Below, one piece after another: positions 1 through 64,000 of a stretch of 64,000 nt of DNA (positions within the stretch are counted from its first letter, which is position 1; every line of letters starts with the position of its first letter). The notes beneath the pieces were generated by a model. That model did no database searches. It had not been told where the DNA came from and worked only from the letters and a program-made list of their open reading frames with translations. Source of the stretch: a virus; the IMG/VR virus record IMGVR_UViG_3300037560_000207, positions 1 to 64,000 of that record; one strand, written 5' to 3'. A program made the position numbers and the translations under genes.

Positions 1-345
1 TTCAATTCCACGTTTTCGCGCTTCAGTCACCGTATGTTTGGTACCTTTAGAATTATCAATATCATCGTGGAACGCAATAACCAAATGAGGCTTCGTATTA
101 AGCATCTTAATGTTTCTTATTGGTCCTGCTGCATTACCATATTTCTTCCATGCTGCCGGAAATTCAACCACTTCGAAACCAATTTCTAATGCAACCGCAC
201 GAGCTAAAAGATCAACTCCAGTGGGTCCAAAACCATGACCACAACCACCTTCAATTATAATAGTATCAGGTGGAAGTTTTAACAGTCGTTCTCGAATGAT
301 TTTTCTATCAACCCAATCACGACTACCACATACCAAAACTTTCAT
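1..345 (-). CDS. SLOG-family protein (DUF2493/YspA-like), truncated by window edge
   Basis: Manual translation MKVLVCGSRDW...IIEGG...AWKKYGNAAGPIRNIKML...VIAFHDD...SKGTKHTV; GGAGA RBS; not in ORF track. Confidence 0.8.
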   Translation of the reverse strand, partial: MKVLVCGSRDWVDRKIIRERLLKLPPDTIIIEGGCGHGFGPTGVDLLARAVALEIGFEVVEFPAAWKKYGNAAGPIRNIKMLNTKPHLVIAFHDDIDNSKGTKHTVTEARKRGIE

Positions 346-359
346 TATATTCTCCAATG

Positions 360-384
360 AAAAAACCCGCGAATTTCCGCGGGG
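360..384 (-). terminator. Rho-independent terminator
   Basis: Minus strand CCCGCG-GAAATT-CGCGGG followed by U6. Confidence 0.65.
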
Positions 385-413
385 AGTAAGAGTCTGAAAT
401 AAACAATAGACCC

Positions 414-671
414 TTAGTCCACACCACCATTCGGTGCAAGTAAATTGGCCAAAATATATTGATCTGGGCGTAAGAACACCCTTGTATCTGGTTTTGGCCA
501 ATCGGGGCCTGATTCTGGACCAACCCAAACAATTTCTGGATCATGAGGTCCAAATGCACGACCACAAATTGGTTCTTCCGTAACAATCCATTCTTTCCCA
601 AAATATTGACTAAGTTCTGGATCAGTAATGATAATTTTTGTTTCAGGTTCGGCTAATTTAACATCTTCCAT
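414..671 (-). CDS. hypothetical protein
   Basis: 85-aa ORF directly downstream of conserved promoter/leader motif. Confidence 0.65.
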   Translation of the reverse strand: MEDVKLAEPETKIIITDPELSQYFGKEWIVTEEPICGRAFGPHDPEIVWVGPESGPDWPKPDTRVFLRPDQYILANLLAPNGGVD

Positions 672-725
672 TTTTTTCTTTCTTTATAGAGCAAAGCTCC
701 GAGAGCGACATTTTGTCGCTATCTT

Positions 726-755
726 ATTATACCCCAAACTTCTCCGTTTGTTGCA
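726..755 (-). promoter_or_regulatory. Phage promoter class A (AAC-N16-CGTATAAT type)
   Basis: TGCAAC-N16-GGTATAAT followed by the conserved AAGATAGCG hairpin leader. Confidence 0.6.
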
Positions 756-785
756 TAAAAAATAAAAAAACTAATAATGAACAAG

Positions 786-1028
786 CTATTCAGGATTAGG
801 AACTATAACTGGTTTTTTTGCTTTTTTAAAAAAACTATCCAAAATTTTATTAATTTCAACCTTTTGTGTAGCATTATATCCATCACACATAGCCTTCAAA
901 GTCACAGCTTGAATCATCGTTCTTAGACGATCTGGAGCACCACTGAATGTCTCATAATTATGTTCAACCCATCTTTGACTTCCTCTCCAATTGCCAACAG
1001 CTTCTCTTAGCATATCTATTTCGTTCAT
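786..1028 (-). CDS. hypothetical protein
   Basis: 80-aa ORF in co-oriented run. Confidence 0.65.
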   Translation of the reverse strand: MNEIDMLREAVGNWRGSQRWVEHNYETFSGAPDRLRTMIQAVTLKAMCDGYNATQKVEINKILDSFFKKAKKPVIVPNPE

Positions 1029-1045
1029 ATTTTTTCCCTCACTTA

Positions 1046-2074
1046 TTAAAATGGTACAATTAGTGTGGAACCCAACAAAAATTGAATTAAACGTCCCATA
1101 CCAAGTCCAAAACCGCTTCTTATAGAATACGTAAATTGCTGATCTGATCGTCCATTATTTGATATAGGATCAAAAAGTTGCAAATATGACTCAAATGGCT
1201 TTAAACTAGCAGCTTTAATTTCATCTGTTACAATTCCATCATTTATTTGTTCAGCACGAATTTTAATCATTTGTTGTAACATAGAACTTTCAGTTAATTT
1301 CAATCGTAATGTTCCAGCCCTTATTTCGCGTTGTGATCCACCGAAAGTCTCTCCAGCCCATGGTAATAAAAAATCAATACAATCAACGGTATATCGACGT
1401 TTATTATATTCATCAATAGATAAATTATCTTCAAGCGTTTTCCTATCAGTACGATACATATTAAAGAATTTGATAGATTCTGGATAATGAGTCACCTGCA
1501 CGGGACCATTAAAAAACAAACATATCATTTCTTCAATAGTAGATGTAAAATCATCACCCCAATTTATTGAAACACCTGCATTATTAAGTATCTCAAGAAC
1601 TTCAGTATAGGTAATGATTTTAGCTGGTTGTTCTAAATATCTACGAAGCCGATTCTTGTGATCATCCGCCACAAGATTTGATTCTAAAGCAACTTTCATA
1701 ACAGTGTTGAGAAGAATTTGTTGAAAATTAGTTAATTCATTAAGATCACAACCAAGTGATTCATATTCTAATAAAACAAACTCGGCTAAATGCCGTCCAT
1801 CACCGGCTCGTGGCTCATTACGATAACTTCGTCCAAGAGTCCAAACACCAGATAAATTGAACTTTAAGATTTCTGCTTCCATTGATAATTGATCAGTCTG
1901 AGAAAGATATGCAACTTCCGGTGTATTTTGAAGTATAAACGCAGTTGGTACATTCTCACATGCACCAGTACCACCAGTAATTTTATTATAATACGATTCT
2001 ACAATTCCATTTTGTTCCATCAGTAAACGAATTGCATTAATAACATCAGCTTTAAGTTTAATTAATTCCTTCAT
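1046..2074 (-). CDS. AsnRS/AspRS-like class IIb catalytic-domain-only protein (possible archaeal-type asparagine synthetase)
   Basis: Motif 2 GRSYRNEP...RHLAEF, GETFGGSQRE, motif 3 GFGLGMGRL; 342 aa, no N-terminal OB anticodon domain. Confidence 0.8.
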   Translation of the reverse strand: MKELIKLKADVINAIRLLMEQNGIVESYYNKITGGTGACENVPTAFILQNTPEVAYLSQTDQLSMEAEILKFNLSGVWTLGRSYRNEPRAGDGRHLAEFVLLEYESLGCDLNELTNFQQILLNTVMKVALESNLVADDHKNRLRRYLEQPAKIITYTEVLEILNNAGVSINWGDDFTSTIEEMICLFFNGPVQVTHYPESIKFFNMYRTDRKTLEDNLSIDEYNKRRYTVDCIDFLLPWAGETFGGSQREIRAGTLRLKLTESSMLQQMIKIRAEQINDGIVTDEIKAASLKPFESYLQLFDPISNNGRSDQQFTYSIRSGFGLGMGRLIQFLLGSTLIVPF

Positions 2075-2084
2075 ATATATTTCC

Positions 2085-2273
2085 TTAATTATCTTTCATA
2101 TGTTTCCACATTTCAATTTGGGAAAGTCTATTTTCAGCCTCTTTTTTGGTTTTGTAACACCCAAGATTTTTTCCAGTTTTACTGTAAATACAAAATTTAT
2201 TCCCCTTTTTACGAATAACGGCAATAGCTTTATCTGTTGCTTCCAAAATCTTTTCTTTCCAATCCGTCATCAT
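2085..2273 (-). CDS. hypothetical basic protein
   Basis: 62-aa ORF in co-oriented run. Confidence 0.6.
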   Translation of the reverse strand: MMTDWKEKILEATDKAIAVIRKKGNKFCIYSKTGKNLGCYKTKKEAENRLSQIEMWKHMKDN

Positions 2274-2382
2274 TTCACCCCTAACCGATATACGGTCCCT
2301 TAAAAACCCGCTTGAAAAAATTGATTATACCTCCAAATGTATAACCCCATAATGCTTTAAATAATTCCATCTTTACCCCCAT

Positions 2383-2640
2383 TTAGAAAATGAATTCAAT
2401 TCGATCCTCTAATAATATTTCTTTAATTAAGAATGGTGCAACACCACAATGGTCATATCCTGCTTTCAAAGCATTTTCAAAATTATCATAAAAATTAAAT
2501 ATAGTAGCTTTTTCTAAATAACCTAAATGACGACGAACAACCAAAGCAAATTTACCTGCATGATGTTTGAACCATTCCTTACGATTTTGTTCAAAATATT
2601 TTAGTTCAATATCAAGTACATGATTTTTCATCTTAAACAC
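2383..2640 (-). CDS. hypothetical protein (DUF5678-like)
   Basis: YFEQNRKEW..HHAGKFALV pattern; family call tentative. Confidence 0.5.
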   Translation of the reverse strand: MFKMKNHVLDIELKYFEQNRKEWFKHHAGKFALVVRRHLGYLEKATIFNFYDNFENALKAGYDHCGVAPFLIKEILLEDRIEFIF

Positions 2641-2776
2641 TCCGTATTGATTTTGGAGGTCTCAAACTCCATGCCAGATACCAAAGGATAGCAGCGTCCA
2701 CGAGACGAATTATTAGAGCCCTTCTAGGGCTTCGGCACAGAGAAAGTATTTTCACATTCGACGCAACCTATAATAT

Positions 2777-3037
2777 TTATCTATCTCCCCATCCACTTCC
2801 TTGAGTTTGACCACGTTTCCGAACACTTGGAGGTTTCTTTAATGGCGGAAATTTCCGATAAATCTCCCCCGCTGGTATTCTGTGAAGTTCTTCGAGCCAG
2901 GCATCTTCAATTTTAGGAGTCCAAACATTGGGACTGCTTATAGAATCAAGTATTTTTTGATTAGGTGGTTCAACTTTAACCTGTTCACGCTTTTGAACTT
3001 TTTTTTGTTGTTTACGTTTTTTTTCACTCTGTCCCAT
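2777..3037 (-). CDS. hypothetical Lys-rich protein
   Basis: 86-aa ORF immediately after a GTGTATAAT motif. Confidence 0.55.
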   Translation of the reverse strand: MGQSEKKRKQQKKVQKREQVKVEPPNQKILDSISSPNVWTPKIEDAWLEELHRIPAGEIYRKFPPLKKPPSVRKRGQTQGSGWGDR

Positions 3038-3470
3038 AGATTATACACTTTAAAGATTTTTTTTCTAACCATATTTTAAATTTGTCTTTATTCCATTCAC
3101 GATAAATCGGAGTATAATTAATCTTCTCCAGAAGTCGGTACATGCTCATTTGATAAACATTTATTTCTTTTGTTATTATAATGCCAGTATAACTTAATAA
3201 AGCTCCAATCGTTTTACTTGCATATCCATTATATCTATATTTTTTTATTGTCCATGCTCCAAGAAAGGGTCTCCCATCTTCTTCCCAACCATTAATAAAT
3301 ATTATTGCCCAACATATAAGTTGTTGTCTTTTAAAATTTAGAGCAAGCATATGCTTAGAAAGATTATATCGTAAAAAATAACTCATTCCTCCATTTTCCC
3401 AACTCATTTTATTACGAATATAATTACGCCATTTAGTCGAAAGGGTTGTAATAGAGCAAAATTGAATCAT
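3024..3470 (-). CDS. hypothetical protein
   Basis: 148-aa ORF overlapping next gene. Confidence 0.55.
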   Translation of the reverse strand: MIQFCSITTLSTKWRNYIRNKMSWENGGMSYFLRYNLSKHMLALNFKRQQLICWAIIFINGWEEDGRPFLGAWTIKKYRYNGYASKTIGALLSYTGIIITKEINVYQMSMYRLLEKINYTPIYREWNKDKFKIWLEKKSLKCIIYGTE

Positions 3471-3548
3471 TTAGCTATCTATCATCATCTCTAAAATAAT
3501 GACACACTTCACACATAGTTATTTCTCTTGTTACAATACGTGTATCCA

Positions 3549-3662
3549 TTAGTAGTCATCCAACCATGCATCACCATTACGTATATCCGGTATAATTCGA
3601 ATTATTATAGTCAGAGCTAACAATATAAGCATTATTATTATTATAATCCATCCTGCCGACAT
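3549..3662 (-). CDS. small single-TM membrane peptide
   Basis: AGGAG RBS then ATG at 3662 (MSAGWIIIIIMLILLAL...); the track's upstream extension runs through a tRNA remnant. Confidence 0.5.
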   Translation of the reverse strand: MSAGWIIIIIMLILLALTIIIRIIPDIRNGDAWLDDY

Positions 3663-3685
3663 TACAATATCTCCTAAAGCCATGC

Positions 3686-3713
3686 GCCACTCTACCAACT
3701 GAGCTACGGTGGC
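3686..3713 (-). pseudogene. 5' tRNA remnant (acceptor 5' strand plus D-arm only)
   Basis: GCCACCG-TA-GCTC-AGTTGGTA-GAGT; no anticodon arm, T-arm or 3' acceptor strand follows. Confidence 0.5.
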
Positions 3714-3715
3714 AC

Positions 3716-4015
3716 TTAAAAACCACATCGAATCTTGTATTCTTCCCAAACAGCAGTTCTAATATTTTCGGGTAATAAATACAATGCATCGCGTAGGGCT
3801 CTTTTTCGACCCACGGCACGAGAAAAATTATCATTTGGATGACAAACTGCTATTCCTTGATAAGCATGATTTTTATTCAGTTTAACCATAGCTAAAGAAC
3901 ATCTACGGCTTTTATCAAAACATATACCTGTAAAATTATCGAGTTCAAATGGTTCAAGAACTTTATGATAAAACCAAACCTCAATTTTATCTCTACCACA
4001 TGTCACTTTCAGCAT
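3716..4015 (-). CDS. hypothetical protein
   Basis: 99-aa ORF with GGAG RBS; CHPNDNFSRAVGRKRAL is a recurring phage motif. Confidence 0.7.
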   Translation of the reverse strand: MLKVTCGRDKIEVWFYHKVLEPFELDNFTGICFDKSRRCSLAMVKLNKNHAYQGIAVCHPNDNFSRAVGRKRALRDALYLLPENIRTAVWEEYKIRCGF

Positions 4016-4031
4016 TTATTTTCTCCTTTAC

Positions 4032-4102
4032 TAGCGGGAGGGAGATTCGAACACCCAGTACGTGCTTATGAAGCACGTGTGTTGCCATTACACTATCCCG
4101 CA
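4032..4102 (-). tRNA. tRNA with CAT anticodon (Met-type), U1/U72 mismatch
   Basis: TGCGGGA/TCCCGCT acceptor, GTGT/ACAC D-stem, CGTGC-TTCATAA-GCACG anticodon arm, TTCGAAT T-loop; CCA not encoded. Confidence 0.8.
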
Positions 4103-4107
4103 TCATT

Positions 4108-4416
4108 TTATAGTTCTACATCTCCGTTCATTTCGGTCTTTTCCATTTCATATGGAATCATGGCTCTTCGCCAAAATTCATCCCGAGCTTCAGCAAGGGC
4201 GGATCGAACTACTGCCATCCTGGCATAACTACATTTACCACTTGATTCTTTGTTACATAACAATCTAGCCAGACGAAAAAGGACATAGTTCATTTCCCCA
4301 GATAATTCATCGTTATCGTTTAGACCGTTCAAAATACAAGCTAAACGATTTATCAGAGAATCATATTTTTCACGTTTATCTTTTGGGATATATGGCATTT
4401 TATCACTTACTACCAA
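4108..4416 (-). CDS. hypothetical phage protein (probable start MPYIPK...)
   Basis: MPYI...GEMNY...RRAMIPYEMEK..NGDV pattern seen in phage proteins. Confidence 0.65.
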   Translation of the reverse strand: MVVSDKMPYIPKDKREKYDSLINRLACILNGLNDNDELSGEMNYVLFRLARLLCNKESSGKCSYARMAVVRSALAEARDEFWRRAMIPYEMEKTEMNGDVEL

Positions 4417-4549
4417 GATATATTTCGTTTATCACCACATCTTTTACACACAAGCCATTGTAATGCACCATACTTATTTATAACACCATGATAGGAATGC
4501 CATAAACATTTACAAATTATGCGACTTATCCATGGTATTGATTTCAGCA

Positions 4550-5038
4550 TCACGTTGCATCTCCAACATTTCCTTTACGAGATTTTTTCAATGGATCAAA
4601 AGGTGGTGGAGATCGATGGTCTGGCCATGTCGGCTTTGGTGCTGGTTTCGTGGTGGACCCATCTGTATTGGGTGCAAATGGATATTGGTTATCTGTAGTT
4701 TCAAAAGGTTGTGGATTAGGATCATCTGTACTTCCAAATTGTCTTGGCTGCGGTAGAATCTTTGTTCTATATGGCCCCAGGTTTGGTTTTGCTATTTCAG
4801 GTGGTAATATCAATGGGTCCATTGGTGACGGTGGCGGTGGTGGTGGACCTATCGGTTTCATTGGATCAAGGTCTGGCGATTGTTTTAATACTATCATAGG
4901 TGGCAATTTGATCCTCTCTATTTCGTCTAGCAGAAACTTTATTACAGTACACAATTCTCCAATAAGAACTTTATGATGTTTAGTACCTGTGGATTTACTG
5001 ATATTAGTTATTAATTTCTTCGCTTGTTTTATATCCAT
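4550..5038 (-). CDS. proline-rich hypothetical protein
   Basis: 162 aa; helical N-terminus, low-complexity Pro-rich C-terminus. Confidence 0.6.
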   Translation of the reverse strand: MDIKQAKKLITNISKSTGTKHHKVLIGELCTVIKFLLDEIERIKLPPMIVLKQSPDLDPMKPIGPPPPPPSPMDPLILPPEIAKPNLGPYRTKILPQPRQFGSTDDPNPQPFETTDNQYPFAPNTDGSTTKPAPKPTWPDHRSPPPFDPLKKSRKGNVGDAT

Positions 5039-5059
5039 TTATTTCCTCCATTAATTAAA

Positions 5060-5577
5060 TTACAAACAAACATGTTTCCAAATTTTTCTAGTTGAAATAT
5101 ATGAAATTGTTGATGGATCAACATTGAATCGTTCTGCAATTTCTCGTTGTAACCATTTTTTACCAAAATTACCATTTCTACCAGATTTTAATAACAATAA
5201 AATAGACTTAACAATAGAATTTGTCAATTTTGATTTTGAATTATTGCTTCCTTTAGTATCTCTTCTAGTACCATGTTGAATTGAATCTTGTTGATTTTCT
5301 GATTTTGTTCCCCACTTTAAATTACTCAATTGGTTATTTTTACGATTTCCATCTTAAGTGAACATTTACCAACAAAAGTTTCTAAAATCAATTGATGGAC
5401 TTTCCATGTAACACATTTGCCATTTTTACATAATATTACTTGAAAATATCCATCTCTAATTCCAGGTTGTAAATTAATTTCAGTTTTACGCCCCTTACGT
5501 ATTAAACTTTTTATATTCCCAAAATTTGATGCTTGATAAAATCCTTTATAATTTGGAATATCTTGCCACCGTTCCAT
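5060..5577 (-). pseudogene. NUMOD4-HNH homing endonuclease, frameshifted
   Basis: NUMOD4 (ERWQDIPNYKGFYQASNFGNIKS) in one frame; DGNRKNNQLSNLKWGTKSEN continues in another; RH of the HNH motif missing at the junction. Confidence 0.8.
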
Positions 5578-5582
5578 ATTAT

Positions 5583-6134
5583 TTAATTATCCGATAAAAC
5601 AGATACATAAGGAAGATTTCTATATAAATCGTTATAATCAAGGCCCATTCCAACTACAAATTCATCAGGAATATCAAACCCAACAAAATCAACAGTTTCT
5701 ATATTTTTAGCTTTTCCTGGTTTACGTAATAGTACGGCAGTTTTCATGCTTAGTGGACATTCCCATAATATATGATCTTCTATAAATCCCAATGTCTTTC
5801 CAGTATCTAATATATCATCAATCAATAATACATGTGCGCTATCATGTAAATTTCTTTTAGGCCATAATGTTATCTTTGGTTCTTGAGCAGTTATCGATTT
5901 ACCTTGGTATGTTGAAACTCTTATAAAATCAAGTTCTGTGCGAATAGATAATTGACGCACTAAGTCAGCCATGAAAAATATAGCACCGGTTAATACACCA
6001 ATAACTATTACTGGTTCTTCTGAATGTCTATACCAATCTTGTCTAGAATAATAAAAATCAATATCAGAAGCCATTTCGGTTATTCTGGCTTGAATACGAT
6101 CTTTATCAATAAGCACTTTCCGTAACATCCCCAT
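5583..6134 (-). CDS. hpt: hypoxanthine phosphoribosyltransferase
   Basis: GVLTGAIFFMADL, VLLIDDILDTGKTL PRPP motif, GFDIPDEFVVGMGLDY...RNLP. Confidence 0.95.
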   Translation of the reverse strand: MGMLRKVLIDKDRIQARITEMASDIDFYYSRQDWYRHSEEPVIVIGVLTGAIFFMADLVRQLSIRTELDFIRVSTYQGKSITAQEPKITLWPKRNLHDSAHVLLIDDILDTGKTLGFIEDHILWECPLSMKTAVLLRKPGKAKNIETVDFVGFDIPDEFVVGMGLDYNDLYRNLPYVSVLSDN

Positions 6135-6145
6135 AGAGATAACCC

Positions 6146-6370
6146 TTATTTGATTATTTTCTTAATATAAAAATCTACAGACCACACACAACCATATGAT
6201 ATCAAAGCATCTCGAATTACAAAAGCATCTCCATCACAAGATTGTGGGAGATTATCCTCAGTGCCAATTAGTTTTCTCATAATCAAATAACCAAGTTCTT
6301 CTGGCCATTCTTCACGCAATGCCTTTTCTACTTTTATAAGATTAGTTGCTATAACTTGATAATTACCCAT
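6146..6370 (-). CDS. hypothetical protein
   Basis: 74-aa ORF between tmRNA and hpt. Confidence 0.6.
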   Translation of the reverse strand: MGNYQVIATNLIKVEKALREEWPEELGYLIMRKLIGTEDNLPQSCDGDAFVIRDALISYGCVWSVDFYIKKIIK

Positions 6371-6390
6371 TATAAAATAATTCCTTTTAA

Positions 6391-6736
6391 TGGAGACGCG
6401 GGGAATTGAACCCCGGTCCAGCGATAAAATTCAATAATACTTCTACGTGCATAGTTGATTATTTAAATCTCGGAGCCACAAACGCCAACCAACAGGCTTT
6501 TATTTTTCCACATCAGACTATTATTTCATATTGATCCGGTCGAATATCAAATCAACACTAGCCCACTGCCATCGTCAATCAGAATAGTAGGCGTCTTCCA
6601 ATTAACGGACTGCTTAAGCAGCCATTTTTAAACGAGCTTCGCCGTTTAAGATTATCGCCAGTTTTTTAACGAGGCCAACTGACAACCTCGGCACGCAACA
6701 TCACTTTCACTTACCCTGTCGATTCCTATCGTCCCC
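6391..6736 (-). ncRNA. ssrA: tmRNA, tag reading frame GEARLKMAA*
   Basis: GGGGACG/CGTCTCC-A acceptor with G3:U70, GGAATCGAC 5' motif, T-arm CGGGG-TTCAATT-CCCCG, internal frame TAAAC-GGC GAA GCT CGT TTA AAA ATG GCT GCT TAA. Confidence 0.92.
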
Positions 6737-6740
6737 TTTT

Positions 6741-7067
6741 TTACTTTAAATTATGACCAGCAGTACAAGAAGTAGAGCCAACAAATCTCTTTTCTGGTTG
6801 TTTACAATCAGAACAATCACATGGTAAACCAGCACCAATATTCGTCTGATGCAATCGCTTTTGTGCTAATTCAATTAGAAATTTAAGATCTTCAGAGGAA
6901 AAATGTCCAGAAGACGTATCCTCATCATCTAAAAAACCAAGACATGCTTCTAATGCTTCATGCCAAGAGATTCCGCAAACATCAACATTTATAAGTCTTC
7001 GACCATGAAGGATGGGTTTATTATATAAACTCAACCATCCGAAAGTCTTTCTTAATACACGAGCCAT
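6741..7067 (-). CDS. hypothetical protein
   Basis: 108-aa ORF. Confidence 0.6.
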   Translation of the reverse strand: MARVLRKTFGWLSLYNKPILHGRRLINVDVCGISWHEALEACLGFLDDEDTSSGHFSSEDLKFLIELAQKRLHQTNIGAGLPCDCSDCKQPEKRFVGSTSCTAGHNLK

Positions 7068-7072
7068 TTTAT

Positions 7073-7351
7073 TTATCCATCTGGTGAGCCAACACCAACA
7101 AGAACTGAATCTTCAATACACTGAAAAAGCTGTTCCGTAATCGTATTAGCTAAACATTGCCAAATTACAGCCTTTCTTTTATCATCTACATTTAATGTAT
7201 CGGTATCTATCTCCATCCTCCATTTAGGATTACTTCTCCTAATAACTCTAAGAGTACCGAGGGTGAAACAATCATACTTAATTCTATATTCTGACACAAA
7301 ATCACCATCACCATTAACTGGAATTAAACTTATTCTTTCAATTTCCTGCAT
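7073..7351 (-). CDS. hypothetical protein
   Basis: 92-aa ORF downstream of class A promoter. Confidence 0.65.
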   Translation of the reverse strand: MQEIERISLIPVNGDGDFVSEYRIKYDCFTLGTLRVIRRSNPKWRMEIDTDTLNVDDKRKAVIWQCLANTITEQLFQCIEDSVLVGVGSPDG

Positions 7352-7408
7352 TACAATACTCCTGTATCAATCTAAACATCTCCGAGAGCGGCACTTTGCC
7401 GCTATCCT

Positions 7409-7438
7409 ATTATACGTCCAACCAAAGTCCCTGTTCCA
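7409..7438 (-). promoter_or_regulatory. Phage promoter class A
   Basis: TGGAAC-N16-CGTATAAT followed by AGGATAGCGGC...GCCGCT hairpin. Confidence 0.7.
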
Positions 7439-7476
7439 TCAAAATAAAAAATAAATATAGTCCTAAAACTAAGATT

Positions 7477-8235
7477 TTATATTCCACCATTTAAATATTT
7501 GCTCATATTACAATTATGGCAAAGAATCTGAAATCCTTCTGGAAAATTATTGTCCATTAGCCATTTAAAAAATCCTGATCCATATTTACCAATCTTATGA
7601 CGATGAGTATTACCATCACCATCTATATGATCTATAGCCAAACAAACGGACTTGGATTCACCACATTCGACACATTTACCTCCATAATATTTAATAACAG
7701 TATTACGATTATTATCTCGCCTAACTTTATCTTTAGTTTGAGTGAGTGATCCTTGGTACCAATTATTTCGTTTATCTATACATATTTGACATCTTTTACC
7801 ATTTTCTACTGGTGGATTTTTACCACAATCATAACACATATTCAAAGCTATAAACAAATCATGTCTTTTCTTTTGATAAGTATTTTTATCATCTGAACAT
7901 TTACTGCACAAAGTTTTATTATTATCCACTGAATTAGAGCATATTACACATATATTTGCATCCTTACACTTATTATAATGCTTCATCTGAGATTTATTAG
8001 ATGCAACAATAGCCTTTGGTCTACATACATCACATAATCTTTGTCCATCAGATGGCTTGCCACAACATAAACAAAGACCATTAGCCTTCTTTTTCTTATT
8101 ATGCCTCTGAGTTTTTTCAACAGATTTCCCGAGACAATATTCACACATTTTACGTCCAGATTTATTGGGCCTGCCATCCCTTGGACATAGATTGTGTATT
8201 TTACGGTATTCTAATGTTTTCGGATCAGTAGCCAT
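7477..8235 (-). CDS. Cys-rich HNH endonuclease with tandem CxxC repeats
   Basis: Multiple G.C..CG..........C..C units; C-terminal CVECG...AIDHIDGDG...LCHNCN. Confidence 0.8.
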   Translation of the reverse strand: MATDPKTLEYRKIHNLCPRDGRPNKSGRKMCEYCLGKSVEKTQRHNKKKKANGLCLCCGKPSDGQRLCDVCRPKAIVASNKSQMKHYNKCKDANICVICSNSVDNNKTLCSKCSDDKNTYQKKRHDLFIALNMCYDCGKNPPVENGKRCQICIDKRNNWYQGSLTQTKDKVRRDNNRNTVIKYYGGKCVECGESKSVCLAIDHIDGDGNTHRHKIGKYGSGFFKWLMDNNFPEGFQILCHNCNMSKYLNGGI

Positions 8236-8252
8236 ATCTTTTCTCCTATATT

Positions 8253-8282
8253 ATTATACGTGTAAAAGATACTCTTGTTCCA
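8253..8282 (-). promoter_or_regulatory. Phage promoter class A
   Basis: TGGAAC-N16-CGTATAAT upstream of the HNH gene. Confidence 0.7.
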
Positions 8283-8290
8283 CACAAAAT

Positions 8291-8326
8291 AAAAAAAATC
8301 GAGGTAGTCCGAAAACTACCTCGATT
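8291..8326 (-). terminator. Rho-independent terminator after tail-tube gene
   Basis: ATCGAGGTAGT-TTTCGG-ACTACCTCGAT followed by a U-run. Confidence 0.85.
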
Positions 8327-8352
8327 ATCAATTTTAAAATTATCTATATCTT

Positions 8353-9474
8353 TTAAGTGGCAAGTCCGGCAGGATCGGCCACATGAGTGCATTTCAAAGA
8401 ATTGAAATTCGAATAGTTGTAAGTTACAGCCACGTTGCCACCACCACTATCACCACCGCCATAAGTTACCGACGCCAGCTTATTCTTCGCACCCAGGTTG
8501 ATACGTGTTCCTTCTTCAACCCAGATGAAAATCTTTTGATTAGTAAGGTTATTACCGCCAACTGGATCAGCAAGAGCATCAATCAAATCACCCTTAGACG
8601 AAGTGGTATCAATTGCACAAGTTACCTCAGTCGGGAACGAAACAAACCGATGATATGGTCCACGACGACCAAGCTCAAATAATTGATCACGACCAAGATC
8701 AGTTGAAACAGTAACTGTTTGGAGATGGGCACTATAGGAATCTCCCGATACTAAATTCCACCCATTAGCATCAATTCCATCAAGTTCTGTAGGCCAAATA
8801 CTACCACTAACACCAGTAATAACAGCCGAACTATCCATCGCGCAACCACTACCCATCAAAACATTTTCCCGACGAGCTACACCACCAGAAGCAGTTATTG
8901 ATAATGGTTCATCAGAACCATCAAACACAGATGGTGCAAAGTGAGTTAAACCACTAGCCACCCATTCTTTATTATTACCAACTATAGTAAGGTCTTCTGT
9001 AGAACTTCCTTCGACATTCATTGTATATGTCATCGCTGAAACATACATCCCGGACATACCAACTGATTGTAGCGGCGTACCAGATGCATTATCAAAAGTA
9101 TCTGGATAAATATTGAGAGCCGCAAAACATCGTTCATTAGAACGCCCAACTAAAGTTGCTGATGTTGCACCCGGCGTAGCAAGATGATATAGTAATGGAT
9201 ATCCATCAAGCACCTTTTGGGCCGTTAACTCAATATCTGGAATACCCTCAATATTCTCATAAAGCTCCAATTGACCAAGTTCAAATACTTGTTCAAGATT
9301 GAACGTAGTATTCAAACCAACACTTTGCACACCATGTGCAGTTATAAATCCAGACGGATGTGTTCCCGAACCTGCATGAAGTGCGCCAGCATCAAGCGGA
9401 CATAACGTATCATGAGGAGCGAAACCCACAGCCTGTATGGCGTAGAAAATCCTTGAGTTAGAAGACATATACAC
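8353..9474 (-). CDS. probable major tail (tube) protein, internally duplicated
   Basis: Gly/Ser/Thr-rich, own late promoter and terminator; two FELG hairpin-like repeats (SVGLNTTFNLEQVFELGQ / TVTVSTDLGRDQLFELGR). Confidence 0.6.
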   Translation of the reverse strand: MYMSSNSRIFYAIQAVGFAPHDTLCPLDAGALHAGSGTHPSGFITAHGVQSVGLNTTFNLEQVFELGQLELYENIEGIPDIELTAQKVLDGYPLLYHLATPGATSATLVGRSNERCFAALNIYPDTFDNASGTPLQSVGMSGMYVSAMTYTMNVEGSSTEDLTIVGNNKEWVASGLTHFAPSVFDGSDEPLSITASGGVARRENVLMGSGCAMDSSAVITGVSGSIWPTELDGIDANGWNLVSGDSYSAHLQTVTVSTDLGRDQLFELGRRGPYHRFVSFPTEVTCAIDTTSSKGDLIDALADPVGGNNLTNQKIFIWVEEGTRINLGAKNKLASVTYGGGDSGGGNVAVTYNYSNFNSLKCTHVADPAGLAT

Positions 9475-9526
9475 TCACCTCAACCTTTCTTTTCAAAACT
9501 ATCCCAAATCTATCCATCTATTCTCC

Positions 9527-10330
9527 TTATACACAATGTGATAAAATTCTTTTCCTATCCAGACTAATACAACAAGCATAATAAAGAATATTCAGTAAGT
9601 TACAAACATATAATCCACCATATTTAACTTCCCAACAACATTCAGTTTTTTTATACGGTTTCACATCTGGAATTTCCACGATATACCATGCTTTAGACTC
9701 AACAAATCTTTTGAAATCAAATACTATATCTGACGTACCGCATAAACCTAAAATAATTGAACTATCCTGTCGTTCTGATATCCACCCATCCCCATCAATC
9801 ATCCCTCGCCAAAAATGCCTATTATTCTTAAGAGATTCTGGGACTTTAGCTATCTTGCTTTTCCTTGGAACAATATTATACTCAAATAATTTTTCAACAA
9901 TCCGATTAGAATATATACTCAAAAACACTCCACCCTTATTATAATATAAAGATTTATTAGATCCAATAAATTTCTTAAATTTCTCTAGATGTTCCCAATC
10001 TTTTTCCGCCAAACCAATATTTAATTGTTTTGATCTTTTTGGTGGATGATATACATTTCCATCAGCAAGAATAAAACCTATCCAATAAGCACTTTCTTCT
10101 GCTATTGTATCAAAAACATCCTCTTTAATTAAATTAGTTCTTTTGGCATCGCTACGATTTCTAATAAAAACATCATGCCTCTTTAACAAAGATGTTATTA
10201 CCATATCTGTAATATTATATTCAAATCCTAATTGTCTGGCAGATTTTCCCTCCTTATATTTCCGAATTATTTCTTGTACAATAACATCTTCTGGATTCCA
10301 TTGATCTGACCTACTTTTTCTGTCCTGCAT
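9527..10330 (-). CDS. LAGLIDADG homing endonuclease with N-terminal HTH
   Basis: AYWIGFILADGNV and HFWRGMIDGDGWI motifs. Confidence 0.9.
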   Translation of the reverse strand: MQDRKSRSDQWNPEDVIVQEIIRKYKEGKSARQLGFEYNITDMVITSLLKRHDVFIRNRSDAKRTNLIKEDVFDTIAEESAYWIGFILADGNVYHPPKRSKQLNIGLAEKDWEHLEKFKKFIGSNKSLYYNKGGVFLSIYSNRIVEKLFEYNIVPRKSKIAKVPESLKNNRHFWRGMIDGDGWISERQDSSIILGLCGTSDIVFDFKRFVESKAWYIVEIPDVKPYKKTECCWEVKYGGLYVCNLLNILYYACCISLDRKRILSHCV

Positions 10331-10377
10331 AAATCATACCTCCTTGTATTACTTATACACCAACTTTATGCAATTCC

Positions 10378-11307
10378 TTAGATATTTCCAAAATCAATCT
10401 CTACTTCATATATTACTCTAGCTCTAAATAACTGAGAATTTAATGAATTTATTGTTGCCGAATTACTATCTATGACTCTCAAACGTTTCCATGGGTGATC
10501 CGATACCATATCTACCCAGTTTGTTACTCCCGACACAATATCTCCATATTCATCGAATGGAAAGGTAATACTATTCAAATCAGTCATCCAAAAGGTAGTC
10601 CGACTCTGGTAATCTAACCAATCCATTAATAAATTTCGATCCGATGGATTATCTGCGAAAATATGAAAAGTCACGTATCTTGTTTTTATCTGTCCACCAC
10701 CCAATTGTAAACCTCGTTGTTTACCAGTACCAACTTCAATAAAAATACTCGGTAACCAAATCTGATGCTCTCTGGATGTGGTGCCAGACGGCAAAGAGTC
10801 AGATAGAAATTCCTCCACCGCATTTAGCATCATCACTCTGAATTCTGTAGAATCGGCAAATCCCACATGCACAGATCGTCGGGTGTACTCTGCTCTGATA
10901 TCATCGTTAGCGTTTTTTGGTTCATCGAATATAATCCGACCATTTAGATAATCTACATGATGACGATTGATACCGACAGAATCAGTCGAATAAAAATCTC
11001 CGTCAATATAAACACCCGAAACTCTGAAAGGATCAATAGCACCGCTACCCAACGAAACGCCGCTCTCCCAAACAAATTCTCGACCAACCGCCTCCCATAC
11101 TCGTCCATATTCATATCTTTCGTCTGGAACGAGGTGTAATTGTGATTCTGTATCATCAAACCAACTGGCAGAATCGTATTCATATATACCGTATGCACCA
11201 TTTTGTAATAAATTATGGTCTATCCAAAATTTCAAATTGTAAAGAAGTTGATCAGTTAATTCGTATCCCCCGAATCCATGCCCAATACCTTTAAAAGTTA
11301 AAGACAT
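10378..11307 (-). CDS. virion structural protein, probable tail terminator/neck
   Basis: Position before tail tube; C-terminal LPSIFIEV...FHIFADNPSDRNLL pattern resembles tail-completion proteins. Confidence 0.5.
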   Translation of the reverse strand: MSLTFKGIGHGFGGYELTDQLLYNLKFWIDHNLLQNGAYGIYEYDSASWFDDTESQLHLVPDERYEYGRVWEAVGREFVWESGVSLGSGAIDPFRVSGVYIDGDFYSTDSVGINRHHVDYLNGRIIFDEPKNANDDIRAEYTRRSVHVGFADSTEFRVMMLNAVEEFLSDSLPSGTTSREHQIWLPSIFIEVGTGKQRGLQLGGGQIKTRYVTFHIFADNPSDRNLLMDWLDYQSRTTFWMTDLNSITFPFDEYGDIVSGVTNWVDMVSDHPWKRLRVIDSNSATINSLNSQLFRARVIYEVEIDFGNI

Positions 11308-12269
11308 ATTTTAGCTCCTTTGCTACTATTACATGATTGACATAGTAGGGATAAATTGTCAAGACTAAATAATTCCAAAACATCCCTTTCTGTTTTAGCG
11401 ATCTTAACAGGTATTATATGATCTATAGTCCAAGGAGTTATATCATATGATCGATGACATATTGGACATTGATTATTCTGAGACAATCTAATTGATTCTA
11501 GATGTTCCTTTAGCTCTTGGGGTAAACATGGTAGTAAACGAAAACATCCTATTCTATTTTTTATTATATTTTTTGATCTCAAAGCGTTATTCAAAGATGT
11601 TCGTAATCTACAAATAAATTTCCCTGTTGGAGTTGATCTAAATTTCTGAGTCATCCTTCTTGAATAAGCTCTACCTTCGTCGGTTTTCATTCTTTCTCCA
11701 TGTTTGACTAATTTGCATTGAACACATATGTCTATTTTCCCATTTTTCTTAAGATAATGCGGCGTTGGGCCATGAATTTGACATAATGCTATTACTTGAT
11801 TATTAGTAAGTTTCTTAAGAATTGATTTCGTCGGCAATCCATTAAAAGTATCAGTATGAATACCCAATTTCCTAGCCTTAGATACTACAGCACTATATGA
11901 TCTACCCAATAAATTACAACAGTATTCAATTCCACGAATTTTATAATATTGTTTTAAGATATTCTCTTCTTGTTTACTCCAGTCTCTAATAACTTTAGTC
12001 AACCCGAGCAAAAATGCTTTCCCAGAAATGGATTGATAAGATCGATTTAAAACTTTAGAACAATATTTGCCGCCATATTCAGTATAATATTCTATCAATA
12101 CGTTCTCTTCGTCTACTGTCCATTTATAATTACTTTGTATGCGAAGTCTAGAAGCTTGTCCCCGAACAGATTTGGGGTATTTACCAAGTAAATCAGCGCA
12201 ATATTTACTACTTTTAGTAGGATAATATTTTTTTAATAAATCTATTGCGTCTTGTGTCCATCTTTTCAT
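11298..12269 (-). CDS. HNH endonuclease with three N-terminal Trp-anchored helical repeats
   Basis: WT..E...L..YY repeats x3; CPIC...WTIDHIIP...LSLLCQSCNSSKG. Confidence 0.85.
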   Translation of the reverse strand: MKRWTQDAIDLLKKYYPTKSSKYCADLLGKYPKSVRGQASRLRIQSNYKWTVDEENVLIEYYTEYGGKYCSKVLNRSYQSISGKAFLLGLTKVIRDWSKQEENILKQYYKIRGIEYCCNLLGRSYSAVVSKARKLGIHTDTFNGLPTKSILKKLTNNQVIALCQIHGPTPHYLKKNGKIDICVQCKLVKHGERMKTDEGRAYSRRMTQKFRSTPTGKFICRLRTSLNNALRSKNIIKNRIGCFRLLPCLPQELKEHLESIRLSQNNQCPICHRSYDITPWTIDHIIPVKIAKTERDVLELFSLDNLSLLCQSCNSSKGAKICL

Positions 12270-12270
12270 T

Positions 12271-12987
12271 TTAAATTACTCTCTTCACTAGTATTAGTGC
12301 TGCCTTCTGCGATACACCCTTCTGGCCAAGGGCCATTTCTATGAAATTTTCACCCATTCCACCTGACACAATTGAAGGAAGAACATATGGGGTTCCGCCA
12401 CCGCCAAGCGCCTCTAACGAAACCATTATTGCTCTTCCACTGCGGGATACCTTTTGTATTCTGGTATTAAATTGTTCACTATCTCCGCTGAAAATTATTT
12501 GATACGCAGCAGCGCCAATATCAATATTTGGGTCCATCAAAAGCCATTTAACTACGGGAATAGTAATATTTGATGGACTAGATATATATTGCGCGCCGGG
12601 TAAACTTAAATATTCACCCCAGTTTTTTTCTACTGCTTGAATTCTTATCGATACCGTATCACCTTGACTTCTACTTAAAATATGAACAGATGATCGAATT
12701 AATTCAGCCATTCCATCAGCCAAAGCGTTCGCAGTACTATCATCTAGACCAAAATGGGCTGGTAAATCTTCTGAACCTTGACCCCTGAGAGCTTTAGCTA
12801 CAACAGTATTATTAAAAATTTTAACTAACATTGTTCCAATTTCTTGACTTATCAATGCTGCCCTAGTTAAAACTCGTCCTGCCCATATTCTAGACCCTTC
12901 TCTTTTAACTCCTTTGATTAATTGAGTCATAGTTTTTGCTGTTGGTTCTATATTGAATATTATCCGAGTCATTAAACCAACTCCCAA
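12271..12987 (-). CDS. virion morphogenesis protein (neck/tail completion region)
   Basis: Synteny between head-closure-like and terminator-like genes. Confidence 0.4.
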   Translation of the reverse strand: MGVGLMTRIIFNIEPTAKTMTQLIKGVKREGSRIWAGRVLTRAALISQEIGTMLVKIFNNTVVAKALRGQGSEDLPAHFGLDDSTANALADGMAELIRSSVHILSRSQGDTVSIRIQAVEKNWGEYLSLPGAQYISSPSNITIPVVKWLLMDPNIDIGAAAYQIIFSGDSEQFNTRIQKVSRSGRAIMVSLEALGGGGTPYVLPSIVSGGMGENFIEMALGQKGVSQKAALILVKRVI

Positions 12988-13577
12988 AAACTAATACAAT
13001 ATCGATCTTCTCTTAAACCGACAATGATAGGTTGTTTTATACAACGAACCCTTAATTTAACAAGACTCATTATAGCATAATTTGATATAGCAAATTTGGC
13101 TCTTACTAAATCATCAAAATTATATAAATATGTTTTGAATCTGACTATGCTTTTGTAATCTGTAGTAGATATACCATAATTTTCAGTATCACCAGCGTTC
13201 CAACTAATCAAACATCTAATACATTTCTGTACTGAAGTTTCTAAAAATCCTCGCCCCAAACAATACGGACATTTCCTTCCTCTTCCAAATGGCCGTGGTC
13301 CACCCGGTCTATAAATACCATTTGATCTTTTTCTTATTGTATCAAAATAACAATTCGGACAAGACTCCTGAATAGGATCAAATTCTAATAATACATTTTT
13401 ACCAAGTTGATTGATTAAAGCATCAATTCGTGATTGATAAATATCGATTAATGAATCTTGAATTTGAATAGATGCTGTTGGGTCTAATGTCGGACAAACA
13501 AGAGCAGGTTTTGGCTCATAACCATTAATAAATAGATTACCAGATGTTGTTATTGTTGCCATTATATCAACTCCCAA
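12972..13577 (-). CDS. head-closure/stopper-like neck protein with CxxC motifs
   Basis: CPNC...CPYC, follows adaptor region; clear paralogue of the C-terminus of 13562..18322. Confidence 0.55.
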   Translation of the reverse strand: MGVDIMATITTSGNLFINGYEPKPALVCPTLDPTASIQIQDSLIDIYQSRIDALINQLGKNVLLEFDPIQESCPNCYFDTIRKRSNGIYRPGGPRPFGRGRKCPYCLGRGFLETSVQKCIRCLISWNAGDTENYGISTTDYKSIVRFKTYLYNFDDLVRAKFAISNYAIMSLVKLRVRCIKQPIIVGLREDRYCISFWELV

Positions 13578-16500
13578 AAACTAATGCAATATCTATCTTC
13601 GCGTAGACCAATAGGTATTGGGCCTTTTATTCGATGTACCTTTAATTCTGTAATATCTACTTGATTTAAATCAACAATTGCACTGCTTGCCCTTAATAAA
13701 TCATTCATTTCCGTAATATATGTTTTAAATCTCACCACTGATTCTTTCTTTTCTATCGAAATTCCATATCTCTCAATATCGTGTGGACTCCATTTAATTA
13801 AACATTTAATGCATTTTTGAGTATAAGTTTCCAAAAATCCTTCGCCATAACAATATGGACATTTTTTACCTCTTATAAAAGGCCGTGATCCCCCTTGTTT
13901 ATACACCCCGGTAGACCTTTTATTAATAGCATCATATATACAATTTGGACATTGTTCTAATTGTGAATCAAAGCTTAAAGTAACATTTTTACCAAGCTGA
14001 TTAATTAAGGCATCAATATGTGACTGATAAATTGTAATTATTTCATTGGGTATCTGAATACTAGCTGTTGGATCGAGTGTGGGGCAAACTACGATTGATC
14101 TCAATCTACATCCATTGATAAAAAGAGTAATAAAGTTATTTGATGGAATAATTCCCGATCCTTTTATAAATAAATTACTGGATATTATCGATTGAATCGG
14201 ACCACAAATATATAAGTTTCCAGAATCGACATAATCCAAATGTCCATGGACGAATAAATCACCAGATGTTTCTGTACTATCTTGTCCACCAATAAACAAA
14301 TTGCTAGTTAATTCAATTGTAATATGTGAGATAATATATAAGTCACCAGATAAAATATTGTCGGCATGACCCCAAATGAATAGATCGCCAGAAGCAGGGA
14401 TTGTGTCATGACCATGAATAAACAATGATGGTGTAAATACACCGCTAGTTTCAATAAATCCCTTGATAAAAAGATTACCTGATGTTTGAATATCGTCGTA
14501 ACCTTTAATGAACAAATTACATTGTTCATCGGTCGTTAAATGTCCATATATATATAAATCATCAGAAGCAGTGTGACCTGTATATCCATAAATAAATAAG
14601 TCACCTGAAACATTAATATCATTGTGTCCATATAGAAACAGATCGCCAGACATAAAAGTATCGTCGTATCCATAGATGAACAAATCACCAGACGTAGAAA
14701 CTGTAATGAAAGCTTGTCCCTGAATAAACAAATCGCCAGAAGCTGAAATGATATCTTGTCCATATACAAATAGATCGCCAGACGCAATAGTATCTTCATG
14801 ACTATCTATATATAAATCACCAGACGCATCTATTCTATCTTGTCCTGCGATAATTAAATTACCCGAAGTGTTTTGATCAATATGTCCTTCAACAAATAAA
14901 TTACCAGAAGTCTCGACTTCTACATAACCTTCTATAAATAAATCACCAGAAGTTAATATTAATTTTGGTCCATAAATAAATAGATCACCAGAAGCAGCTA
15001 TTTGTTGTGGACCCGATATAAATAAATTACCAGAAGCAATTGAAGATAATGTTCCTTCAATAAAAAGATGTGGACTAATATCAAATATTCCGATACCTAG
15101 AGTATACCAATATCCCGCCCCAATCTCTATAAAATCTATATTAGGCAATACATCGCATTGACCCTGCGAGTTGTTTCCCCAAGTTACAATAGACCCATCG
15201 GTCTTCAAAGCGAGACTGTGGTGTCCACCACCCACAACAGCCACAAAGTCTGTATTTGGCTCCGGTACGTCGCATTGACCGTAGGTGTTCCTTCCCCAAG
15301 CAACGATCGAGCCGTCAGCCTTCAGACCCAGACTGTGGAACCAACCAGCCACAACCTCCGTGAAGTCCGTGTTTGGCGCTGGTACGTCGGTTTGATCATA
15401 GTCGTTGTATCCCCACGCTACGATCGAGCCATCGGACTTAAGACCTAAACTATGGCCATACCCCCCCGCAACAGCAATGAAATTCGTGTTCGGTGCTGGT
15501 ACGTCGCATTGATTGTAATCGTTCCATCCCCAAGCAATGATCGAGCCATCGGCCTTCAGGCCAAGACTGTGCCACCCACCTGCCGCAACTCCAGAAAAGC
15601 TCGCATTCGGTATCGGAACGTCGCATTGGCCTAGTGAATTTAATCCCCACGCCACAATCGAGCCATCATCCTTAAGCCCGAGACTATGGAATCCGCCAGC
15701 AGCAATTTCAGAAAAGCCCGTATTCGGTATCGGAACGTCGCATTGACCCTGCGAGTTGTTTCCCCAAGTTACAATAGACCCGTCGGCCTTAAGACCAAGA
15801 CCATGCCCATCACCCCCGGCTACAGCCACAAAGTCTGTGTTTGGCGAAGGTGTATTAGTTTGGCCATAATTATTTTTCCCCCATGCATAAAGTCGTGGTA
15901 TATCATCTTTGGTAAGAAAAACATCATAGCCATAAATCCATAAATCACCAGAAATGGCAATATCTTCTTTATTATGAATATATAAATCACTTGATGATTG
16001 AAAGACATCATAACCTTGAATAAATAGATCATTAGATACTGTTATTCCTGGTCCGCGAATAAATAGATCGCTAGATGCAGTGATCTCTTTATGACCTTGG
16101 ATAAATAAGTCGCAAGAAGCAATATTATCTATATGACCTTTAATAAATAATTGTGGTGATAAATTTGAAGCTAGTCCTACTTTTGATGTACCGTGGCCAT
16201 CATCAGGTAAATCGAAATATGAAACAACAAATTTAGTTGCACCAACATATTCCGAGTCAAGAATTACAATGGGATTCCAATATGTTCCATTATCTTTACT
16301 ATTATATTCTTTTTCTGTACTGAATATTATATCAGTACCATCAATCATTCCTATTTTCATTGTACCATGATCTGAATCGGCATTATCATTATACGCAATT
16401 AAAAATTCTGTTTCAGATATAGCTTTAACAAAATTAAAAGATACTCTACCAGTATTAAGATGTTCTGTTTCATCGCCAAATGTTATGGTTGTATCGTTAA

Positions 16501-18322
16501 TAGTTCCTATTTTAGCTGTACCATGATCTGAATCAGCATTATCTCGATATGCAACAACAAATTTTGTATCAGATATAGTATCAACAGAAATATAAGTTGC
16601 TCCATCTACACTAAGAAATGCTGTTTCGACACCAAAAGTGATGGTAGTTCCACTTATCGTACCAATTTTTGCCATACCATAGTTCTGCTGGTCTTTGTTT
16701 CTATATGCAACAACAAATTTATCTGTAGAAATAACTGAAACATCATTATAGTCTGCCCCATCATAAATAGCAAAATCTTCCTCATTACCGAAAGTTATAG
16801 TTGTTCCAGAAACTGTACCAACCCTGGCACTACCATGATTTGAATCACCACTATCTGTATATACAACTACAAATTTAGATGAATCGAAAGTAGCAACAGA
16901 AATATACCGTGAATAAAGACTTGATTGAAATTCTTTTTTTACACCGAATGTTATATTTGTACCACTGACAGTCCCAATTCTAGCTACACCTTGACCAGTA
17001 TTATCTTGATATGTAACTACAAATTTAGATGAATCAAGAGTAGCAACAGAAATAAATTGGGCTCCATCATAACTAAGAAATTCTGTCTCTGTACCAAATG
17101 TTATGGCCGTACCACTAACAATCCCTATTTTAGCTGTACCATGGTTTGAATCAGCTTGATCTTTATATACAACAACAAATCTTGATGCATCAAGTCTTGC
17201 AGTAGAAATATCATTAGCTATACCCTCACTAAGAAATTCTGATTCATCACCAAAAATCAAATTACCAAAACTTAAAGTAGAAAAAGTATCATAACCACGA
17301 ATAAATAATGGTGGTTCTTGTATTCCACTAACTTCTATACATCCTTTTATAAATAAATCTCCTGATGCAGTTTGATAATCATTTCCATGTATAAACAAAT
17401 CAAATTGATCACTTTCAGTAGTAATACCACTACCTAAAGTGTAACAAGATAAACCAGATGGATAATTAACACTAAACTCTGTATCAGTTCGACAAACTCT
17501 AACACCAAAAGTGTATAAAGTACCCGAAGCATCCCCATATCCATAACCATCTATAAACAAAGAAATATCATCTCTAGGAACAGTACTTATATATAAATCG
17601 AAACTATTAGATATTTCTGTAGATAATGATGTTAATAGAGGTACTTTTCGATGTTTAATAGGATAAATAATATACGGATGATTTGAAAGACCAACTGATC
17701 CATAAGGCATTAATTTCAAACGGCCTATAATATCTCTATCTTTGTTGTCATCAAGAGGCATATAAAATTTAAGGTTCTGTGGACGAATTAATGAAGGTGA
17801 GTAACCAGCCGCTAGGCGTATAACTTCAGCATCAGTTAATACTGCATTCCAAATAGCTGCTTCAGCGATTTTACCATCAGTATATGCACCTGGACTACTA
17901 TCTCTAGCTGCTCCAATGGCTGTACGATCATGCCCAGTCATTGCTCCAACTGTATCAGTATCCGTAACTTTACCGCCACCATCAAGATAAACAGTTCTGT
18001 TACTTACACCACCCCATATACCGCAAGCATGATACCATTTATTAGCACTAAAACCAGTTGAAGTTTCGGCTTTTTGTGCTGGTGTACCTGGTGGACTATA
18101 ATCGTGTGAAAAAGCTATAACTGGGTCACCTACTAGATTACCCCATGCTCCTAATAGTGTCCAATAATCAGGTACATCTTTATCACCAATCCACATTAAT
18201 GCATGATTTGCTGTAATATTTGAAACATTAAACCAACAACTCATCGTAAATGGATAATCAGTAACAACAGGTGATTCAACCTGCAAATAACTACTTGATA
18301 AATTTTTAAAACTACGAGCCAC
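13562..18322 (-). CDS. 1586-aa modular fibre/adhesin: LamG-like, 52-aa propeller x7, RCC1-like x7, ~30 14-aa SGDLFIxG repeats, C-terminal neck-like domain
   Basis: LamG pattern (FTMSCWF...WYHACG...YLDG...GKIAEAAIWNAVLT); repeats directly visible in translation. Confidence 0.8.
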   Translation of the reverse strand: MARSFKNLSSSYLQVESPVVTDYPFTMSCWFNVSNITANHALMWIGDKDVPDYWTLLGAWGNLVGDPVIAFSHDYSPPGTPAQKAETSTGFSANKWYHACGIWGGVSNRTVYLDGGGKVTDTDTVGAMTGHDRTAIGAARDSSPGAYTDGKIAEAAIWNAVLTDAEVIRLAAGYSPSLIRPQNLKFYMPLDDNKDRDIIGRLKLMPYGSVGLSNHPYIIYPIKHRKVPLLTSLSTEISNSFDLYISTVPRDDISLFIDGYGYGDASGTLYTFGVRVCRTDTEFSVNYPSGLSCYTLGSGITTESDQFDLFIHGNDYQTASGDLFIKGCIEVSGIQEPPLFIRGYDTFSTLSFGNLIFGDESEFLSEGIANDISTARLDASRFVVVYKDQADSNHGTAKIGIVSGTAITFGTETEFLSYDGAQFISVATLDSSKFVVTYQDNTGQGVARIGTVSGTNITFGVKKEFQSSLYSRYISVATFDSSKFVVVYTDSGDSNHGSARVGTVSGTTITFGNEEDFAIYDGADYNDVSVISTDKFVVAYRNKDQQNYGMAKIGTISGTTITFGVETAFLSVDGATYISVDTISDTKFVVAYRDNADSDHGTAKIGTINDTTITFGDETEHLNTGRVSFNFVKAISETEFLIAYNDNADSDHGTMKIGMIDGTDIIFSTEKEYNSKDNGTYWNPIVILDSEYVGATKFVVSYFDLPDDGHGTSKVGLASNLSPQLFIKGHIDNIASCDLFIQGHKEITASSDLFIRGPGITVSNDLFIQGYDVFQSSSDLYIHNKEDIAISGDLWIYGYDVFLTKDDIPRLYAWGKNNYGQTNTPSPNTDFVAVAGGDGHGLGLKADGSIVTWGNNSQGQCDVPIPNTGFSEIAAGGFHSLGLKDDGSIVAWGLNSLGQCDVPIPNASFSGVAAGGWHSLGLKADGSIIAWGWNDYNQCDVPAPNTNFIAVAGGYGHSLGLKSDGSIVAWGYNDYDQTDVPAPNTDFTEVVAGWFHSLGLKADGSIVAWGRNTYGQCDVPEPNTDFVAVVGGGHHSLALKTDGSIVTWGNNSQGQCDVLPNIDFIEIGAGYWYTLGIGIFDISPHLFIEGTLSSIASGNLFISGPQQIAASGDLFIYGPKLILTSGDLFIEGYVEVETSGNLFVEGHIDQNTSGNLIIAGQDRIDASGDLYIDSHEDTIASGDLFVYGQDIISASGDLFIQGQAFITVSTSGDLFIYGYDDTFMSGDLFLYGHNDINVSGDLFIYGYTGHTASDDLYIYGHLTTDEQCNLFIKGYDDIQTSGNLFIKGFIETSGVFTPSLFIHGHDTIPASGDLFIWGHADNILSGDLYIISHITIELTSNLFIGGQDSTETSGDLFVHGHLDYVDSGNLYICGPIQSIISSNLFIKGSGIIPSNNFITLFINGCRLRSIVVCPTLDPTASIQIPNEIITIYQSHIDALINQLGKNVTLSFDSQLEQCPNCIYDAINKRSTGVYKQGGSRPFIRGKKCPYCYGEGFLETYTQKCIKCLIKWSPHDIERYGISIEKKESVVRFKTYITEMNDLLRASSAIVDLNQVDITELKVHRIKGPIPIGLREDRYCISFWELI

Positions 18323-18405
18323 TTATTATACCTCCGGTAGAATGATTATTCGCAATGTTACTATTGATATAGCAAACCACGGTCCGGTAATTTTTACTGA
18401 AATGA

Positions 18406-18759
18406 TTATAAAATTCCAGAACCAGCAAAACCTGCAAATAAATCAATTGCATCATCAACTTTTGATTGAATCATCTCATCGGATGCCCCTAAAATTTGAG
18501 ATAATTCAATATCTTTATTGGCAGCTAATACTGCCCACAACATTCTCTTTGCTTCTACAACAGGATTATTCATCACAAGTTTACCCCATTGTAGTCGTTG
18601 GTTTTGATTATCTGGTGGAGATGCATCAGTTCGAATCATCTCTGCAGCAATTATAACCGCTACTGCAACTTTATCCTGAAGATCGCTATCATTATTTGCG
18701 CTATATAATTCCATATATGTTGCCATAATTTCACCTCCAACTTTTTTTCCTTTTTCCAA
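18406..18759 (-). CDS. hypothetical virion-region protein (start probably MATYMEL)
   Basis: GGAGG RBS before internal ATG; structural operon. Confidence 0.65.
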   Translation of the reverse strand: MEKGKKVGGEIMATYMELYSANNDSDLQDKVAVAVIIAAEMIRTDASPPDNQNQRLQWGKLVMNNPVVEAKRMLWAVLAANKDIELSQILGASDEMIQSKVDDAIDLFAGFAGSGIL

Positions 18760-18763
18760 ATAT

Positions 18764-19261
18764 TTACTGTACCTCTTGTGGAATTGGAATAATCATAATT
18801 GTATTAACACCTGTATCATTTCTTAAATTATCCGCAGTATTATTATGAATAACAACACTAAAATATCTTGCTACAATACGACAAATGCCAGCAGCAGTCA
18901 TATCATGATTTGTATCTGTTGATGTAACTATAACACTTCCAATATAATACATATTTTTTAGACTGTTAGTACTTCCAATTGCTGCATCTGATGTTCCTTC
19001 TTGTCCATCCTCATCAGTTCCATCTGATGTAGATAAATATATATCAACTGTTTCATCTACTATTGGTGTAGTAGCAAATTGAAATGTAGCTCTCCATTCA
19101 TACCATTCTGATCTAGCAGAATCTCCAAGATCATGTTGAGCAGAAATCCTACCAGCACCTGCTGCAAGATTAGCCAAGGTAAGATTCTTAGTTGGACTTT
19201 GAGCACTATCAGCAAATTTAAGCGGTGTCTCAGGATTAATATAAACTTTATTATTTGGCAT
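18764..19261 (-). CDS. beta-rich virion protein
   Basis: 165 aa, Thr/Asp/Ser-rich, in structural operon. Confidence 0.6.
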   Translation of the reverse strand: MPNNKVYINPETPLKFADSAQSPTKNLTLANLAAGAGRISAQHDLGDSARSEWYEWRATFQFATTPIVDETVDIYLSTSDGTDEDGQEGTSDAAIGSTNSLKNMYYIGSVIVTSTDTNHDMTAAGICRIVARYFSVVIHNNTADNLRNDTGVNTIMIIPIPQEVQ

Positions 19262-19277
19262 ATCTAATCTCTCCTTT

Positions 19278-20942
19278 CTAATTAAGTAAATACTCTATTA
19301 AATTACGTGGATATATCCATTTTGCATTTTCAGGAAATTCTAAGAAAAATTGTCCTGTGAATGTTTCACTATTATCTGCCGTCATCATATAAAAATATTG
19401 TTGTTGATATGTGGTATAAACTGGCAAACCAGACGTTGACCATGCCCAGCGTCCAGTATTTCCTATTTGATAGCAACCACTAGACACAACAGAGACCGGG
19501 GTATTTTGTCCATCGGTAATTTCCCAAAGCTGAATATTTGCACTAGTAGCACCATCTAGAGTTCCAATGATTTGCGGATAATGATCTGATGTTTTTAGGA
19601 GCCAATCTAAAGGTCTAGCAGCAATAGCATCAATACCTCGAATAAATAATGATGGTGCTGAACCACTAACATCGATATGTCCATCTATGAATAAATCTCC
19701 AGAAACAACAATATCTTCATGACTTTGGATATATAGATTTCCTGATATCTCTATGTTATCGAGCCCATAGACAAATAAATCGCCAGAAGCAGTATAATCG
19801 GTATATCCATGAATGAATAAATCCCCAGATGTAGTAATCTCCGTAAGTCCGATAGGTATGCTTCCAACTTTGGCCGTACCATGGCTAGAGTCAGCAGTAT
19901 CCCGATATCCGATAATAAATTTACTCGCAGATAAAGTAGTAGTAGAAATATCATCGACTCCGTCTACACTGAGAAATTCCACTTCATCATCAAATGTGAT
20001 ATTCGTTCCGATAACTGTTCCAACTTTTGCTTTACCTTTATTTGAATCGGCACTATCATTATATGCAATAACAAACTTGGTCGTATCCAAAACTGCAATG
20101 GAATTAATATTTGTTAAACCACTATTAAATTCCGTCTCATCACCGAAGGTTATAGTTGTACCCGAAACCATTCCAATTTTAGCCGTACCATGATCCGAAT
20201 CGGCAGCATCCCGATATGTAACAACAAACTTAGTTGTATCTAAGGCTGCGACGGAGTTATAATATACTATACCTGAGCTATTGAACTCCTTTTCATCACT
20301 AAAAGTAATAGTTGTACCAGAAACTGTTCCGATTTTAGCTGTACCATGACCTGAATCGAAATCATCCTTATATACAACAACAAATTTAAATTCATCAAGC
20401 ATCGCAACAGAAATATAAGGTGTCGCGCCTGTGTCGTTAAACACTGTTCTATCACCAAAAGTAATAGTTGTACCAGAAACTGTTCCGATGTTAGCTATAC
20501 CATGACTTGAATCTGCCTGATCTTGATATGCAACAATGAATTTGGTTGGTTCAAGAGCCGCAACAGAATTAAAATTCACCCCGCCTAATGACCACTGAAA
20601 TTCCGTTTCATCACCAAAAGCTATAGTTGTACCTGAAACCGTTCCAATTTTCGCTGTACCATGGTCCGAATCATTTCCATCGGAATATACAACAATAAAT
20701 TTGGATGAATTCAAAACATCAATAGAAATATGAGTAGCTGCACCAATACTAAGGAATTCTGCCTCATTATCAAATGTTATATTCGTACCAGAGACTGTTC
20801 CAATTTTAGCAGTACCATGATTTGAATCATCACCATCCCGATATGCAATAATAAATTTGGACGAATCCAGAGTAGCACAAGAGATATAACTAGCCGCACC
20901 TACATCAAGAAATTCAGATTCACTACCAAAAATTATTGCCAT
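19278..20942 (-). CDS. 554-aa virion protein: seven 52-aa repeats, five 14-aa repeats, C-terminal anchor-like domain
   Basis: ITFGDETEF...KFVVAY.D..DS.HGTAKIGTVSGT x7. Confidence 0.75.
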   Translation of the reverse strand: MAIIFGSESEFLDVGAASYISCATLDSSKFIIAYRDGDDSNHGTAKIGTVSGTNITFDNEAEFLSIGAATHISIDVLNSSKFIVVYSDGNDSDHGTAKIGTVSGTTIAFGDETEFQWSLGGVNFNSVAALEPTKFIVAYQDQADSSHGIANIGTVSGTTITFGDRTVFNDTGATPYISVAMLDEFKFVVVYKDDFDSGHGTAKIGTVSGTTITFSDEKEFNSSGIVYYNSVAALDTTKFVVTYRDAADSDHGTAKIGMVSGTTITFGDETEFNSGLTNINSIAVLDTTKFVIAYNDSADSNKGKAKVGTVIGTNITFDDEVEFLSVDGVDDISTTTLSASKFIIGYRDTADSSHGTAKVGSIPIGLTEITTSGDLFIHGYTDYTASGDLFVYGLDNIEISGNLYIQSHEDIVVSGDLFIDGHIDVSGSAPSLFIRGIDAIAARPLDWLLKTSDHYPQIIGTLDGATSANIQLWEITDGQNTPVSVVSSGCYQIGNTGRWAWSTSGLPVYTTYQQQYFYMMTADNSETFTGQFFLEFPENAKWIYPRNLIEYLLN

Positions 20943-20958
20943 AATTCATACCTACAAA

Positions 20959-21480
20959 TCAAAAACGATCCATTCGACCAGTTTCAAATTGATCATAATA
21001 CCATGAAATAGTCGATAATGCGCTACCACCAGGTATTCTATATGGACTTAAAACAGCCTTACCAATACCACTAGATGCCAACAAAGACCATTTAAGTTTT
21101 TCATATGCAGCACATGGTCCAAATTCCAGAATATCACGGTAACCCCTAAAACTGACACTTGTATCAATTGCACTATCACCATCTCGCACTTTAATTCCCT
21201 GACCCAATGCTTGTTTGAATTCACCTTGTACAAGAATACACGCAGCCTTCAATGGAACTAAAGCCATAAAAACTGAATCTTCACTTGTTACAGGATCGGG
21301 AGAAATTGTTAGGGCACTGATATCATATGAATAATCATAATCGAACGGAATTTCGGCATCAACTATAATACCAGCGGTAATCAATACCCGTTCAAGATAT
21401 TCATCAGTGTAAGTCTGTGGTGAAGCAATATCACTCACAAGAACTCTTACCATCAAAATCAGATCAGCATCCCAACTCAT
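20959..21480 (-). CDS. head-tail adaptor/connector-like protein
   Basis: VRVLVSD...QTYTDEYL helical start typical of adaptors; position after capsid. Confidence 0.55.
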   Translation of the reverse strand: MSWDADLILMVRVLVSDIASPQTYTDEYLERVLITAGIIVDAEIPFDYDYSYDISALTISPDPVTSEDSVFMALVPLKAACILVQGEFKQALGQGIKVRDGDSAIDTSVSFRGYRDILEFGPCAAYEKLKWSLLASSGIGKAVLSPYRIPGGSALSTISWYYDQFETGRMDRF

Positions 21481-21497
21481 TTTCTATCTCCTTAATT

Positions 21498-21845
21498 CTA
21501 TACGATATATGAACTTTTGTCATTCAATGAAGGCATACCACCATCACGATTCTCATGAGAAATAAGCACAAAATCTCCATCATCAGTAGTTGATACACCC
21601 GAAGCAGACATTCGCCAATGGAATTGCTGACGGCTAGCAGTTAAAACAGGAATACCACTCGTAGACCAAGTATATCGTCCTGTACTATTAATCTCAGCGC
21701 AACCACTTGCACTAATCGAAGTTGGTGTACCATCTTCCCAAAGTTCAATATTGACAGTTTGACCTGTCACCAACTCGCCCACAATAGCCGGTGGCGCATC
21801 TGGAAAGAAATCAAATTCAGCAATTGACTGTCCTATTAAAGCCAT
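21498..21845 (-). CDS. small virion protein, paralogue of the 554-aa protein C-terminus
   Basis: NIELWE...SGCAEINSTGRYTWSTSG vs NIQLWE...SGCYQIGNTGRWAWSTSG. Confidence 0.65.
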   Translation of the reverse strand: MALIGQSIAEFDFFPDAPPAIVGELVTGQTVNIELWEDGTPTSISASGCAEINSTGRYTWSTSGIPVLTASRQQFHWRMSASGVSTTDDGDFVLISHENRDGGMPSLNDKSSYIV

Positions 21846-21872
21846 TTCAAACCTCCTTACTTAACACAAAAA

Positions 21873-22259
21873 TTATCCACCTGCTAATTCTATTAATTGA
21901 TCAATGATATTAGATACCATAAAATATCGCTTGAACTCTTTTTCGGTATACCGAATCCGAGATGCTACGCAGCGAGACCGCAAAGGGAATTTAAGGGTAT
22001 GTAACCTCTTTGTGACAGTCGAAGAATCAACTCCCAAAAGTCTTCCAACCTGAGAAGAAGAAAGACCTATGTTATATAGAGATATAAAAAGAAAATCGGG
22101 GAAAATTTGATTTGCCTCCGATCGACTTCGCATCTTAACTCTAAGTGATTTTAGCCTATTATACATAGATGTTTCACTACATCCATCAAAACGAGCTACC
22201 GCTGCACAACTTTCCCCTTGAGAATACAATTCTATTACTTTTGCATCTGATAAAGACAT
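21873..22259 (-). CDS. tandem HTH DNA-binding protein without nuclease domain
   Basis: Two LY..G.S...VAR..G.S......RL....LRSR repeats. Confidence 0.65.
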   Translation of the reverse strand: MSLSDAKVIELYSQGESCAAVARFDGCSETSMYNRLKSLRVKMRSRSEANQIFPDFLFISLYNIGLSSSQVGRLLGVDSSTVTKRLHTLKFPLRSRCVASRIRYTEKEFKRYFMVSNIIDQLIELAGG

Positions 22260-22376
22260 AATACCCCCAGGAAAAGACCTTTCACTAGATTATACACCAA
22301 TAAAGGAAAGAAAAAAAAGAGCAAGAAACCATATATAGTCTCTAACTCTTTTATGATATGAATTAAATAAGTGAAA

Positions 22377-24149
22377 TTATAGGATTAAAGTGTACCTGTA
22401 TTTATGACCTAATGGAATACGAATCCATCCCCGTTCTTGGGCTAATTCTCGTTCGGTTTTATCTATATTTTTGATTCTCCTACATGATGATTTATGCATT
22501 AATTTTAATGCTAATGGATCAAAATATGCATAACTTGGTTGTGTCTTTCCGGCTTTGTCCCATTTAGCCATTCTGTAAACACCACCATTGTGTCCAACGG
22601 ATGAATCAGCAAACGATATAAGTTTTTTAATTTGTGTATAGTTATCTCTTATATATTGACAGCATTGATTAAGAAAATCACAACTAAAGGGACGCACGAC
22701 ATAGAAAGGAATGCATAAACGTGTAAGCTCCCAAGTGTTTTTCTCTATATACTTATTTGTTCCAATTCCGAAAGTGGCTATTCCGATAATTATATTACCT
22801 CTTTTGGCCACTAAAATAAGTTTTGATCCAGGAAGAGTACCTAAATAATGCTCGTATCTTATGATTTGTCGTATTTCTTTGGTAGCTGAGGCTTGTATAT
22901 AATACTCGATAGGTTGCAATTGGCCATTATCATCAAATAATTGGAAATCATTATGTGTTAAATCACTGCGTTTAATAGCGAAATCTGGATATGCTTGCCA
23001 TATTTTCCACCAAGGATGTGCTTGTTCCAACTTCCCCTCTTCTATTTTGTCATGCTCTTCTTTTGAAATAACCAAACTATTATTCGCATCATAAAATCTT
23101 GGATCATTTATAATAGCTAAATTGCGATATTCATCTAATAATGGGGAATGTTTTGTAATTGATGACCGTAATATAACATGAAATGGATAAATATGATGAC
23201 AATTTAATTCTCTAATTTGTTGATCAGAAATTTCGCTTTTATATTGTTGTCTGGAAAAAGCATCTGTACGCCACTGTGAAGAAGCAGCGCAACTGCGTAC
23301 AGCATTGCGAATATCGGTTACACCACCTTTCCAGGAACCATTATTTTCACCGATATTTTTTCTTCGTTCTTTTCCAATTGCTATGAATCTTTTTAATACA
23401 AATTGAGAACTTTTATTAAAATAAGCAGAAATTTTCTCACACGACCAACCACATCCGTCATATAGGTGAATTAATTGTTCATCTGGTATTTCATCGCTAC
23501 CTCTCCACAATCTAGCCCCGCCAGACACTGTTCGTGTTCCACGACCAGATTTTTTAAGATGTTTTTTAACAAATCCATGGCTCTTTCCTAATTTTTTAGC
23601 AGTTTCAGCGATACTTAATTTTTGGTTCCAATATAAATCGATTATCTTCACATCATCAACGGATTTATCTGTTTGTTGTTCGCCAACAGAACGAATTTTA
23701 ATACCATTTTGCTTTAATCTACGACGGATAACAGAACTACTTACTCTAAATTGTTCTGCACATGCCGTAAGGCTCAATTGTTGCTCTAGATACAAAGTTA
23801 ATAATTTTATTCTATCGATTGGTATTGTTCTTGAAATTCCACCGACCCTGAGTAATTTGACTCCAGCTTCTTTGAGTTTCTTTTGGACCAAGGAAACAGA
23901 AATATTATATGTTTTGGCTATATTTTTGGTGGACATTTTGTTAGTCTCATAATCATATTTAATTCTATCTGAATCGATCGTACTAGGAGCTTGTCCTTGC
24001 GGTCTCAACGGGATTTTGGCTTCCTTGAATCTATTGATAATTGTTTGAAGATGGACTTTAAATATTTTTGCTATTTGCGACGTTGATAAGCCATCATCTT
24101 TATATAATATAGAAGCTTTCTCTAGGTCAAATTGTTTTCTATGAGCCAT
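22377..24149 (-). CDS. five HTH repeats + HNH-like domain + C-terminal Mom/Hef-like GNAT domain
   Basis: GENNGSWKGG, LNCHHIYP...EEHDKI; HYLG...GIATFG...WELTRL...LISFADSSVGHNGGVYRMAKW. Confidence 0.7.
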   Translation of the reverse strand: MAHRKQFDLEKASILYKDDGLSTSQIAKIFKVHLQTIINRFKEAKIPLRPQGQAPSTIDSDRIKYDYETNKMSTKNIAKTYNISVSLVQKKLKEAGVKLLRVGGISRTIPIDRIKLLTLYLEQQLSLTACAEQFRVSSSVIRRRLKQNGIKIRSVGEQQTDKSVDDVKIIDLYWNQKLSIAETAKKLGKSHGFVKKHLKKSGRGTRTVSGGARLWRGSDEIPDEQLIHLYDGCGWSCEKISAYFNKSSQFVLKRFIAIGKERRKNIGENNGSWKGGVTDIRNAVRSCAASSQWRTDAFSRQQYKSEISDQQIRELNCHHIYPFHVILRSSITKHSPLLDEYRNLAIINDPRFYDANNSLVISKEEHDKIEEGKLEQAHPWWKIWQAYPDFAIKRSDLTHNDFQLFDDNGQLQPIEYYIQASATKEIRQIIRYEHYLGTLPGSKLILVAKRGNIIIGIATFGIGTNKYIEKNTWELTRLCIPFYVVRPFSCDFLNQCCQYIRDNYTQIKKLISFADSSVGHNGGVYRMAKWDKAGKTQPSYAYFDPLALKLMHKSSCRRIKNIDKTERELAQERGWIRIPLGHKYRYTLIL

Positions 24150-24285
24150 TGTCAGTTCTCCTTCCTAGAGTATTATACACACAAAGCAACCGTTCGTTGC
24201 TGATTTTATGGAAAATTTTTAATAAAAAAAGATGGAAGGAAATCTTGTTCCTTCCATCCCTAAAAATGATTTTCTCTAGTCTAAT

Positions 24286-24319
24286 AAAAAAGGGCCTGAT
24301 GAGTCACCAGGCCCCTTTT
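24286..24319 (-). terminator. Rho-independent terminator after major capsid gene
   Basis: GGGCCTG-GTGACTCAT-CAGGCCC followed by U6. Confidence 0.85.
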
Positions 24320-24337
24320 AGAGTTAGAAACTTCCCA

Positions 24338-25366
24338 TTAGAAGGAGCCGAGCAAAATTCGACGTCCGTCTAAAGCTGCAAAACCATGCTCAGCCCATGC
24401 GTAAAAACCCGCCTTCATCCGGCGATGCAGCATGTCATCCTCGAAGATTTGGAGTTCACGCTTGACAGGCATAACAAATGAATCACCGTGCGAAAGATCG
24501 AGTCCTACAACAACTTCCTCATCGCTTGTACCCATACTAACACCCAGTGTTGCAAAATATGTCTGAAATTCCTGGCCTACACCAAGTTCATCTAGTGGAT
24601 GCAAATTGACGCCATAAATACGAGCCATCGGTCCACCATCCTCACCAGCGGTGAAGATTTCCCGACGAGTCACGTCGTCAACCTCATCATGATCCCATTC
24701 ACGAATGTCCTCAAGAGCCTCTGGACTGATATACAGATCAGTTAAACGACCACGATTAGCCGTTGCACTATTTCCGCCTGCTAGACGAACCATAGTTGTT
24801 TTCATTAAAGACACAAGACGTTTCGTAAACTGACCAGCCGTTGCTGCACTATCATATACTAGTGGAGCCCCACCACTATAATCAGTACGACCTGCACCAG
24901 CCGCGATAATGACACGCCAGCCATCCGTATTCATCTTCTTAACAAAACCAGCCTCAAGAACTTCCATCGCACGAGCAATAATGTTCCATCGTGCAGAAGT
25001 CGCATACTTCAGTGGCCAGTCAATTGCGTTACCAACATCGTAGGTGCTAATCGTTACAGCATCACCGGTGATTGTACGCTGTGGTAAGGCACCTTCACCA
25101 GGAATCATATACGCCACATAATCATTTTCCTGTGCAGTCTGATAAAAATCCAACGGATACTCAGCAGTTGCACTCGGGTCTAGAACTTCAGGTGCGAAGA
25201 TTCCGCCCAAAATATCGCCGTCAAGTAACGCTGATCGTAGAGGAACTTGTAAAGCCTGAGCTAGAGAATGCATCGCCTCCAAAGCCTCAGCTTTATTTGC
25301 AGACCCAGTTCTCTTCAGAAGTTCAACTTGCTCAGCAGTTGGTTTTCTAATCCTATTACGCTTCAT
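24338..25366 (-). CDS. major capsid protein (HK97 fold likely)
   Basis: 342 aa after protease/scaffold and decoration genes, strong terminator, GC-richer codons consistent with high expression. Confidence 0.8.
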   Translation of the reverse strand: MKRNRIRKPTAEQVELLKRTGSANKAEALEAMHSLAQALQVPLRSALLDGDILGGIFAPEVLDPSATAEYPLDFYQTAQENDYVAYMIPGEGALPQRTITGDAVTISTYDVGNAIDWPLKYATSARWNIIARAMEVLEAGFVKKMNTDGWRVIIAAGAGRTDYSGGAPLVYDSAATAGQFTKRLVSLMKTTMVRLAGGNSATANRGRLTDLYISPEALEDIREWDHDEVDDVTRREIFTAGEDGGPMARIYGVNLHPLDELGVGQEFQTYFATLGVSMGTSDEEVVVGLDLSHGDSFVMPVKRELQIFEDDMLHRRMKAGFYAWAEHGFAALDGRRILLGSF

Positions 25367-25381
25367 TCTTCTTCACCCCCT

Positions 25382-25885
25382 TTAATTTTCTTTGTCATAA
25401 ATATCAATAAAAACCCTACAGAACCCATTGGCGTCCTTGGTAGTCTCAAAACGCCCTACGGCTTTTGAACTACTTACGGCACCAGTAGCCAGTAAACCAC
25501 TATTACCAAGAAAGGCAACACCTCCAACTGCTGGAGTTTGGCCAGGGGTAATCATATCAGTTACTACCCAACCATGCCTAACCAACGTACACTTGTCACC
25601 TGGACGAATCTCTTGATTCTCATAATTAATAAAATCCCGAGTAGCACTCATTGCTAAAGCTACATTCTGTAATAGAATCCCTTTTGGAACTGTAGTAGAA
25701 CCAACGGAAGCATCATAATCAACAATATTTGCCTCATCAGTAATATTAATACCTAGAGAAACACCAGTACCCTGTGTCACAACACTAGCTATGCCACCCT
25801 TTTCTACAGCACTAGCCTGATCAGGATACCAAAAGTTGGTAATATCAGTAATTTCATTATATTCACGATCTGGTTTTAAAGCCAT
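25382..25885 (-). CDS. capsid decoration/cement protein
   Basis: GILLQNV...PGDKCTLVRHGWVVTD...AVGRF pattern; directly upstream of MCP. Confidence 0.65.
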   Translation of the reverse strand: MALKPDREYNEITDITNFWYPDQASAVEKGGIASVVTQGTGVSLGINITDEANIVDYDASVGSTTVPKGILLQNVALAMSATRDFINYENQEIRPGDKCTLVRHGWVVTDMITPGQTPAVGGVAFLGNSGLLATGAVSSSKAVGRFETTKDANGFCRVFIDIYDKEN

Positions 25886-25887
25886 TC

Positions 25888-27399
25888 TTATTCACCCCCT
25901 TCATCTTTTTCTACGCGCCCACATAGCGCTCCTGCCATTGATTGCCATTCAGTATCTGAATCTTTCACATCTTTATTTGCGTTGAGATCAGCACTGTCAT
26001 CCACTTCCACATTATTCAGAGCCGCCTCCGCTTGCTCTGCCACCTTCTCTTCTGCTGTCTTGTCATCTGTTGTGGTTTTTGTAGCGTCAGTCTTCTTTCC
26101 CGACTCGCCGTCTACAACCTCTTTAGACTTAGTTTCACCAGCATACTTCAGAACCACTTCGAATGTCTCATCGGTCATTTCACGAAGTTCGGCTAATGTT
26201 GCCTTTTCGTCTTCGATCTTTTTAACCTCCGATAACTTCACCAGGCGATCTTGAGCCGTTGCATTCTTACGGATTTCTTCTAGTTCCGTTTTGCTTTCGT
26301 CGACACTTTTTGTCACCTCGTTAAATTTCTTCTGAAGCTCAGCTTTCTCAGCCACAATAACTTCCATCTTCTCAGACGCCTCTGTTACACTAGTAGTTAG
26401 TTCATCAACCTTCTTAGTCAGAACAGTAATCTGCTCTTCAGAATCCTTGGTTTTGAACTCTTCTACTGCCTTCTGTAACTCGGAAATCTCTTGTTCCTTA
26501 TTCTTTAAGGCCATCTGAGTTTCTTCCAACTTTACCTGCAATTGTTTTTCATCCACGTCTTCTACACCCCCTTCCAATAATTCATTTAATTCAGCACTTA
26601 CAAAAACTTGCGAAGCGGCTGCTTTACTTGCCGCAACCTTAATCACCGATTCGGGATTCGCAGGTGTATCTACAAACCCCTGCGCTCCGAATATGATGTC
26701 TTTAAGAACCCGACCAACTCTATACCCTTGATAATTACCACTACCACCGTAAATTCTCAAATGCTTAGTGAGAAAAGCCGTGGCTTCGGTACGTTCAATC
26801 AATTGGGTTTCGTTGGTATCAGGATCAATCAAACCATAACCAAAATCAGGAAACCAAGCTTCCACTGATACAAATATCTCACCAGCTTTAGCTTTAGTGA
26901 TAATTTCATCAATTCGTTCAGCTAATTCGGAAAACGCTCGATATAATACACCAGCAACTTCAAGATCAAATTCAGTTGGAATAGTTTCTCCATCAACCTC
27001 ATTACCAGATTTATCCAATACCCTACTTTTAACAATATGTCCTAAAATTTTATCACCTTTGTGATTATCATTTATAGGTTTATGGACTGGTGACAACCGA
27101 GCTTTCCAAACCTCTTCGGGTGTAAAAATATCATCATTTAAATTCCACCCAGTACTGACCATAATAGCAACAATTAAAGCCAAATCCGGTTGTTCCTGAC
27201 CAAGAAGCTCTTTCACTGTCTGTACTGTATCAGTTGCACGAGCTAATTCTGCAATAGACATACCATCAGAATACTTTTCAATATCGCCAACTCGCACCTG
27301 TGCGGTAACAAATGCTTTATTTGCTTGAAAATCTATACCCGCTTCTTTTTCAGCTTTATAAATACGCACTAGAACCTCCGTTGTATAGATTATACACAA
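25888..27399 (-). CDS. prohead protease/scaffold fusion (probable GTG start near 27369)
   Basis: PINDNH...ILGHI, VSVEAWF, FGAQGFVDTPANPESVI, then a long acidic coiled coil; GGAGG RBS before GTG. Confidence 0.7.
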   Translation of the reverse strand: MCIIYTTEVLVRIYKAEKEAGIDFQANKAFVTAQVRVGDIEKYSDGMSIAELARATDTVQTVKELLGQEQPDLALIVAIMVSTGWNLNDDIFTPEEVWKARLSPVHKPINDNHKGDKILGHIVKSRVLDKSGNEVDGETIPTEFDLEVAGVLYRAFSELAERIDEIITKAKAGEIFVSVEAWFPDFGYGLIDPDTNETQLIERTEATAFLTKHLRIYGGSGNYQGYRVGRVLKDIIFGAQGFVDTPANPESVIKVAASKAAASQVFVSAELNELLEGGVEDVDEKQLQVKLEETQMALKNKEQEISELQKAVEEFKTKDSEEQITVLTKKVDELTTSVTEASEKMEVIVAEKAELQKKFNEVTKSVDESKTELEEIRKNATAQDRLVKLSEVKKIEDEKATLAELREMTDETFEVVLKYAGETKSKEVVDGESGKKTDATKTTTDDKTAEEKVAEQAEAALNNVEVDDSADLNANKDVKDSDTEWQSMAGALCGRVEKDEGGE

Positions 27400-27455
27400 T
27401 CATAGATAGAAATTACACGAAAACAGACCCACAAAAAAGACTTTTCACTAGCATA

Positions 27456-27776
27456 TTATTTATTCTGTTTAAGAAATTCAATTACATCAGCTTTTGCTTT
27501 TTCATCATCATGAAGAATCTTGGATGCAAATCCATCCTCATTAAGTTGAGAATGAGTTTTTGTTGCCAATTCATCCAATGAAGGAAGATATATCTGCACT
27601 TTCTCAACCATTCCATCCTAGTTAATACCTTCTATGGTATAATGAAATCTTAAAAATTCCTCACCATCAAACATATATCTTTCAACTAAAAAATCTGTCG
27701 AAGGAACTATTACACCATTAATTGTTATAACAGTTTGTCTAGTCGCCGTATCCAATGAAACATTTACAATTGCCAT
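27456..27776 (-). pseudogene. 106-codon ORF interrupted by in-frame TAG at codon 53
   Basis: MAIVNVSLD...IEGIN*DGMVEKV...FLKQNK; RBS present; TAG at 27618-27620. Confidence 0.65.
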
Positions 27777-27840
27777 TTCTATTCCCCTTCCTCAATAATA
27801 CCCATTGAAATACAAAGATTAAACATTTTATCAAAATTCA

Positions 27841-28458
27841 TCACTTCATTCCAACCTTTCTTTTGCTTCTTATTGATTTTGTTAAAGCCATTTCTGTTGT
27901 CCAATCAAGATCGAAACGTTTCCGAAGAGTATTTTCATTAATATTCATCTCTTCTGCCCAAGCAGTCAAACATTGTGTTCTACCTTTATATGTTTTCATA
28001 TTATTATTTCGTCTATTGCGACAGTTTATTTTAGAAGTAACCCAACGACAATTTTCCTTGCAATAATCACCATTATTATCAATTCTATCTATTTGAAATC
28101 TAGGTGGACTTTCTCCCATATCTTCCAGAAAATTCGGAAATTCCATCCATCGTTCGCAAACCATAATCCCTCTACCTCCATAAAAAGAATAATATTTATG
28201 ATTAGGATTGATACATCTTTGAATCATATTAATCCATAATCTATATTCTTTAAGTTCCTTACCATCTTTCCTGGGACCATATTTCGTTACTAAACATCCA
28301 CAACTTTTAGTATGATTTCTTTTAAGACTATTGGCTAGCACAATCGTTTTATTGCCACAATCACATTTGCACAACCATCTAGATTTTCCCCATTTATCTT
28401 TCCAGGTTTGTTTTATAACTTTAAGTTTACCAAATCTTTTACCAATTAAATCAATCAT
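27841..28458 (-). CDS. HNH homing endonuclease
   Basis: GKRFGKL...CKCDCG...NMIQRC...YGGRGI.VCERW...IDRIDNNGDY...NCRW. Confidence 0.9.
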   Translation of the reverse strand: MIDLIGKRFGKLKVIKQTWKDKWGKSRWLCKCDCGNKTIVLANSLKRNHTKSCGCLVTKYGPRKDGKELKEYRLWINMIQRCINPNHKYYSFYGGRGIMVCERWMEFPNFLEDMGESPPRFQIDRIDNNGDYCKENCRWVTSKINCRNRRNNNMKTYKGRTQCLTAWAEEMNINENTLRKRFDLDWTTEMALTKSIRSKRKVGMK

Positions 28459-30586
28459 CTTTGATTTCTCCGACCATAATAGACCAAGCCGAAGTAATCA
28501 ATATTCGCTTTTCTTTCATGATTGGTCCTCTTTTTGTCAATTCAGTAAAATTTATTACCAATTCATCAAAAATATTTTTCATATAATTAAAATCCCTCCC
28601 TGCCGTTTTTAATCTTTCAGCTATAAGTTTTTTGGAAACAATATCCCCCGGTCTCAAAGTAGATAACATACCATATTTAACTTGTTCTAATTCATCTTTC
28701 TGAGCCTTACTCAAAGATCGTAAATTCTTAATCTTATATAGTTCAAGATATGTATTATCTGCAAATTGATCTATTTTATCCAGAAATCCCTCTCCGACAA
28801 CACGCAAAACTGAAAGTGTTTTGGGAGTCCGTGTATTTCTAGGCCCAGTATCCTTTGTTGATGGTGGCCGTCCTGGAGAATTGTTACCATCATCTCTTGG
28901 TTGATCCCCACTGGGATTATCTCCGCCACCATCTCCACCTCCACCATCACCATTACGCATCTGCTTAACCCTTTCCAATTCAATAGCAAGCTCGTTTTGT
29001 TTTTCCATAACAGAGAATGGTCTATTATAAGGATTTGATTTTTCTAATGCACCAGGATTTTCCTCTCTAAGCTGCTGTTCTGTTTTTAGTCTCTCAAGTT
29101 CAATCATATAATTTACACCAAATACTTCAGTAGCTTTCTCAGATGAAATAATACCACGATCAAGTAACTGAATCATCAATTGTTTCTCTGCTGCTTCGTC
29201 TCGCAAAGACATAGTACCAAAACTAATTGCTGGAATTTTTTTAAATCCCATTGCATCTGCAACTAAACGAAATTCACCTTCCATCCAACGAATAGCACGA
29301 CTACGCACATATTCCAAACGTTCAACCAAAGTTTTCAATTGAACAAAAGCTGATTGAGCATTACGTACACCCGCACCCCGACCTCCAACTAATGAATCAG
29401 GAATACCTAAACCACAAACTATATCAGCATTAACACCAGTATATTTTTCTGCTCCAAGAATTTTATCTGTAGGAGGATATTCGACCTGAAGATCAATCAT
29501 ATCATCCCACACAAGGTCCATAACCCCACCACCAACATTATGTTGAAGAATGTCAATTAACTTATCTACAGCAGCGCGTGTCGGAAGAATTTGTTGCTCT
29601 GATTTACCAAGTTTCCAAAGACGAATGACATTTATAACACCATCAAGTGCTGCCATGTCAGCTAAACGCATCTTCTCTTTGAACATTACATCTTCAATAA
29701 CACCATATAAGAAAGGTGTACCCCAATCTTCCCAATCATCTTTCTTATAATAATCAACATAAATTCTATCCATATCTAATGCTACTAGAGTTCCATGTTT
29801 TTTAGCAGCTTTCACAACCTCTGGTGGAAGTTTAACTACAAAAGCTTTTTCTGCTTTCGTTCTTGGTCTCTTGATTGCATTAGCAAGAGATTTCGGAATT
29901 TGCATACCCAATGCATCAGAACCAAAAAATCGACCAACTTCACCACCAATTTTCTCAATTACAGCAGGTGATAAAAATGTATATCTCCAAGGAATTTGTC
30001 TACGCTTAGCTTGCTTCTTGGTAGTTTTAATCTTTTCAGGCGGATCAGTTACTTTGGTTTCATCAATTGTATCAATAGCCGTTATGGCCCCTTTTGTCAT
30101 TTCCTTAATAACGGGCCTGGTGATAAGTCCATTTTTGCGACGAACAATTACATTGGCATCTCGCATTAGTAACTTCATAAAATCATGGGCTCGACCTTGC
30201 AAATTAACATGCCTAGCCCACTCACGGAAAAATCTTTCCTGAGTTTTGGTGGCATGTTGTAATTCCAATCCCTCGGCTGCAAAGTCTGTCATTAAGTCGA
30301 TGATATTTCTGACCATACCTACCTTACGGTAAATAGCCTGACAAGCAAGGATAATATCAGCATGTTTAATAGGAAGTTTATCGCTTGGACGATGGACATT
30401 GTAATCGTGACGATTATGTCCTGTGCGAAGATTAACATCAGATGCGATAGTTCTGTGTGCGACTCCATGAGTTAGATGACATACTTCGGGAAGAATATGT
30501 TCAGTGATACTTTTTATACCTCTAGTGTACAACTGCTCCGTAGATGGAGCTTTCGATTGTCGAACACCGGATTGCTTTTTTGCCAT
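28451..30586 (-). CDS. portal protein
   Basis: 711 aa between TerL and protease; VRNIIDLMTDF, DDWEDWGTPFL; low-complexity C-terminal tail. Confidence 0.75.
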   Translation of the reverse strand: MAKKQSGVRQSKAPSTEQLYTRGIKSITEHILPEVCHLTHGVAHRTIASDVNLRTGHNRHDYNVHRPSDKLPIKHADIILACQAIYRKVGMVRNIIDLMTDFAAEGLELQHATKTQERFFREWARHVNLQGRAHDFMKLLMRDANVIVRRKNGLITRPVIKEMTKGAITAIDTIDETKVTDPPEKIKTTKKQAKRRQIPWRYTFLSPAVIEKIGGEVGRFFGSDALGMQIPKSLANAIKRPRTKAEKAFVVKLPPEVVKAAKKHGTLVALDMDRIYVDYYKKDDWEDWGTPFLYGVIEDVMFKEKMRLADMAALDGVINVIRLWKLGKSEQQILPTRAAVDKLIDILQHNVGGGVMDLVWDDMIDLQVEYPPTDKILGAEKYTGVNADIVCGLGIPDSLVGGRGAGVRNAQSAFVQLKTLVERLEYVRSRAIRWMEGEFRLVADAMGFKKIPAISFGTMSLRDEAAEKQLMIQLLDRGIISSEKATEVFGVNYMIELERLKTEQQLREENPGALEKSNPYNRPFSVMEKQNELAIELERVKQMRNGDGGGGDGGGDNPSGDQPRDDGNNSPGRPPSTKDTGPRNTRTPKTLSVLRVVGEGFLDKIDQFADNTYLELYKIKNLRSLSKAQKDELEQVKYGMLSTLRPGDIVSKKLIAERLKTAGRDFNYMKNIFDELVINFTELTKRGPIMKEKRILITSAWSIMVGEIKDD

Positions 30587-30658
30587 TTTTGCCCCCTTAT
30601 CATACCATGATACTAACCACGGTCTAATTAACGGTCCAATTGATTATACACCATAAAT

Positions 30659-32815
30659 TTAGATTTGTTTACCATTTTTAACAGCCTTAAAAATGCCACC
30701 ATAACGAGTATATTGGGCATTTCTCATTCTACCCACTCCTGCTCCTCTATATAAAGGCTCATTTTTAGGTGGCTTAGCACGCTTTTCTATATTACCTGGC
30801 ACATCCTCATAATCAATATTATCAGGTTGAGCTATATCTGTGTTATAAATATATTTATGAGATAATAAAAGAGCCGTATAACGATCTTTACGAAGTCTGC
30901 CTTTCCGACCACGACCTTCTACCGCCCCTGGCTGAACCACCTGTGGGGTATCAAATCTTTCCTTACCAGTTGCGGTTTCACTCATATGGATAGTACAAAG
31001 CTCATTCTTTAATTCTTCTAAATTAAATACATTATCTTCGTAAGTATCAAAAGTAATACCAATTGCTTTTTCTGCCTCAATCGCAGAATACATCTTTACG
31101 CTATCAAAAGCTGGGAATAATAAAGTACGAGTTTCTAAACTCTTGTGCAGGGCTATATTGGCTTCCTGATTAAATTCATTGGTTTGTGCAATAAGATGTA
31201 AGATATGTCGTCCATCCGTCTCTCCATCAGTAGATTTTGGATCATCGAAATCTATAACTTCATAGATCGGAAAATCGCCATCATCTTTATTTAGCAATTT
31301 CTTATTTCTAAGCATTTCAGAAATAGCATAGCCACCACCTTGACTATCCATCTCAATTCGTACTGGATTAAATAAACGAACAATATCTAGAATTTTTGAA
31401 CAACAATATGCATAGTAGTCATCGTCAGTAATTAACCCCCGTTTCTTTCTTTTGATAAATTCCTTTTTATTTACAGACCAACAATAAACTACTCGATAAT
31501 GATTTGCCCAGACTTCAATCATGGTAATAGCTAAATTATCTTTTTCGGCAGCAGGATCGATTCCCATGACATACTTACGTTTGGATTGACCCTTCATCAA
31601 TGGAGTAAAGGTAACTGCACCATCAGGGGTTTCTATTGGCTTGTTCGGTCCAACAGTGCATCCTTCAATCAAACTGCGTGGATAAAATCCATCAGAATCC
31701 TTTACAAAAATTGCTCCGTATTCCATAAGATAAACATTACGAGGAAGAATAGCTTTTGCATGTGCTAATTGTCTTTGATCTAATAATCCCTCTGGTAAAT
31801 GAGTATGAGGAATACATATAATAGCATAATCTCGATAATCAAAATTATTAGGAACTAAATTCTCTCCACCAAAAATATCCGCAATAAGAGAAGGATCACC
31901 TTTGCTTTGAATAATAGATTGCCACATTTGATACCTTTTGGCAAAATGATTAAACGCATAATAGGCAGTACCACAATAAATAATCTGATTACCATGTTTA
32001 TATTTAGCATCTTTAATAATTTGTTTTTTAATATCTTCTGGAATATTCATCTTAACTAATTGTTTATCAAAAGCAATACTTCTGGCTTCATCAACAGGTG
32101 TTTTAGTTGTAGCAGCGAAACCACGAACAACAACATCAAAAACATCTTCCGGCACACTAGCAAATTCATCTACAATAACCGTTGTTGCTCTAAATCCACG
32201 AATTTTCTGACCATCACCCAATGGTAGCGCTGTAATCATTGAATCACCAATTCTAAAATAACAGAGATCAACATTTTGACGTGGACCAGCTTTCTTACCA
32301 CCACCTACAATACTCCTAAGCAATAAAGAATTAGACCAAATTGTTTCTATATAACCAAACACTAATCTTGCTTGTCTCAAACCAGCGCCAACAATAACAA
32401 TCTTAGAACCAGGATCAAATAATGCTCGAAGAATAGCATAAACCGCAAGCAAAAAAGTTTTACTTCCTCCCCGTGATGCTACCAACATAGGAAACGGAGT
32501 ATTCCACATAATCTGTAATATAGCAATTTGAATAGGAAATAAATCAATCCCCAAAAGAACTTTGGTTGTCCAACCAATATAATCAATATTCAACATCTTA
32601 CTAACTACAACTTGGTCTAGCGGGTCTTTGGATTGCTTTAAATCAGTAAAAATATGTTTATTTATTGTAGGTACTCGATCACGGAATGGGAATAGATATA
32701 GATGCTTTCCTTGATCACCATGGAGTAATTCACTTAATGTAATCTTAGTACCCAAGACAATCTCCCTCAAGTTTATTTTTGGGTTCCTGATGTACCCAAC
32801 GATCCTTCTCAACAC
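30659..32815 (-). CDS. terL: terminase large subunit (probable TTG start at 32755)
   Basis: Walker A ASRGGSKT, GQKIRGFRA, Walker B IVDEFA, nuclease MGIDPA...RKDRYTAL. Confidence 0.9.
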   Translation of the reverse strand: MLRRIVGYIRNPKINLREIVLGTKITLSELLHGDQGKHLYLFPFRDRVPTINKHIFTDLKQSKDPLDQVVVSKMLNIDYIGWTTKVLLGIDLFPIQIAILQIMWNTPFPMLVASRGGSKTFLLAVYAILRALFDPGSKIVIVGAGLRQARLVFGYIETIWSNSLLLRSIVGGGKKAGPRQNVDLCYFRIGDSMITALPLGDGQKIRGFRATTVIVDEFASVPEDVFDVVVRGFAATTKTPVDEARSIAFDKQLVKMNIPEDIKKQIIKDAKYKHGNQIIYCGTAYYAFNHFAKRYQMWQSIIQSKGDPSLIADIFGGENLVPNNFDYRDYAIICIPHTHLPEGLLDQRQLAHAKAILPRNVYLMEYGAIFVKDSDGFYPRSLIEGCTVGPNKPIETPDGAVTFTPLMKGQSKRKYVMGIDPAAEKDNLAITMIEVWANHYRVVYCWSVNKKEFIKRKKRGLITDDDYYAYCCSKILDIVRLFNPVRIEMDSQGGGYAISEMLRNKKLLNKDDGDFPIYEVIDFDDPKSTDGETDGRHILHLIAQTNEFNQEANIALHKSLETRTLLFPAFDSVKMYSAIEAEKAIGITFDTYEDNVFNLEELKNELCTIHMSETATGKERFDTPQVVQPGAVEGRGRKGRLRKDRYTALLLSHKYIYNTDIAQPDNIDYEDVPGNIEKRAKPPKNEPLYRGAGVGRMRNAQYTRYGGIFKAVKNGKQI

Positions 32816-33284
32816 GAACTACTTCTTCACAAATCATTTGGGTTATGCGATATCCGCAGGCCCCTGCTGGGATAATATGTACACCATATTTAACTGACAG
32901 ATACATCAACCATCTTATCAAAGATTTACCAGGGACGCCTTTTGTAAATTGCGGCGGAGAAAGTTCCAGAATATCTGGTGTTAATGATGATTCTATTATA
33001 ATATATGAATGTTTTATTTCAGACATACGTTCCATTTCTTTTTCAAATGCTGGTCGTTTCTTACTGCTATAATTACCCCATAATTCTGAAAAGGCAAATT
33101 TTCGTTCAACAGCAAGGATATCAGTATAACCTACCAGGCTATAATCACCTGTTTCCAGGGTATCTGTGATGGTACCATTGCACCTAGGGGGACGACGATC
33201 TGGAGTATGCGCGTCAAAAGTCCAACCCTTTTGTTCACGACTATCTTTTATTACGGTGTAATGGGGAAGAATTAATCTAGACAT
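32745..33284 (-). CDS. ERCC4/XPF-type nuclease
   Basis: IKDSREQ, LETGDYS, VERK motifs. Confidence 0.85.
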   Translation of the reverse strand: MSRLILPHYTVIKDSREQKGWTFDAHTPDRRPPRCNGTITDTLETGDYSLVGYTDILAVERKFAFSELWGNYSSKKRPAFEKEMERMSEIKHSYIIIESSLTPDILELSPPQFTKGVPGKSLIRWLMYLSVKYGVHIIPAGACGYRITQMICEEVVRVEKDRWVHQEPKNKLEGDCLGY

Positions 33285-33332
33285 TCAACTTTCCTCTTTT
33301 TATTACTTCTGTTAACGCTCTTTCTATCATTA

Positions 33333-34346
33333 TTATGTATTTTCTTTTATTAATGCTTCATAATCACTGACAATCATTTCACTTATCATCTCATCAAAAC
33401 TAATTGTCGGTTCCCAACCAAGAATTATTCTTGCCTTGGTGGGATCAGCACATAAATAATTAACATCTACTGGTCGATAAAATTTAGGATCAATGATTAC
33501 ATAATCCTCATAATTTAACCCAATCGTTCCAAAAGCAACTTCCAACAATTCCTTTACAGAACGTGCTTTGCCAGAACCAAGTACATAATCATCTGGTGTA
33601 TCATGTTGTAATATCATCCACATTCCACAAACCATATCAATAGCATGAGACCAGTCCCTTTTTGCTTCAAGATTACCCAAAGCCAACATCGGCATCTTCC
33701 CTGGAAAAGGAGGAACTCCATCATTAATATTCATCCAATTTTTAAGCATAGCAACATATTGAGTAATTTTTCTCGTAACAAAATTTTCCCCTCTTCTTGG
33801 CGATTCGTGGTTAAATAAAATACCAGCACAAGCAAAAATATTATATGCTTTACGATATAAACCAACCGTTTGGTGCGCGTATAATTTAGCAATACCATAT
33901 GGTGAAGTAGGTTCCATTTGTGTAGTCTCGGATTGTGGCATAACATTAACATTACCAAAAAGCTCAGATGTACTAGCTTGATAAAATTTACTTTGTGGTG
34001 AAGATTGGCGAATTGCTTCAAGTATACCGAGAGGACCAACAGCATCAATCTGACACGTTGTAATTGGTTGATCAAATGAAGCACCCACATGGGTTAATGC
34101 AGCTAGATTATAAACTTCATCCGGCTGAATCCCGGAAATCAACCGATGCATACATGTAACATCTGTAATATCACCATCAACTAATTCAAAATTAGGATGA
34201 TGCTGGAAATGAATAATGCGTTCAGTGGTATCAACTGATGATTGCCTAATCAATCCATAAACTTTATATCCCTTGTCCAATAAGAATTCTGCCAAATAAC
34301 TTCCATCTTGTCCAGTTGTCCCAGTGATGAATGCAGTTTTACCCAT
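33333..34346 (-). CDS. gmd: GDP-mannose 4,6-dehydratase
   Basis: ITGTTGQDGSYLAE, YQASTSELFG, SPYGIAK, FNHESPRRGENFVTRKI. Confidence 0.95.
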   Translation of the reverse strand: MGKTAFITGTTGQDGSYLAEFLLDKGYKVYGLIRQSSVDTTERIIHFQHHPNFELVDGDITDVTCMHRLISGIQPDEVYNLAALTHVGASFDQPITTCQIDAVGPLGILEAIRQSSPQSKFYQASTSELFGNVNVMPQSETTQMEPTSPYGIAKLYAHQTVGLYRKAYNIFACAGILFNHESPRRGENFVTRKITQYVAMLKNWMNINDGVPPFPGKMPMLALGNLEAKRDWSHAIDMVCGMWMILQHDTPDDYVLGSGKARSVKELLEVAFGTIGLNYEDYVIIDPKFYRPVDVNYLCADPTKARIILGWEPTISFDEMISEMIVSDYEALIKENT

Positions 34347-34707
34347 TTTTCTTCATATCTCCATTCTTCTTCGTCTTCTGATGTGCATCAATCATTTTTT
34401 GAATATCCTCTGATAACGCAGTAATATTAGCATTACCATCTGAAATTGTAAAACTATCAATTTCCTTCATACAACAACGTTTATATTTTTTACCAGAATT
34501 ACATAAGCAAGGCCAATTACGACCCCATCTCATACGTCTACGAGTAATTGGCATAGTAACACCACTAATACGTCTACTAAGATTACGAAGTTCCGATGAC
34601 CTTTTGCTCATAAGGTATACCCCTTTCCTCTGCACATAATCGTGCATCAATTTCCCAACAATGCCGTACCGCCGCTCTTTGTCCCTTGGTCTTAACATCT
34701 TCCTCAT
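34339..34707 (-). CDS. SEC-C motif protein (true start probably MSKRSSE)
   Basis: GRNWPCLCNSGKKYKRCC. Confidence 0.75.
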   Translation of the reverse strand: MRKMLRPRDKERRYGIVGKLMHDYVQRKGVYLMSKRSSELRNLSRRISGVTMPITRRRMRWGRNWPCLCNSGKKYKRCCMKEIDSFTISDGNANITALSEDIQKMIDAHQKTKKNGDMKKNG

Positions 34708-35710
34708 ATTTATGCAATCTAGCTATTCGGAAAAGATCAGCCAATCTATTAAAATATGTATGATTTTGAGCTACATATTCTACGCTAGCCCTAATCTTAT
34801 CAAAACGCTGTGATTGATCCTCTACAAGCCCAATTACTTTATTTATAAAATTAGTTGTACTAATAGCTATTTCACAATGCTTCCCAAGATATTTAGAAAT
34901 CATAGGATTATCAGATACTTGAATGCCACCACACAACGGAATCATGAATGATCTTTCATTGACACATGCTTGAAGCTTTACCTGTTTTACTGTATGAACA
35001 TTAAGACATACTTTAGCTGTTGCATAAACATGAGCTAATTTAACAATATCTAGTGGACCATTATAATTAAGACCAGCTAACTGCCAAATGTTATCACCGA
35101 ATACTTGATAAGAATAACCAAGTAAATCTAACCTCTTAAACAATGGTTCAATCAAATGTTTCATAATATCTTGTCGGTGATTAAAATTAGCAACCATCGC
35201 AACATCAGTTAATACTGAACATGTTGACGGCAATGCTTTAACCATATTCCCCGCCACTGGTAAATGCACAAGATTACTATTCTGCCAACCACGCATATAT
35301 TCAAACCATAAATTAGGCTCCAAACGAGTATGTACAATAACTTCTTTAATTTCTTTTATTAAATCTGGTTCATCATCATGAGCAAATTCATATGGTCCAT
35401 CTATTGTAGCATTAGCCGGATTCAAAGGTAAAGCATCAATAATTACCACCACCTGATTATCATTTATAACTTTAATAGGTAGTTGTCTTATACCATATCT
35501 TGAAAAAGTCATAATTAATTGAACTCCATATTTTTCAATTAATTCACGACAACCTAATTTAGTCTTGGGATTTCCAACATATACTTTCCAACCAAGATAT
35601 CGCAAAGCATCAACATAACCATGTTGTATCATTTTTGATGTCATCCCAGGACGCGGAATATATAGAGCACATTTATTCATCATCATTCTCCCCGAAATCA
35701 GTATCTGCAT
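34583..35710 (-). CDS. glycosyltransferase (CgeB/GT1_2-like)
   Basis: YATAKVCLNVH...NERSFMIPLCGGIQVSD...HTYFNR. Confidence 0.75.
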   Translation of the reverse strand: MQILISGRMMMNKCALYIPRPGMTSKMIQHGYVDALRYLGWKVYVGNPKTKLGCRELIEKYGVQLIMTFSRYGIRQLPIKVINDNQVVVIIDALPLNPANATIDGPYEFAHDDEPDLIKEIKEVIVHTRLEPNLWFEYMRGWQNSNLVHLPVAGNMVKALPSTCSVLTDVAMVANFNHRQDIMKHLIEPLFKRLDLLGYSYQVFGDNIWQLAGLNYNGPLDIVKLAHVYATAKVCLNVHTVKQVKLQACVNERSFMIPLCGGIQVSDNPMISKYLGKHCEIAISTTNFINKVIGLVEDQSQRFDKIRASVEYVAQNHTYFNRLADLFRIARLHKYEEDVKTKGQRAAVRHCWEIDARLCAEERGIPYEQKVIGTS

Positions 35711-36599
35711 CCATAATTATTGGTTCAACACTACCATCAGGAAACTCAATAGATTTACGAAATTCATTTGTAATATCTTCAGCAGCAATCTTTGTTAATT
35801 CAGCAAAACGCCCCTGCTTATCTCTTTCGTCTTGCGAATGTTGTAATTTGGTTACTAACTCCAAAAATGTCTGCTTGCCTCCACTAAGTTCTTCTAAACG
35901 ATCTTTACGAGTTGCGGCCAAACTACTATAAATTTTCTGTCGTTCTTTCACTAATGCATCATAACGATCATATGCTGCTTTAGTATATCTGTGTCTATCG
36001 TCTAATTGTCTCTGTTGTAAAATACGAAACTTAATAGTATCTTTGTTTTCTTCTTCTTTCTTAGGATTCTCGATAAACCATATCTGTAAATCAGCAATTT
36101 GTCTTTGTAATAAACGAGTTAAAATCAATTGTCTATCAATCAGAAGTCTATGTTTCAAAAAATCATCGATCTGCATAAATTCACTAATAACAATATCTTC
36201 AAATTGACAACATAGAAGACCAAAATCTTCTACATATACAGCCACTTCTTCTGATTCAAATTGTTTCTTAATAGTTATATATAAGTGTGTCTTTTTGAAT
36301 TGATCTCTAAACCAATGAGCTTTTTCACCATCAGAAAGTCCATGTGGTGGTAAGGTGAGCATTGGACCATCTAATACATCAATATTAATAGACTGACCAG
36401 GCTTCTTAATCACACCCATAGCACGACGGCGTCTACCAATAGTATCGAGAGTCCATTTGTATCCACATTCCTCTATCAACCGTTGCTGAATCTTTTTATC
36501 ACTTAGATCTTGTTTTATACAATCAACAAGAATTTTCAATGCTTTAGGATTAGAAGATAATCTCTGATTTTTAATTTCTGACACCATCTTCTCTCTCAC
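35673..36599 (-). CDS. HTH + coiled-coil protein, candidate terminase small subunit
   Basis: N-terminal LSDKKIQ..L....G.KW...TIGRRRR; upstream of TerL in same operon; TerS role is inference. Confidence 0.4.
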   Translation of the reverse strand: MREKMVSEIKNQRLSSNPKALKILVDCIKQDLSDKKIQQRLIEECGYKWTLDTIGRRRRAMGVIKKPGQSINIDVLDGPMLTLPPHGLSDGEKAHWFRDQFKKTHLYITIKKQFESEEVAVYVEDFGLLCCQFEDIVISEFMQIDDFLKHRLLIDRQLILTRLLQRQIADLQIWFIENPKKEEENKDTIKFRILQQRQLDDRHRYTKAAYDRYDALVKERQKIYSSLAATRKDRLEELSGGKQTFLELVTKLQHSQDERDKQGRFAELTKIAAEDITNEFRKSIEFPDGSVEPIIMDADTDFGENDDE

Positions 36600-37140
36600 T
36601 TAAAATCTCGGTAACCTTTTGACGTATTTCTTCAACCAATGAACTACGAATTATATTATTTTCAATTAGTTCTTCAAATGGTTTAAGTAAATCGTCAGGT
36701 AGTCGTTCTTGAATATATATTAAAGTTTCATTACATAAAATATATTCAATTGGATCAACACTTATTTGTGTAGAGCACAAAAGTATGTCTTGTTCTGCAA
36801 TATTACAACTTTCAAGCGACAAAGCATTCACTAAATTCATTCGAACCCAAGCAAGACCAGAACTAGAAATATCCGAACCAGGGCGAAAATACTTATCTCT
36901 CTTAAGGTTTTTAAGACGATTTTTAACATGTCGAGCCAAATAATTCTCAATCGGGCCTATTGTTGAATCATATCGATTCAAAGCCTCCAAACACATACAC
37001 CATACTTCTTGATAAACATCACTATTTACATAATACGCAAAGGCACCATTATTACTACGAGATTTAGCTAATCGCTCAATAATAGGATATGCTTCATTAA
37101 GAAGTTTTTGACTGACTATCATCCTCTGTTTCCTTTTCAA
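36571..37140 (-). CDS. sigma70-family factor (region 2 clear, region 4 degenerate)
   Basis: DVYQEVWCMCLEALNRYDSTIGPIENYLARHVKNRLKNLKRD. Confidence 0.7.
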   Translation of the reverse strand: MKRKQRMIVSQKLLNEAYPIIERLAKSRSNNGAFAYYVNSDVYQEVWCMCLEALNRYDSTIGPIENYLARHVKNRLKNLKRDKYFRPGSDISSSGLAWVRMNLVNALSLESCNIAEQDILLCSTQISVDPIEYILCNETLIYIQERLPDDLLKPFEELIENNIIRSSLVEEIRQKVTEILSEREDGVRN

Positions 37141-37285
37141 CCAATTTTTTAATTGTCTTCTTTCCGATAGCTGGTTCTGGATCAGGAATAACTAAATCAT
37201 CAATAACCTTGGCATTAGCCCCTTTTGTTCCACGAGTAATCAAACGACAGTCTACCTTAGTTTTCTTGTAACTCATTTCCATCAC
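37097..37285 (-). CDS. hypothetical protein
   Basis: First ORF after late promoter at 37291. Confidence 0.55.
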   Translation of the reverse strand: MMEMSYKKTKVDCRLITRGTKGANAKVIDDLVIPDPEPAIGKKTIKKLVEKETEDDSQSKTS

Positions 37286-37378
37286 CTTTAATTATACACA
37301 ATTACGTCCGATAAAATCGTCCCCCATATATATAGAGAGCGCATTTTTGCAAAAGTGTTCCATTTTTCTTATTTTTCT

Positions 37379-37408
37379 TCGAACAAATTCCCCAGTTACA
37401 CGTATAAT
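37379..37408 (+). promoter_or_regulatory. Phage promoter class A driving plus-strand cluster
   Basis: TCGAAC-N16-CGTATAAT. Confidence 0.7.
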
Positions 37409-37413
37409 ATAGT

Positions 37414-37701
37414 GTGGAACAGTTTGTGGTCAGAAAAAATACTTTACCTTATGTTCATCAGTGGGCTGTTTTAGATACAGAAACAGGCAAAATAGTTGGT
37501 GAATATAAGACTAAAAAATCCGCAGAAGAAGGTTGTAAAATTTTCAACAAATACGGTTGGTATAAATTACCAGATAACACTGATACTAAGGATATCAAAG
37601 ATACCTGGAAGACTGCATACAAACGTATGAAATATCCAGATGGTGATCCACTACCTAAACCGCCAAGACATTCTAATAAACGACTAGTGGAGCTTGATTA
37701 A
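37414..37701 (+). CDS. hypothetical protein
   Basis: ORF coupled to MTase gene. Confidence 0.6.
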   Translation: MEQFVVRKNTLPYVHQWAVLDTETGKIVGEYKTKKSAEEGCKIFNKYGWYKLPDNTDTKDIKDTWKTAYKRMKYPDGDPLPKPPRHSNKRLVELD

Positions 37702-38405
37702 TGATTAAATTAATTCATGGAAAATTTGAAGATATCCCTCAATCTGAGATTGGGAATATTGATCTAATTATTGCAGATATCCCCGACTGTTTAAATCAAA
37801 AATATCCTGATTATATAGACAAAATGCCGAAAAATGAATATGAAGCTAAATTACATCTTTGGTTAGAGAAAATGTCAAAATTAACAAAAGGCCCAATATT
37901 CTTTCTTTGTAATGAACGCTGGATTAAAGAAGTTGAGAATACCATTAGTAATATAGGTATTAAATTGATCCAGAGATTATTGTGGCATTACAATTTTGGA
38001 ATGGATCAATCTCGTCATAACAAATATAGTCTCTGTTATCGTCCTATTTATTGGTTGCATTCAGATTTTATTATTCCAGAAAATATTAAAATACCATCTG
38101 ATCGTCAAATTAAATATAATGATTCACGAGCTGCGCCAACGGGTAAAATTCCACAGAATGTTTGGAGTTTTCCTAGAATTTGTGGCAGCTTTCGTGAACG
38201 AAGACCATGGTTTCCAAATCAAATAAATCAGAAGGTTATCGAAAGAATTATTTTGGGGCATTGCCCCATAAATGGCACAATTTATGATCCATTCATAGGA
38301 AGCGGTACATCTGTTTTTGCTGCTATCTCAACAAACAGAAATGTTATTGGTTCTGATATAAGTAAAACATGTATCCGACAAATTAGAAAAAGCTTGAATT
38401 TATGA
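37701..38405 (+). CDS. beta-class N6A/N4C DNA methyltransferase with variant motif IV (DIPD)
   Basis: [28 protein letters not shown]. Confidence 0.85.
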
Positions 38406-39013
38406 CCAAAAAATGTAAGCAATGTAATAATTCATTTCCTTACAGACAAAGACGAACATTTTGTTCTCGTCAATGCTATATCCAATATCGTCATCAAATA
38501 AATAAATCTTGGAACATTGATCGATTAAGCATACTTAAAACAAAAGAAAAATTATTTTGGAACAACGTAGTTAAAGGAAATGCTGATTCTTGTTGGATTT
38601 GGACGGGCCATTTCGCAACAAATAAATATGGCGATTTTAATTTTATGATTGATGGAATTGTGTCTCGGTATACAGCGCACAGAGCGGCATATATGTTAGA
38701 TAATAATGTAAATATTGATCCTACTATATATGTATGTCATAAATGTGACAATCGATCGTGCGTTAATCCATTACATCTATTTTTAGGAACAGCATTCGAT
38801 AATAATGAAGATATGGCTATGAAAGGCAGAAGACGAGAATGTCGCGGAGAAGACCGTTCAACATCAAAATTAACAAATGATCAAGTTAGACAAATCAAAA
38901 TAATATTGAAACAATCAAATCGTCCCACTTATCGGTCAATTGGTAAACAATTTAATGTTAATGCAGGAACAATTTATCTTATTAATAAAGGAAGAAATTG
39001 GAGTCATATCTGA
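38402..39013 (+). CDS. His-Me finger HNH homing endonuclease
   Basis: CWIWTG...AHRAAY...[24 protein letters not shown]. Confidence 0.9.
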
Positions 39014-39045
39014 TCTAACAAAGTAATTAAACTTGGAGAAATCTC

Positions 39046-39402
39046 GTGAATAAAACTAATGTAAAAACACTACTTAAACAATGGAGTGGGCTAATTGATG
39101 TTAACGAACAACTATCCAAAGAAAAGGCTAGTCAAAACACAGATGGTCTCAGAGGACGGATTAAAAGAACTATAGGAACACCAATAGTCTTTGATTTAAA
39201 GACACACAAGGATCAACAAAAGATTCAAAATGCATTATGCCAAGAATTACCACAATATATTGACCTTATTCATAGTAAGCCAGATATAATGGACGGACAT
39301 CCATGGATTCGTGAAGATTTTATTGAGCTTTATGCTGGACATTTTCGTATAGTGGTTGAAAAGCTTGAACGAGTTGGTGGCGAAACTGTTAAAGTACAAT
39401 AA
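39046..39402 (+). CDS. hypothetical protein
   Basis: GTG start with GGAG RBS. Confidence 0.65.
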   Translation: MNKTNVKTLLKQWSGLIDVNEQLSKEKASQNTDGLRGRIKRTIGTPIVFDLKTHKDQQKIQNALCQELPQYIDLIHSKPDIMDGHPWIREDFIELYAGHFRIVVEKLERVGGETVKVQ

Positions 39403-39403
39403 T

Positions 39404-40057
39404 ATGCCAAAATTAATTGATTTAACTAGGGAAAGATTTGGACGATTGATCGTTATCAAAAGAATGAATAATGATAAATATAGAAATTCTAAATGGTTAT
39501 GTAAATGTGATTGTGGAAAAGAAAAAATAATTTCTGGTCCTAGCCTTAGAAATAATAAAACTAAAAGTTGTGGATGTTTATATATAAAACATGGTCATAG
39601 TAGGGTTAATAAAATAACTGTAATCTATGAATCATAGTGTAATATGATCCAAAGATGTACTAATCCAAATAATAGAGATTATCATCTTTACGGTGGTAGA
39701 GGAATTACTATTTGTAAACGATGGATGAAATTTAAGAATTTTGATAAAGATATGGGAGAGCATCATGAAGGATATCAGATAGATCGAATAGATAATAATA
39801 AAGGATATTTTAAAGAAAATTGTCGGTGGACAACTTCTAAACAAAATAATAGAAACAGACGAGATAACCGTTTAATTACGTCTTTTGGAAAAACTCAAAC
39901 TTTAATAGAATGGTCAGAAGAATATAATATTCATTATAAAACTTTATTTTCTAGAATTTATAAACTTGAGTGGTCAATAGAAAGAGCCTTAATAACACCA
40001 GTCAAAAAATACAAAAAAATTAACTATAATGGAGACACATCTAATGGCATATATTAA
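39404..40057 (+). pseudogene. HNH homing endonuclease with nonsense codon
   Basis: IYES*CNMIQRC; TAG at 39635-39637 replaces the Trp of the paralogue at 27841 (EYRLWINMIQRC). Confidence 0.85.
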
Positions 40058-40745
40058 AGCAGACTTAGATCATTGGTTTGATTATTCTTATCTCCCATCT
40101 AAACGAATGATCTATGTTGGCTCACACAATACTGAAACAGCAAATGATGAAGGTGAATCTGGCACAGATTGTCAAATGTCTGAATTTTTCATCAAAGCAA
40201 TGCTTCATCTTAATAGTATATCTTCAAAACCTATTTTTGTCAATATGAATAATATCGGGGGAGATTATTACCATGGTATGGCAATGTATGATATAATTAG
40301 ATTATCACCCTCGCATATTTATGGAACAGCCTGGGGTTATGCAACATCAATGGGTTCTATAATATTGCAAGCCTTCGATACCAGAATAATTACACCGAAT
40401 TCCGTAGTAATGATTCATGATGGTGAAGATTCAATAACCGGAACTCCTAAAAGTGTAGAAGCATGGGGTAAACAAAGTAAAAAAATACGGGAAAGAACCT
40501 ATGAAATTTACTTTGCCAGAATGAAAGCAACAAAACCCCGTATTACATTAAAAAAAATCGAAGAAATGTGTTCACACGACACAATCTTTACAGCAAAAGA
40601 AGCCGTTGATAATGGATTAGCTGATTGGCAAATGATTAGTACACAAGACCCATATAAATTTTATGCTACAGAAAAACAAAATGCCAAATGGCAGCCAAAA
40701 ATGAAGTCTGGAAAACATGAGGTTGAAGAAGAGGAGAATGAATAA
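40029..40745 (+). CDS. clpP: ClpP-like protease
   Basis: MNNIGGD...GMAMYDII, ATSMGSIILQA (Ser), VMIHDG (His), IFTAKEAVDNGLAD. Confidence 0.85.
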   Translation: METHLMAYIKADLDHWFDYSYLPSKRMIYVGSHNTETANDEGESGTDCQMSEFFIKAMLHLNSISSKPIFVNMNNIGGDYYHGMAMYDIIRLSPSHIYGTAWGYATSMGSIILQAFDTRIITPNSVVMIHDGEDSITGTPKSVEAWGKQSKKIRERTYEIYFARMKATKPRITLKKIEEMCSHDTIFTAKEAVDNGLADWQMISTQDPYKFYATEKQNAKWQPKMKSGKHEVEEEENE

Positions 40746-41319
40746 TATGAACTTACATGAATACCAAACAAAAGCACGCAGTACTGCTATCTATCTTGAT
40801 ATAAAAGATTCAAAAATAATCTATCCAGCATTAGGTTTAATCGGAGAAAGTGGGGAAGTTGCTGAAAAAGTAAAAAAACTCATTCGTGATGCTAATTGGA
40901 ATATGACACCAGAACGTGCTTCAGCAATTGCAAAAGAGCTTGGGGATTGTTGTTGGTATCTTGCAAACATTTGTTGTGATATTGATCTCGACCTAAAAAT
41001 GATGTATGAAATGCGCGGTGTTCATATTACACAACAAATTCGTACTCTTTCCTTACCACGATTAGTTTTTCATATGAACAAACATGTAACTAGTATTGCA
41101 GAAGCTTTAAAATATTTGTATTATTATGACAAACGCCCCCTTGGTAATAAAAGTCGATATCCTGGAGTTCCTAATCATCTATCACATATCATAGTGTGTA
41201 TTGAAGAGATTGCGCACAAATGTGATTTTACTCTAGAAGAAATTTGTGTTATGAATATCAAAAAGCTTACAGAACGTAAAGAGATGGGAACATTAAAAGG
41301 TGAAGGTGATACAAGATAA
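40717..41319 (+). CDS. MazG-like nucleotide pyrophosphohydrolase with internal insertion
   Basis: ALGLIGESGEVAEKVKK, KELGDCCWY, NIKKL.ERK..GTLKGEGD.R. Confidence 0.85.
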   Translation: MRLKKRRMNNMNLHEYQTKARSTAIYLDIKDSKIIYPALGLIGESGEVAEKVKKLIRDANWNMTPERASAIAKELGDCCWYLANICCDIDLDLKMMYEMRGVHITQQIRTLSLPRLVFHMNKHVTSIAEALKYLYYYDKRPLGNKSRYPGVPNHLSHIIVCIEEIAHKCDFTLEEICVMNIKKLTERKEMGTLKGEGDTR

Positions 41320-41573
41320 TGGAAATAACTCAAGCAGCACCAATGCCAGAAATCGTGCAACTTTTTACGAATTTACTTTGGGCTAACTCTCCCAAAAATT
41401 GGGAACTTAAAAGTACATATCACAAAAAAACTTTATTTGTTTCTATGTTAATACAAACTCGAAAAATACGTCGCAGTTTTAGTTTGAATATGATTAATAG
41501 CCGATCAAAAGATTTATGGGATTTTGCAGCCGAATGCATTAATAAAATGGTATCAAATGACTCAAGAAAGTGA
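41319..41573 (+). CDS. hypothetical protein
   Basis: Translationally coupled ORF. Confidence 0.55.
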   Translation: MEITQAAPMPEIVQLFTNLLWANSPKNWELKSTYHKKTLFVSMLIQTRKIRRSFSLNMINSRSKDLWDFAAECINKMVSNDSRK

Positions 41574-42016
41574 ATGGTAGAAATGTGGCTAAGATTATAT
41601 GTGCATGGTGTGGTGATTCGTTTGAGAAATCCCAAAAACGTATCAATCAAACAAAAAAGTTAGGACAAAAACATACATGTTCAAGGAAATGTGCATCAGC
41701 TTTAGTTAATAAATCACGTAGGTCAGAGCCAACCACAATCAATGCTGCGAATGTACGTCGAGACAAAGACAAGTTCCCCGAAAAGGATCGCGCACGCTAT
41801 CTTGTAAGACAAGCTGTAAAATCGGGTAAACTTATTCCATTGGAAGAATGTGAATTCTGCGGGTCTGAAGATCATGTGGAAGGACATCATTCTGATTATT
41901 CAAAAGCATTTCTATTACTATATCTTTGTAAAGATTGCCATTACGATGCAGATAATTCAATAGATAAATGGGAAAATTTAGCTACAGATTATTCAGATGT
42001 GTGCGGATCAAATTGA
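41570..42016 (+). CDS. zinc-finger/HNH-like protein
   Basis: CAWCG...CSRKC; CEFCG...EGHHSDYSK...LCKDCH. Confidence 0.7.
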   Translation: MNGRNVAKIICAWCGDSFEKSQKRINQTKKLGQKHTCSRKCASALVNKSRRSEPTTINAANVRRDKDKFPEKDRARYLVRQAVKSGKLIPLEECEFCGSEDHVEGHHSDYSKAFLLLYLCKDCHYDADNSIDKWENLATDYSDVCGSN

Positions 42017-42459
42017 CGACATTGTAATTTATGTTGATATGGCAAACAATAACGGGTTAAATTAAATGGTATCAATCCGACATCCGTTTCATTCTTATTC
42101 AATATTATCCTTACAGCCTTCTTACCACATACAAATGCTGAAAATGTTTCTGCATTTGTCCCGAGACTTTTTCTCCAATCTGGAAGCAATGCTATTCCAT
42201 TACATTTATTGATTATAGCATCTAAATCTCTAATCATACACTCAGCAAATGATGATTCTAAATAACTTCCATGCTCAGCCGGACTCCAAATAGTAAACCC
42301 CTTTTCTCGAAGTAAACGAGCCACTAAGGTAAACATAGGTTTGTTCAATTGCGGAATACCTCGCATACTTCCCGCAAGATAGAAATCATATCCATCTTTT
42401 TTCTTCGATTTAATATAGTTCGATGGTCCTGATAATGCCCTAAAAAATTCATTCCACAT
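41989..42459 (-). CDS. DUF4406 / nucleoside 2-deoxyribosyltransferase-like protein
   Basis: YLAGSMRG...WSPAE...DLDAI..CNGIALLPDW.KS.G...E. Confidence 0.75.
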   Translation of the reverse strand: MWNEFFRALSGPSNYIKSKKKDGYDFYLAGSMRGIPQLNKPMFTLVARLLREKGFTIWSPAEHGSYLESSFAECMIRDLDAIINKCNGIALLPDWRKSLGTNAETFSAFVCGKKAVRIILNKNETDVGLIPFNLTRYCLPYQHKLQCRQFDPHTSE

Positions 42460-42484
42460 ACTATTTATTCCCCTTCATTCTTCA

Positions 42485-43285
42485 TTAGACATTATATTGT
42501 TTCCATTCATTCAGTGCAACTTTACTAGCATATTTCACAATAGTATCCATATTACAATCATAAAAACCTGCGCAACTAAAGCTATTAATTTCCAATAAAT
42601 ACATATTACCTTTCGACTCAGCTATATCTACTGTGTAACACAGATCGGGTTGCCACTCTTGCGTAGCTATTATTCCAGCCAGACGAAAAGATAATGGTGG
42701 TGGTAAATCAGATGATTCTACTGGTAAATATTTACATCCGGTTATTACTTTTCTATCACAGATTACGAAACGCCATTCTGCTGTTATTTTCTTTTCTGGA
42801 GCTACAACAATTAAAATCTCTGGACCAATCGTCTGTACCAGCGATTCGATTTTGTACTTCTCATGTAGTGTAATAATATCACCAGTAAAAGGCTTAATAC
42901 CGCTGTCTGGTCTAACAAATAAAGATAATTGAAATGCAGTAGTTAAATCATCCCATCGTTCTAATAAATCTCCTAAAGGCATCATCATATAACATCTATT
43001 TAAAAGATATTTGCCTAAATAAGCATAGTAAATACTACATTTCATATTTTCAAAATTAGACCATACACCGGGTATAAATCGTGCCCGCTGACGAGCTTGT
43101 CGCACAAAATCAATATCACCATAACAAACAATACAACCATCAGGATTATATATGTCAAAATCTATCTGTTGACCCAAATGAGATTCAATTAGATGAACAG
43201 TCATTCCTTGAGCAGTGACCTTTGTTATCATTAAATCAGTATCGACACCATCCATATTAGTTTGAATTAACCATTTTGGTTTCAT
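42485..43285 (-). CDS. ATP-grasp domain protein (R2K/DUF4343-like)
   Basis: LFVRPDSGIKPFTG, EWRFVI, VDIAE...YLLEINSFSCAGFY. Confidence 0.8.
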   Translation of the reverse strand: MKPKWLIQTNMDGVDTDLMITKVTAQGMTVHLIESHLGQQIDFDIYNPDGCIVCYGDIDFVRQARQRARFIPGVWSNFENMKCSIYYAYLGKYLLNRCYMMMPLGDLLERWDDLTTAFQLSLFVRPDSGIKPFTGDIITLHEKYKIESLVQTIGPEILIVVAPEKKITAEWRFVICDRKVITGCKYLPVESSDLPPPLSFRLAGIIATQEWQPDLCYTVDIAESKGNMYLLEINSFSCAGFYDCNMDTIVKYASKVALNEWKQYNV

Positions 43286-43524
43286 GTTAATTCCTCTGTT
43301 AGAATCACTCTAATCGCATTTGCCTGAGCTTTCTTTAATGCTGTTGTTTCACTATCACCCTTTTGACGATAGAAGCAATAAAATCCTTCAACGATCCGGC
43401 GATCCTTCATAGCTCGTTCACTAACCTCTTTAACATTTAACGAATCACGTTTACATAAACGCTCTATGCGGTAGCATAAATTCATAGTAATTTTACTTGC
43501 TCGTCTTAGTTCATCACCTATCAT
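43282..43524 (-). CDS. hypothetical protein
   Basis: Coupled ORF. Confidence 0.55.
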   Translation of the reverse strand: MIGDELRRASKITMNLCYRIERLCKRDSLNVKEVSERAMKDRRIVEGFYCFYRQKGDSETTALKKAQANAIRVILTEELT

Positions 43525-43535
43525 ATAAATATTCC

Positions 43536-43841
43536 TTATTTTTCTTTGTTAGGAATAAATGATCCACCAGTTGCAGCCATTTGTTCGAGTACCATAGCTG
43601 GAGATGGTTCCCAACCTCCTTTTTTCATGTGTTCAAGATATTTACGATGATGTTCACATAAGATTGCAGCCAATAATGTGTCTTCATTTGTGATACAAGT
43701 ATCCCAAACACGTGTCATACAACCATTCTCAGATGAATAATACGTAAAACCACCAGCTCCATTCGGCTTGCAAAATAAATGATATCCATTCGGCGTAGTA
43801 CCCAAATCTTCCATTTCACTTTTATCACATTTATTACACAT
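43536..43841 (-). CDS. hypothetical protein
   Basis: Coupled ORF with GGAGG RBS. Confidence 0.6.
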   Translation of the reverse strand: MCNKCDKSEMEDLGTTPNGYHLFCKPNGAGGFTYYSSENGCMTRVWDTCITNEDTLLAAILCEHHRKYLEHMKKGGWEPSPAMVLEQMAATGGSFIPNKEK

Positions 43842-45060
43842 TATTTACCTCCGGTTCCAAAACAGAACCATCCTCAATGATAACTTGACATTCTTTACCT
43901 TTAGATACACGTTCGAGCCAAATCTGTGCATCGGCATCATCAGCCATCTTAGCTACCATTTCCAAATTCTTTTCATCTAGTAACGATCCTTCTCTAATCA
44001 ATAGCACTCGTAATTTTGGATTCATAGCTAATCCTATAGCTACCGAAATACGGATTTGTTGAGAAGTTGAGCACTGAGTGAATGGAATATCTTCGAAAGT
44101 AACGCCATCATCATCAATCGCTAATCCCTCAATAGGGAATTCAGCCTTAGCTAATGCCTTAGCTTTGTGGGAAACTATCTTAGCCATCTGTGTACCCAAC
44201 GATCCTGATTTTTCCCTTAATTCAGTCAATTGCTGATCAATCTTCTCATATACTTTGTTTTCACGCACCTTTGTATTAATACCCTCAGCATCAGCCATTC
44301 TAGTATGAATAGCTTTATCATCAATCGTTTCTTCATTTCCTTCAAGAGACTTCTGTCTTTTCTTGATATCTGCTTTTAATGCTTTGACTTCTTTCTCAAG
44401 CCTTTGGAGTTCATCAATCTTAAATTTTAATCCTCGTTTAGCAGTCTCTATTTTTTGATTATATTCAAGTGCCTTAGCATATTGCTCACCAAGCTCCTGA
44501 ATCGATAATTCCTGGTCAGGCAATGCCCCATCGTGTTTGACCATATTATCCAGGTTGGCTTTTAAATCCTTACCTTGTCGATTGACTATCGTTCTTTGAT
44601 CGAACAAATCTTTATACTGACCATTTACTTTATCAAAATTTAAGCCCACTAATTTCTTAAGAACTTCAGCTTGCTTTTTAGCATCCATCCTGGAAAATTC
44701 TAATGGATCAAAAGCTAATTCGCCTTTTAGTTTATCCAGCATGGCTTGTGGCGATGGAAAAGTTGCACCATCTTTATTTTTAACAACTAAATTAGTACCT
44801 TTTGGTGTAAAAGTGCGAACAACTTCAATTTCCTTTTCTATATCACCTAGGTCTAATTTGATACGAGCCTTCTTCTCTCCCTTTCGTATTGGTTTATCTG
44901 GGATAGAACCTGCCCCATCTAAAGCATATTGTATTGAATCTAGCGCACAACTCTTTCCGGCAGAATTATCACCTCCAATAACCACAAGTGAACCATCAGG
45001 CTTAATATGAACTACTTTTAAATGTTTAACATTCTCTGCCTCTAAAGCAATTATCTTCAT
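43834..45060 (-). CDS. SMC/Rad50-like AAA ATPase
   Basis: Walker A GGDNSAGKS, central coiled coil, signature CSTSQQ, LLIREGSLLD. Confidence 0.85.
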   Translation of the reverse strand: MKIIALEAENVKHLKVVHIKPDGSLVVIGGDNSAGKSCALDSIQYALDGAGSIPDKPIRKGEKKARIKLDLGDIEKEIEVVRTFTPKGTNLVVKNKDGATFPSPQAMLDKLKGELAFDPLEFSRMDAKKQAEVLKKLVGLNFDKVNGQYKDLFDQRTIVNRQGKDLKANLDNMVKHDGALPDQELSIQELGEQYAKALEYNQKIETAKRGLKFKIDELQRLEKEVKALKADIKKRQKSLEGNEETIDDKAIHTRMADAEGINTKVRENKVYEKIDQQLTELREKSGSLGTQMAKIVSHKAKALAKAEFPIEGLAIDDDGVTFEDIPFTQCSTSQQIRISVAIGLAMNPKLRVLLIREGSLLDEKNLEMVAKMADDADAQIWLERVSKGKECQVIIEDGSVLEPEVNNV

Positions 45061-45064
45061 TTCA

Positions 45065-45307
45065 CTATTCTTTCACTAGAGAAATATCATCTAGATTAAA
45101 AAGATGAGGACGATTAACTTGCGGTCTACCTTTTCCAAAATTCAATTCTACCATATTGTGCTCAGGTTCAGAAGCAAAAGCTTTAATTTTTGCTGTCTTA
45201 CCTATAACAGCAGAGCATTTATCACACTTTTCAATTTTTACTACATCTCCAACTTTCATTTCAACATTCATTTTCCTTCTCCTTAATCTTCTAAGATTTC
45301 TCGCCAA
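45065..45307 (-). CDS. small KOW/SH3-like protein (start probably MKVGDVV)
   Basis: KVGDVVKI...IGKTAKI. Confidence 0.5.
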   Translation of the reverse strand: MARNLRRLRRRKMNVEMKVGDVVKIEKCDKCSAVIGKTAKIKAFASEPEHNMVELNFGKGRPQVNRPHLFNLDDISLVKE

Positions 45308-45816
45308 AAAATAATTTGTCCATTTAGTTCTAATTTGAATTGCGCAGCTTCACGCAATAGATTCGTTTGTTCGGGAAAAGATTCACATCCACCTGGAAAT
45401 ATATCAAAATAAATTATATTAAATCTTTCTTTTATGTTTCGCAAATATTCTAAAATATCTTGATGTACTAAAATAGCCTTTTGATGTGGTATATATGGCC
45501 AAACAAGATCAATTACTGCCTGTTGTTTTTCTACCACAACAATTTCATCAACACCATCTTTATCAGAAACATTTAATAAATCAAAACCTAACCCGAGACC
45601 AGCAATCAAAACTTTCCCATAAGCCAATTCATGTAATTCTTGATATAAATGCCATTCGTTTTCATCCATTGATGTCCAAACCATAAAAGGATCAGAATGT
45701 TCTATCAAAGATGTATTTTGGCCACTATCTTTAATAATTTCAAATCTCCCTATTCTTTGTTCGGGGATATTATCATAAATTATTTTCCAGTGTTTACAAA
45801 ATTCAGAGATCATCAT
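45283..45816 (-). CDS. class I SAM-binding methyltransferase/spermidine-synthase-like
   Basis: GKVLIAGLGLG, VVEK...VIDLV, FNIIYFDIF. Confidence 0.75.
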   Translation of the reverse strand: MMISEFCKHWKIIYDNIPEQRIGRFEIIKDSGQNTSLIEHSDPFMVWTSMDENEWHLYQELHELAYGKVLIAGLGLGFDLLNVSDKDGVDEIVVVEKQQAVIDLVWPYIPHQKAILVHQDILEYLRNIKERFNIIYFDIFPGGCESFPEQTNLLREAAQFKLELNGQIIFWREILED

Positions 45817-46028
45817 TTAAGTTTCTTTATTATTTGTACACGAAAACAAAAAAGCAACCATCCAAATCCTATTCCATAATGCGCGTTCCCTCGACCGATA
45901 AACCGTGGTTTCCACCAAATAGGTTTTCCATAACCCAACCATGCAGCATAGATATAATCATCAAATCGCACACCCATTGCAAAACCTGTTTCGGGTTTAT
46001 TGACATGTATACAAAGAAATTGTCTCAT
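45813..46028 (-). CDS. hypothetical protein
   Basis: Coupled ORF. Confidence 0.5.
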   Translation of the reverse strand: MRQFLCIHVNKPETGFAMGVRFDDYIYAAWLGYGKPIWWKPRFIGRGNAHYGIGFGWLLFCFRVQIIKKLK

Positions 46029-46576
46029 TCCCGTTTTTCCCTCAATTCTTCACGAAAAGAAACCAACATAATACCTAATTCACAATCTTTTTTATGAACA
46101 CCAGGATGATATGGTTCCTTATAATTACCAAGCCTCCTAGTACATTCTGGACAAACACCATTTTCAGCTTGTATATCCTTTTCCATATCTTTTATCCACC
46201 ATCTCATTTTCTTTACTTGACCTTTATGCCATTTAACCACTTCACGAATTGTTGTATTTTTAATATCATAACACTCATATATTTTTGATGATCCTACTAG
46301 TGAACTTTCTGTGATATTACAAACCCATTTTGTACCAGGTTTTTTTTGTTTATCTAACCAATCTAACATCTCTGTATCTTCGAGAGATTTAAGATATAAT
46401 CTAAGCAAGGTTTCTGCCCAACGAGGTATTGAACTCCCAATAGTATCATAAAGTTTCCATGAACGATGCTCATAATCATAAATTTCTAAATATAAACCAT
46501 GATGACTTTCTATAATTCGAACCGAACATGATCCTTCTGCACTTGGGACTATAAATTCAAGTAGTTCTTTCAACAT
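46025..46576 (-). CDS. hypothetical protein
   Basis: 183-aa ORF with C-terminal CPEC. Confidence 0.6.
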   Translation of the reverse strand: MLKELLEFIVPSAEGSCSVRIIESHHGLYLEIYDYEHRSWKLYDTIGSSIPRWAETLLRLYLKSLEDTEMLDWLDKQKKPGTKWVCNITESSLVGSSKIYECYDIKNTTIREVVKWHKGQVKKMRWWIKDMEKDIQAENGVCPECTRRLGNYKEPYHPGVHKKDCELGIMLVSFREELREKRE

Positions 46577-46590
46577 TTTTCATTTTCCTT

Positions 46591-47004
46591 TTAATCAACA
46601 ACAACCTTAACCTTCATAGGAAGTCTCGTTGCCTCTAGAATTGGCAGATTAGCCTCAGTAGGTACATAAATAACCTCACTGTTGCCGTCTTGCAATCCTT
46701 GAATCCAAAGATATCGAAGATATGCCTCATTCTCTCTCAAGCTTTCTCCGATAATCTTATTGGCTTCTGCTACACCTTTCGCCCGTTCAACTTCAGCAGC
46801 AGCAAGTGCTGTTGCAGCTTCCTTCTTAGCTTCAGCTTCTCTAACTGTAATTTGTCGATTCCATTCAGCTTGTTTAAGTTCAGCTTGTCCAGCCAATCCC
46901 TTTTGCCATACCTTATATGTAGGGACTCCCCATAATACAATACCTATTAATCCTATAAATCCAATTATTACACCAATTACTGATATTTCACTTTTCTTAA
47001 TCAT
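46591..47004 (-). CDS. membrane-anchored coiled-coil protein (SPFH C-terminus-like)
   Basis: TM helix, AEAKKEAA..LAAAEVERAKG, IYVPTEANLPILEA. Confidence 0.55.
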   Translation of the reverse strand: MIKKSEISVIGVIIGFIGLIGIVLWGVPTYKVWQKGLAGQAELKQAEWNRQITVREAEAKKEAATALAAAEVERAKGVAEANKIIGESLRENEAYLRYLWIQGLQDGNSEVIYVPTEANLPILEATRLPMKVKVVVD

Positions 47005-47218
47005 TTCTTTTTTCCTTTTCTAATGTCCCAATCGCCTCATCAAGCAACTTAGCCCGTTCTCGTTGAGCTTGGTTCATTATATCATATATTTCACTAATTT
47101 CCTCACCTAATCCAGTTACACTAAATTCAGTATCACAAGCAAAACGATACATCTTAAGAATCCGTATTGGATACTCATCATCGGGTGTAGAGTCTACATG
47201 CATATATTCCTGTTTCAT
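46997..47218 (-). CDS. hypothetical protein
   Basis: Coupled ORF. Confidence 0.55.
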   Translation of the reverse strand: MKQEYMHVDSTPDDEYPIRILKMYRFACDTEFSVTGLGEEISEIYDIMNQAQRERAKLLDEAIGTLEKEKRND

Positions 47219-47221
47219 ATT

Positions 47222-47707
47222 TTATTCCTTCACATTCAGTGTAACCCGTACAAATCCATGTTTGTCGAGATCAGTCTCAAAAGTACCAACAACTTCTTTT
47301 TGTGCAGCCTCTGTTTTTAAACCAACTTTTCTTATATATTCTAAGTATAATTGTCTAGCACTGATTGATGTAGTAATATCTTCTTTAATTTTTTCAGCTT
47401 CTCTTGATATTTTGTCATGTTTTTCTTGTAGGTCAGAAGCAAGACACAAAAGAATATCTTGGGGTCTCGTGACAGGTCTCAATTCATGCTCAACAACCAT
47501 ACCTAAGTCTCCCCAATGTCTAAAATTAATCTTATCTGATTGAACTGACATGAAAGCTACACCATATACAGTGGATACTCTCTTTGGTATACCATACTCA
47601 TCTTTAAAACCAAGACGTTGACTTGTATCAGTAATTTTCCAAAAATAACCCTTAAATGGATTCTTATTATCATACATCCAATCGCCAGTAGAATATTTCT
47701 CTGTCAT
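47222..47707 (-). CDS. hypothetical protein
   Basis: 161-aa ORF. Confidence 0.6.
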   Translation of the reverse strand: MTEKYSTGDWMYDNKNPFKGYFWKITDTSQRLGFKDEYGIPKRVSTVYGVAFMSVQSDKINFRHWGDLGMVVEHELRPVTRPQDILLCLASDLQEKHDKISREAEKIKEDITTSISARQLYLEYIRKVGLKTEAAQKEVVGTFETDLDKHGFVRVTLNVKE

Positions 47708-48008
47708 TCTTCTAATCCTTTATTCGAAGATCACGAGCCCATCTGACGTTTGCCACCGTAGTAATCTATAATCCAAACACGCATTCCTTCTTTTATTTCA
47801 TTTAGTTTCATTATGTGGGTTCTTCTCCATGTTTCCTTTTGAATGGACCATAGTATGCATTCCATAGAATATTGCAATTATTAGAACACCATCCTGCTAA
47901 TACCTTTTTACCAAATCGTTTTAAAACATATCCAGTCCACATTTTGGCAGATTTTCCACATCTTACACATTTGGTTGTCTGAGTCATTTTGTATTCCTTA
48001 TCTTCTTT

Positions 48009-48293
48009 TTATAAATCAAAGTTCTTCTTTTCAGCATCCAAAGCAACTTGATAATCAATTAACAATTCACAAGTTAGTCGAATAGCATCTTCTTTTGCTT
48101 TAGATAATGAATATCTTATTGGCCCTTTTCTTACTTCCGCTGCATAATATCCCTTATGTTCACTTGTAGATACAATAGCAAACCATCTATAATTTGAATT
48201 AGAGGTAGGGTGTTGTAAATAACAATATAAGTTAATACTTCCAACCCGCGCACTAGCGTATTCGTCTGATCCTTTCCAATTAATTTTTCGCAT
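48009..48293 (-). CDS. hypothetical protein
   Basis: Coupled ORF. Confidence 0.55.
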   Translation of the reverse strand: MRKINWKGSDEYASARVGSINLYCYLQHPTSNSNYRWFAIVSTSEHKGYYAAEVRKGPIRYSLSKAKEDAIRLTCELLIDYQVALDAEKKNFDL

Positions 48294-48558
48294 TATATTC
48301 CATCATTTCTTGCACTATCTCAACCACTTCCTTACCTAATGAATTAAGTATTTTCCCTTTATTCTTACACTTGTTACATTGGCCATCTAAGCCTCTTAAT
48401 TGAGAATAACCCCAGCAACAATCACATGGTTCAAAAGCCCCATTCGCAGCTTGTGATTTAAATTCTGATGGTAACCATCCACAACTATAACAGCGCGGTC
48501 GTAGAAAATATGAATCAAACTCTACTGCATAATCTTTACATTCAGGACATTGTATCAT
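48280..48558 (-). CDS. zinc-ribbon hypothetical protein
   Basis: CPEC..CYSC..CDCC..CNKC. Confidence 0.6.
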   Translation of the reverse strand: MIQCPECKDYAVEFDSYFLRPRCYSCGWLPSEFKSQAANGAFEPCDCCWGYSQLRGLDGQCNKCKNKGKILNSLGKEVVEIVQEMMEYNAKN

Positions 48559-48566
48559 TTTAGCTT

Positions 48567-48884
48567 CTACTTATTATACATTTGCCGTTCATATTCTGAT
48601 TCGGTAACATACGTTAAAACTTTACATTCGTCACCTGTTATCTTCATTTCTCCTCGGAAATATAGGCAATATCTCGGTGTTTTATAAAAAACAAATCCAT
48701 TATTATGATGTTCAATAGTCCCAGAAACAATCACTTGGGGGTGCTTTACGATACACTCATTCTTTTCAATATTTTGTGCAGAAGATAATATATAAGGCAC
48801 AGATACAAAAAATATCACAGTCAATATTACTGCAAAAAGATATATACGATTACTCATTACATGTTTCCTCCTTTTAAATAGCAA
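48567..48884 (-). CDS. membrane/secreted hypothetical protein (start probably MSNRIY)
   Basis: AGGAGG RBS, N-terminal hydrophobic segment. Confidence 0.6.
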   Translation of the reverse strand: MLFKRRKHVMSNRIYLFAVILTVIFFVSVPYILSSAQNIEKNECIVKHPQVIVSGTIEHHNNGFVFYKTPRYCLYFRGEMKITGDECKVLTYVTESEYERQMYNK

Positions 48885-48939
48885 GACACAAAAGTGTAGT
48901 GTGCGAAGCTCTTGGTAGCGATCCTCTGGTCGCTATCTT

Positions 48940-48969
48940 ATTATACGTCTATCTCTATCCCTTGTTCGA
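48940..48969 (-). promoter_or_regulatory. Phage promoter class A
   Basis: TCGAAC-N16-CGTATAAT plus leader hairpin. Confidence 0.7.
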
Positions 48970-49076
48970 ATAAATCTCTGAATTTTTTTTGATATATGTT
49001 ATGAGACGTAAAAGAGAGGGGGAGAGATGAACTATACGAGGTTTATCCATCTCTTATTCCCCCTGTATAATTATCT

Positions 49077-49772
49077 TTAGAATCCTACACCAGCCCTAAT
49101 AGTAGGCGGTCGTCTGTAATTGATGGCTTCGATAAAGACAAGACGCCATTCTCTATATAGGGAATACACTTCTCTGTAGTATCTCCCTCCGGTGATTGAT
49201 TGATGATACATAGCTTTACAATAGTCATATGCACGCAATTGAGATTTGTTAAGTTTAGAAATATTGGCCTTTGTTCTCTCAAGAACCGTATGCCAGTGGA
49301 TAACTTTATCTCTAGCGGTATCCCACCATTCCTGCGGGCTTGGTTCTCCTTTGGGATGATTTGCTAGACCCTCAAAAAATGACGCAGTGTATTCGCACAG
49401 ATCACCAAATAATAAATCATCTGGATTAACATTTCCGAAACAGTCTTCTAGGATCATTTGAGTTTTATTAGTTGCGGATAAACGTTTCTTTGAATTCTTA
49501 ATAGCTGTTACAGATTTGAGAGGTTTACAAAAGGAAGCGGGCATTTCCCTTAGAACCCCCAATCCTCGACGCCTTCTTCCTATGGTACTTGTGTCCCATA
49601 GATGGCCGAAACTATCATACAATTTTTGACTGATGTCTTTATCTGATAAACCATTCTTAGACATGTGTTCAAGAGCAAGCATCGCTCCTTTGTTGTTACT
49701 TAAATTCTTTTTGTTCATAACCATTTCCTCCAAGCAAGCTAACCAAAGATTTATACGATCCATCGCTACCAC
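49077..49772 (-). CDS. HTH-domain protein sharing its N-terminus with 35673..36599
   Basis: LSDKDISQKLYDSFGHLWDTSTIGRRRRGLGV. Confidence 0.65.
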   Translation of the reverse strand: MVAMDRINLWLACLEEMVMNKKNLSNNKGAMLALEHMSKNGLSDKDISQKLYDSFGHLWDTSTIGRRRRGLGVLREMPASFCKPLKSVTAIKNSKKRLSATNKTQMILEDCFGNVNPDDLLFGDLCEYTASFFEGLANHPKGEPSPQEWWDTARDKVIHWHTVLERTKANISKLNKSQLRAYDYCKAMYHQSITGGRYYREVYSLYREWRLVFIEAINYRRPPTIRAGVGF

Positions 49773-49846
49773 GTAAGAGCAAGACGCAAAAGTTAGGTAC
49801 CATAACTGTGCGAAGCTCTGAGAGCAGCCCTCTTGGCTGCTATCTT

Positions 49847-49876
49847 ATGATACGTCTAACTCCTCCATTTATTGCA
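49847..49876 (-). promoter_or_regulatory. Phage promoter class A
   Basis: TGCAAT-N16-CGTATCAT plus leader hairpin. Confidence 0.6.
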
Positions 49877-50207
49877 GGCCCTCCGATTTTTTTTGGCTTT
49901 TTTGTGGGGTAATAACGCGATTGATTTAGGGGTTGAAAAAGGGGTGTACCCCAAAAGGTGGGTGTTAAGGAGAGAAAAAGTGTACATGAAAAGTTGTAGG
50001 TAATGTGAAAAATGAGCCGGGTATGCCTAACCCCCCGCACGGTTATTGGACCCAGATGAGTTATCGGACCGTTTATAAAACGGGCCGCGCCCCTGTTTTG
50101 TCCTATAAACAGATACCCACGCCTACAAAGTTATCGGACTATTCTTGCTCGACTAGCAAGGAAAGTTATCGGACATAAAAAAGATTTTATTTTACTATGT
50201 TATAGGC

Positions 50208-50236
50208 TTGCATTCTCGGGGGCGGTATGCTACAAT
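50208..50236 (+). promoter_or_regulatory. sigma70-type promoter for plus-strand small genes
   Basis: TTGCAT-N17-TACAAT with TG extension. Confidence 0.7.
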
Positions 50237-50254
50237 ACAGGTAGAAAGAGAGGC

Positions 50255-50431
50255 ATGGAAACGATGAATTACCAGACTCTAATCACAAATGCAATGGGTT
50301 GGCTAGCCGATGATCCTATCAGAATTGCATGGATTATCGGAATCGTTGTGGTGCTCGGAGCGGTAAACGGTATTTATCGGTCGCTCGGACATTGTAGGAA
50401 TATCGGACATAGTGGGCGACGTATCCTATAA
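50255..50431 (+). CDS. small membrane protein
   Basis: Manual ORF METMNYQTL...IAWIIGIVVVLGAV...; GAGG RBS. Confidence 0.55.
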   Translation: METMNYQTLITNAMGWLADDPIRIAWIIGIVVVLGAVNGIYRSLGHCRNIGHSGRRIL

Positions 50432-50525
50432 CGATAGGGGTAATAACGATGTTTTGGTATCGGATTATCTGGTGTGCGGTGGTAATCACAGTTATCGGTA
50501 TGTGGTAGGTTATCGGAGGGACAAA

Positions 50526-50612
50526 ATGACCATCATTATCGGATGTGTGGTTTTAGTGATTATAGGAGCCCTTGCGATATGGGGCGTGTTTAACGACATT
50601 ACCGGACTATAA
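50526..50612 (+). CDS. 28-aa membrane peptide
   Basis: GGAGGG RBS, MTIIIGCVVLVIIGALAIWGV. Confidence 0.45.
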   Translation: MTIIIGCVVLVIIGALAIWGVFNDITGL

Positions 50613-50626
50613 CAGGAGCGGTAACT

Positions 50627-50887
50627 ATGTTCGGAAACGCTACAATCGACATACCAGGAAACGGAGTTATCGGACCAACACACATGGAAGGATTATCGGA
50701 CCAACTTGCGTTGTGTATGGGACGTATCGCAGCGATGACGTTACCGGATGCCTTCATTACAGTTATACTTGAAGGCGGAATATTGGTAGTTATCGGATGT
50801 GATAAGTTCAACGGCGAGATTGTTATCAGACGTTGTAGTGGTTATCGGGAATATGCCAATAACATAGTAGGAGGGCCTATAATATAA
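50627..50887 (+). CDS. hypothetical protein
   Basis: AGGAG RBS. Confidence 0.6.
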   Translation: MFGNATIDIPGNGVIGPTHMEGLSDQLALCMGRIAAMTLPDAFITVILEGGILVVIGCDKFNGEIVIRRCSGYREYANNIVGGPII

Positions 50888-51234
50888 TGGGACCACTAGA
50901 AGTTATAGGACCGTATGCTGGTACTGTAATAACTACCAGAAAGACGGACGTTCCCGCGACCAATAACCCACCCAATGGTACTTCTATACTTATCGGACTA
51001 CTCATGCTCCCGTTGGGGTTATTAGCCCTTGTATTTATAGGACTATACGTGTGGGCATACCGATTTCCTTTGTGTCTTATTGGACTAATCGTTATCGGAC
51101 TATGGGCGTGTGCCCATTTTGGGTCCAATAAACCACTAATAAGGTGGCATAGAAAGAACAGATTATCAGACGAGCAACGTGCTAGAATCGAGCGCAGATT
51201 ATCAGACATCGAACGACAGCCGGGGCTGCAATAG
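50887..51234 (+). CDS. two-TM membrane protein
   Basis: AGGAGG RBS; hydrophobic hairpin. Confidence 0.6.
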   Translation: MGPLEVIGPYAGTVITTRKTDVPATNNPPNGTSILIGLLMLPLGLLALVFIGLYVWAYRFPLCLIGLIVIGLWACAHFGSNKPLIRWHRKNRLSDEQRARIERRLSDIERQPGLQ

Positions 51235-51290
51235 TCTGATAATAGTAAAGGCTAGTTTAGTGTGTCGAAGTCATACATAGGGGAATTACG

Positions 51291-51647
51291 ATGAGAAACG
51301 TAGTTATAGGACAGACCGGACGGATTCCATTATCAGACGATGCGATCATGCGTAAACTGTCGCATAGACGAACGGTCCGATATCAGTACGCAAAGGCAAA
51401 GCACGGGTGGATAGCATGGGTTTGCGGACCTTTTCATTCCCGGACCTACGGAGCGTGCGCGTTTGGGACCGATAAAAGAAGGAGTAGAGTCTCGCTTCAA
51501 AGGCGGTTGGCTAATAATTATCGGTATCTAGGTCTTATGCTACACTCGGACGTGGACGATGCAGATAACGTGGGCAACGTGGACGATAGGTTATTGGACG
51601 TGGGCGTGGTCAATAGGGCGATAACTGAAGGCGTTTGTCGCCTGTAG
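51291..51647 (+). CDS. hypothetical protein
   Basis: GGGG RBS; 118 aa. Confidence 0.6.
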   Translation: MRNVVIGQTGRIPLSDDAIMRKLSHRRTVRYQYAKAKHGWIAWVCGPFHSRTYGACAFGTDKRRSRVSLQRRLANNYRYLGLMLHSDVDDADNVGNVDDRLLDVGVVNRAITEGVCRL

Positions 51648-51856
51648 ATTATTGGACACAAAACAGGAGAAAACTTATGGGACTAACGGTGAAAGAATTA
51701 AGAACCGCTTTAAGGGAGTTAGCAGACGATTGCCAAGTTATATTATCGGTCGAGGATGATAATCCACCAGTACCGATAATCCACGAGACGGAGGCAATCG
51801 GCGCAATTGTCGGTCCTGGGGTAATCAAGATTCTCGGAACAATGCACTACCGCTAA
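51635..51856 (+). CDS. hypothetical protein (start probably MGLTVKEL)
   Basis: AGGAG RBS; TVKEL...L...DD.QV pattern common in phage small proteins. Confidence 0.55.
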   Translation: MSPVDYWTQNRRKLMGLTVKELRTALRELADDCQVILSVEDDNPPVPIIHETEAIGAIVGPGVIKILGTMHYR

Positions 51857-51868
51857 TATCTAGGAATC

Positions 51869-51891
51869 GGCCCGATTTTATCGGGCCTTTT
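51869..51891 (+). terminator. Rho-independent terminator
   Basis: GGCCCGAT-TTT-ATCGGGCC-TTTT; stem contains a TTATCGG copy. Confidence 0.7.
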
Positions 51892-52082
51892 CCATGCGCA
51901 TCTCGTAACATTATCGGACCATCACTTTTGCGTCTTGCTTTCATTATCGGACAGGACTGCATTATAGGTCTTGTCTGGAAACTAACTTACCCTGTCTGTA
52001 ATATTGTGGATGTTATTCGACAGTAGTGATAATATCGTTATTTTTATAGGAACAAAAAATGGTTATCGGAGTATAATAAGTT

Positions 52083-52616
52083 ATGGGAACTACCTACGCA
52101 CTACCAGTTATTGGACGAAACTACGAGTTATCGGCTATCGTGGACGTGGAGGATTATCGGACACTTAAGTTATGGGAATATAGGTGGTATAGAGTTATCG
52201 GAACCAGCGGTATCACTTATGCTCAGACCAATATAAACGGTAAAATGATTACCCTCCATCGCTTAATTATGGGAACTACGGATCGGCCAAGGTCCGTATG
52301 TGTAGATCATATTGATAGAAACGGACTTAATTGTTCTCGGACTAATATGCGTATAACCGATAATACAGGCAATCAAAGAAACGCTCGTAAACATTTATCG
52401 GCCAATCCCACAAGTTCCTATAAAGGTGTCCGACATATGGGTCCAAAATATCGGACCAAACCTTGGCGCGCAGAAATTACATTATCGGATAGCCAACCAC
52501 AACACATTGGAACTTATCGGACTCAAGAAGACGCAGCAAAGGCTTATAATAAAGCGGCCATAAAATTATTTGGACCTATGGCACGATTGAATGTTATTAG
52601 ACCCAAATCCACCTAA
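52083..52616 (+). CDS. HNH-AP2 homing endonuclease
   Basis: LHRLIM...VDHIDRNGLNCSRTNMR; AP2 SSYKGV...WRAEI...IGTY.T.EDAAKAYN.AA..LFG..ARLN. Confidence 0.9.
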   Translation: MGTTYALPVIGRNYELSAIVDVEDYRTLKLWEYRWYRVIGTSGITYAQTNINGKMITLHRLIMGTTDRPRSVCVDHIDRNGLNCSRTNMRITDNTGNQRNARKHLSANPTSSYKGVRHMGPKYRTKPWRAEITLSDSQPQHIGTYRTQEDAAKAYNKAAIKLFGPMARLNVIRPKST

Positions 52617-52809
52617 AAAACATATCGGACTGTGTTTTTGTCCAGTAATATCGTTATTCTTACCTAAAAAATACGGTTATTTTCAACCTAGCATAATATA
52701 TCCTATCGGACTTTAGTAAACGGACGTAATTATTATCGGCTAGGACGTTATTTGCCGATAAAAACACGATTGGCGCGCCAAAAACACCTAAAAAAAACCT
52801 ATATAATGT

Positions 52810-52838
52810 TTGACCTATTGTATAACTACCCCTATAGT
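52810..52838 (+). promoter_or_regulatory. sigma70-type promoter upstream of structured region
   Basis: TTGACC-N17-TATAGT. Confidence 0.6.
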
Positions 52839-52869
52839 ATAGTGTAGGATAAGAAACCATAGGGTTATA

Positions 52870-53160
52870 AGACAGTGTGATAACGGGGAAGCGCCCTACC
52901 GGAAGCGGAGTCTCAAATCCGATAGTCTTGGGAACGTCCCACCGAGATTGTGGGTGAGCGTCCGACAGAGTGTTTGCTCGGGGCGCGAGCCCCGGTATAG
53001 GACGTTTCTCCGTTATCATTCCGACGTGACTATCATAGTCACCGATAATAAGTGATCTACGCAATGTAGGTCCGAATAATGATTCCGAGATTCACTACTT
53101 GCTCGTCCTATAATCGGGACGGAGTAGTCTCGGTATGGGACGGGCAATAACTCTTCTTGC
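52870..53160 (+). ncRNA. candidate structured RNA / long 5' leader
   Basis: 15-bp closing stem GATAACGGGGAAGCG/CGTTTCTCCGTTATC, GCGA and GCAA tetraloop hairpins, further nested stems. Confidence 0.55.
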
Positions 53161-53172
53161 AAGGAGAATTGT

Positions 53173-53520
53173 ATGCCGTCTAGTTCCACAATTGCCGAGT
53201 CTACCACAGCTAGTGGTACGGAATTCGGGTCCGCTGAATTCATCGAGAATGCTGTCTCTTATGCGGAACACAGGGCGCTCGTCAACGCCGCGTCCAAGTA
53301 CGATAACTTGGATGATGCACAAGCCGCGCTTTCTACCGTTTGGGCAGCGCTCGTTGAGCAATCCCAACAGGGTGGAGGGTTTACGCCGTCTGTCGAGTTG
53401 GGGTTCGGGTCTGATAATGCCTCGCAGATCGCGTTTGCACTTATCGGACAACGGAGTCGAGTCACCGATACCCGTAAGGCTATGGTAGCCGTCGGTAAGG
53501 CGAATACGCCGAGCACGTAG
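53173..53520 (+). CDS. 115-aa orphan protein embedded in structured region
   Basis: AAGGAG RBS 6 nt upstream; Ala/Ser-rich, helical-looking. Confidence 0.65.
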   Translation: MPSSSTIAESTTASGTEFGSAEFIENAVSYAEHRALVNAASKYDNLDDAQAALSTVWAALVEQSQQGGGFTPSVELGFGSDNASQIAFALIGQRSRVTDTRKAMVAVGKANTPST

Positions 53521-53525
53521 TATCT

Positions 53526-54086
53526 ATCGCACCGCGTCTCTAACGTCCAGTAACTCCGGTGGATGATGCCGTTAGGGACGTGGACCGATGGGTATTCTAA
53601 ATCGCTTAGTGGGTGGCACCCATATTGACGGTCAATGATCGTCTAACATAGGCACGCTGTTTGTGTCAGCGATTCCCATAACCCTTTATCACAGCGGGGA
53701 GTCCGATAAGCATCGGGTATACCCGGACGGGGTTGGTCTAGTCCGATAGTCCGCCGTAGTAGGGTCTGTCGAACGTGCAGGATGTGCGCTTCGGGTCTGA
53801 ACCGGAGAATTACGGTTATCGGTCGAAGCCAATCTTAGAAGCGACAAAACGTAGGATTCGAGAATACGAATCCAGTCTACGCCGATAATATGGGCGAGAT
53901 AAGTAACGGTCTTGTCTGCGCAATTCCCTATATGGCGCGCACGGTTCTGGTTCAGCGCCAGATAGCGCTCTGTCTAGGTATAATTGTGTTGACTATCGAA
54001 CAAGACGTTATGGGAATACGTCCGTGGTTCGGTGTAGGCAAGTTAAATCGTCGTGGGATAGGCATATCCTAATGACGGGTTTTTTT
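53526..54086 (+). ncRNA. candidate large structured RNA ending in terminator-like hairpin
   Basis: 14-bp stem 53532-53545/53570-53583, GGATTCG/CGAATCC, CTTGTCTGC/GTAGGCAAG long-range stem, GGATA-GGCA-TATCC plus U7. Confidence 0.55.
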
Positions 54087-54099
54087 GTCCCTGTCGATA

Positions 54100-54830
54100 A
54101 ACTTTTCTATGCAGATGGTCTAGTTTATTATAGCTGACAATACGCTGGGTCGGATAATAGAAAACGGCGCGGAATACACCTGTCGGGATTGGCATTGAAA
54201 CAGTAAAACGCAAACGGGTAGAATGCGTGTAGCTGTTTCCTTGTAGCCGAACGACACGACGCGGCGGCAGTAGTAAAGCTGGAGTAAACCGACTGTCCGG
54301 TCCAGTGGCGCGCTAGCCCGTCGTTATAAAGTACACAAGAAACAGTCCTATCTGTGATAAGGGTTCGTTTATTCGGATTCCGGTACACTAACTGACAGTA
54401 AAGTAACGGTAGGGCTTTGTACATAAAAAGCAGAGGTAGGGCCTACGGGCCGGGAAGTTAAATCGTATTCTCCATAGAAGAGTCGATAAAGAACATTGTT
54501 CGAGCCGTGTCGATCTTTAATAATTGGAGAATAGATTTAACGGCAAACTTGGTGGGTTAGTTTGTCAACTTTTGGAGTGTTCCCGAGAAGTTTGGATCAC
54601 CATTCGTCAGAGGAACGGGGAGCCTGCCGTACCAGTTTTGGTGGAAATTCTGGTACACTTTTTACGATGACATATCACTACGGACTGCAATCTAGCCAAT
54701 GGGAATAACGTGTTATATATTAGCCAAATCGACGAATGAGGTATAGAGCGCCGTCTGAGGGTTTGGGTTTAACCTGATCGCCTATAATAGGCGGCTCATC
54801 TATACTTTGTCGTCGGGCGTACTTAATAGA
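54100..54830 (+). ncRNA. candidate structured RNA
   Basis: 17-bp stem 54457-54474/54525-54541, GTACCAG/CTGGTAC, GACGA..GGTATAGA/TCTATACT..TCGTC; no credible ORF. Confidence 0.5.
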
Positions 54831-54963
54831 AATCGTGCGCACGGTATCTATTGGGGTATATGGCGCGCCTTGAGGGGTGAAATATATATAGAAGCCACAC
54901 TTGGCGTTGCAGCCTGTAGTGATGTGTCATTTTTTAGGGAAATCTGTAAAAGGAAAAATAAGA

Positions 54964-55134
54964 ATGAAAGAGCGTGAACTTGCATGTTGGATTGTCGGAA
55001 GTATAATGGGTTTCACCGCCCTTATGATAGGGGGGATAGGATACTATACCGCAAAGCTTGCAACCATTAAATATGAGGCGTGGATTCAAATCTCCCACGA
55101 GGTAATGAAAGCAATCACCAGTCTAACAGACTAA
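54964..55134 (+). CDS. small membrane protein
   Basis: AAGGA RBS, single TM. Confidence 0.55.
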   Translation: MKERELACWIVGSIMGFTALMIGGIGYYTAKLATIKYEAWIQISHEVMKAITSLTD

Positions 55135-55201
55135 GAAGAATAGTGATGGAATTCCGATCCACTCTTCTTTGTTGTCATACTATCTCAAAAGGGGCTGCAA
55201 A

Positions 55202-55411
55202 ATGATTCAAAAGGGAAGTACTGCAATCGTAAGAACCAGGAACGCGATCTACTCTCCGTGTCAAATTGTTCTCCTGCATGAGAACAGTGTCGCTGTGGAG
55301 TATCTTGCGGGCATGAAGAAAGACAGCAAGACAGGGAAGATGGTTGAGGATCGTCGAGTCGATACGATTCCTCGCAATCAGATTGTCAGCATGTCTGAAA
55401 GACCTTTTTAA
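55202..55411 (+). CDS. hypothetical protein
   Basis: AGGGG RBS before MIQKG. Confidence 0.6.
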   Translation: MIQKGSTAIVRTRNAIYSPCQIVLLHENSVAVEYLAGMKKDSKTGKMVEDRRVDTIPRNQIVSMSERPF

Positions 55412-55421
55412 GGAGGAAAAA

Positions 55422-55685
55422 ATGATCATTTTTCACGGTGGATGTAGTTGTGGGGTCGTTTGGAGAATAAGTCTTAATGAATATGAAATTGAATCTGGTC
55501 ACCCGGAAAGACCAAATATAATCACGGCTGGTTATTTCAGGTGGTGTCCAATTCTAAAGCAATGGACACTAATTGTATCTCACGATCGGTCGTTTACTTT
55601 TGACTTCACACAAAAAGCGTGGGCGGGTTTGTGGATGGAAAGAGAAAAGATCACGGAACACGCTTCTAACCCTAAGCAACAATAA
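55422..55685 (+). CDS. hypothetical protein
   Basis: AAGGAGG RBS. Confidence 0.65.
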   Translation: MIIFHGGCSCGVVWRISLNEYEIESGHPERPNIITAGYFRWCPILKQWTLIVSHDRSFTFDFTQKAWAGLWMEREKITEHASNPKQQ

Positions 55686-55796
55686 AAATCAAATCTTTGG
55701 GTGGTTGGCTTTTAACTCTATGCGACAAGTAATACTGTGGCAAGCCGTAAAGGATAAGCCTGGAAATCCACTCTAAGCTAATTTCATCCCTTTTAT

Positions 55797-55893
55797 GAAG
55801 GTGGTAGTTTAATTGGTAAAGCAGCCTATATCCTGATATAATCCTATCGGATCAGGGTGTAAGCAATCGCGGGTTCGAGTCCCGTCCACCTTC
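55797..55893 (+). tRNA. tRNA-like element with His-type G-1:C73 acceptor and extended anticodon arm
   Basis: GAAGGTGG/CCACCTTC 8-bp acceptor, D-loop AATTGGTA, T-arm GCGGG-TTCGAGT-CCCGT; anticodon arm ~24 nt too long. Confidence 0.7.
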
Positions 55894-55950
55894 TTCAAGA
55901 ATTCTGGTACATTTTTCTTCATAGGTCGGTATCTCAAAAGGAGAACTATA

Positions 55951-56139
55951 ATGAAACGAATAAATATTAAAGGGACTTGTGGGGTGTGTGGTGAGGAACG
56001 TGATACGTTTGTTTCTGCCAGTAATGTCGATGCTGGCCCGTGGACGTGTGAGAATTGTGCCAAAATCGTAGGTCAATACCTTGCAATGACTGGATACGTT
56101 CTGGTTCTTCCTGTGCCAAATCCCGATACTGTATATTAA
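55951..56139 (+). CDS. zinc-ribbon small protein
   Basis: CGVC...CENC; AGGAG RBS. Confidence 0.65.
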   Translation: MKRINIKGTCGVCGEERDTFVSASNVDAGPWTCENCAKIVGQYLAMTGYVLVLPVPNPDTVY

Positions 56140-56147
56140 TAGTCTAA

Positions 56148-56220
56148 GGGGACATAGCTCAATCGGTAGAGTAATCGACTCATAATCGATCGGTTAAGGG
56201 TTCAAGTCCCTTTGTCCCCA
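56148..56220 (+). tRNA. tRNA-Ile2(CAT), or Met
   Basis: Full cloverleaf; anticodon arm ATCGA-CTCATAA-TCGAT resembles lysidine tRNA-Ile2. Confidence 0.9.
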
Positions 56221-56410
56221 ATATTATAAAGATATTACCCTCCTTTCCTGGTCATGCTGTCAGATTACGATTTGACAGTGTGGCTAAATGCTCTTTGGTT
56301 TGTAAATCAGAGGGTGTCTAGCTGCACTATCTAAATGTAGTGGGGTAGTATGGGGGTTTCACACTACATCTTGTATAAAATAGCCAGACACAAAATAGGA
56401 GAATAACCAC

Positions 56411-56602
56411 GTGATTAACATGAGACACGATCAATCGGTCCAAATAACGTTCGATAACGGACAATCATTTCTATTGTGGTTTATGCAAGACGGTACAAAT
56501 TCTGTAGCAGTTGAGGATGAATCTGGTAAGGAAATAGGAAGACTTGGTGCTAATGTTCTCATAGAATTCCTATATCTTAAATCTTTGGAAAGTAAAATAT
56601 GA
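56411..56602 (+). CDS. hypothetical protein
   Basis: AGGAG RBS, GTG start. Confidence 0.6.
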   Translation: MINMRHDQSVQITFDNGQSFLLWFMQDGTNSVAVEDESGKEIGRLGANVLIEFLYLKSLESKI

Positions 56603-56784
56603 ATATAACCAAACAAGATTTGGCAGATCAAAGGAAATTGATCCAAGAGGATTTGAGGCTCATTTTGATTGATATTGATTGTGGGACATGGTATAGGGTC
56701 AATCACGTCATTATTGATAGGATCAAAATCCTTGAGGATAAACTTGATGAATTCACATCCGCCGATAATGATTTCTTCACCTAA
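56599..56784 (+). CDS. hypothetical protein
   Basis: Coupled ORF. Confidence 0.55.
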   Translation: MNITKQDLADQRKLIQEDLRLILIDIDCGTWYRVNHVIIDRIKILEDKLDEFTSADNDFFT

Positions 56785-56961
56785 TTATCACCCCAATAAA
56801 ACAACATCGTCCCAAAAATAGACTATCCGGGGTTCCCTAATAAGTATTCGGGGTTTTCTATGAATAGTCCGGGTGTGTCTCTATACCAGGTGTAAATCAA
56901 TAAAATCCTGCGTTTTTTGTAGGCGCTAGCGACTTAGTCTTATTGATTAGGGGGATGAGTA

Positions 56962-57195
56962 ATGTTAGTGGTAATAGGTAAAATTGAAGTTAAACCCAGT
57001 TTAGAACTCGATGGCACCCTCGTCGAGTTTAATGTTATGTACGATGAAACAAAGATTGGTAGTATAGGCCGATTCCCTTACGATATATGGCTGCTCAAAC
57101 TGGTGGAAAACGTATGGATTTATGAAAATTGTTTGAACGAGATATGGGAACAGTTCCGCAACCATGTAAGCTCGTCTGTCTGCTCGGCATATTAA
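56962..57195 (+). CDS. hypothetical protein
   Basis: GGGGG RBS. Confidence 0.55.
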   Translation: MLVVIGKIEVKPSLELDGTLVEFNVMYDETKIGSIGRFPYDIWLLKLVENVWIYENCLNEIWEQFRNHVSSSVCSAY

Positions 57196-57295
57196 CAGCA
57201 TTCTTTACCCCGTAAACGGGGTTTTGTCGTAAATACAAATTTTGTAGGCGCGCGCCGCATTATCTAGCGCCTCTATAGGTTGAAAGGAGAAAGAG

Positions 57296-57454
57296 ATGAC
57301 TGTAAGAGAACTAATAGAAACATTAGAAACGTACAATCCAGACTATACAGTTATTGTTGAAACTATCGTCAATAACGTGAATATTGACCACGTAAGGTGT
57401 GGTATCCTGTTCTCGGACACTCACGGAGTAGTAATCTACCCCAAAGAAAAATAA
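57296..57454 (+). CDS. hypothetical protein (MTVRELIETLE...)
   Basis: Manual ORF, AAGGAG RBS; resembles 51635..51856 N-terminus. Confidence 0.55.
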   Translation: MTVRELIETLETYNPDYTVIVETIVNNVNIDHVRCGILFSDTHGVVIYPKEK

Positions 57455-57612
57455 GTTTCGCAGGCTGCAAAACCAAAGTCAAATCTAATCTCGTTTACCG
57501 TGTATATACGATTGTGGGGCTTAGTGGTGACGGGTGGGATAAAGTGGGTAACAAGGCGCTAGGTACAAAAATTGTACCCTGTTTATTATTTTTTGTAGGC
57601 TAATGCCGTGGG

Positions 57613-58482
57613 TTGACGATAAATATCGTCTCATTTTGTAAGAAGATACTAGAAATGATAGAGCACCTTCTCCTAACAGAAAGAAATGGTCTTTTACCGC
57701 ACCCAATAACATATTCACAAGTAAACCCATCAACACATCCAATTTCTGCGCAAGAATTACAAATCCACGGATTCAAAAAAATCCAATACTATTGGCTCCA
57801 CATTCCAACTGGACTAATAAATGCTTCAATTTTGTGGGTGAGAACTGAGCAATATGCCAATCTCCTCATCGAATTATGGAACAATATCGGCGGGCTCACA
57901 TGGAAATATTCATTAGTCCCGTTCAGTGTAGGGGATAACTCAGACCATAAAAAAGACATACCGGAGGAAAAAAGAATGAAAATTGAAAATTGGGCTGTCA
58001 TATTTCCCCCATCAGTAAGCCCATATACACCACCGGAATTATTAAAACAATCGTTACAGGGCGAAATCTTTGGACATCCCAAATTCAATGATGGAAAACG
58101 TATCACAACATCGTCAATCGTCGGGAAAAACAGTCGAAACGAAATCTTAACACACAGTGGTAGTATCTACGAATTAGGTCAAATTGATCCTGCCTACGAA
58201 GCACAATTTCCAGATGCAAAAAACAAGCTGTTAAGCAGTTTGCCTCTACCACACTGTCTTGCAGAAAGTACAAAAACTGTTTTCAAACGTGTTATAAATA
58301 TGGGTTATAAAGTCTACAAGTTACAAAACACATCTGGGTTTTCGAGTGAGAAACCTAGCATAATAATCCAAAAAGGCGACCCAGGATGGGAAATTGCATA
58401 CAATAAGTGGTTGAGAGGCGAAAATCCTACTGATTCAGAACTTTGGAAGTACGGAATATTTGCTTGTACTAAAAGGAAGTAA
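57613..58482 (+). CDS. hypothetical multidomain protein
   Basis: 289 aa; central LQGEIFGHPKFNDGKRITTSSIV...YELG module recurs in phage proteins. Confidence 0.6.
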   Translation: MTINIVSFCKKILEMIEHLLLTERNGLLPHPITYSQVNPSTHPISAQELQIHGFKKIQYYWLHIPTGLINASILWVRTEQYANLLIELWNNIGGLTWKYSLVPFSVGDNSDHKKDIPEEKRMKIENWAVIFPPSVSPYTPPELLKQSLQGEIFGHPKFNDGKRITTSSIVGKNSRNEILTHSGSIYELGQIDPAYEAQFPDAKNKLLSSLPLPHCLAESTKTVFKRVINMGYKVYKLQNTSGFSSEKPSIIIQKGDPGWEIAYNKWLRGENPTDSELWKYGIFACTKRK

Positions 58483-58484
58483 AA

Positions 58485-58841
58485 ATGTCAACACAAACAC
58501 TAGAACAAATGGAATCCGATCTAAGACTTGCAGGATTTATAGAATACTACTCTAGTCTGAGCCACGAACACGCAGTGTCGAAGTGGGAATTGAAAGTACA
58601 CAACGAAAACGGCAAGATCGAATACCTTGTCCGCGCTTTCTTGTATAAAAAATACGGCAGCAATCGGCGCAGTGATTACGACGACGGTGTTGTAGAATTT
58701 GAAGCTACGCTGTATCAGGAAATGCGAGACGACGAATGGATAACACTACAACTTCATGGCTCAAACATCAAATCGGCCCTTTTCTTATTCAGCGACGCAT
58801 ATACTGATCTGTGTTGTGAGTTGGATAGGCATAATAACTAA
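58485..58841 (+). CDS. hypothetical protein
   Basis: Coupled ORF with RBS. Confidence 0.6.
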   Translation: MSTQTLEQMESDLRLAGFIEYYSSLSHEHAVSKWELKVHNENGKIEYLVRAFLYKKYGSNRRSDYDDGVVEFEATLYQEMRDDEWITLQLHGSNIKSALFLFSDAYTDLCCELDRHNN

Positions 58842-59048
58842 GGGGCGCTAGAGGAGAAAAGTGTGGTAAGAATAAAGGGTGTTCACGACTTCAAGGTGCT
58901 TAACGACTACGACGATGTGGTGGTGTTTTTCACAGACGAAGAACAGAACGAATATTCCATGGACATAGCCCAGGAGGATGTAGATCAGTTGACCGACGAG
59001 CTTCTTGATATTACCTGATTATCGTCCTGTGGCACAAGGGGATACAAA

Positions 59049-59504
59049 ATGAGAAAATTCAATGTCGGCGATGTGGTCTCATCAACCTCTCCTCCTTATC
59101 TAAACAATAGGAAAATAGTTTCGATAGACGATAGTTGTACTCCAATCCTCTGTTTCATTGAAGGCCGTGAGCCAATCGAAACGTCCCCGCCTCTGTCTTG
59201 TACAGAAAACAGTTTGGTACTCGTTGAAGAAGCACACGCACAACCAGGGGATACGATCGAAATAACATTTAATGAAGATGGATGGCTAGGGAAAAGATTC
59301 GTTGTGGTAGAGTCGGATCGTAAAGGTAGTGAACCGGGTGAGGCGTGGTTCTATGATGAACACAAAACCCTGGGGTACTTCATGTCTCACAACTACAAAA
59401 TAATAAGTCGTTCTGGAAAAGCCCCAAACAACAAAGCTAATAGAGACGTGGACACGTTTCTTAAAGAACAAAAAGATGATAATCTTCGTAGTGTTTTTGG
59501 ATAA
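59049..59504 (+). CDS. hypothetical protein with two KOW/SH3-like starts
   Basis: FNVGDVV and QPGDTIEI. Confidence 0.6.
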   Translation: MRKFNVGDVVSSTSPPYLNNRKIVSIDDSCTPILCFIEGREPIETSPPLSCTENSLVLVEEAHAQPGDTIEITFNEDGWLGKRFVVVESDRKGSEPGEAWFYDEHKTLGYFMSHNYKIISRSGKAPNNKANRDVDTFLKEQKDDNLRSVFG

Positions 59505-59668
59505 CTCACTAGAAATTAAAATGATAATCAAAATAATTGTGCTAACTCTAGTAATTTGGATATTTTTGGAGCTTGGAGTAGTAAGACCAAGAATGAAGCC
59601 AATCTACGCATTCCTACTCATTCTAACTATATTTTCATCACTCTTATGTCTCATACAATGGAGATGAA

Positions 59669-59851
59669 ATGATAACCGAAGTGTTTATACCAGCGGTAAA
59701 TTGGACCAGGCACCTAGTTGATGCAATTAGAAACGCTAAACCTGGGGAAACTACCAGGATCATAGTCCGTAGCCACGAAGAAAGGGAGCTAGGCTTACGG
59801 GCACACGCTCGAATGTGTCCCGAAAAAAACGTGGAGTTCGTTATACAATAG
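59669..59851 (+). CDS. hypothetical protein
   Basis: GGAG RBS. Confidence 0.55.
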   Translation: MITEVFIPAVNWTRHLVDAIRNAKPGETTRIIVRSHEERELGLRAHARMCPEKNVEFVIQ

Positions 59852-60086
59852 GTGTATTTCGCTTAACACTGCATCCTGATCGTCGGCTCCGAACCAGTTT
59901 GGCCTGTATATATGTTTTCAGTATACCCAAATGTCCCGTTGATATGGAAGACACGTATGCGAGATACCCGTGCTTCCTTGCTTAAAAATTGGTGTATATC
60001 TTTCTCGTAATCCCTACACTAACGTTTTTAAGATGTTAACGGGGCATCTGGATGTACTGAATGCAAGACACAAAAGGAGAATATAG

Positions 60087-60296
60087 ATGAAAACGACAGT
60101 GAGTAATATTCAAGTGGGTGTTGGAGATGAAATCGCTATTTATGATAAGGCGTATAGAATTACATCAATAAAAGATGCCATCAAAGGTATAATGGTAATT
60201 GAAGATGGACATGTTGTAGAATCATCAACCATATACACGTTAGACCTGAGATTACCGGGATGGAGGTTTATACAATACTATATTAATCCGCAATAA
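60087..60296 (+). CDS. small protein, paralogue A
   Basis: MKTTV...GDEIAIYDKAYRI...LDLRLPGW. Confidence 0.65.
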   Translation: MKTTVSNIQVGVGDEIAIYDKAYRITSIKDAIKGIMVIEDGHVVESSTIYTLDLRLPGWRFIQYYINPQ

Positions 60297-60364
60297 ACAA
60301 AACTGGGATTGGAACGGTGGGGTTTTGATCCACTCTTTTTTAGTAAAATTCACAGGGGAAAAAT

Positions 60365-60565
60365 ATGTTAGAATTTCGCAAAACAATGGATGATCGCGCA
60401 ATGGATGTCTACCGATGCGAACCACACGCTAAACAACAACATATTGGAAGTATTCAATGGCATCCAGATAAAGTCCCCAGATTTGTCTGGTGTGTAGGTA
60501 CTGCACTTGAAGTAACACTAGGGGAAATGAAAGAAATAATCGAAGCTTTTAAGACATACAGATAG
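60365..60565 (+). CDS. hypothetical protein
   Basis: GGGG RBS. Confidence 0.6.
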   Translation: MLEFRKTMDDRAMDVYRCEPHAKQQHIGSIQWHPDKVPRFVWCVGTALEVTLGEMKEIIEAFKTYR

Positions 60566-60604
60566 ACAAAAACTGAGTTGCAAGACACAAAAAGGAGAGC
60601 GTAG

Positions 60605-60826
60605 GTGAAAACCACAGTAAAAGGTGGGGCAATGAAAGCGTGGTTGGAAGTAAGAGCTGGAGATGAGATAGGTATCGGTGATAAGGCGTATAGGATTATT
60701 GGGATAATTCCCGATTCTCACGTCATAAGTAGGCAGATAATTGAACACGGACATTTCGTTGACTCGGATACTCAACACGAATTAGACCTAAGATTATCTG
60801 GGTGGGAATTTCTGAAGAGACCCTAA
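60605..60826 (+). CDS. small protein, paralogue B
   Basis: MKTTV...GDEIGIGDKAYRI...LDLRLSGW. Confidence 0.65.
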   Translation: MKTTVKGGAMKAWLEVRAGDEIGIGDKAYRIIGIIPDSHVISRQIIEHGHFVDSDTQHELDLRLSGWEFLKRP

Positions 60827-61100
60827 CTCTCCACCTTAACTTATTCGTCTGGCTAATTCGGCATTATGAAGCAAAGTTGAAATGACTTGGCCAAAATGGA
60901 ACGTGTTAGTTCATCAACAAAATAGAGCTACCCCATGCCGTATAGGAACTGTGAAAGCACGGAGTATGGGAGAAGCTATACGAAAGGGCAAACGACTTTC
61001 AAGGTCTTGGAAGGTATCCGGTCGTATTGAAATCGAACAAACCATCTTTCTCGGATAATACAAATGATTAGACTTTTTATCTCAGCACTCATTATCGTTT

Positions 61101-61334
61101 GTGTTGGTGGTTGTCTGTAAAGGGGTTGATACTATGGCGCAGCAAGAATGGGACATACTGATTCACCTTGGAGATGAAGTCCCGCGTTACGTTGGGGCGA
61201 TGAAAGCGTGGGATGAGCAGGAGGCTAAAGAAAAGGGTACACGATTAGCAAATGGTCGGGGTTTGATTGGTCTTATCGAGATTCTATCTTCGGGGCCTGC
61301 AAGCAACACTGATGTAAACTATCATGTTTGGTAG
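61101..61334 (+). CDS. hypothetical protein (start probably MAQQEW)
   Basis: AGGGG RBS. Confidence 0.55.
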   Translation: MLVVVCKGVDTMAQQEWDILIHLGDEVPRYVGAMKAWDEQEAKEKGTRLANGRGLIGLIEILSSGPASNTDVNYHVW

Positions 61335-61501
61335 GGGAATATGATGCCTAAAGAATTTTCAGTCAAAATGTTGGGGTTCATCAATAGCCTCGGGTACAAA
61401 GTTGTACGTCGTCGCTGGCACGGGTTTCTTATAATGTGGTTCTACCTCACTTCTTTCATCATTAGTGGGATTGCAGGTCATCTTCTATTTGGGAGTACAA
61501 A

Positions 61502-61708
61502 ATGAGAAAATTTAATGACTCCCCTCTAACTGTCAGAAAAAGTCGAGAAAGCACATGTGACATATGTGAAAGGGTCGTGACAGAATACGCTGAACGAAAC
61601 AAACGATACGACGGCCTTTTCGTATGTCTCGAATGTGACACAATCATCAACAAGTTTCTTCAACTGAGCGGGTGTTGTGTTGTACGTATAGGGAAACGAA
61701 TAGCATAA
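61502..61708 (+). CDS. zinc-finger small protein
   Basis: CDIC...CLEC; GGAG RBS. Confidence 0.6.
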   Translation: MRKFNDSPLTVRKSRESTCDICERVVTEYAERNKRYDGLFVCLECDTIINKFLQLSGCCVVRIGKRIA

Positions 61709-61956
61709 TGGAAATGTGTATTAGAATCGGATACGACTCAGAAAATGAAGAGTTTTATGTAGAGGCATACGGATCAAACTCCGAACATTTAGGGAGTCTC
61801 CATTTTAAGAAGTGGAGTCAAGTCCTCTGTTTCCTATGGATAGATTATACTAACCCCAAATCAGCCGAATCGTGGCTACGTCAAATATCTAGTGAGGAAG
61901 TAACAAACGAAGAAATGAAATACATAGTCTCTAAGTGGCCCAATCATCACCCCTAA
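61672..61956 (+). CDS. hypothetical protein
   Basis: Co-oriented run. Confidence 0.55.
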   Translation: MLCCTYRETNSIMEMCIRIGYDSENEEFYVEAYGSNSEHLGSLHFKKWSQVLCFLWIDYTNPKSAESWLRQISSEEVTNEEMKYIVSKWPNHHP

Positions 61957-61974
61957 GAAAAGGAGTAATAGATT

Positions 61975-62310
61975 ATGAATGAAAAAGGACAAATAGCGGA
62001 TGTAGCAAGAAATCACATCGCAGCAATTTTTGATGATCATCGAATAATTAACAGTGGAGACATCTATGCTGAGAAAATCCGCAAAATACCACTAGAAGTA
62101 TTACTTTCGCCGCCGCCGTCGAAAATAGAACCAAAAATAAAAACAACGCTTAGTTGGGCGGATGTGGTAGATCACATAGCAAAGGCTCTGCGAGAGGTGG
62201 CTGACGAGGATGATGTAATCCAGGCGTATGAGTCGATGTTTCCCGGTAGTGACTTGTCATATAATGGTGACAGTATGTTTACTCTGGAGTGTTGTATAGA
62301 TGATAACTAA
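61975..62310 (+). CDS. hypothetical protein
   Basis: AAGGAG RBS. Confidence 0.65.
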   Translation: MNEKGQIADVARNHIAAIFDDHRIINSGDIYAEKIRKIPLEVLLSPPPSKIEPKIKTTLSWADVVDHIAKALREVADEDDVIQAYESMFPGSDLSYNGDSMFTLECCIDDN

Positions 62311-62315
62311 ATGTA

Positions 62316-62528
62316 TTGGAAACCTCCGTGTCAGGGAGGATTCAAATTTCCGGCGGCTTATTACATGGAACTGGACAATTTCCCAGTGTATGGTGTGTCT
62401 TTACCACAACGATACTCTGGCATCATAAAATAACAGATTCTTTGGAATCGCACTTCTTGTTTGAGTGTCCTGATTGTCGTGGGGACTTGGCGTGGTTACA
62501 AGCAAAGAAAAACGGTAAACTTTCATAA
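62316..62528 (+). CDS. hypothetical protein
   Basis: Co-oriented ORF with CPDC; start uncertain. Confidence 0.45.
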   Translation: METSVSGRIQISGGLLHGTGQFPSVWCVFTTTILWHHKITDSLESHFLFECPDCRGDLAWLQAKKNGKLS

Positions 62529-62803
62529 ATTGGTGTATGGTAGTCTATATTAAGTCATCTTTAGTAAAGTGTAAAGGAGAGACAAATGAGATGCCTTAGA
62601 AAGCTCTGGTGTGTCATTTGGGGGCATGACTTCATATCTTATATATACTCCGACGCAGATAGGAAGTGGTGGTGGACAGGAGCTTGCAGTAGGTGTGGCG
62701 CAACGGACGGAAGTAAAGTTGAACATTAGACGCAGAGCTGCAAATAGGAAATTCCAATAAGTCCAGTTTTCCAAGCGTTAGCCAGACAACAAAGGGGATA
62801 ATC

Positions 62804-62992
62804 ATGCAATTAGAGTGTATGTTCCGAAAGGACTTGTCTAAATTACCAAGTAATGAAGCTAGATTGAGGTTTTTAACGGAGGAAACGCATAACGCCAATC
62901 CTGAATCATGTTGGGGTAGGTTTGTAATAAATTTATGTAACAGGTTGGCTATCGAGATCATGATTTTTTGCTTGAGAAAGGATCGAGCATGA
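62804..62992 (+). CDS. hypothetical protein
   Basis: AGGGG RBS. Confidence 0.55.
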   Translation: MQLECMFRKDLSKLPSNEARLRFLTEETHNANPESCWGRFVINLCNRLAIEIMIFCLRKDRA

Positions 62993-63423
62993 GTACAACG
63001 TATCACGCTGCCGCTATTGTTGGATGTAAGATCGATGGATCAAAGATTTTCTTCAATAAAGAAGTCAGAGCGTGTAAACATCTGATCCCGTCACAGACCC
63101 CTGGATTACCCCCTGAAAACGCGAAGTTTTGTTCAGAGTGTGGTAAAAAGGTGTGGTCAAAAGTAAGTACCTCAATTCCACAGTACGATGAAGAAGAGGA
63201 AACTCTCTGTGGATTTCGAGTGTTCTACGACGAAAATGATGATTGTGTCTTCGTTGCTGGGGAGTATACTGAAATCCCTAACGAATTAGAAGCGCTGCCA
63301 GAAATGCTCGATGCTGGTGCAGCAGGAGATACAGTTCGTAGAAATCTCAAAGCCACACTGAAGCCACTCGGGTTGTGGGACGAAAAACAATTCGGTATAT
63401 GGCTCGTTACGTGGTATTCTTAA
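62968..63423 (+). CDS. hypothetical protein with CSEC zinc-ribbon (start probably MSTTY)
   Basis: AAGGA RBS. Confidence 0.65.
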   Translation: MLEKGSSMSTTYHAAAIVGCKIDGSKIFFNKEVRACKHLIPSQTPGLPPENAKFCSECGKKVWSKVSTSIPQYDEEEETLCGFRVFYDENDDCVFVAGEYTEIPNELEALPEMLDAGAAGDTVRRNLKATLKPLGLWDEKQFGIWLVTWYS

Positions 63424-63435
63424 AAGGAGTAAACA

Positions 63436-63819
63436 ATGTCCACCTGTTATTTTTACCTATTAAAAGAATGTGACTTTGAAACGAGAACGTTTCATATTCT
63501 TGACGTACTAACCATTGTAACAGGGCGGTTGGTGGCCCCAAGTAGGATGGATGCCGTATACGAAATCATAAATTGGATTACGCATGGCAATTTATACACA
63601 CATGAACTTCCAGGAGCATCAGACAAATGCAAACCGCAACTATTACGATGGTTCCCAGAATTGCAACCAACAATAGCCAGCGGCAAGTCACTAGATGAAT
63701 GTATGGAAAAGGCACAGACATGCCCGGATGCAGCTATCAAAATGTGGCTTACAGAGCTAAAAATGATGTTTCCCGACATTCGTGATACCTACGATGTTCC
63801 TCGTATCCTAGAGGATTAA
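63436..63819 (+). CDS. hypothetical phage protein
   Basis: AAGGAG RBS; LTIVTGRL...YEI..W.T...LYTHELP. Confidence 0.7.
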   Translation: MSTCYFYLLKECDFETRTFHILDVLTIVTGRLVAPSRMDAVYEIINWITHGNLYTHELPGASDKCKPQLLRWFPELQPTIASGKSLDECMEKAQTCPDAAIKMWLTELKMMFPDIRDTYDVPRILED

Positions 63820-63831
63820 ACGGTAATCTAT

Positions 63832-63905
63832 AGGTCGGTAGCTCAGTTAGGTAGAGCAGTTGATTTTTAATCAATTGGCCGTGAGTTCGATTCTCACCCG
63901 ACCTA
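63832..63905 (+). tRNA. tRNA-Lys(TTT)
   Basis: AGGTCGG/CCGACCT acceptor, GTTGA-TTTTTAA-TCAAT anticodon arm, TTCGATT T-loop. Confidence 0.9.
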
Positions 63906-63953
63906 GTAAACCTATGGAGTAGTTGGTGTATAAGTCTTGGGAGGATAAGATTT

Positions 63954-64000
63954 ATGCACACCAAACTCAAAGGGAATATAGCAGAGGCATCGACAGTATT
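63954..64000 (+). CDS. PD-(D/E)XK endonuclease-like protein, 5' fragment
   Basis: MHTKLKGNIAEA start matches the KG.IAE first helix of this family; GGAGG RBS; truncated. Confidence 0.5.
   Translation, partial: MHTKLKGNIAEASTV

Follow-up and report, generated by a model that had tools for sequence, protein, structure and literature searches.

In a 64,000-nucleotide stretch of viral DNA (positions 1 to 64,000 of IMG/VR record IMGVR_UViG_3300037560_000207; hereafter the window), two adjacent genes on the minus strand encode a small protein and a giant one that share a C-terminal domain. The question raised by this locus is what the domain does, and what it means that one of its two copies carries about 1,400 further residues on its N-terminal side. 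The initial annotation had taken it for a head-closure (stopper) domain, a guess that had rested on gene position alone.

The bare and fused copies of the domain

The smaller gene lies at 12972..13562 (minus strand; stop codon 12972-12974), and its product has 196 amino acids when read from the ATG at 13562. The length of 201 amino acids given initially corresponds to a real open reading frame (12972-13577, minus strand), but the ATG at 13562 is the more likely start, because the database gene calls agree with it (P0003) and because it overlaps the stop codon of the large gene as TAATG (13560..13564). A GGGAG ribosome-binding site is located just upstream of this overlap, within the conserved SFWEL codons, and the junction is kept in related loci. 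A second TAATG overlap (12970..12974, minus strand) links the bare gene to the downstream gene for a 233-aa protein; both overlaps were read from the sequence.

The large gene (P0002; 13562..18322, minus strand), defined from the list of open reading frames, its translation and its Pfam domains, starts with GTG behind a GGAGG ribosome-binding site and encodes 1,586 amino acids. From the N-terminus, and all on the minus strand, the protein comprises a LamG/concanavalin-A-like lectin domain (residues 10-167, 17822..18295; PF13385, E 5e-15), about seven propeller-type repeats of ~52 aa with the pattern KFVVxY...GxAKIG (residues ~380-722, 16157..17185; located by regular expression in the translation), an RCC1-like beta-propeller (residues ~800-1080, 15083..15925; PF13540, E 3e-52, and PF25390, E 3e-44), and a main stalk of ~22 tandem 14-aa repeats of the form xxxxxxSGDLFIxG (residues ~1085-1400, 14123..15070), recognised from the 14-residue spacing and from self-matches. 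Shorter runs of the 14-aa repeat occur at residues ~240-345 and ~725-800. The stopper-like domain follows at residues 1400-1586 (13565..14125; family profile match 9e-62); the N-terminal arm and the cysteines of CPNC...CPYC belong to it. The fusion to a giant multi-lectin adhesin, as it had been described, is thus seen in the Pfam results as a fusion to a LamG- and RCC1-bearing protein.

The paralogy of the two products, claimed at the outset, is borne out by BLASTP, in which residues 15-201 of the 201-aa frame pair with residues 1400-1586 of the large protein without gaps (115/187 identities, 61%; E 1e-81). The shared residues consist of the globular domain, the conserved arm on its N-terminal side, and one 14-aa stalk repeat. 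The motifs quoted for the pair (CPTLDPTASIQI, IDALINQLGKNV, CPNC, CPYC and GLREDRYCISFWEL) are all present in the translations, and the region shared in the large gene is 13565-14125, so that the former end at 14110 has to be corrected.

The complete 181,360-bp genome contains two copies of the domain and no more. At the DNA level the two are 65% identical, and the third bases of codons for identical residues are 59% identical. Judged from these values, the copies are old paralogues under selection. In the domain tree each clusters with copies of the same kind (fused or bare) from other phages, and a recent local duplication is ruled out by this tree together with the synonymous-site divergence.

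Predicted fold and relation to known stoppers

The AlphaFold2 model of the bare 196-aa protein has a pLDDT of 88.5. With this predicted model as the query, more than 20 stopper entries at Z 7.1-9.7 head both fold lists. Among the re-scored Foldseek candidates are the proteins of phages lambda (gpFII; Z 9.7, 98 aligned of 114), Chi (8.9), Pam3 (8.2), T1 (8.0) and 812 (7.9), as well as the two that the initial annotation had named for comparison, T4 gp14 (8.0) and SPP1 gp16 (7.1). The exhaustive VIA-align search covered 48,161 chains; neck entries of phages or prophages, among them Chi, Pam3 and 812, fill its first 13 rows, and the first unrelated fold is a flavin reductase at Z 6.8. The named matches in a viral structure library are 'Head-to-tail stopper', 'Head completion', 'Head Tail Attachment' and 'neck protein'. 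The head-closure identity is therefore supported by the predicted fold, at Z scores of 7-10 that are moderate, cover ~100 of 163 residues, and go with Foldseek E-values against the PDB of 0.02 or weaker. The stopper barrel is also common to tail-tube, Hcp and Dit proteins; Hcp and the Dit of phage p2 scored Z 5.4 and 5.2, respectively, in the VIA-align search.

In sequence searches the stopper-like domain of neither the 196-aa nor the 1,586-aa protein matched Pfam or PHROGs, 51 family members matched no PHROG, and PDB sequences gave no significant match either with the family profile or with the cysteine-loop segment. The sole matches were DnaJ-type CxxCxGxG knuckles with non-significant E-values, and these were rejected. 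Phage_HCP (PF05521) has no match anywhere in the 181,360-bp genome, nor has T4_neck-protein (PF11649), a model that matched no control genome either; Phage_sheath_1 likewise gave no match in the genome.

The best fold matches are the small siphophage stoppers (lambda gpFII, SPP1 gp16, T1, Chi, Pam3, and R4C at Z 7.1). The matches cover nearly the full target chains, and the position of the gene after that of the (here candidate) adaptor would be shared as well. These stoppers, however, are stand-alone proteins of 100-125 aa with neither a zinc loop nor appended modules, and they have no sequence-level similarity to the present family. T4 gp14 resembles the model in layout, with an N-terminal loop and a long lateral helix preceding the barrel, and model residues 34-196 align with its residues 35-174; it lacks the cysteine loop. 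In T4 the N-terminal loop and helix of gp14 wrap the adaptor (PMC12929587).

The cysteine loop connects the family to the stopper of Staphylococcus phage 812 (gp97) and phage K (PDB 8QGR, 8Q01, 8QKH), which contains a tetra-cysteine zinc loop and a gating loop (PMC12886913). The barrel cores align over 99 residues with 13% identity, and in both proteins a four-cysteine loop with a CPxCxGxG knuckle follows the first strands. Across 51 diverse family members, C68, C71, C98 and C101 do not vary. When the family was aligned by hhalign with nine Herelleviridae stoppers (phage K and eight relatives), a probability of 62.7% and an E-value of 7.2e-5 were obtained over 100 aligned columns. Helix is paired with helix, CPNC with CPC, and CPxCxGxG with CPxCHGxG of the Herelleviridae stoppers. 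With phage K alone, the alignment covers 22 columns at 47% probability. A flexible loop of the model with lower confidence (residues ~121-140) lies at the position of the 812 gating loop.

There are also differences from the 812 protein. The first cysteine pair is CPNC here and CPC in gp97. In the 292-aa protein of phage K the alignment stops at about residue 147, and the external-facing beta-sandwich domain that is inserted in the 812 stopper is absent from the 196-aa model. The 812 whiskers are attached through separate decoration proteins, whereas here the extra mass belongs to the same chain, as an extension on the N-terminal side that can reach thousands of residues. The tetra-cysteine loop has been stated to be confined to the Herelleviridae (PMC12886913), and in their stoppers it is described as a lever between tail docking and the opening of the DNA gate. 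The present alignments suggest that it is not confined to that family but occurs also in a distant and abundant group of environmental phages, in which it is likewise predicted to bind zinc.

Gene neighbourhood and distribution of the family

The order MCP - 115 - 173 - (fibres) - stopper - 233 - 309 - 373 (numbers denoting protein lengths) is kept in 19 related loci. The 173-aa protein (20959..21480, minus strand), a candidate head-tail adaptor, is found in 18 related loci, and where no fibres intervene its gene is directly upstream of the stopper-like gene. [quoted passage not shown] These two assignments come from weak atlas leads, namely SU10_adaptor and PhiTE adaptor for the former (scores 0.89-0.91), and HK97-gp10_like and Phage_tail_S for the latter (scores 0.85, TM 0.40). 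Neither protein has a Pfam or PDB sequence match.

A second bare-plus-fused pair is present in the window. The conserved 115-aa Ig-like protein (21498..21845, minus strand) is 47% identical to the C-terminus of a 554-aa fibre (19278..20942, minus strand), which consists of propeller-type repeats, five stalk repeats and the copy of the 115-aa domain; its propeller-type repeats are of the same ~52-aa KFVVxY...GxAKIG kind as those of the 1,586-aa protein. The model of the 115-aa protein (pLDDT 80) gave generic beta-sandwich and Ig-like matches only (best Z 7.2).

Relatives of the stopper-like family are common in metagenomes. Of 307 family members, 306 have the domain at their extreme C-terminus, the variable modules that precede it reach about 3,640 aa, and the fusion architecture is found in more than 130 distinct proteins. 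On the domain tree the state switched between fused and bare at least 41 times. One relative with a 100%-complete genome has a fused copy only, and another, 96% complete, has a bare copy only; therefore, a mixed ring would be optional. No internal start codon with a ribosome-binding site was found in the fused-only genes.

With the window protein and two distant relatives as queries, tblastn found no match in 50,697 isolated phage genomes, and the family thus appears so far to be confined to uncultured phages. Two giant proteins hit by phmmer over many repeated stretches (P0249 and P0305) were discarded as spurious, since the family profile does not match them. A sequence of 4.94 Mb labelled 'Candidatus Heimdallarchaeota chromosome' includes a related phage segment. 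A scaffold gap of 100 N marks the border of the segment, and the 20 kb that were sampled on the far side of the gap have no similarity to phages. This segment is read as a binned contig, not as a provirus, and it is not taken to indicate a Heimdallarchaeota host.

A proposed stopper ring as an anchor of fibres

The reading that we favour, with fair but not strong confidence, is that the 196-aa protein is the stopper and the 1,586-aa protein a fibre-bearing second subunit of the same ring. After DNA packaging, the 196-aa protein would form a ring under the portal-adaptor complex, which would retain the genome and later dock the tail. The large protein would be an anciently diverged subunit of this ring, with its N-terminal arm lengthened by ~1,400 residues comprising the LamG lectin domain, the two propellers and the stalks of 14-aa repeats. 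In virions of solved structure, the N-termini of stoppers are found on the exterior of the neck; the extension would accordingly stick out at the head-tail junction and be a fibre that is held there covalently, most probably with the role of a whisker or glycan-binding adhesin. [quoted passage not shown] The large gene, the bare gene and the next, tail-joining gene would be translationally coupled through their TAATG overlaps, so that bare and fibre-bearing subunits may be made together. We infer that the ring forms, that bare and fused subunits assemble together in it, that the extension points outward and that it acts as an adhesin. Through the fusion, adhesin fibres would probably be seated on the head-tail junction itself.

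Three other explanations were weighed. The fused barrel might be a docking module only, bound to the neck exterior or to a different site with six-fold symmetry (tail tube, terminator or the hub of the baseplate), with the channel ring built from bare subunits or from another protein. The structural kinship of the stopper barrel with tube, Hcp and Dit rings (Z 5.4 and 5.2 for the latter two), the crowding expected of six 1,400-residue extensions on a single ring, and the translational coupling of a bare copy to the fused one in the window would all fit such a module. We nevertheless consider it unlikely. In the 100%-complete relative the fused copy stands alone, and no internal start with a ribosome-binding site was found in such genes, so that the fused protein must itself supply whatever essential role the domain has. 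The fused copies retain all four cysteines as well as the N-terminal arm, the region of the gating loop and the C-terminus, and the at least 41 switches between states argue against a specialised docking-only lineage.

Less probable still is that the domain belongs to another ring-forming virion protein (tail completion, tail terminator or tube-like adaptor), which would place the fibres at the top of the tail instead of on the head side. The moderate fold scores, the neighbour identities that are leads only, and the negative sequence-family searches leave room for it; yet no tail terminator or tube protein is among the top 40 fold matches of the 196-aa model, against about 20 stopper entries, the N-terminal loop-plus-helix and the four-cysteine loop are stopper features of T4 gp14 and 812 gp97, and the gene precedes a putative gp10-like gene, as stopper genes do. 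C-terminal intramolecular chaperone domains are known in other phage fibres, and by that analogy the domain could be a remnant or an assembly or chaperone module on a released or cell-surface adhesin that is not part of the virion. This we regard as very improbable, considering that the large gene forms part of the late structural operon, where translational coupling ties it to putative neck genes, that the domain has been under long-term purifying selection, that the architecture recurs in the more than 130 proteins, and that complete genomes with the fused form alone exist.

Stoppers are usually regarded as small, invariant plumbing, and the neck fibres of solved phages (the T4 whiskers, the 812 decorations, the Goslar collar filaments and the PhiKZ whisker ring) are separate, non-covalently bound proteins. 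T4 also has fibres at the neck, but its fibritin whiskers (gpWac) are trimers of their own, whose non-covalent binding partner is the adaptor gp13 and not gp14. In lactococcal phages, carbohydrate-binding modules on the neck passage structure and on 'evolved' Dit help adsorption, which is similar in that a conserved ring or neck component bears sugar-binding modules; the neck passage structure, however, is a separate protein, and the Dit modules are inserted at the tail tip and not in the head-closure ring. No published description of a stopper-type domain fused to a fibre at the head-tail junction was found in the literature.

If the favoured reading, a stopper ring with fibre-bearing subunits, is correct, it would represent a covalent route for mounting adhesins at the head-tail junction, and it would provide a system, already at hand, in which to ask how bulky subunits are tolerated or mixed in a six-fold ring. 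Fibre proteins that differ from one another, in their hundreds, would share the stopper-fold domain as the unchanging anchor at their C-termini, and as a conserved domain it would be a good marker for neck-mounted receptor-binding proteins in metagenomes. A broader proposal, which is tentative and to which we give somewhat less than even credence, is that the neck of a large uncultured clade of sediment phages with 160-180-kb genomes is a programmable display platform for interchangeable covalent fibres. The stopper ring and the small Ig-like virion protein would then be universal C-terminal anchors, both of them carrying exchangeable adhesin fibres that reach ~3,600 residues, and gene content and translational coupling would set whether a ring consists of bare subunits, of fibre-bearing subunits, or of both kinds with one to three types of fibre. 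In that case, the head-tail junction would take over part of host recognition or environmental sensing from the tail tip.

Two copies of one domain and their genomic setting

Residues 15–201 of the 201-aa ORF (12972–13577, minus strand) pair without gaps with residues 1400–1586 of the 1,586-aa ORF (13562–18322, minus strand). The initial annotation had claimed that the small protein and the C-terminus of the large one are paralogues, and this is borne out by 115 identical residues out of 187 (61%, E = 1e-81). No other copy of the domain occurs in the genome. Their DNA is 65% identical, and the third codon base agrees at only 59% of the identical residues. Therefore, the paralogy is old and has been kept by selection. 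An exact 18-nt DNA match is present between the two copies at their SFWEL/TAATG junctions (13560–13585 and 12970–12995, minus strand).

The ATG at 13562 is the most likely start of the small gene, whose product would then have 196 aa, the form entered as P0003 in the protein collection. This ATG overlaps the stop codon of the large gene (TAATG, 13560–13564), and the small gene shares the same kind of overlap with the downstream gene of a 233-aa protein (12970–12974). At both junctions a GGGAG ribosome-binding site lies within the conserved last codons (SFWEL), an arrangement that recurs in related phages (loci L008–L022). Therefore, the gene after any gene with this domain would be translationally coupled to it.

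The large gene starts with GTG, with a GGAGG site upstream. Pfam identifies a LamG/concanavalin-like domain (residues 10–167) and an RCC1-like propeller (about residues 800–1080) in its product, with about seven propeller-type repeats of ~52 aa between them. A 14-aa repeat (xxxxxxSGDLFIxG) links the domains in three runs, ~22 copies standing immediately before the shared domain.

The virus record (181,360 bp, direct terminal repeats), of which the window is the first 64 kb, is rated 100% complete. On the minus strand of the window is a late operon containing, in this order, the large terminase (30659–32815), the portal (28451–30586), several homing-endonuclease genes and proteins without family matches, and both genes under study sit in a run of the latter. 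The structural operon is broken up by four HNH or other homing-endonuclease-type genes (9527–10330, 11298–12269, 22377–24149 and 27841–28458, minus strand), whose placement varies across related loci; one of them (323 aa) separates the neck/tail genes for the 233-aa and 309-aa proteins. The stretch between the 1,586-aa gene and a 554-aa fibre gene contains two ORFs of 165 and 117 aa (18406–19261, minus strand) that match no family and lack a homologue in all 19 related loci.

Fold and identity of the shared domain

None of the sequence libraries used (Pfam, PHROGs, PDB sequences) recognises the domain. An alignment of 51 stand-alone relatives, 24–74% identical to the window protein, has five invariant columns, namely four cysteines (CPNC ... 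CPxC) and the glycine of CPxCxGxG. The confident AlphaFold2 model derived from it (mean pLDDT 88.5) has a long helix (36–53), then a beta domain and a lower-confidence loop (121–140). Further cysteines are kept in the close clade (residues ~23, 113, 116 and 189; 12975–13562, minus strand): one in the N-terminal arm (CPxLD), a C-x-x-C pair that follows the zinc knuckle, and one in RYCISFWE. They may bind a second metal or link subunits through disulfides.

The best Foldseek E-value against the PDB is weak (0.02), yet the leading rows are phage neck entries. When the Foldseek candidates were aligned with VIA-align, the top matches were stoppers: lambda gpFII (Z 9.7 and 9.1), phage Chi (8.9), Pam3 (8.2), T1 (8.0), T4 gp14 (8.0), phage 812 (7.9) and SPP1 gp16 (7.1), with ~100 residues aligned and nearly the whole target covered. 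The predicted model thus matches both SPP1 gp16 and T4 gp14, the comparisons proposed at the outset. VIA-align was also run exhaustively against 48,161 chains, independently of Foldseek; phage or prophage neck entries fill the first 13 rows, and the first unrelated fold is a flavin reductase (Z 6.8). Named matches in a viral predicted-structure library are 'Head-to-tail stopper', 'Head completion', 'Head Tail Attachment' and 'neck protein'. The Z scores are moderate, and it is the consistent class of the matches that points to a stopper.

The order MCP–128–115–173–(variable fibres)–stopper–233–309–373, in which numbers are protein lengths in aa, is kept in 19 related viral contigs. Language-model leads for the 173-aa protein are SU10_adaptor and PhiTE adaptor (0.89–0.91; weak), and features and structure lead from the 233-aa protein to HK97-gp10_like and Phage_tail_S (0.85; TM 0.40; weak). 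These weak leads fit the canonical order of adaptor, stopper and tail completion. Pfam Phage_HCP, T4_neck-protein and Phage_sheath_1 have no matches in the genome; the genome thus shows no further candidate for a stopper. Predicted fold, motif and synteny together support the head-closure reading of the initial annotation, and the domain is probably a stopper.

Comparison with characterised stoppers and a proposed mechanism

The core of the phage 812 stopper is a beta-barrel, and the protein also has a tetra-cysteine loop that binds zinc, a gating loop and a sandwich domain on the outside; the docking tail terminator pushes the cysteine loop outward and the gate opens, while the N- and C-termini touch decoration proteins on the outer neck surface (PMC12886913). 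According to the same authors, the cysteine loop is absent outside the Herelleviridae (PMC12886913). With a profile of the 292-aa phage K homologue of this stopper and eight Herelleviridae relatives, hhalign aligned the shared-domain profile over 100 columns (probability 63%, E = 7e-5), pairing the helix, CPNC with CPC, and CPxCxGxG with CPxCHGxG. In this alignment the low-confidence loop of the model lies opposite the 812 gating-loop region, which is suggestive.

T4 gp14 consists of an N-terminal loop (5–37), a lateral helix (38–54) wrapping the adaptor gp13, and a barrel (PMC12929587). The model, with its own helix at 36–53, aligns with gp14 from residue 35 onward. An N-terminal arm, LFINGxxPxPxxxCPxLDPTASIQI, is present in every bare and fused copy and, by analogy, would contact the adaptor.

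We infer that the domain enters the ring and displays the fibre. After packaging, stopper subunits would bind the adaptor via arm and helix, closing the channel; tail docking would act on the cysteine loop to open the gate, as in 812. Subunits from the large gene would project the fibre outward from the neck, where lectin and propeller modules may bind host or particle glycans as adhesins or whiskers, and translational coupling would produce bare and fibre-bearing subunits together. Full-text searches turned up neck fibres bound without a covalent link (T4 fibritin on gp13, 812 decoration proteins, Goslar collar filaments, the PhiKZ whisker ring); these searches, incomplete in coverage and so giving absence of evidence only, yielded no example of a stopper joined covalently to a fibre.

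A similar pattern is seen in the 115-aa protein (21498–21845, minus strand), which is 47% identical over 88 aa to the C-terminal ~90 aa of the 554-aa fibre protein (19278–20942, minus strand), of propeller and stalk type. Every related locus has one bare copy of the 115-aa type and one to three proteins (149–1,526 aa) ending in that domain. The model of the 115-aa protein (pLDDT 80) shows an Ig-like sandwich of a generic kind, and no specific structural match was obtained. Therefore, it appears that the phage has at least two small conserved proteins serving as C-terminal fibre anchors.

Distribution and copy state in related phages

A word-indexed search gave 152 relatives of comparable length and 106 that are longer, and an exhaustive search gave 559 cluster representatives at E ≤ 0.001. 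The domain is at the extreme C-terminus in 306 of the 307 proteins with a near-complete domain, behind N-terminal extensions of none to ~3,640 aa that include LamG, RCC1, LDL-receptor-B/YWTD propeller, PhoD-like and other modules. The sole exception is the metagenomic protein P0246 (673 aa), with the domain at residues 1–167 and then a 503-aa tail. Distant stand-alone relatives (165–175 aa) lack the arm, one of them being in matching gene order (175-218-315-364 aa).

A related phage segment occurs in CP070695.1, a 4.94-Mb 'Candidatus Heimdallarchaeota archaeon chromosome' (L032, 45756–58316; G006:C1:61592-70950). Its MCP is 86% and its TerL 68–73% identical, and it has two stopper genes, both fused. 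Its end at a 100-N scaffold gap suggests a binned phage contig, not a provirus. Its homologue of the terminase large subunit lies within a single 1,144-aa open frame (G006:C1:67543-70950), with ~1.25 kb in frame between the parts matching residues 3–204 and 202–718; this insert could be an intein.

Close relatives differ in copy state, having bare copies only, fused only, two fused copies, or a bare copy with one or two fused. In whole-record searches, the only copy in a 100%-complete relative genome (179,553 bp) is fused, in a 1,037-aa protein, and a 96%-complete one carries the bare form alone. A search of fused-only genes found no internal start codon with a ribosome-binding site. A tree of 295 domains requires at least 41 switches between the fused and bare states, versus a mean of 96 in shuffles; the bare copy of the window clusters with bare copies from other phages, and the fused one with fused copies. 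From the copy-number variation and the tree, it appears that the domain has one essential role, which either form can meet, and that fibres are often gained and lost; a mixed ring, as initially proposed, is therefore possible, but not required.

Follow-up and report, generated by a model that had tools for sequence, protein, structure and literature searches.

A kilobase-scale, one-way array of predicted Xer half-sites around a dif-like core in an uncultured phage

Known Xer sites and other arrays of short sites

Xer/dif recombination is among the most conserved DNA transactions in bacteria, with a single dif site per chromosome. The accessory regions known for it, as in cer and psi, are short stretches to which other proteins bind, and to our knowledge half-site arrays are not a feature of Xer systems. 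The only mobile elements that we know to exploit Xer/dif are IMEXs (the CTX, VGJ and TLC phages and a gonococcal island), which are small, depend on host Xer proteins and carry one attP. Extra copies of a recombinase motif in direct orientation beside a core are present as DR1 and DR2 of Tn4430 TnpI and as subsites II and III of res. Phage T7 carries dense, polar arrays of the short word CCTAAAG upstream of early promoters, and their function is, as far as we know, not settled. In cluster A mycobacteriophages, an immunity repressor (L5 gp71) reads ~20–35 stoperators, which are 13–14 bp long, intergenic and distributed genome-wide (PMC9283540, PMC6550527).

The locus described here belongs to an uncultured phage with a 181,360-bp circular assembly (overlap, 127 bp), for which we found no DNA match among GenBank phages. 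We analyzed a window of 64,000 nucleotides, positions 1 to 64,000 of IMG/VR record IMGVR_UViG_3300037560_000207. We put at roughly even the chance that its array is a kilobase-scale, one-way set of predicted half-sites for an Xer-family tyrosine recombinase around a dif mimic. The phage shares with dif systems the XerC-arm word, a core of the 28-bp type and an Xer-family recombinase with all catalytic residues, but in place of a lone site it has one core plus 45–90 one-way XerC-type half-sites laid over genes. Like IMEXs, it places a dif mimic on a mobile element, the centre of its core is that of candidate host sites, and several other motif-bearing phages have a core without a recombinase of their own; unlike IMEXs, it is 181 kb long, has an Xer-type enzyme of its own and carries a large half-site array as well. 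Tn4430 and res have 2–4 accessory sites in ~100 bp of non-coding DNA, whereas the phage has tens over kilobases of genes. Stoperators resemble the array in that they are numerous, asymmetric, aligned with transcription and bound by a monomer, but the phage sites are packed in one block and have the form of an Xer arm. The T7 arrays are similarly dense and polar, but cover ~340 bp of non-coding DNA at mapped ends and use a different word. We found no published description of a polar half-site array, a dif look-alike and an own Xer-type recombinase together in one phage.

Identity and distribution of the word

The window holds 47 matches to TTATCGG, against 8.7 ± 2.9 in shuffled sequence, and 0/100 shuffles reach 47. 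Between 50,061 and 53,888 there are 36 copies, 29 on the plus strand, as the initial annotation had counted, and 7 rather than 6 on the minus strand. Plus-strand TTATCGG occurs 6 times in the remaining 177 kb of the genome, and the 50–55 kb bin takes 29/35 of these copies genome-wide. For the full 9-mer TTATCGGAC, 12/13 plus-strand genome copies fall inside the same bin. When one mismatch is allowed, the bin has 43 plus and 11 minus sites and the remaining 176 kb has 16 and 23, respectively, so that a single 5-kb bin contains 43/59 of the plus-strand sites. Genome-wide k-mer enrichment and strand bias, which the initial annotation had proposed to check, thus both place a plus-biased concentration in the 50–55 kb bin. 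It had also stated that it knew of no described system with this motif; there is one, since a widespread dif variant has this word as the arm bound by XerC.

Myxococcus xanthus and Anaeromyxobacter dehalogenans have dif sites whose XerC-binding arm is GTCCGATAA (PMC2731167), the reverse complement of TTATCGGAC, and the TTAT end of the array word corresponds to the inner end of Xer arms; the word therefore matches a natural XerC arm. The pattern GTCCGATAA-N6-TTATG is found in 84/201 Planctomycetota genomes, almost always in single copy (5 control hits in total), and in 11/101 Bacillota genomes. By sequence, the word is the XerC-arm half of a dif type found in Planctomycetota, Myxococcota and part of the Bacillota. 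Searching the literature for the word itself returned only primers. Some Planctomycetota genomes also carry it in excess over a reversed-word control, an excess that is partly a coding effect; in one planctomycete (G160), many copies look coding, for example in VIGQ and FIGQ contexts. Word arrays with a 21-bp period in Bacillaceae behave as the ends of a MITE-like repeat, which has 174 copies in one Neobacillus genome, and are probably unrelated.

An alternative is that the resemblance to a XerC arm is coincidental and that the early region is silenced or gated by a coat of some non-Xer phage regulator, either a stoperator-like monomeric repressor or a small ribbon-helix-helix protein. In its favor, the asymmetric sites point the same way as early transcription, the array begins in the early promoter region, and the distances between sites suggest a cooperative coat; polar, asymmetric sites are already known from stoperators (PMC9283540, PMC6550527). 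However, a chance 9/9 match to a natural Xer arm in the right polarity is improbable, and a conserved dif-like core and near-identity to planctomycete sites would be left unexplained. The sites are also clustered, lie in genic and intergenic DNA alike, and come with no repressor candidate. We found no DNA-binding protein common to the 17 motif-bearing genomes, and blastp and iterated HMMs over 70 loci and 17 genomes found no shared neighboring protein; proteins encoded within the array are clade-specific. The initial annotation had nominated two HTH proteins (at 35673 and 49077) as binders, but they are paralogues without a family match, and the one at 49077, beside the array, has no counterpart beside relatives' arrays. 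We consider such a regulator unlikely. Families that are common to motif-bearing loci are nucleotide-metabolism enzymes and a trypsin-like peptidase. A MazG-like gene (PF18909) had raised the idea of a Z-genome, but there is no PurZ.

Layout of the array and the genes beneath it

The array consists of the following elements:

49980..50042, no strand: conserved non-coding left boundary, element GTGTACAYGAAAAGTTGTAGG and a C-run just 5′ of the first site
50043..52711, plus strand: forward array, in which R-TTATCGGAC-B recurs 43 times with zero or one mismatch
52686..52713, minus strand: complete dif-like core, with GTCCGATAG (XerC-type arm), GATATA (6-bp centre) and TTATGCTAGGT (XerD-type arm)
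52733..52761, no strand: inverted pair TTATCGGC-N13-GCCGATAA in an AT-rich gap, where site orientation switches
52755..54157, minus strand: array tail, with sparser and mostly reversed sites, a 51% GC patch, a conserved ORF and an ORF-free stretch

In the forward array, every copy corresponds to a half-site of the XerC-arm type, oriented so that TTAT, its inner end, is at the left. A logo gives an informative length of ~11 bp, and no left arm is visible for the 40-odd half-sites. Distances between neighboring sites peak at 24–27 bp and 33–36 bp, a quantized spacing that is as expected if proteins with a footprint of ~25 bp were packed along the DNA. The polar orientation reported for the region before ~52.75 kb is confirmed, with 43 plus-strand matches spanning 50,043–52,711, the opening 2.7 kb of the early genes, and reversed copies dominating from 52,755. 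Irregular spacing and unrelated flanks rule out a CRISPR array or tandem repeat, in agreement with the initial annotation, and Rfam and tRNA scans found nothing within the array.

At the left boundary, which was aligned by eye between the window and five related loci (L120, L122, L123, L430 and L431), the minus-strand and plus-strand gene arms diverge and GC content climbs from ~35% to ~45%. The conserved element (49,980–50,000) includes an 8-bp palindrome, GTGTACAY. All six relatives examined have the same word and the same layout of a sharp start at the arm divergence, a long forward run and a short reversed tail, and arrays in the clade comprise ~45–90 sites over 2.5–4.5 kb. The array recurs within independent contigs assembled from different samples, which rules out the assembly artefact that the initial annotation had named as a refutation. 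Clusters of the word are also present in unrelated phages (70/119 loci versus 1/120 for the reversed-word control). These are smaller, and several have one core: G018, G035, G037 and G051 each carry one exact CCGATAA-N6-TTAYG core within the kilobase in which their sites are densest, while T7-like and giant-protein groups have no exact full core.

The cumulative GC-skew minimum at 48–50 kb could mark a replication origin or partition site, with the sites as iterons at a switch of gene arm and skew. Strand switches host the clusters in several other phages, and the head-to-tail repeats lie ~25 bp apart. But skew is confounded with gene orientation, the number of sites and the length of clade arrays far exceed known iteron sets, and the array runs for 2.7 kb over genes with no initiator, ParA/ParB-type or other partition family alongside. 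Reading the word as a non-canonical DnaA box fares no better, as no clusters were found next to dnaA in two genomes. An origin or partition role thus looks highly improbable.

Alternatively, the array might be a genome-end element for DNA entry, end protection or packaging, comparable to the polar CCTAAAG arrays that lie within and beside T7's terminal repeats. These arrays, upstream of the early promoters, have 11 forward copies within the first 338 bp of T7 and 5 within the last 270 bp. In T7-like contigs, TTATCGGAC clusters follow the large-terminase gene, beside C/G-run palindromes and before a sigma-70-like promoter, and in the window a C-run precedes the array start. Against this, the assembly is circular through its 127-bp overlap, the array is internal in several contigs, the word is missing from cultured relatives of the T7-like contigs, and the dif-like core would have no explanation. 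"DTR" flags proved to be assembly overlaps of 99–144 bp, and cluster position relative to locus ends is uninformative since locus ends are not contig ends. We therefore regard a genome-end element as very improbable. More broadly, the pac/TerS sites, parS-like centromere, iterons, KOPS-like cue and ejection signal first suggested for this region gained no specific evidence.

Sites of the array overlie or lie among the following open reading frames:

50255..50431, plus strand: small ORF of 58 aa, homologues in two relatives, no family match
50627..50887, plus strand: small ORF of 86 aa, clade-conserved, no family match
50887..51234, plus strand: small membrane-like ORF of 115 aa, 7 plus-strand sites, weak match to a membrane-protein PHROG
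51291..51647, plus strand: ORF of 118 aa, kept in every relative, no Pfam domain
52083..52616, plus strand: HNH-AP2 homing-endonuclease gene, 8 sites in all three frames
53,173–53,520: conserved ORF in the array tail

Several observations support the view of the initial annotation that selection acts on the DNA and not on the proteins. Of the 43 plus-strand sites, 17 fall outside homologue-supported ORFs and 26 fall within them, at frame offsets of 7/14/5, which bears out its claim of genes read in all three frames. Since these ORFs account for 63% of the array core, sites are as dense in genes as out of them. Spacings between neighbors are not multiples of three, which excludes a repeated peptide, another explanation that it had named as a refutation. 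In orthologous genes, sites occupy conserved positions in three frames. The proposed comparison of synonymous sites in relatives gave synonymous-codon identity of 64.6% inside sites versus 42.4% outside, although the test is in part circular, since the sites were picked out by their sequence. The 118-aa ORF, a clade marker gene with at least 236 distinct homologues, has invariant VIGQ, LSD, FSD and LLD that are the DNA word in different frames; an AlphaFold model of its product (pLDDT 59) was too poor for use. The homing-endonuclease gene is missing from relatives' arrays, yet bears sites in the window.

The core, the recombinase and a possible mechanism

The core is a two-arm site of the 28-bp type: arms of 11 bp end inward in ATAA/TTAT and flank a 6-bp centre. 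In the window, as in L430, L122 and L120, it occupies the distal end of the forward array, and exact-pattern matches fall at that end in L123/L431 and L030. Relative to single-copy sites of two Planctomycetota genomes, the window core agrees at 23/26 positions and has the same centre, GATATA. In one archaeal-labelled MAG chromosome that carries a similar array, we found no integrated copy flanked by dif and no dif-like site above background nearby.

The recombinase gene lies outside the window at 111,620–112,537 of the genome, ~60 kb away from the array. Its 305-aa product carries PF00589 and PF02899. Its scores against the XerD model, which it matches over the full length (225 bits), and the XerC model (210 bits) are both below equivalog cut-offs, and all six catalytic residues (R-K-H-R-H-Y) align to E. 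coli XerD 1A0P. The phage thus has an intact Xer-type gene of its own. Orthologues are present in G001 and G002, the only other clade genomes complete enough to judge; all three phages encode an Xer-type recombinase, contrary to the pattern of an IMEX with none of its own. A strong tyrosine-recombinase match is absent in 13/15 other near-complete motif-bearing genomes; G018, G035 and G051, which each have a core, gave no recombinase match.

These features fit the protein-binding zone that was originally suspected, here as predicted Xer half-sites. The sites are probably read by the phage-encoded Xer-type recombinase, by host XerC and XerD, or by both. On its own, XerC binds its arm weakly, and one Xer recombinase on a dif half-site is a direction-dependent block to the FtsK motor (PMC2800217). 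From word, core and recombinase we infer binding and a purpose as follows. Recombinase monomers would occupy the half-sites, all facing one way, and would concentrate a weakly binding enzyme beside the core, favoring recombination there. Through it the phage could integrate into the host dif, or its genome could be cyclized or its dimers resolved. The same monomers would act as a direction-dependent barrier, letting rightward traffic such as early transcription pass and halting motors from either side at the core. The half-sites themselves are probably not crossover sites, since 45–90 direct repeats of an active arm should cause deletions.

One other possibility is that the amplified array serves as a sponge, titrating host XerC/XerD to block dimer resolution or Xer-dependent rivals with no phage recombination. 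The word equals the XerC arm of candidate hosts, it is present in very many copies on DNA that enters or is expressed early, and clusters also occur in phages without their own recombinase. Yet the weak binding of XerC alone (PMC2800217) argues against titration, strict polarity, quantized spacing and a conserved complete core would all be unneeded, and blocked dimer resolution brings no clear benefit in a lytic cycle; a sponge seems quite unlikely.

Extending the half-site reading beyond this clade, we tentatively suggest that diverse phages of hosts with GTCCGATAA-type dif use a half-site antenna or barrier around a dif mimic that may capture XerC/XerD and perhaps FtsK, for integrase-less integration at dif or for motor steering, with early genes overwritten by 45–90 sites in the clade. 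If true, a half-site array around a dif mimic would be a new use of a tyrosine recombinase, and the array could coat the DNA in one orientation, concentrate the enzyme locally or act as a polar roadblock. Since the dif type of such phages must match that of the host, it would also give a sequence-based host hint for many uncultured phages. The array is, moreover, a clear case of a DNA signal fixing "conserved" residues of the proteins that it overlaps.

Array position, site anatomy and conservation

The phage genome is a single contig of 181,360 bp whose ends overlap by 127 bp, indicating a circular assembly. The window, which covers the first 64 kb of this genome, contains 47 copies of TTATCGG; shuffles give 8.7 ± 2.9. 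Across the whole genome, the bin at 50–55 kb holds 29/35 plus-strand copies of TTATCGG and 12/13 plus-strand copies of the repeated word TTATCGGAC; at ≤1 mismatch, it holds 43 plus- and 11 minus-strand copies, versus 16 plus and 23 minus in the remaining genome. These counts bear out the local enrichment and strand bias described in the initial annotation. Its tally of 29 plus-strand copies also stands, but there are 7 minus-strand copies within 50,061–53,888 rather than 6.

Parts of the array (window positions)
50,043–52,711, plus strand: forward array, the dense and polar part
52,686–52,713, minus strand: dif-like core, GTCCGATAG, GATATA, TTATGCTAGGT in the minus-strand reading
to ~54,150, mostly reversed: array tail, with sparser copies

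The array starts exactly where a minus-strand gene arm (carrying terminase, portal, and tail genes) and a plus-strand arm diverge, where GC goes from ~35% to 45% and the cumulative GC skew is at its lowest. At the reversed tail lies a GC-rich patch (52850–54100, ~51% GC) that is largely ORF-free from ~53,521 to 54,086 and has no match in Rfam.

Sites follow the consensus R-TTATCGGAC-B, with about 11 informative positions. Among 43 plus-strand sites, 26 lie in homologue-supported ORFs (frame offsets 7/14/5) and 17 outside; since these ORFs make up 63% of the dense stretch (50,043–52,711), the array runs on regardless of gene boundaries. There are even 8 sites, in all three frames, within an HNH-AP2 homing-endonuclease gene absent from relatives. 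Pooled over five arrays, the spacing of same-strand neighbors shows sharp peaks at 24–27 bp (52 cases) and 33–36 bp (35 cases), separated by a gap at 28–32 bp. This quantised spacing argues for packed DNA-bound proteins. A peptide repeated in one frame does not explain the sites, as the initial annotation had held, because the spacing values are not multiples of three and all three frames are used.

The in-array ORFs are common to four IMG/VR contigs (G001, 160 kb; G002, 120 kb; G003, 77 kb; G004, 47 kb) at 35–55% amino-acid identity, and two more contigs (L430 and L431) were retrieved via an in-array protein. Every relative has one array of the same 9-mer with sharp bounds and the same layout, in which a conserved left boundary element is followed by 38–87 forward sites spanning 2.0–4.3 kb and then by a reversed tail with a GC-rich patch, and this layout is kept despite genome GC of ~32% to 50%. 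For one in-array protein of 118 aa, which lacks any Pfam domain, at least 236 distinct homologues were identified. Its codon alignment places the sites at conserved positions, and the invariant VIGQ, LSD, FSD, and LLD are the word in different reading frames. Across five in-array families, identical residues have identical codons in 64.6% of cases inside sites versus 42.4% outside (Fisher P = 5e-13), a partly circular comparison in which sequence pairs are not independent. Together with the use of three frames and of both genic and nongenic positions, this supports the earlier proposal that DNA rather than protein is under selection.

The word as an arm of dif

The initial annotation knew of no described system with this motif. 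That view has to be revised, as the word is the XerC arm of published dif sites (PMC2731167): Myxococcus xanthus dif is AGGTCCGATAA-CATGCG-TTATGTAAACT, Anaeromyxobacter dif is ACGTCCGATAA-TATGGA-TTATGGTAACT, and GTCCGATAA, whose ATAA end points toward the center of those sites, is exactly the phage word in reverse complement. The pattern GTCCGATAA-N6-TTATG is found in 84/201 sampled Planctomycetota genomes, almost always as a single copy (controls, 5 in total), and in 11/101 Bacillota genomes, which is the behavior of a chromosomal dif.

A complete dif-like core terminates the forward array in the window. An equivalent composite core lies at the distal forward-array end in L430, L122, and L120 (array loci of relatives), and exact-pattern matches occupy the same place in L123/L431 and L030. 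Genomes G018, G035, G037, and G051 each have one exact core inside their most site-dense kilobase. Two Planctomycetota genomes have single-copy sites that agree with the window core at 23/26 positions and have the same center.

The phage also encodes a tyrosine recombinase of 305 aa (genome 111,620–112,537; positions 1174–2091 of L503, a piece of the phage's own genome; PF00589 and PF02899), immediately 3′ of a ThyX gene (genome 110,731–111,558). It matches the XerD and XerC profiles end to end (225 and 210 bits, both below the equivalog cut-offs), and all of the catalytic R, K, H, R, H, and Y residues align to Escherichia coli XerD 1A0P. G001 and G002 encode orthologues, as do G026 and G037; no strong recombinase match occurs in the remaining 13 near-complete motif-bearing genomes.

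Word clusters in other genomes and further phage genes

We scanned viral contigs for two word copies 10–40 bp apart. Among the matches listed, 70/119 loci have at least three copies with unrelated flanks, compared with 1/120 for the reversed word, and GC at the listed loci ranges from 31% to 67%. These phages include T7-like podoviruses, giant-polyvalent-protein phages, and others. That the word is part of chromosomal dif explains how phages of very different GC have one word in common. A search for a reader protein common to the motif-bearing loci or genomes found none.

A four-site module (< > > >, spacing 24–26 bp) recurs in five IMG/VR contigs (L013, L071, L074, L099, and L106) directly downstream of a giant polyvalent protein gene (2,000–4,300 aa, ART-PolyVal domain), with G-runs after the module. 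The chromosome of Neobacillus sp. D3-1R (G053) has 174 copies of TTATCGGAC versus 34 of the control, in short inverted groups ~180–230 bp apart (e.g., 596,432–596,618) and in arrays of 21-bp period; these look like a MITE-type repeat with the word at its ends and TGTCCGATAA at its tip. In a MAG labelled Heimdallarchaeota (G057), 13 forward copies and 1 reverse copy of the exact word form a polar array (C1:92,091–93,612) within a 4.9-Mb "chromosome"; this may reflect integration or mis-binning of such a phage.

Other features of the phage
window 4032–4102 and 56148–56220: tRNA-Met genes
window 6388–6736, minus strand: tmRNA (Rfam, 158.6 bits), predicted tag peptide GEARLKMAA
window 22377–24149, minus strand: 590-aa protein with HNH/HTH-type N-terminal matches and a Mom-like DNA-modification domain
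window 63831–63906: tRNA-Lys gene
genome 117,421–120,348 (L429:9422–12349): ribonucleotide reductase large subunit, split by an intein that carries a LAGLIDADG endonuclease domain

A protein with a MazG-like dATP/dGTP diphosphohydrolase N-terminal domain (PF18909) and a DUF4406 protein are encoded at genome 132,747–133,181 (L423:7748–8182) and window 41989–42459 (minus strand), and each is common to a different subset of other motif-bearing phages. PurZ was not found, so a Z-genome is rejected. The minus-strand proteins at window 49077–49772 and 35673–36599 are paralogues that match no family; the longer has an orthologue in G001, and the array-adjoining one has no counterpart beside the relatives' arrays.

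A putative landing zone for Xer recombinase

Several readings each explain part of these observations, namely that an unrelated phage regulator reads the array, that it is a pure XerC sponge, that it is a genome-end element like the CCTAAAG arrays of T7, or that it is an origin or centromere. However, none accounts for the conserved full core, and all leave the near-identity of that core to host sites unexplained. Half-sites are unlikely to be crossover sites themselves, because active sites repeated in the same direction would cause the region to be lost. Our literature search found no description of Xer half-site arrays in phages.

Tyrosine recombinases bind as one monomer per arm. When bound alone to a dif half-site, a Xer recombinase halts FtsK arriving at its outer face and not FtsK arriving at its inner face, and XerC alone binds weakly to its own arm (PMC2800217). 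The inner (TTAT) end is on the left in every forward site and on the right in every tail site. Combined with the face dependence of FtsK, this orientation suggests that bound monomers would let traffic toward the core pass and would obstruct traffic leading away from it. Motors arriving from either side would then stall at the orientation switch point, the place of the conserved core, and the extra half-sites would concentrate a weakly binding recombinase beside it. From this polar traffic logic and local concentration, we read the array as a putative oriented landing zone for Xer recombinase, which may control recombination at the dif mimic, whether for integration at host dif, cyclisation, or dimer resolution.

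Follow-up and report, generated by a model that had tools for sequence, protein, structure and literature searches.

A covarying, uncatalogued leader RNA family between a sigma70-type promoter and an orphan early gene of large uncultured phages

The leader of the lambda N gene, which comprises nutL and, ahead of the N ribosome-binding site, a hairpin sensitive to RNase III, is promoter-proximal, early and 200-300 nt long. Small hairpins with GNRA-like loops stand beside its conserved single-stranded boxes, and a long irregular helix follows that stops shortly upstream of the SD of an early gene of ~110 aa. Helices in this leader, as in the early mRNAs of T7, set mRNA half-life. A second kind of control is exerted by CsrA, which reads a GGA word.

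The phage leader described here resembles the lambda N leader by analogy of layout, with promoter-proximal hairpins, boxes and a long helix preceding a small early gene. It differs in having no evident likeness to boxA or boxB, in an acidic protein whose N-terminus is not arginine-rich, and in two competing folds and five copies of a word that have no counterpart in lambda. Like the orphan riboswitch candidates and the 'Cis-reg' motifs of Rfam, it is a conserved multi-helix element of ~150 nt that always precedes one gene family, with stems that covary, junctions whose nucleotides are conserved, one stem that is optional and variable, and a choice of pairings close to the ribosome-binding site. 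Unlike these, its helices lie in series rather than around a closed junction, Rfam holds no match, and it is limited to uncultured phages. CsrB/RsmZ-type RNAs and CsrA-controlled leaders share with it a short word that is repeated between and on hairpins, with the last copy near the SD. The word here is CCGAUAA / GUCCNAUAA rather than GGA, and the genes for CsrA, Hfq and RNase III, which we looked for in the 181-kb phage genome, are all absent; one Rfam match to CsrC, elsewhere in the homologous contig L009, is at chance level (E 0.2). ROOL and GOLLD are likewise structured RNAs of phage genomes with tRNA genes not far away, whereas the present leader is directly coupled to an ORF, and a search with both models (RF03087, RF01998) gave no match at any threshold.

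Comparison of homologous loci shows a new, uncatalogued family of structured leader RNAs, conserved between a sigma70-type promoter and an orphan early gene. Our main reading, to which we assign a probability of about 0.5, is that the leader may act in cis as a conformational switch controlling this gene. The family adds more than 50 strongly covarying members to the small set of structured RNAs known from phages. A single 9-nt word recurs both in the leader, as its building block, and in a dense polar array across the adjacent early genes. The trigger of the leader, once found, could show how early genes are timed in these phages, and it could decide between a DNA and an RNA reading of the array word.

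A leader RNA between promoter and orphan gene

The window analysed here is the first 64 kb (64,000 nucleotides) of a complete 181,360-bp IMG/VR phage with direct terminal repeats. The leader sits within a 5-6-kb island with a G+C content of 44-46%, against 33-38% elsewhere, and the genes switch to the + strand in this island. An earlier inspection of the letters (the sequence-only reading) had proposed a structured leader or ncRNA at 52845-53165 behind a sigma70 promoter, and a promoter with 10/12 matches is indeed present. The flanking features are as follows.

52810-52838, + strand: sigma70-type promoter, with the -35 element TTGACC at 52810-15, a 17-nt spacer and the -10 element TATAGT at 52833-38
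53173-53520, + strand: orphan gene of 115 aa served by the leader, with an AGGAG ribosome-binding site and the AUG at 53173

Transcription would start at ~52845. The block TTGAC-N5-TGTATAACT-N6-TAtAGTATA was found upstream of the leader in most homologues with upstream sequence, and this conserved promoter suggests that the leader is transcribed.

Homologues were collected from viral and metagenome contigs by means of the downstream ORF and two degenerate DNA patterns. The ORF has 15 homologues of 94-49% identity in a large protein collection, and the contigs of these relatives contain long gene-free gaps both before and after it. When the upstream gaps were aligned, a block stood out that is conserved and shows clear compensating changes. 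A first pattern derived from this block, in which every stem position was written as N, identified 4 viral and 48 metagenome loci; a second, which did not require the first conserved segment, added 3 viral contigs of 113-180 kb. Together, more than 50 distinct homologues were obtained. Part of the conservation of those segments that the first pattern specified is due to ascertainment, but the loci reached through the protein also conserve them, and the loci found with the second pattern nearly do so. Each genome carries one leader, and no second copy was detected in the window or in the rest of the phage genome.

The genomes that carry the leader belong to a clade of large uncultured phages, for which the phage collection contains no cultured relative: positions 52600-53600 had no match among 50,697 phage records (BLASTN, distant mode). 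The core pattern had 0 matches in 185,579 prokaryote genomes and therefore yielded no prophage or host clue. Viral contigs were also searched with an exact 20-nt pattern from the P0 hairpin described below and with an ORF-based locus search, and neither gave a match. We screened the whole window against the 4227 models of Rfam 15, which include riboswitches, ribozymes, group I/II introns, HEARO, ROOL, GOLLD, 6S and CsrB/C. Only tRNAs and a tmRNA passed the gathering threshold; the leader had no match when 51500-54000 was searched at E<=10, nor did the leaders of six homologous loci at E<=1. This agrees with the initial impression that the RNA belongs to no known riboswitch or ribozyme family. 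A full-text literature search with the conserved words retrieved unrelated primer sequences only.

Folding energy was calculated for the 321 nt of 52845-53165. The + strand reaches -131.3 kcal/mol, far below dinucleotide shuffles (-97.7 +/- 5.6; z -6.0; 0/100 as good), and the - strand has a z of -3.4. Across the family, G-U pairs outnumber A-C mismatches by 131 to 8 in P1, P2 and P3, and the + strand folds better than the - strand in 48/48 sequences (mean -63.7 vs -53.1 kcal/mol). The G-U excess and the greater stability of the + strand argue that this strand pairs as a single strand, most simply as RNA. Together with the covariation among homologues, these values support the proposal of a structured + strand RNA. 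Of its two forms, leader or free ncRNA, the former is supported because the core of every homologue ends 10-25 nt before the SD and AUG of a gene that is always of the same family. Protein-coding sequence on either strand was considered and rejected: the overlapping ORFs have no Pfam match, and some homologues have, while others lack, a domain of up to ~140 nt, with compensating changes in the stems between homologues, which counts against coding.

The conserved core and an optional 5' domain

The conserved core consists of hairpins arranged in series and is preceded in part of the family by an additional domain, P0.

53017-53177, + strand: conserved core, made up in this order of P1, CCGAUAAUAAGUG, P2, GUCCGAAUA, the putatively bistable P3 region and P4
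52877-53018, + strand: P0, optional domain with a closing helix 52877-95/53000-18 of 19 bp including G-U pairs and a lineage-specific multibranch insert
52922-31/52942-51 and 52979-94, + strand: inner hairpins of P0 in the MFE fold, lineage-specific
53017-53025, + strand: segment CAUUCCGAC before P1, conserved in alignments A1 and A2
53026-53042, + strand: P1 hairpin, GUGAC/GUCAC with a 7-nt loop; 5/5 pairs change on both sides and 98-99% of cells are paired
53042-53054, + strand: J1/2, conserved single-stranded CCGAUAAUAAGUG, which includes CCGAUAA
53054-53072, + strand: P2 hairpin with a 7-bp stem and the pentaloop GCAAU at 53061-65; 4/7 pairs change on both sides and 98.6% of cells are paired
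53070-53079, + strand: J2/3, GUCCGAAUAA, conserved in the alignment

P1 and P2 covary strongly. In P2, G-U pairs and A-C mismatches stand at 83 vs 1, and the hairpin was recovered independently by RNAalifold on a MAFFT alignment that was blind to structure. The P1 loop is a GNRA tetraloop elsewhere in the family. J1/2 is conserved in those loci fetched by protein only that reach so far upstream, and nearly so in the loci of the pattern that did not require it.

P0 is more variable. Its helix was found in 14 homologues, about half of the family lacking the domain, and where stem tracing worked (10/14) it is 19-25 bp long, differs in stem sequence and includes 2-5 G-U pairs per homologue. The smallest insert, of 3 nt, is that of L022, whose P0 is a plain 23-bp hairpin, and the largest exceed 120 nt. 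Large insertions occur only 5' of the core. In L017 a partial extra P1-P2 module lies upstream of P0 and is followed by the full core (59-175 and 286-449), evidence from sequence that modules can duplicate.

Most elements named in the sequence-only reading were recovered, some in altered form. The multibranch domain is real, although optional, and the stem that closes it has 19 bp in the MFE fold instead of 15. Within it, the hairpin CGGGGC-GCGA-GCCCCG is present at 52979-94, while the postulated CCCAC/GTGGG hairpin gives way in the MFE fold to 52922-31/52942-51, where relative L007 shows 2 compensatory changes. GTGAC/GTCAC pairs at 53026-30/53038-42 as P1. The CTAC-GCAA-TGTAG hairpin corresponds to P2, but its stem has 7 bp and its family-wide loop is the pentaloop GCAAN, not GCAA. 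The long stem of CCGAG..ACTACT with AGTAGT.CTCGG exists at 53085-53133 as one of two competing folds only, and the element does not end at 53165: the functional unit extends to ~53177 and takes in a hairpin around the SD (53162-66) and the ATG (53173).

Competing P3 folds and the translation start

The 3' half of the core can be drawn in two mutually exclusive ways, followed by a hairpin that contains the translation start.

53085-53133, + strand: P3 state 1, long stem with an outer part 53085-89/53129-33 (CCGAG/CUCGG) and a middle part 53094-99/53123-28 (ACUACU/AGUAGU)
53103-08/53117-22, + strand: P3 state 1, inner helix UCGUCC/GGACGG with the loop UAUAAUCG
53102-12 with 53134-44, + strand: P3 state 2, helix b:b' (UAUGGGACGGG); 98% paired, 3 covarying pairs
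53114-20 with 53127-33, + strand: P3 state 2, hairpin d:d' inside b:b', with the hexaloop GGAGUA; 91% paired, 3 covarying pairs
53143-53177, + strand: P4, hairpin around SD and AUG, pairing 53143-50/53169-77 and 53152-57/53162-67, with the SD AGGAG at 53162-66 and the AUG at 53173

Covariation was quantified on alignments that had been fitted to the structural models, which applies to all of the following pair counts. In the alignment made with the long stem (state 1), 92.4% of cells are paired vs 82.0% in shuffles, 17 pairs change on both sides vs 9.0 +/- 1.3, and 48 further pair types occur vs 35.2 +/- 1.7; for all three measures the count of shuffles doing as well was 0/500. Sliding the partners by 1-3 columns lowers pairing to 32-44%. 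Within state 1, which comprises ~17 bp in the window, the inner helix is paired in 100% and the middle part in 84% of cells, while the two modelled outer pairs, which lie in a poorly aligned region, reach 57%; compensatory changes are seen in L054 and L029.

The b strand of state 2 is composed of the 5' strand of state 1 plus its loop. RNAalifold returns state 2 as its consensus for the MAFFT alignment. State 2 pairs 96.6% of cells in the alignment fitted to it, and is the more stable fold in 43/47 sequences, by 5.3 kcal/mol on average. Both states fit nearly all sequences. Covariance-model scores, a rough comparison given that the two models come from different alignments, put state 2 ahead by 10-16 bits in 3 subgroups and state 1 slightly ahead in the subgroup of the window. 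A base N of the P3 loop (GUCC-N-AUA) covaries with its partner N' in b' (C-G 21, G-C 8, U-A 2, U-G 14). In the array of related words upstream of the leader, the majority variant is C in nearly every phage with enough upstream sequence, irrespective of the N in the P3 loop. Since the array stays C whatever N is, a shared motif preference cannot explain the N:N' covariation, which argues that state 2 is a real pairing. As judged from these comparisons the P3 region is bistable, and the support for state 2 across the family is at least equal to that for state 1. Part of this two-state picture could be due to a 9-nt word that is repeated internally in both orientations. A pseudoknot of ACUAC/GUAGU together with b:b' is possible and compatible with the sequences.

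A P4-type hairpin around SD and AUG is predicted in nearly all of 51 homologues, and in 38/51 at least two of the three AUG nucleotides are paired in it. Its 5' partners vary by lineage (AUAAC/GUUAU, GUCA/UGAC, CAAU/AUUG, GGAUAU/AUGUCC), and its stability exceeds that of mononucleotide shuffles by a modest margin (mean z -1.3). In the window, the two outermost pairs of P4 take the last two G of b'. We calculated constrained partition functions for the two P3 states and found no systematic difference in the accessibility of SD and AUG: the mean unpaired fraction was 0.45 vs 0.34 for the SD and 0.47 vs 0.44 for the AUG, and the direction varies among sequences. It is therefore from the position of the leader that we infer translational control.

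According to our main reading, the leader would act in cis on the gene that follows, setting its translation initiation and perhaps its stability. In state 2, the 3' arm b' adjoins P4 and has two G in common with it. The trigger would most likely be a macromolecule that recognises the repeated CCGAUAA / GUCCNAUAA words exposed by the linkers and the P3 loop, either a protein or an RNA with the complementary word UUAUCGGAC, which is abundant in the upstream early transcripts. No candidate RNA-binding protein emerged for this role from the phage genome, in which CsrA, Hfq and RNase III were looked for, and this counts against the reading. Simple autoregulation by the product of the ORF is disfavoured because this product is acidic (pI 4.6 in the window and ~4.6-6.6 in all homologues but one), and it is unlikely to bind RNA. 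The protein matches no Pfam or PHROG family. It is predicted to be helical with low confidence (AlphaFold2 pLDDT 47), a model too poor for a structure search; look-alikes in the Atlas were uninformative, and no metabolic role could be recognised.

We considered whether the core might instead be the aptamer of a metabolite riboswitch, with the exchange between states 1 and 2 as its expression platform. A core of ~150 nt with near-invariant junction nucleotides, the optional variable stem P0, alternative pairings beside the ribosome-binding site and the possible pseudoknot would all suit such an element, as would an RNA that is better conserved than the protein it precedes; a conserved and covarying 5' UTR structure, expected of a riboswitch, is what we found. 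An all-against-all column scan for a long-range closing helix, however, returned only invariant, uninformative candidates besides P1, P2, b:c, b:b' and d:d', so that no closed multi-helix junction emerged, and what is conserved in single strands is one word in five copies, not a unique pocket. For a gene without a recognisable metabolic role no ligand can be proposed either, and we regard a riboswitch as unlikely.

A simpler possibility is that P0 and P3 serve as RNase III-type sites or as protective 5' structures, by analogy with the phage mRNAs mentioned above, and that nothing switches. Helices of 19-25 bp in P0 and of ~17 bp in state 1 would be suitable, and P0 is optional, as an accessory stabiliser should be. 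A role in processing or stability only would leave the near-invariant single-stranded segments unexplained, as well as the two conserved competing pairings and the N:N' covariation, and seems rather improbable to us.

A repeated word and the surrounding early locus

The words CCGAUAA / GUCCNAUAA of the leader, five single-stranded copies of one word carried by the conserved linkers, by the P3 loop and by the stretch preceding P4, are the reverse complement of TTATNGGAC, the word of an upstream array. In the window, TTATCGGAC occurs in 14 exact copies (0.4 expected), 12 of which lie on the + strand in 50061-53449. The array itself spans 50061-52712. Where relatives offer ~1.5 kb or more of upstream sequence, among them L004, L013, L021, L030, L035, L047, L060 and L062, the 3.3 kb upstream of the leader contain 9-34 copies of TTATNGGAC on the + strand vs 0-2 of the complement. 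By this comparison the polar array is a clade-wide feature. The leader region holds at least 10 word-like copies in both orientations within ~330 bp. The stretch 52691-52857, just 5' of the promoter, is conserved in L007, L012, L016/L038 and L045 and carries an inverted word pair, TTATCGGC ... GCCGATAA.

Such a density of words in both orientations, next to a polar array, could point to a DNA-level element, that is, a field of binding sites for a protein that reads the 9-bp word as operator or in packaging or replication, with folding as a by-product. The strongest covariation is seen in P1, P2 and those parts of P0 that lie outside the word, none of which includes a copy of it, so that inverted DNA sites alone do not account for the RNA structure. 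The GNRA-type loops, the fixed position relative to promoter and SD and the excess of G-U over A-C also speak against it; G-T wobble leaves a single-stranded DNA hairpin formally possible. We consider a purely DNA-level role very improbable.

The same words might alternatively act in trans, if the CCGAUAA / GUCCNAUAA copies were seeds of an anti-motif RNA that pairs with the 20-34 UUAUNGGAC words of co-directional early transcripts and silences or senses them. The words are exact reverse complements of the array word, they are displayed in linkers and a hairpin loop between stable helices like the seeds of sRNAs, and the array copies lie on the transcribed strand with almost none in the opposite orientation. 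On the other hand, the word in the P3 loop pairs with b' inside the same molecule, its variant is independent of the majority variant of the array, conservation of J1/2 goes past the word (AUAAGUG), and the array may be read as DNA. A trans-acting role is therefore quite improbable in our estimation. More speculative still in scope, and an outside chance at best, is an RNA system of word and anti-word with the leader as its hub: one small RNA would sense or silence the early transcriptome, and pairing would flip its two folds and thereby time the orphan gene. A weak match to the model (15 bits) at 6430-6481 of L049 (- strand) is a lone hairpin, GGCC-CGAUAAUCU-GGCC, with the word in its loop, which suggests that word-in-loop hairpins occur elsewhere in these phages.

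Downstream of the orphan gene, two non-coding blocks (53648-54073 and ~54247-54458) retain 69-83% nucleotide identity in distant relatives. The leader, too, stays conserved at the nucleotide level in those relatives, in which the coding sequence of the ORF is undetectable by BLASTN. The block 53648-54073 has a rich RNAalifold consensus structure, contains further GUCCGAUA(A/G) words and had no match in an Rfam search; it is probably a second large structured RNA of the same transcription unit, as far as this modelling goes. Judged by its conservation, the leader heads an RNA-rich early locus of ~2 kb.

A simple scan of 52600-56249 found no intrinsic terminator on the + strand. An attenuator based on such a terminator was rejected as well, no terminator-like + strand site being present in 52600-54200, which includes the stretch from promoter to gene. 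Read-through of the long and largely untranslated unit downstream would be expected if the leader modified RNA polymerase for processive antitermination or against Rho, by analogy with the boxB-boxA-boxC of rrn, the lambda nut sites or HK022 put. The unit would then include 1.4 kb of conserved non-coding RNA and tRNA genes, and both the promoter-proximal position and hairpins flanking conserved single-stranded boxes would fit. Elements of this kind do not need the fixed spacing between core and SD/AUG that all homologues keep, and the adjacent acidic protein contains no arginine-rich, N-like peptide. J1/2 CCGAUAAUAAGUG bears no evident sequence likeness to boxA. Of the hallmarks of a lambda-type nut site, the P2 pentaloop is GNRA-like, but neither an evident boxA beside boxB nor an arginine-rich N-type protein was found. 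Antitermination is thus an explanation that we hold to be unlikely, and the cis-acting switch at the translation start is the reading that we prefer.

Upstream of the leader, 52083-52616 encodes an HNH-AP2 homing endonuclease (PHROG 99, E 1.5e-29). The gene is found at the same position in L054, L032 and L030 and is absent from the close relative L007, a pattern that, by comparison of these loci, is as expected for a mobile insertion, and the gene is not linked to the RNA. An intron associated with this gene was dropped as a candidate: intron models gave no match, and the HNH gene is missing in L007.

Further structured RNAs are encoded at a distance from the leader. A tRNA-like match of 96 nt at 55798-55893 (Rfam tRNA, 39.8 bits), which ARAGORN did not call, could represent a tRNA whose anticodon arm carries an insertion. 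The phage also encodes a tmRNA at 6388-6736 (- strand, 158.6 bits), whose tag peptide is GEARLKMAA.
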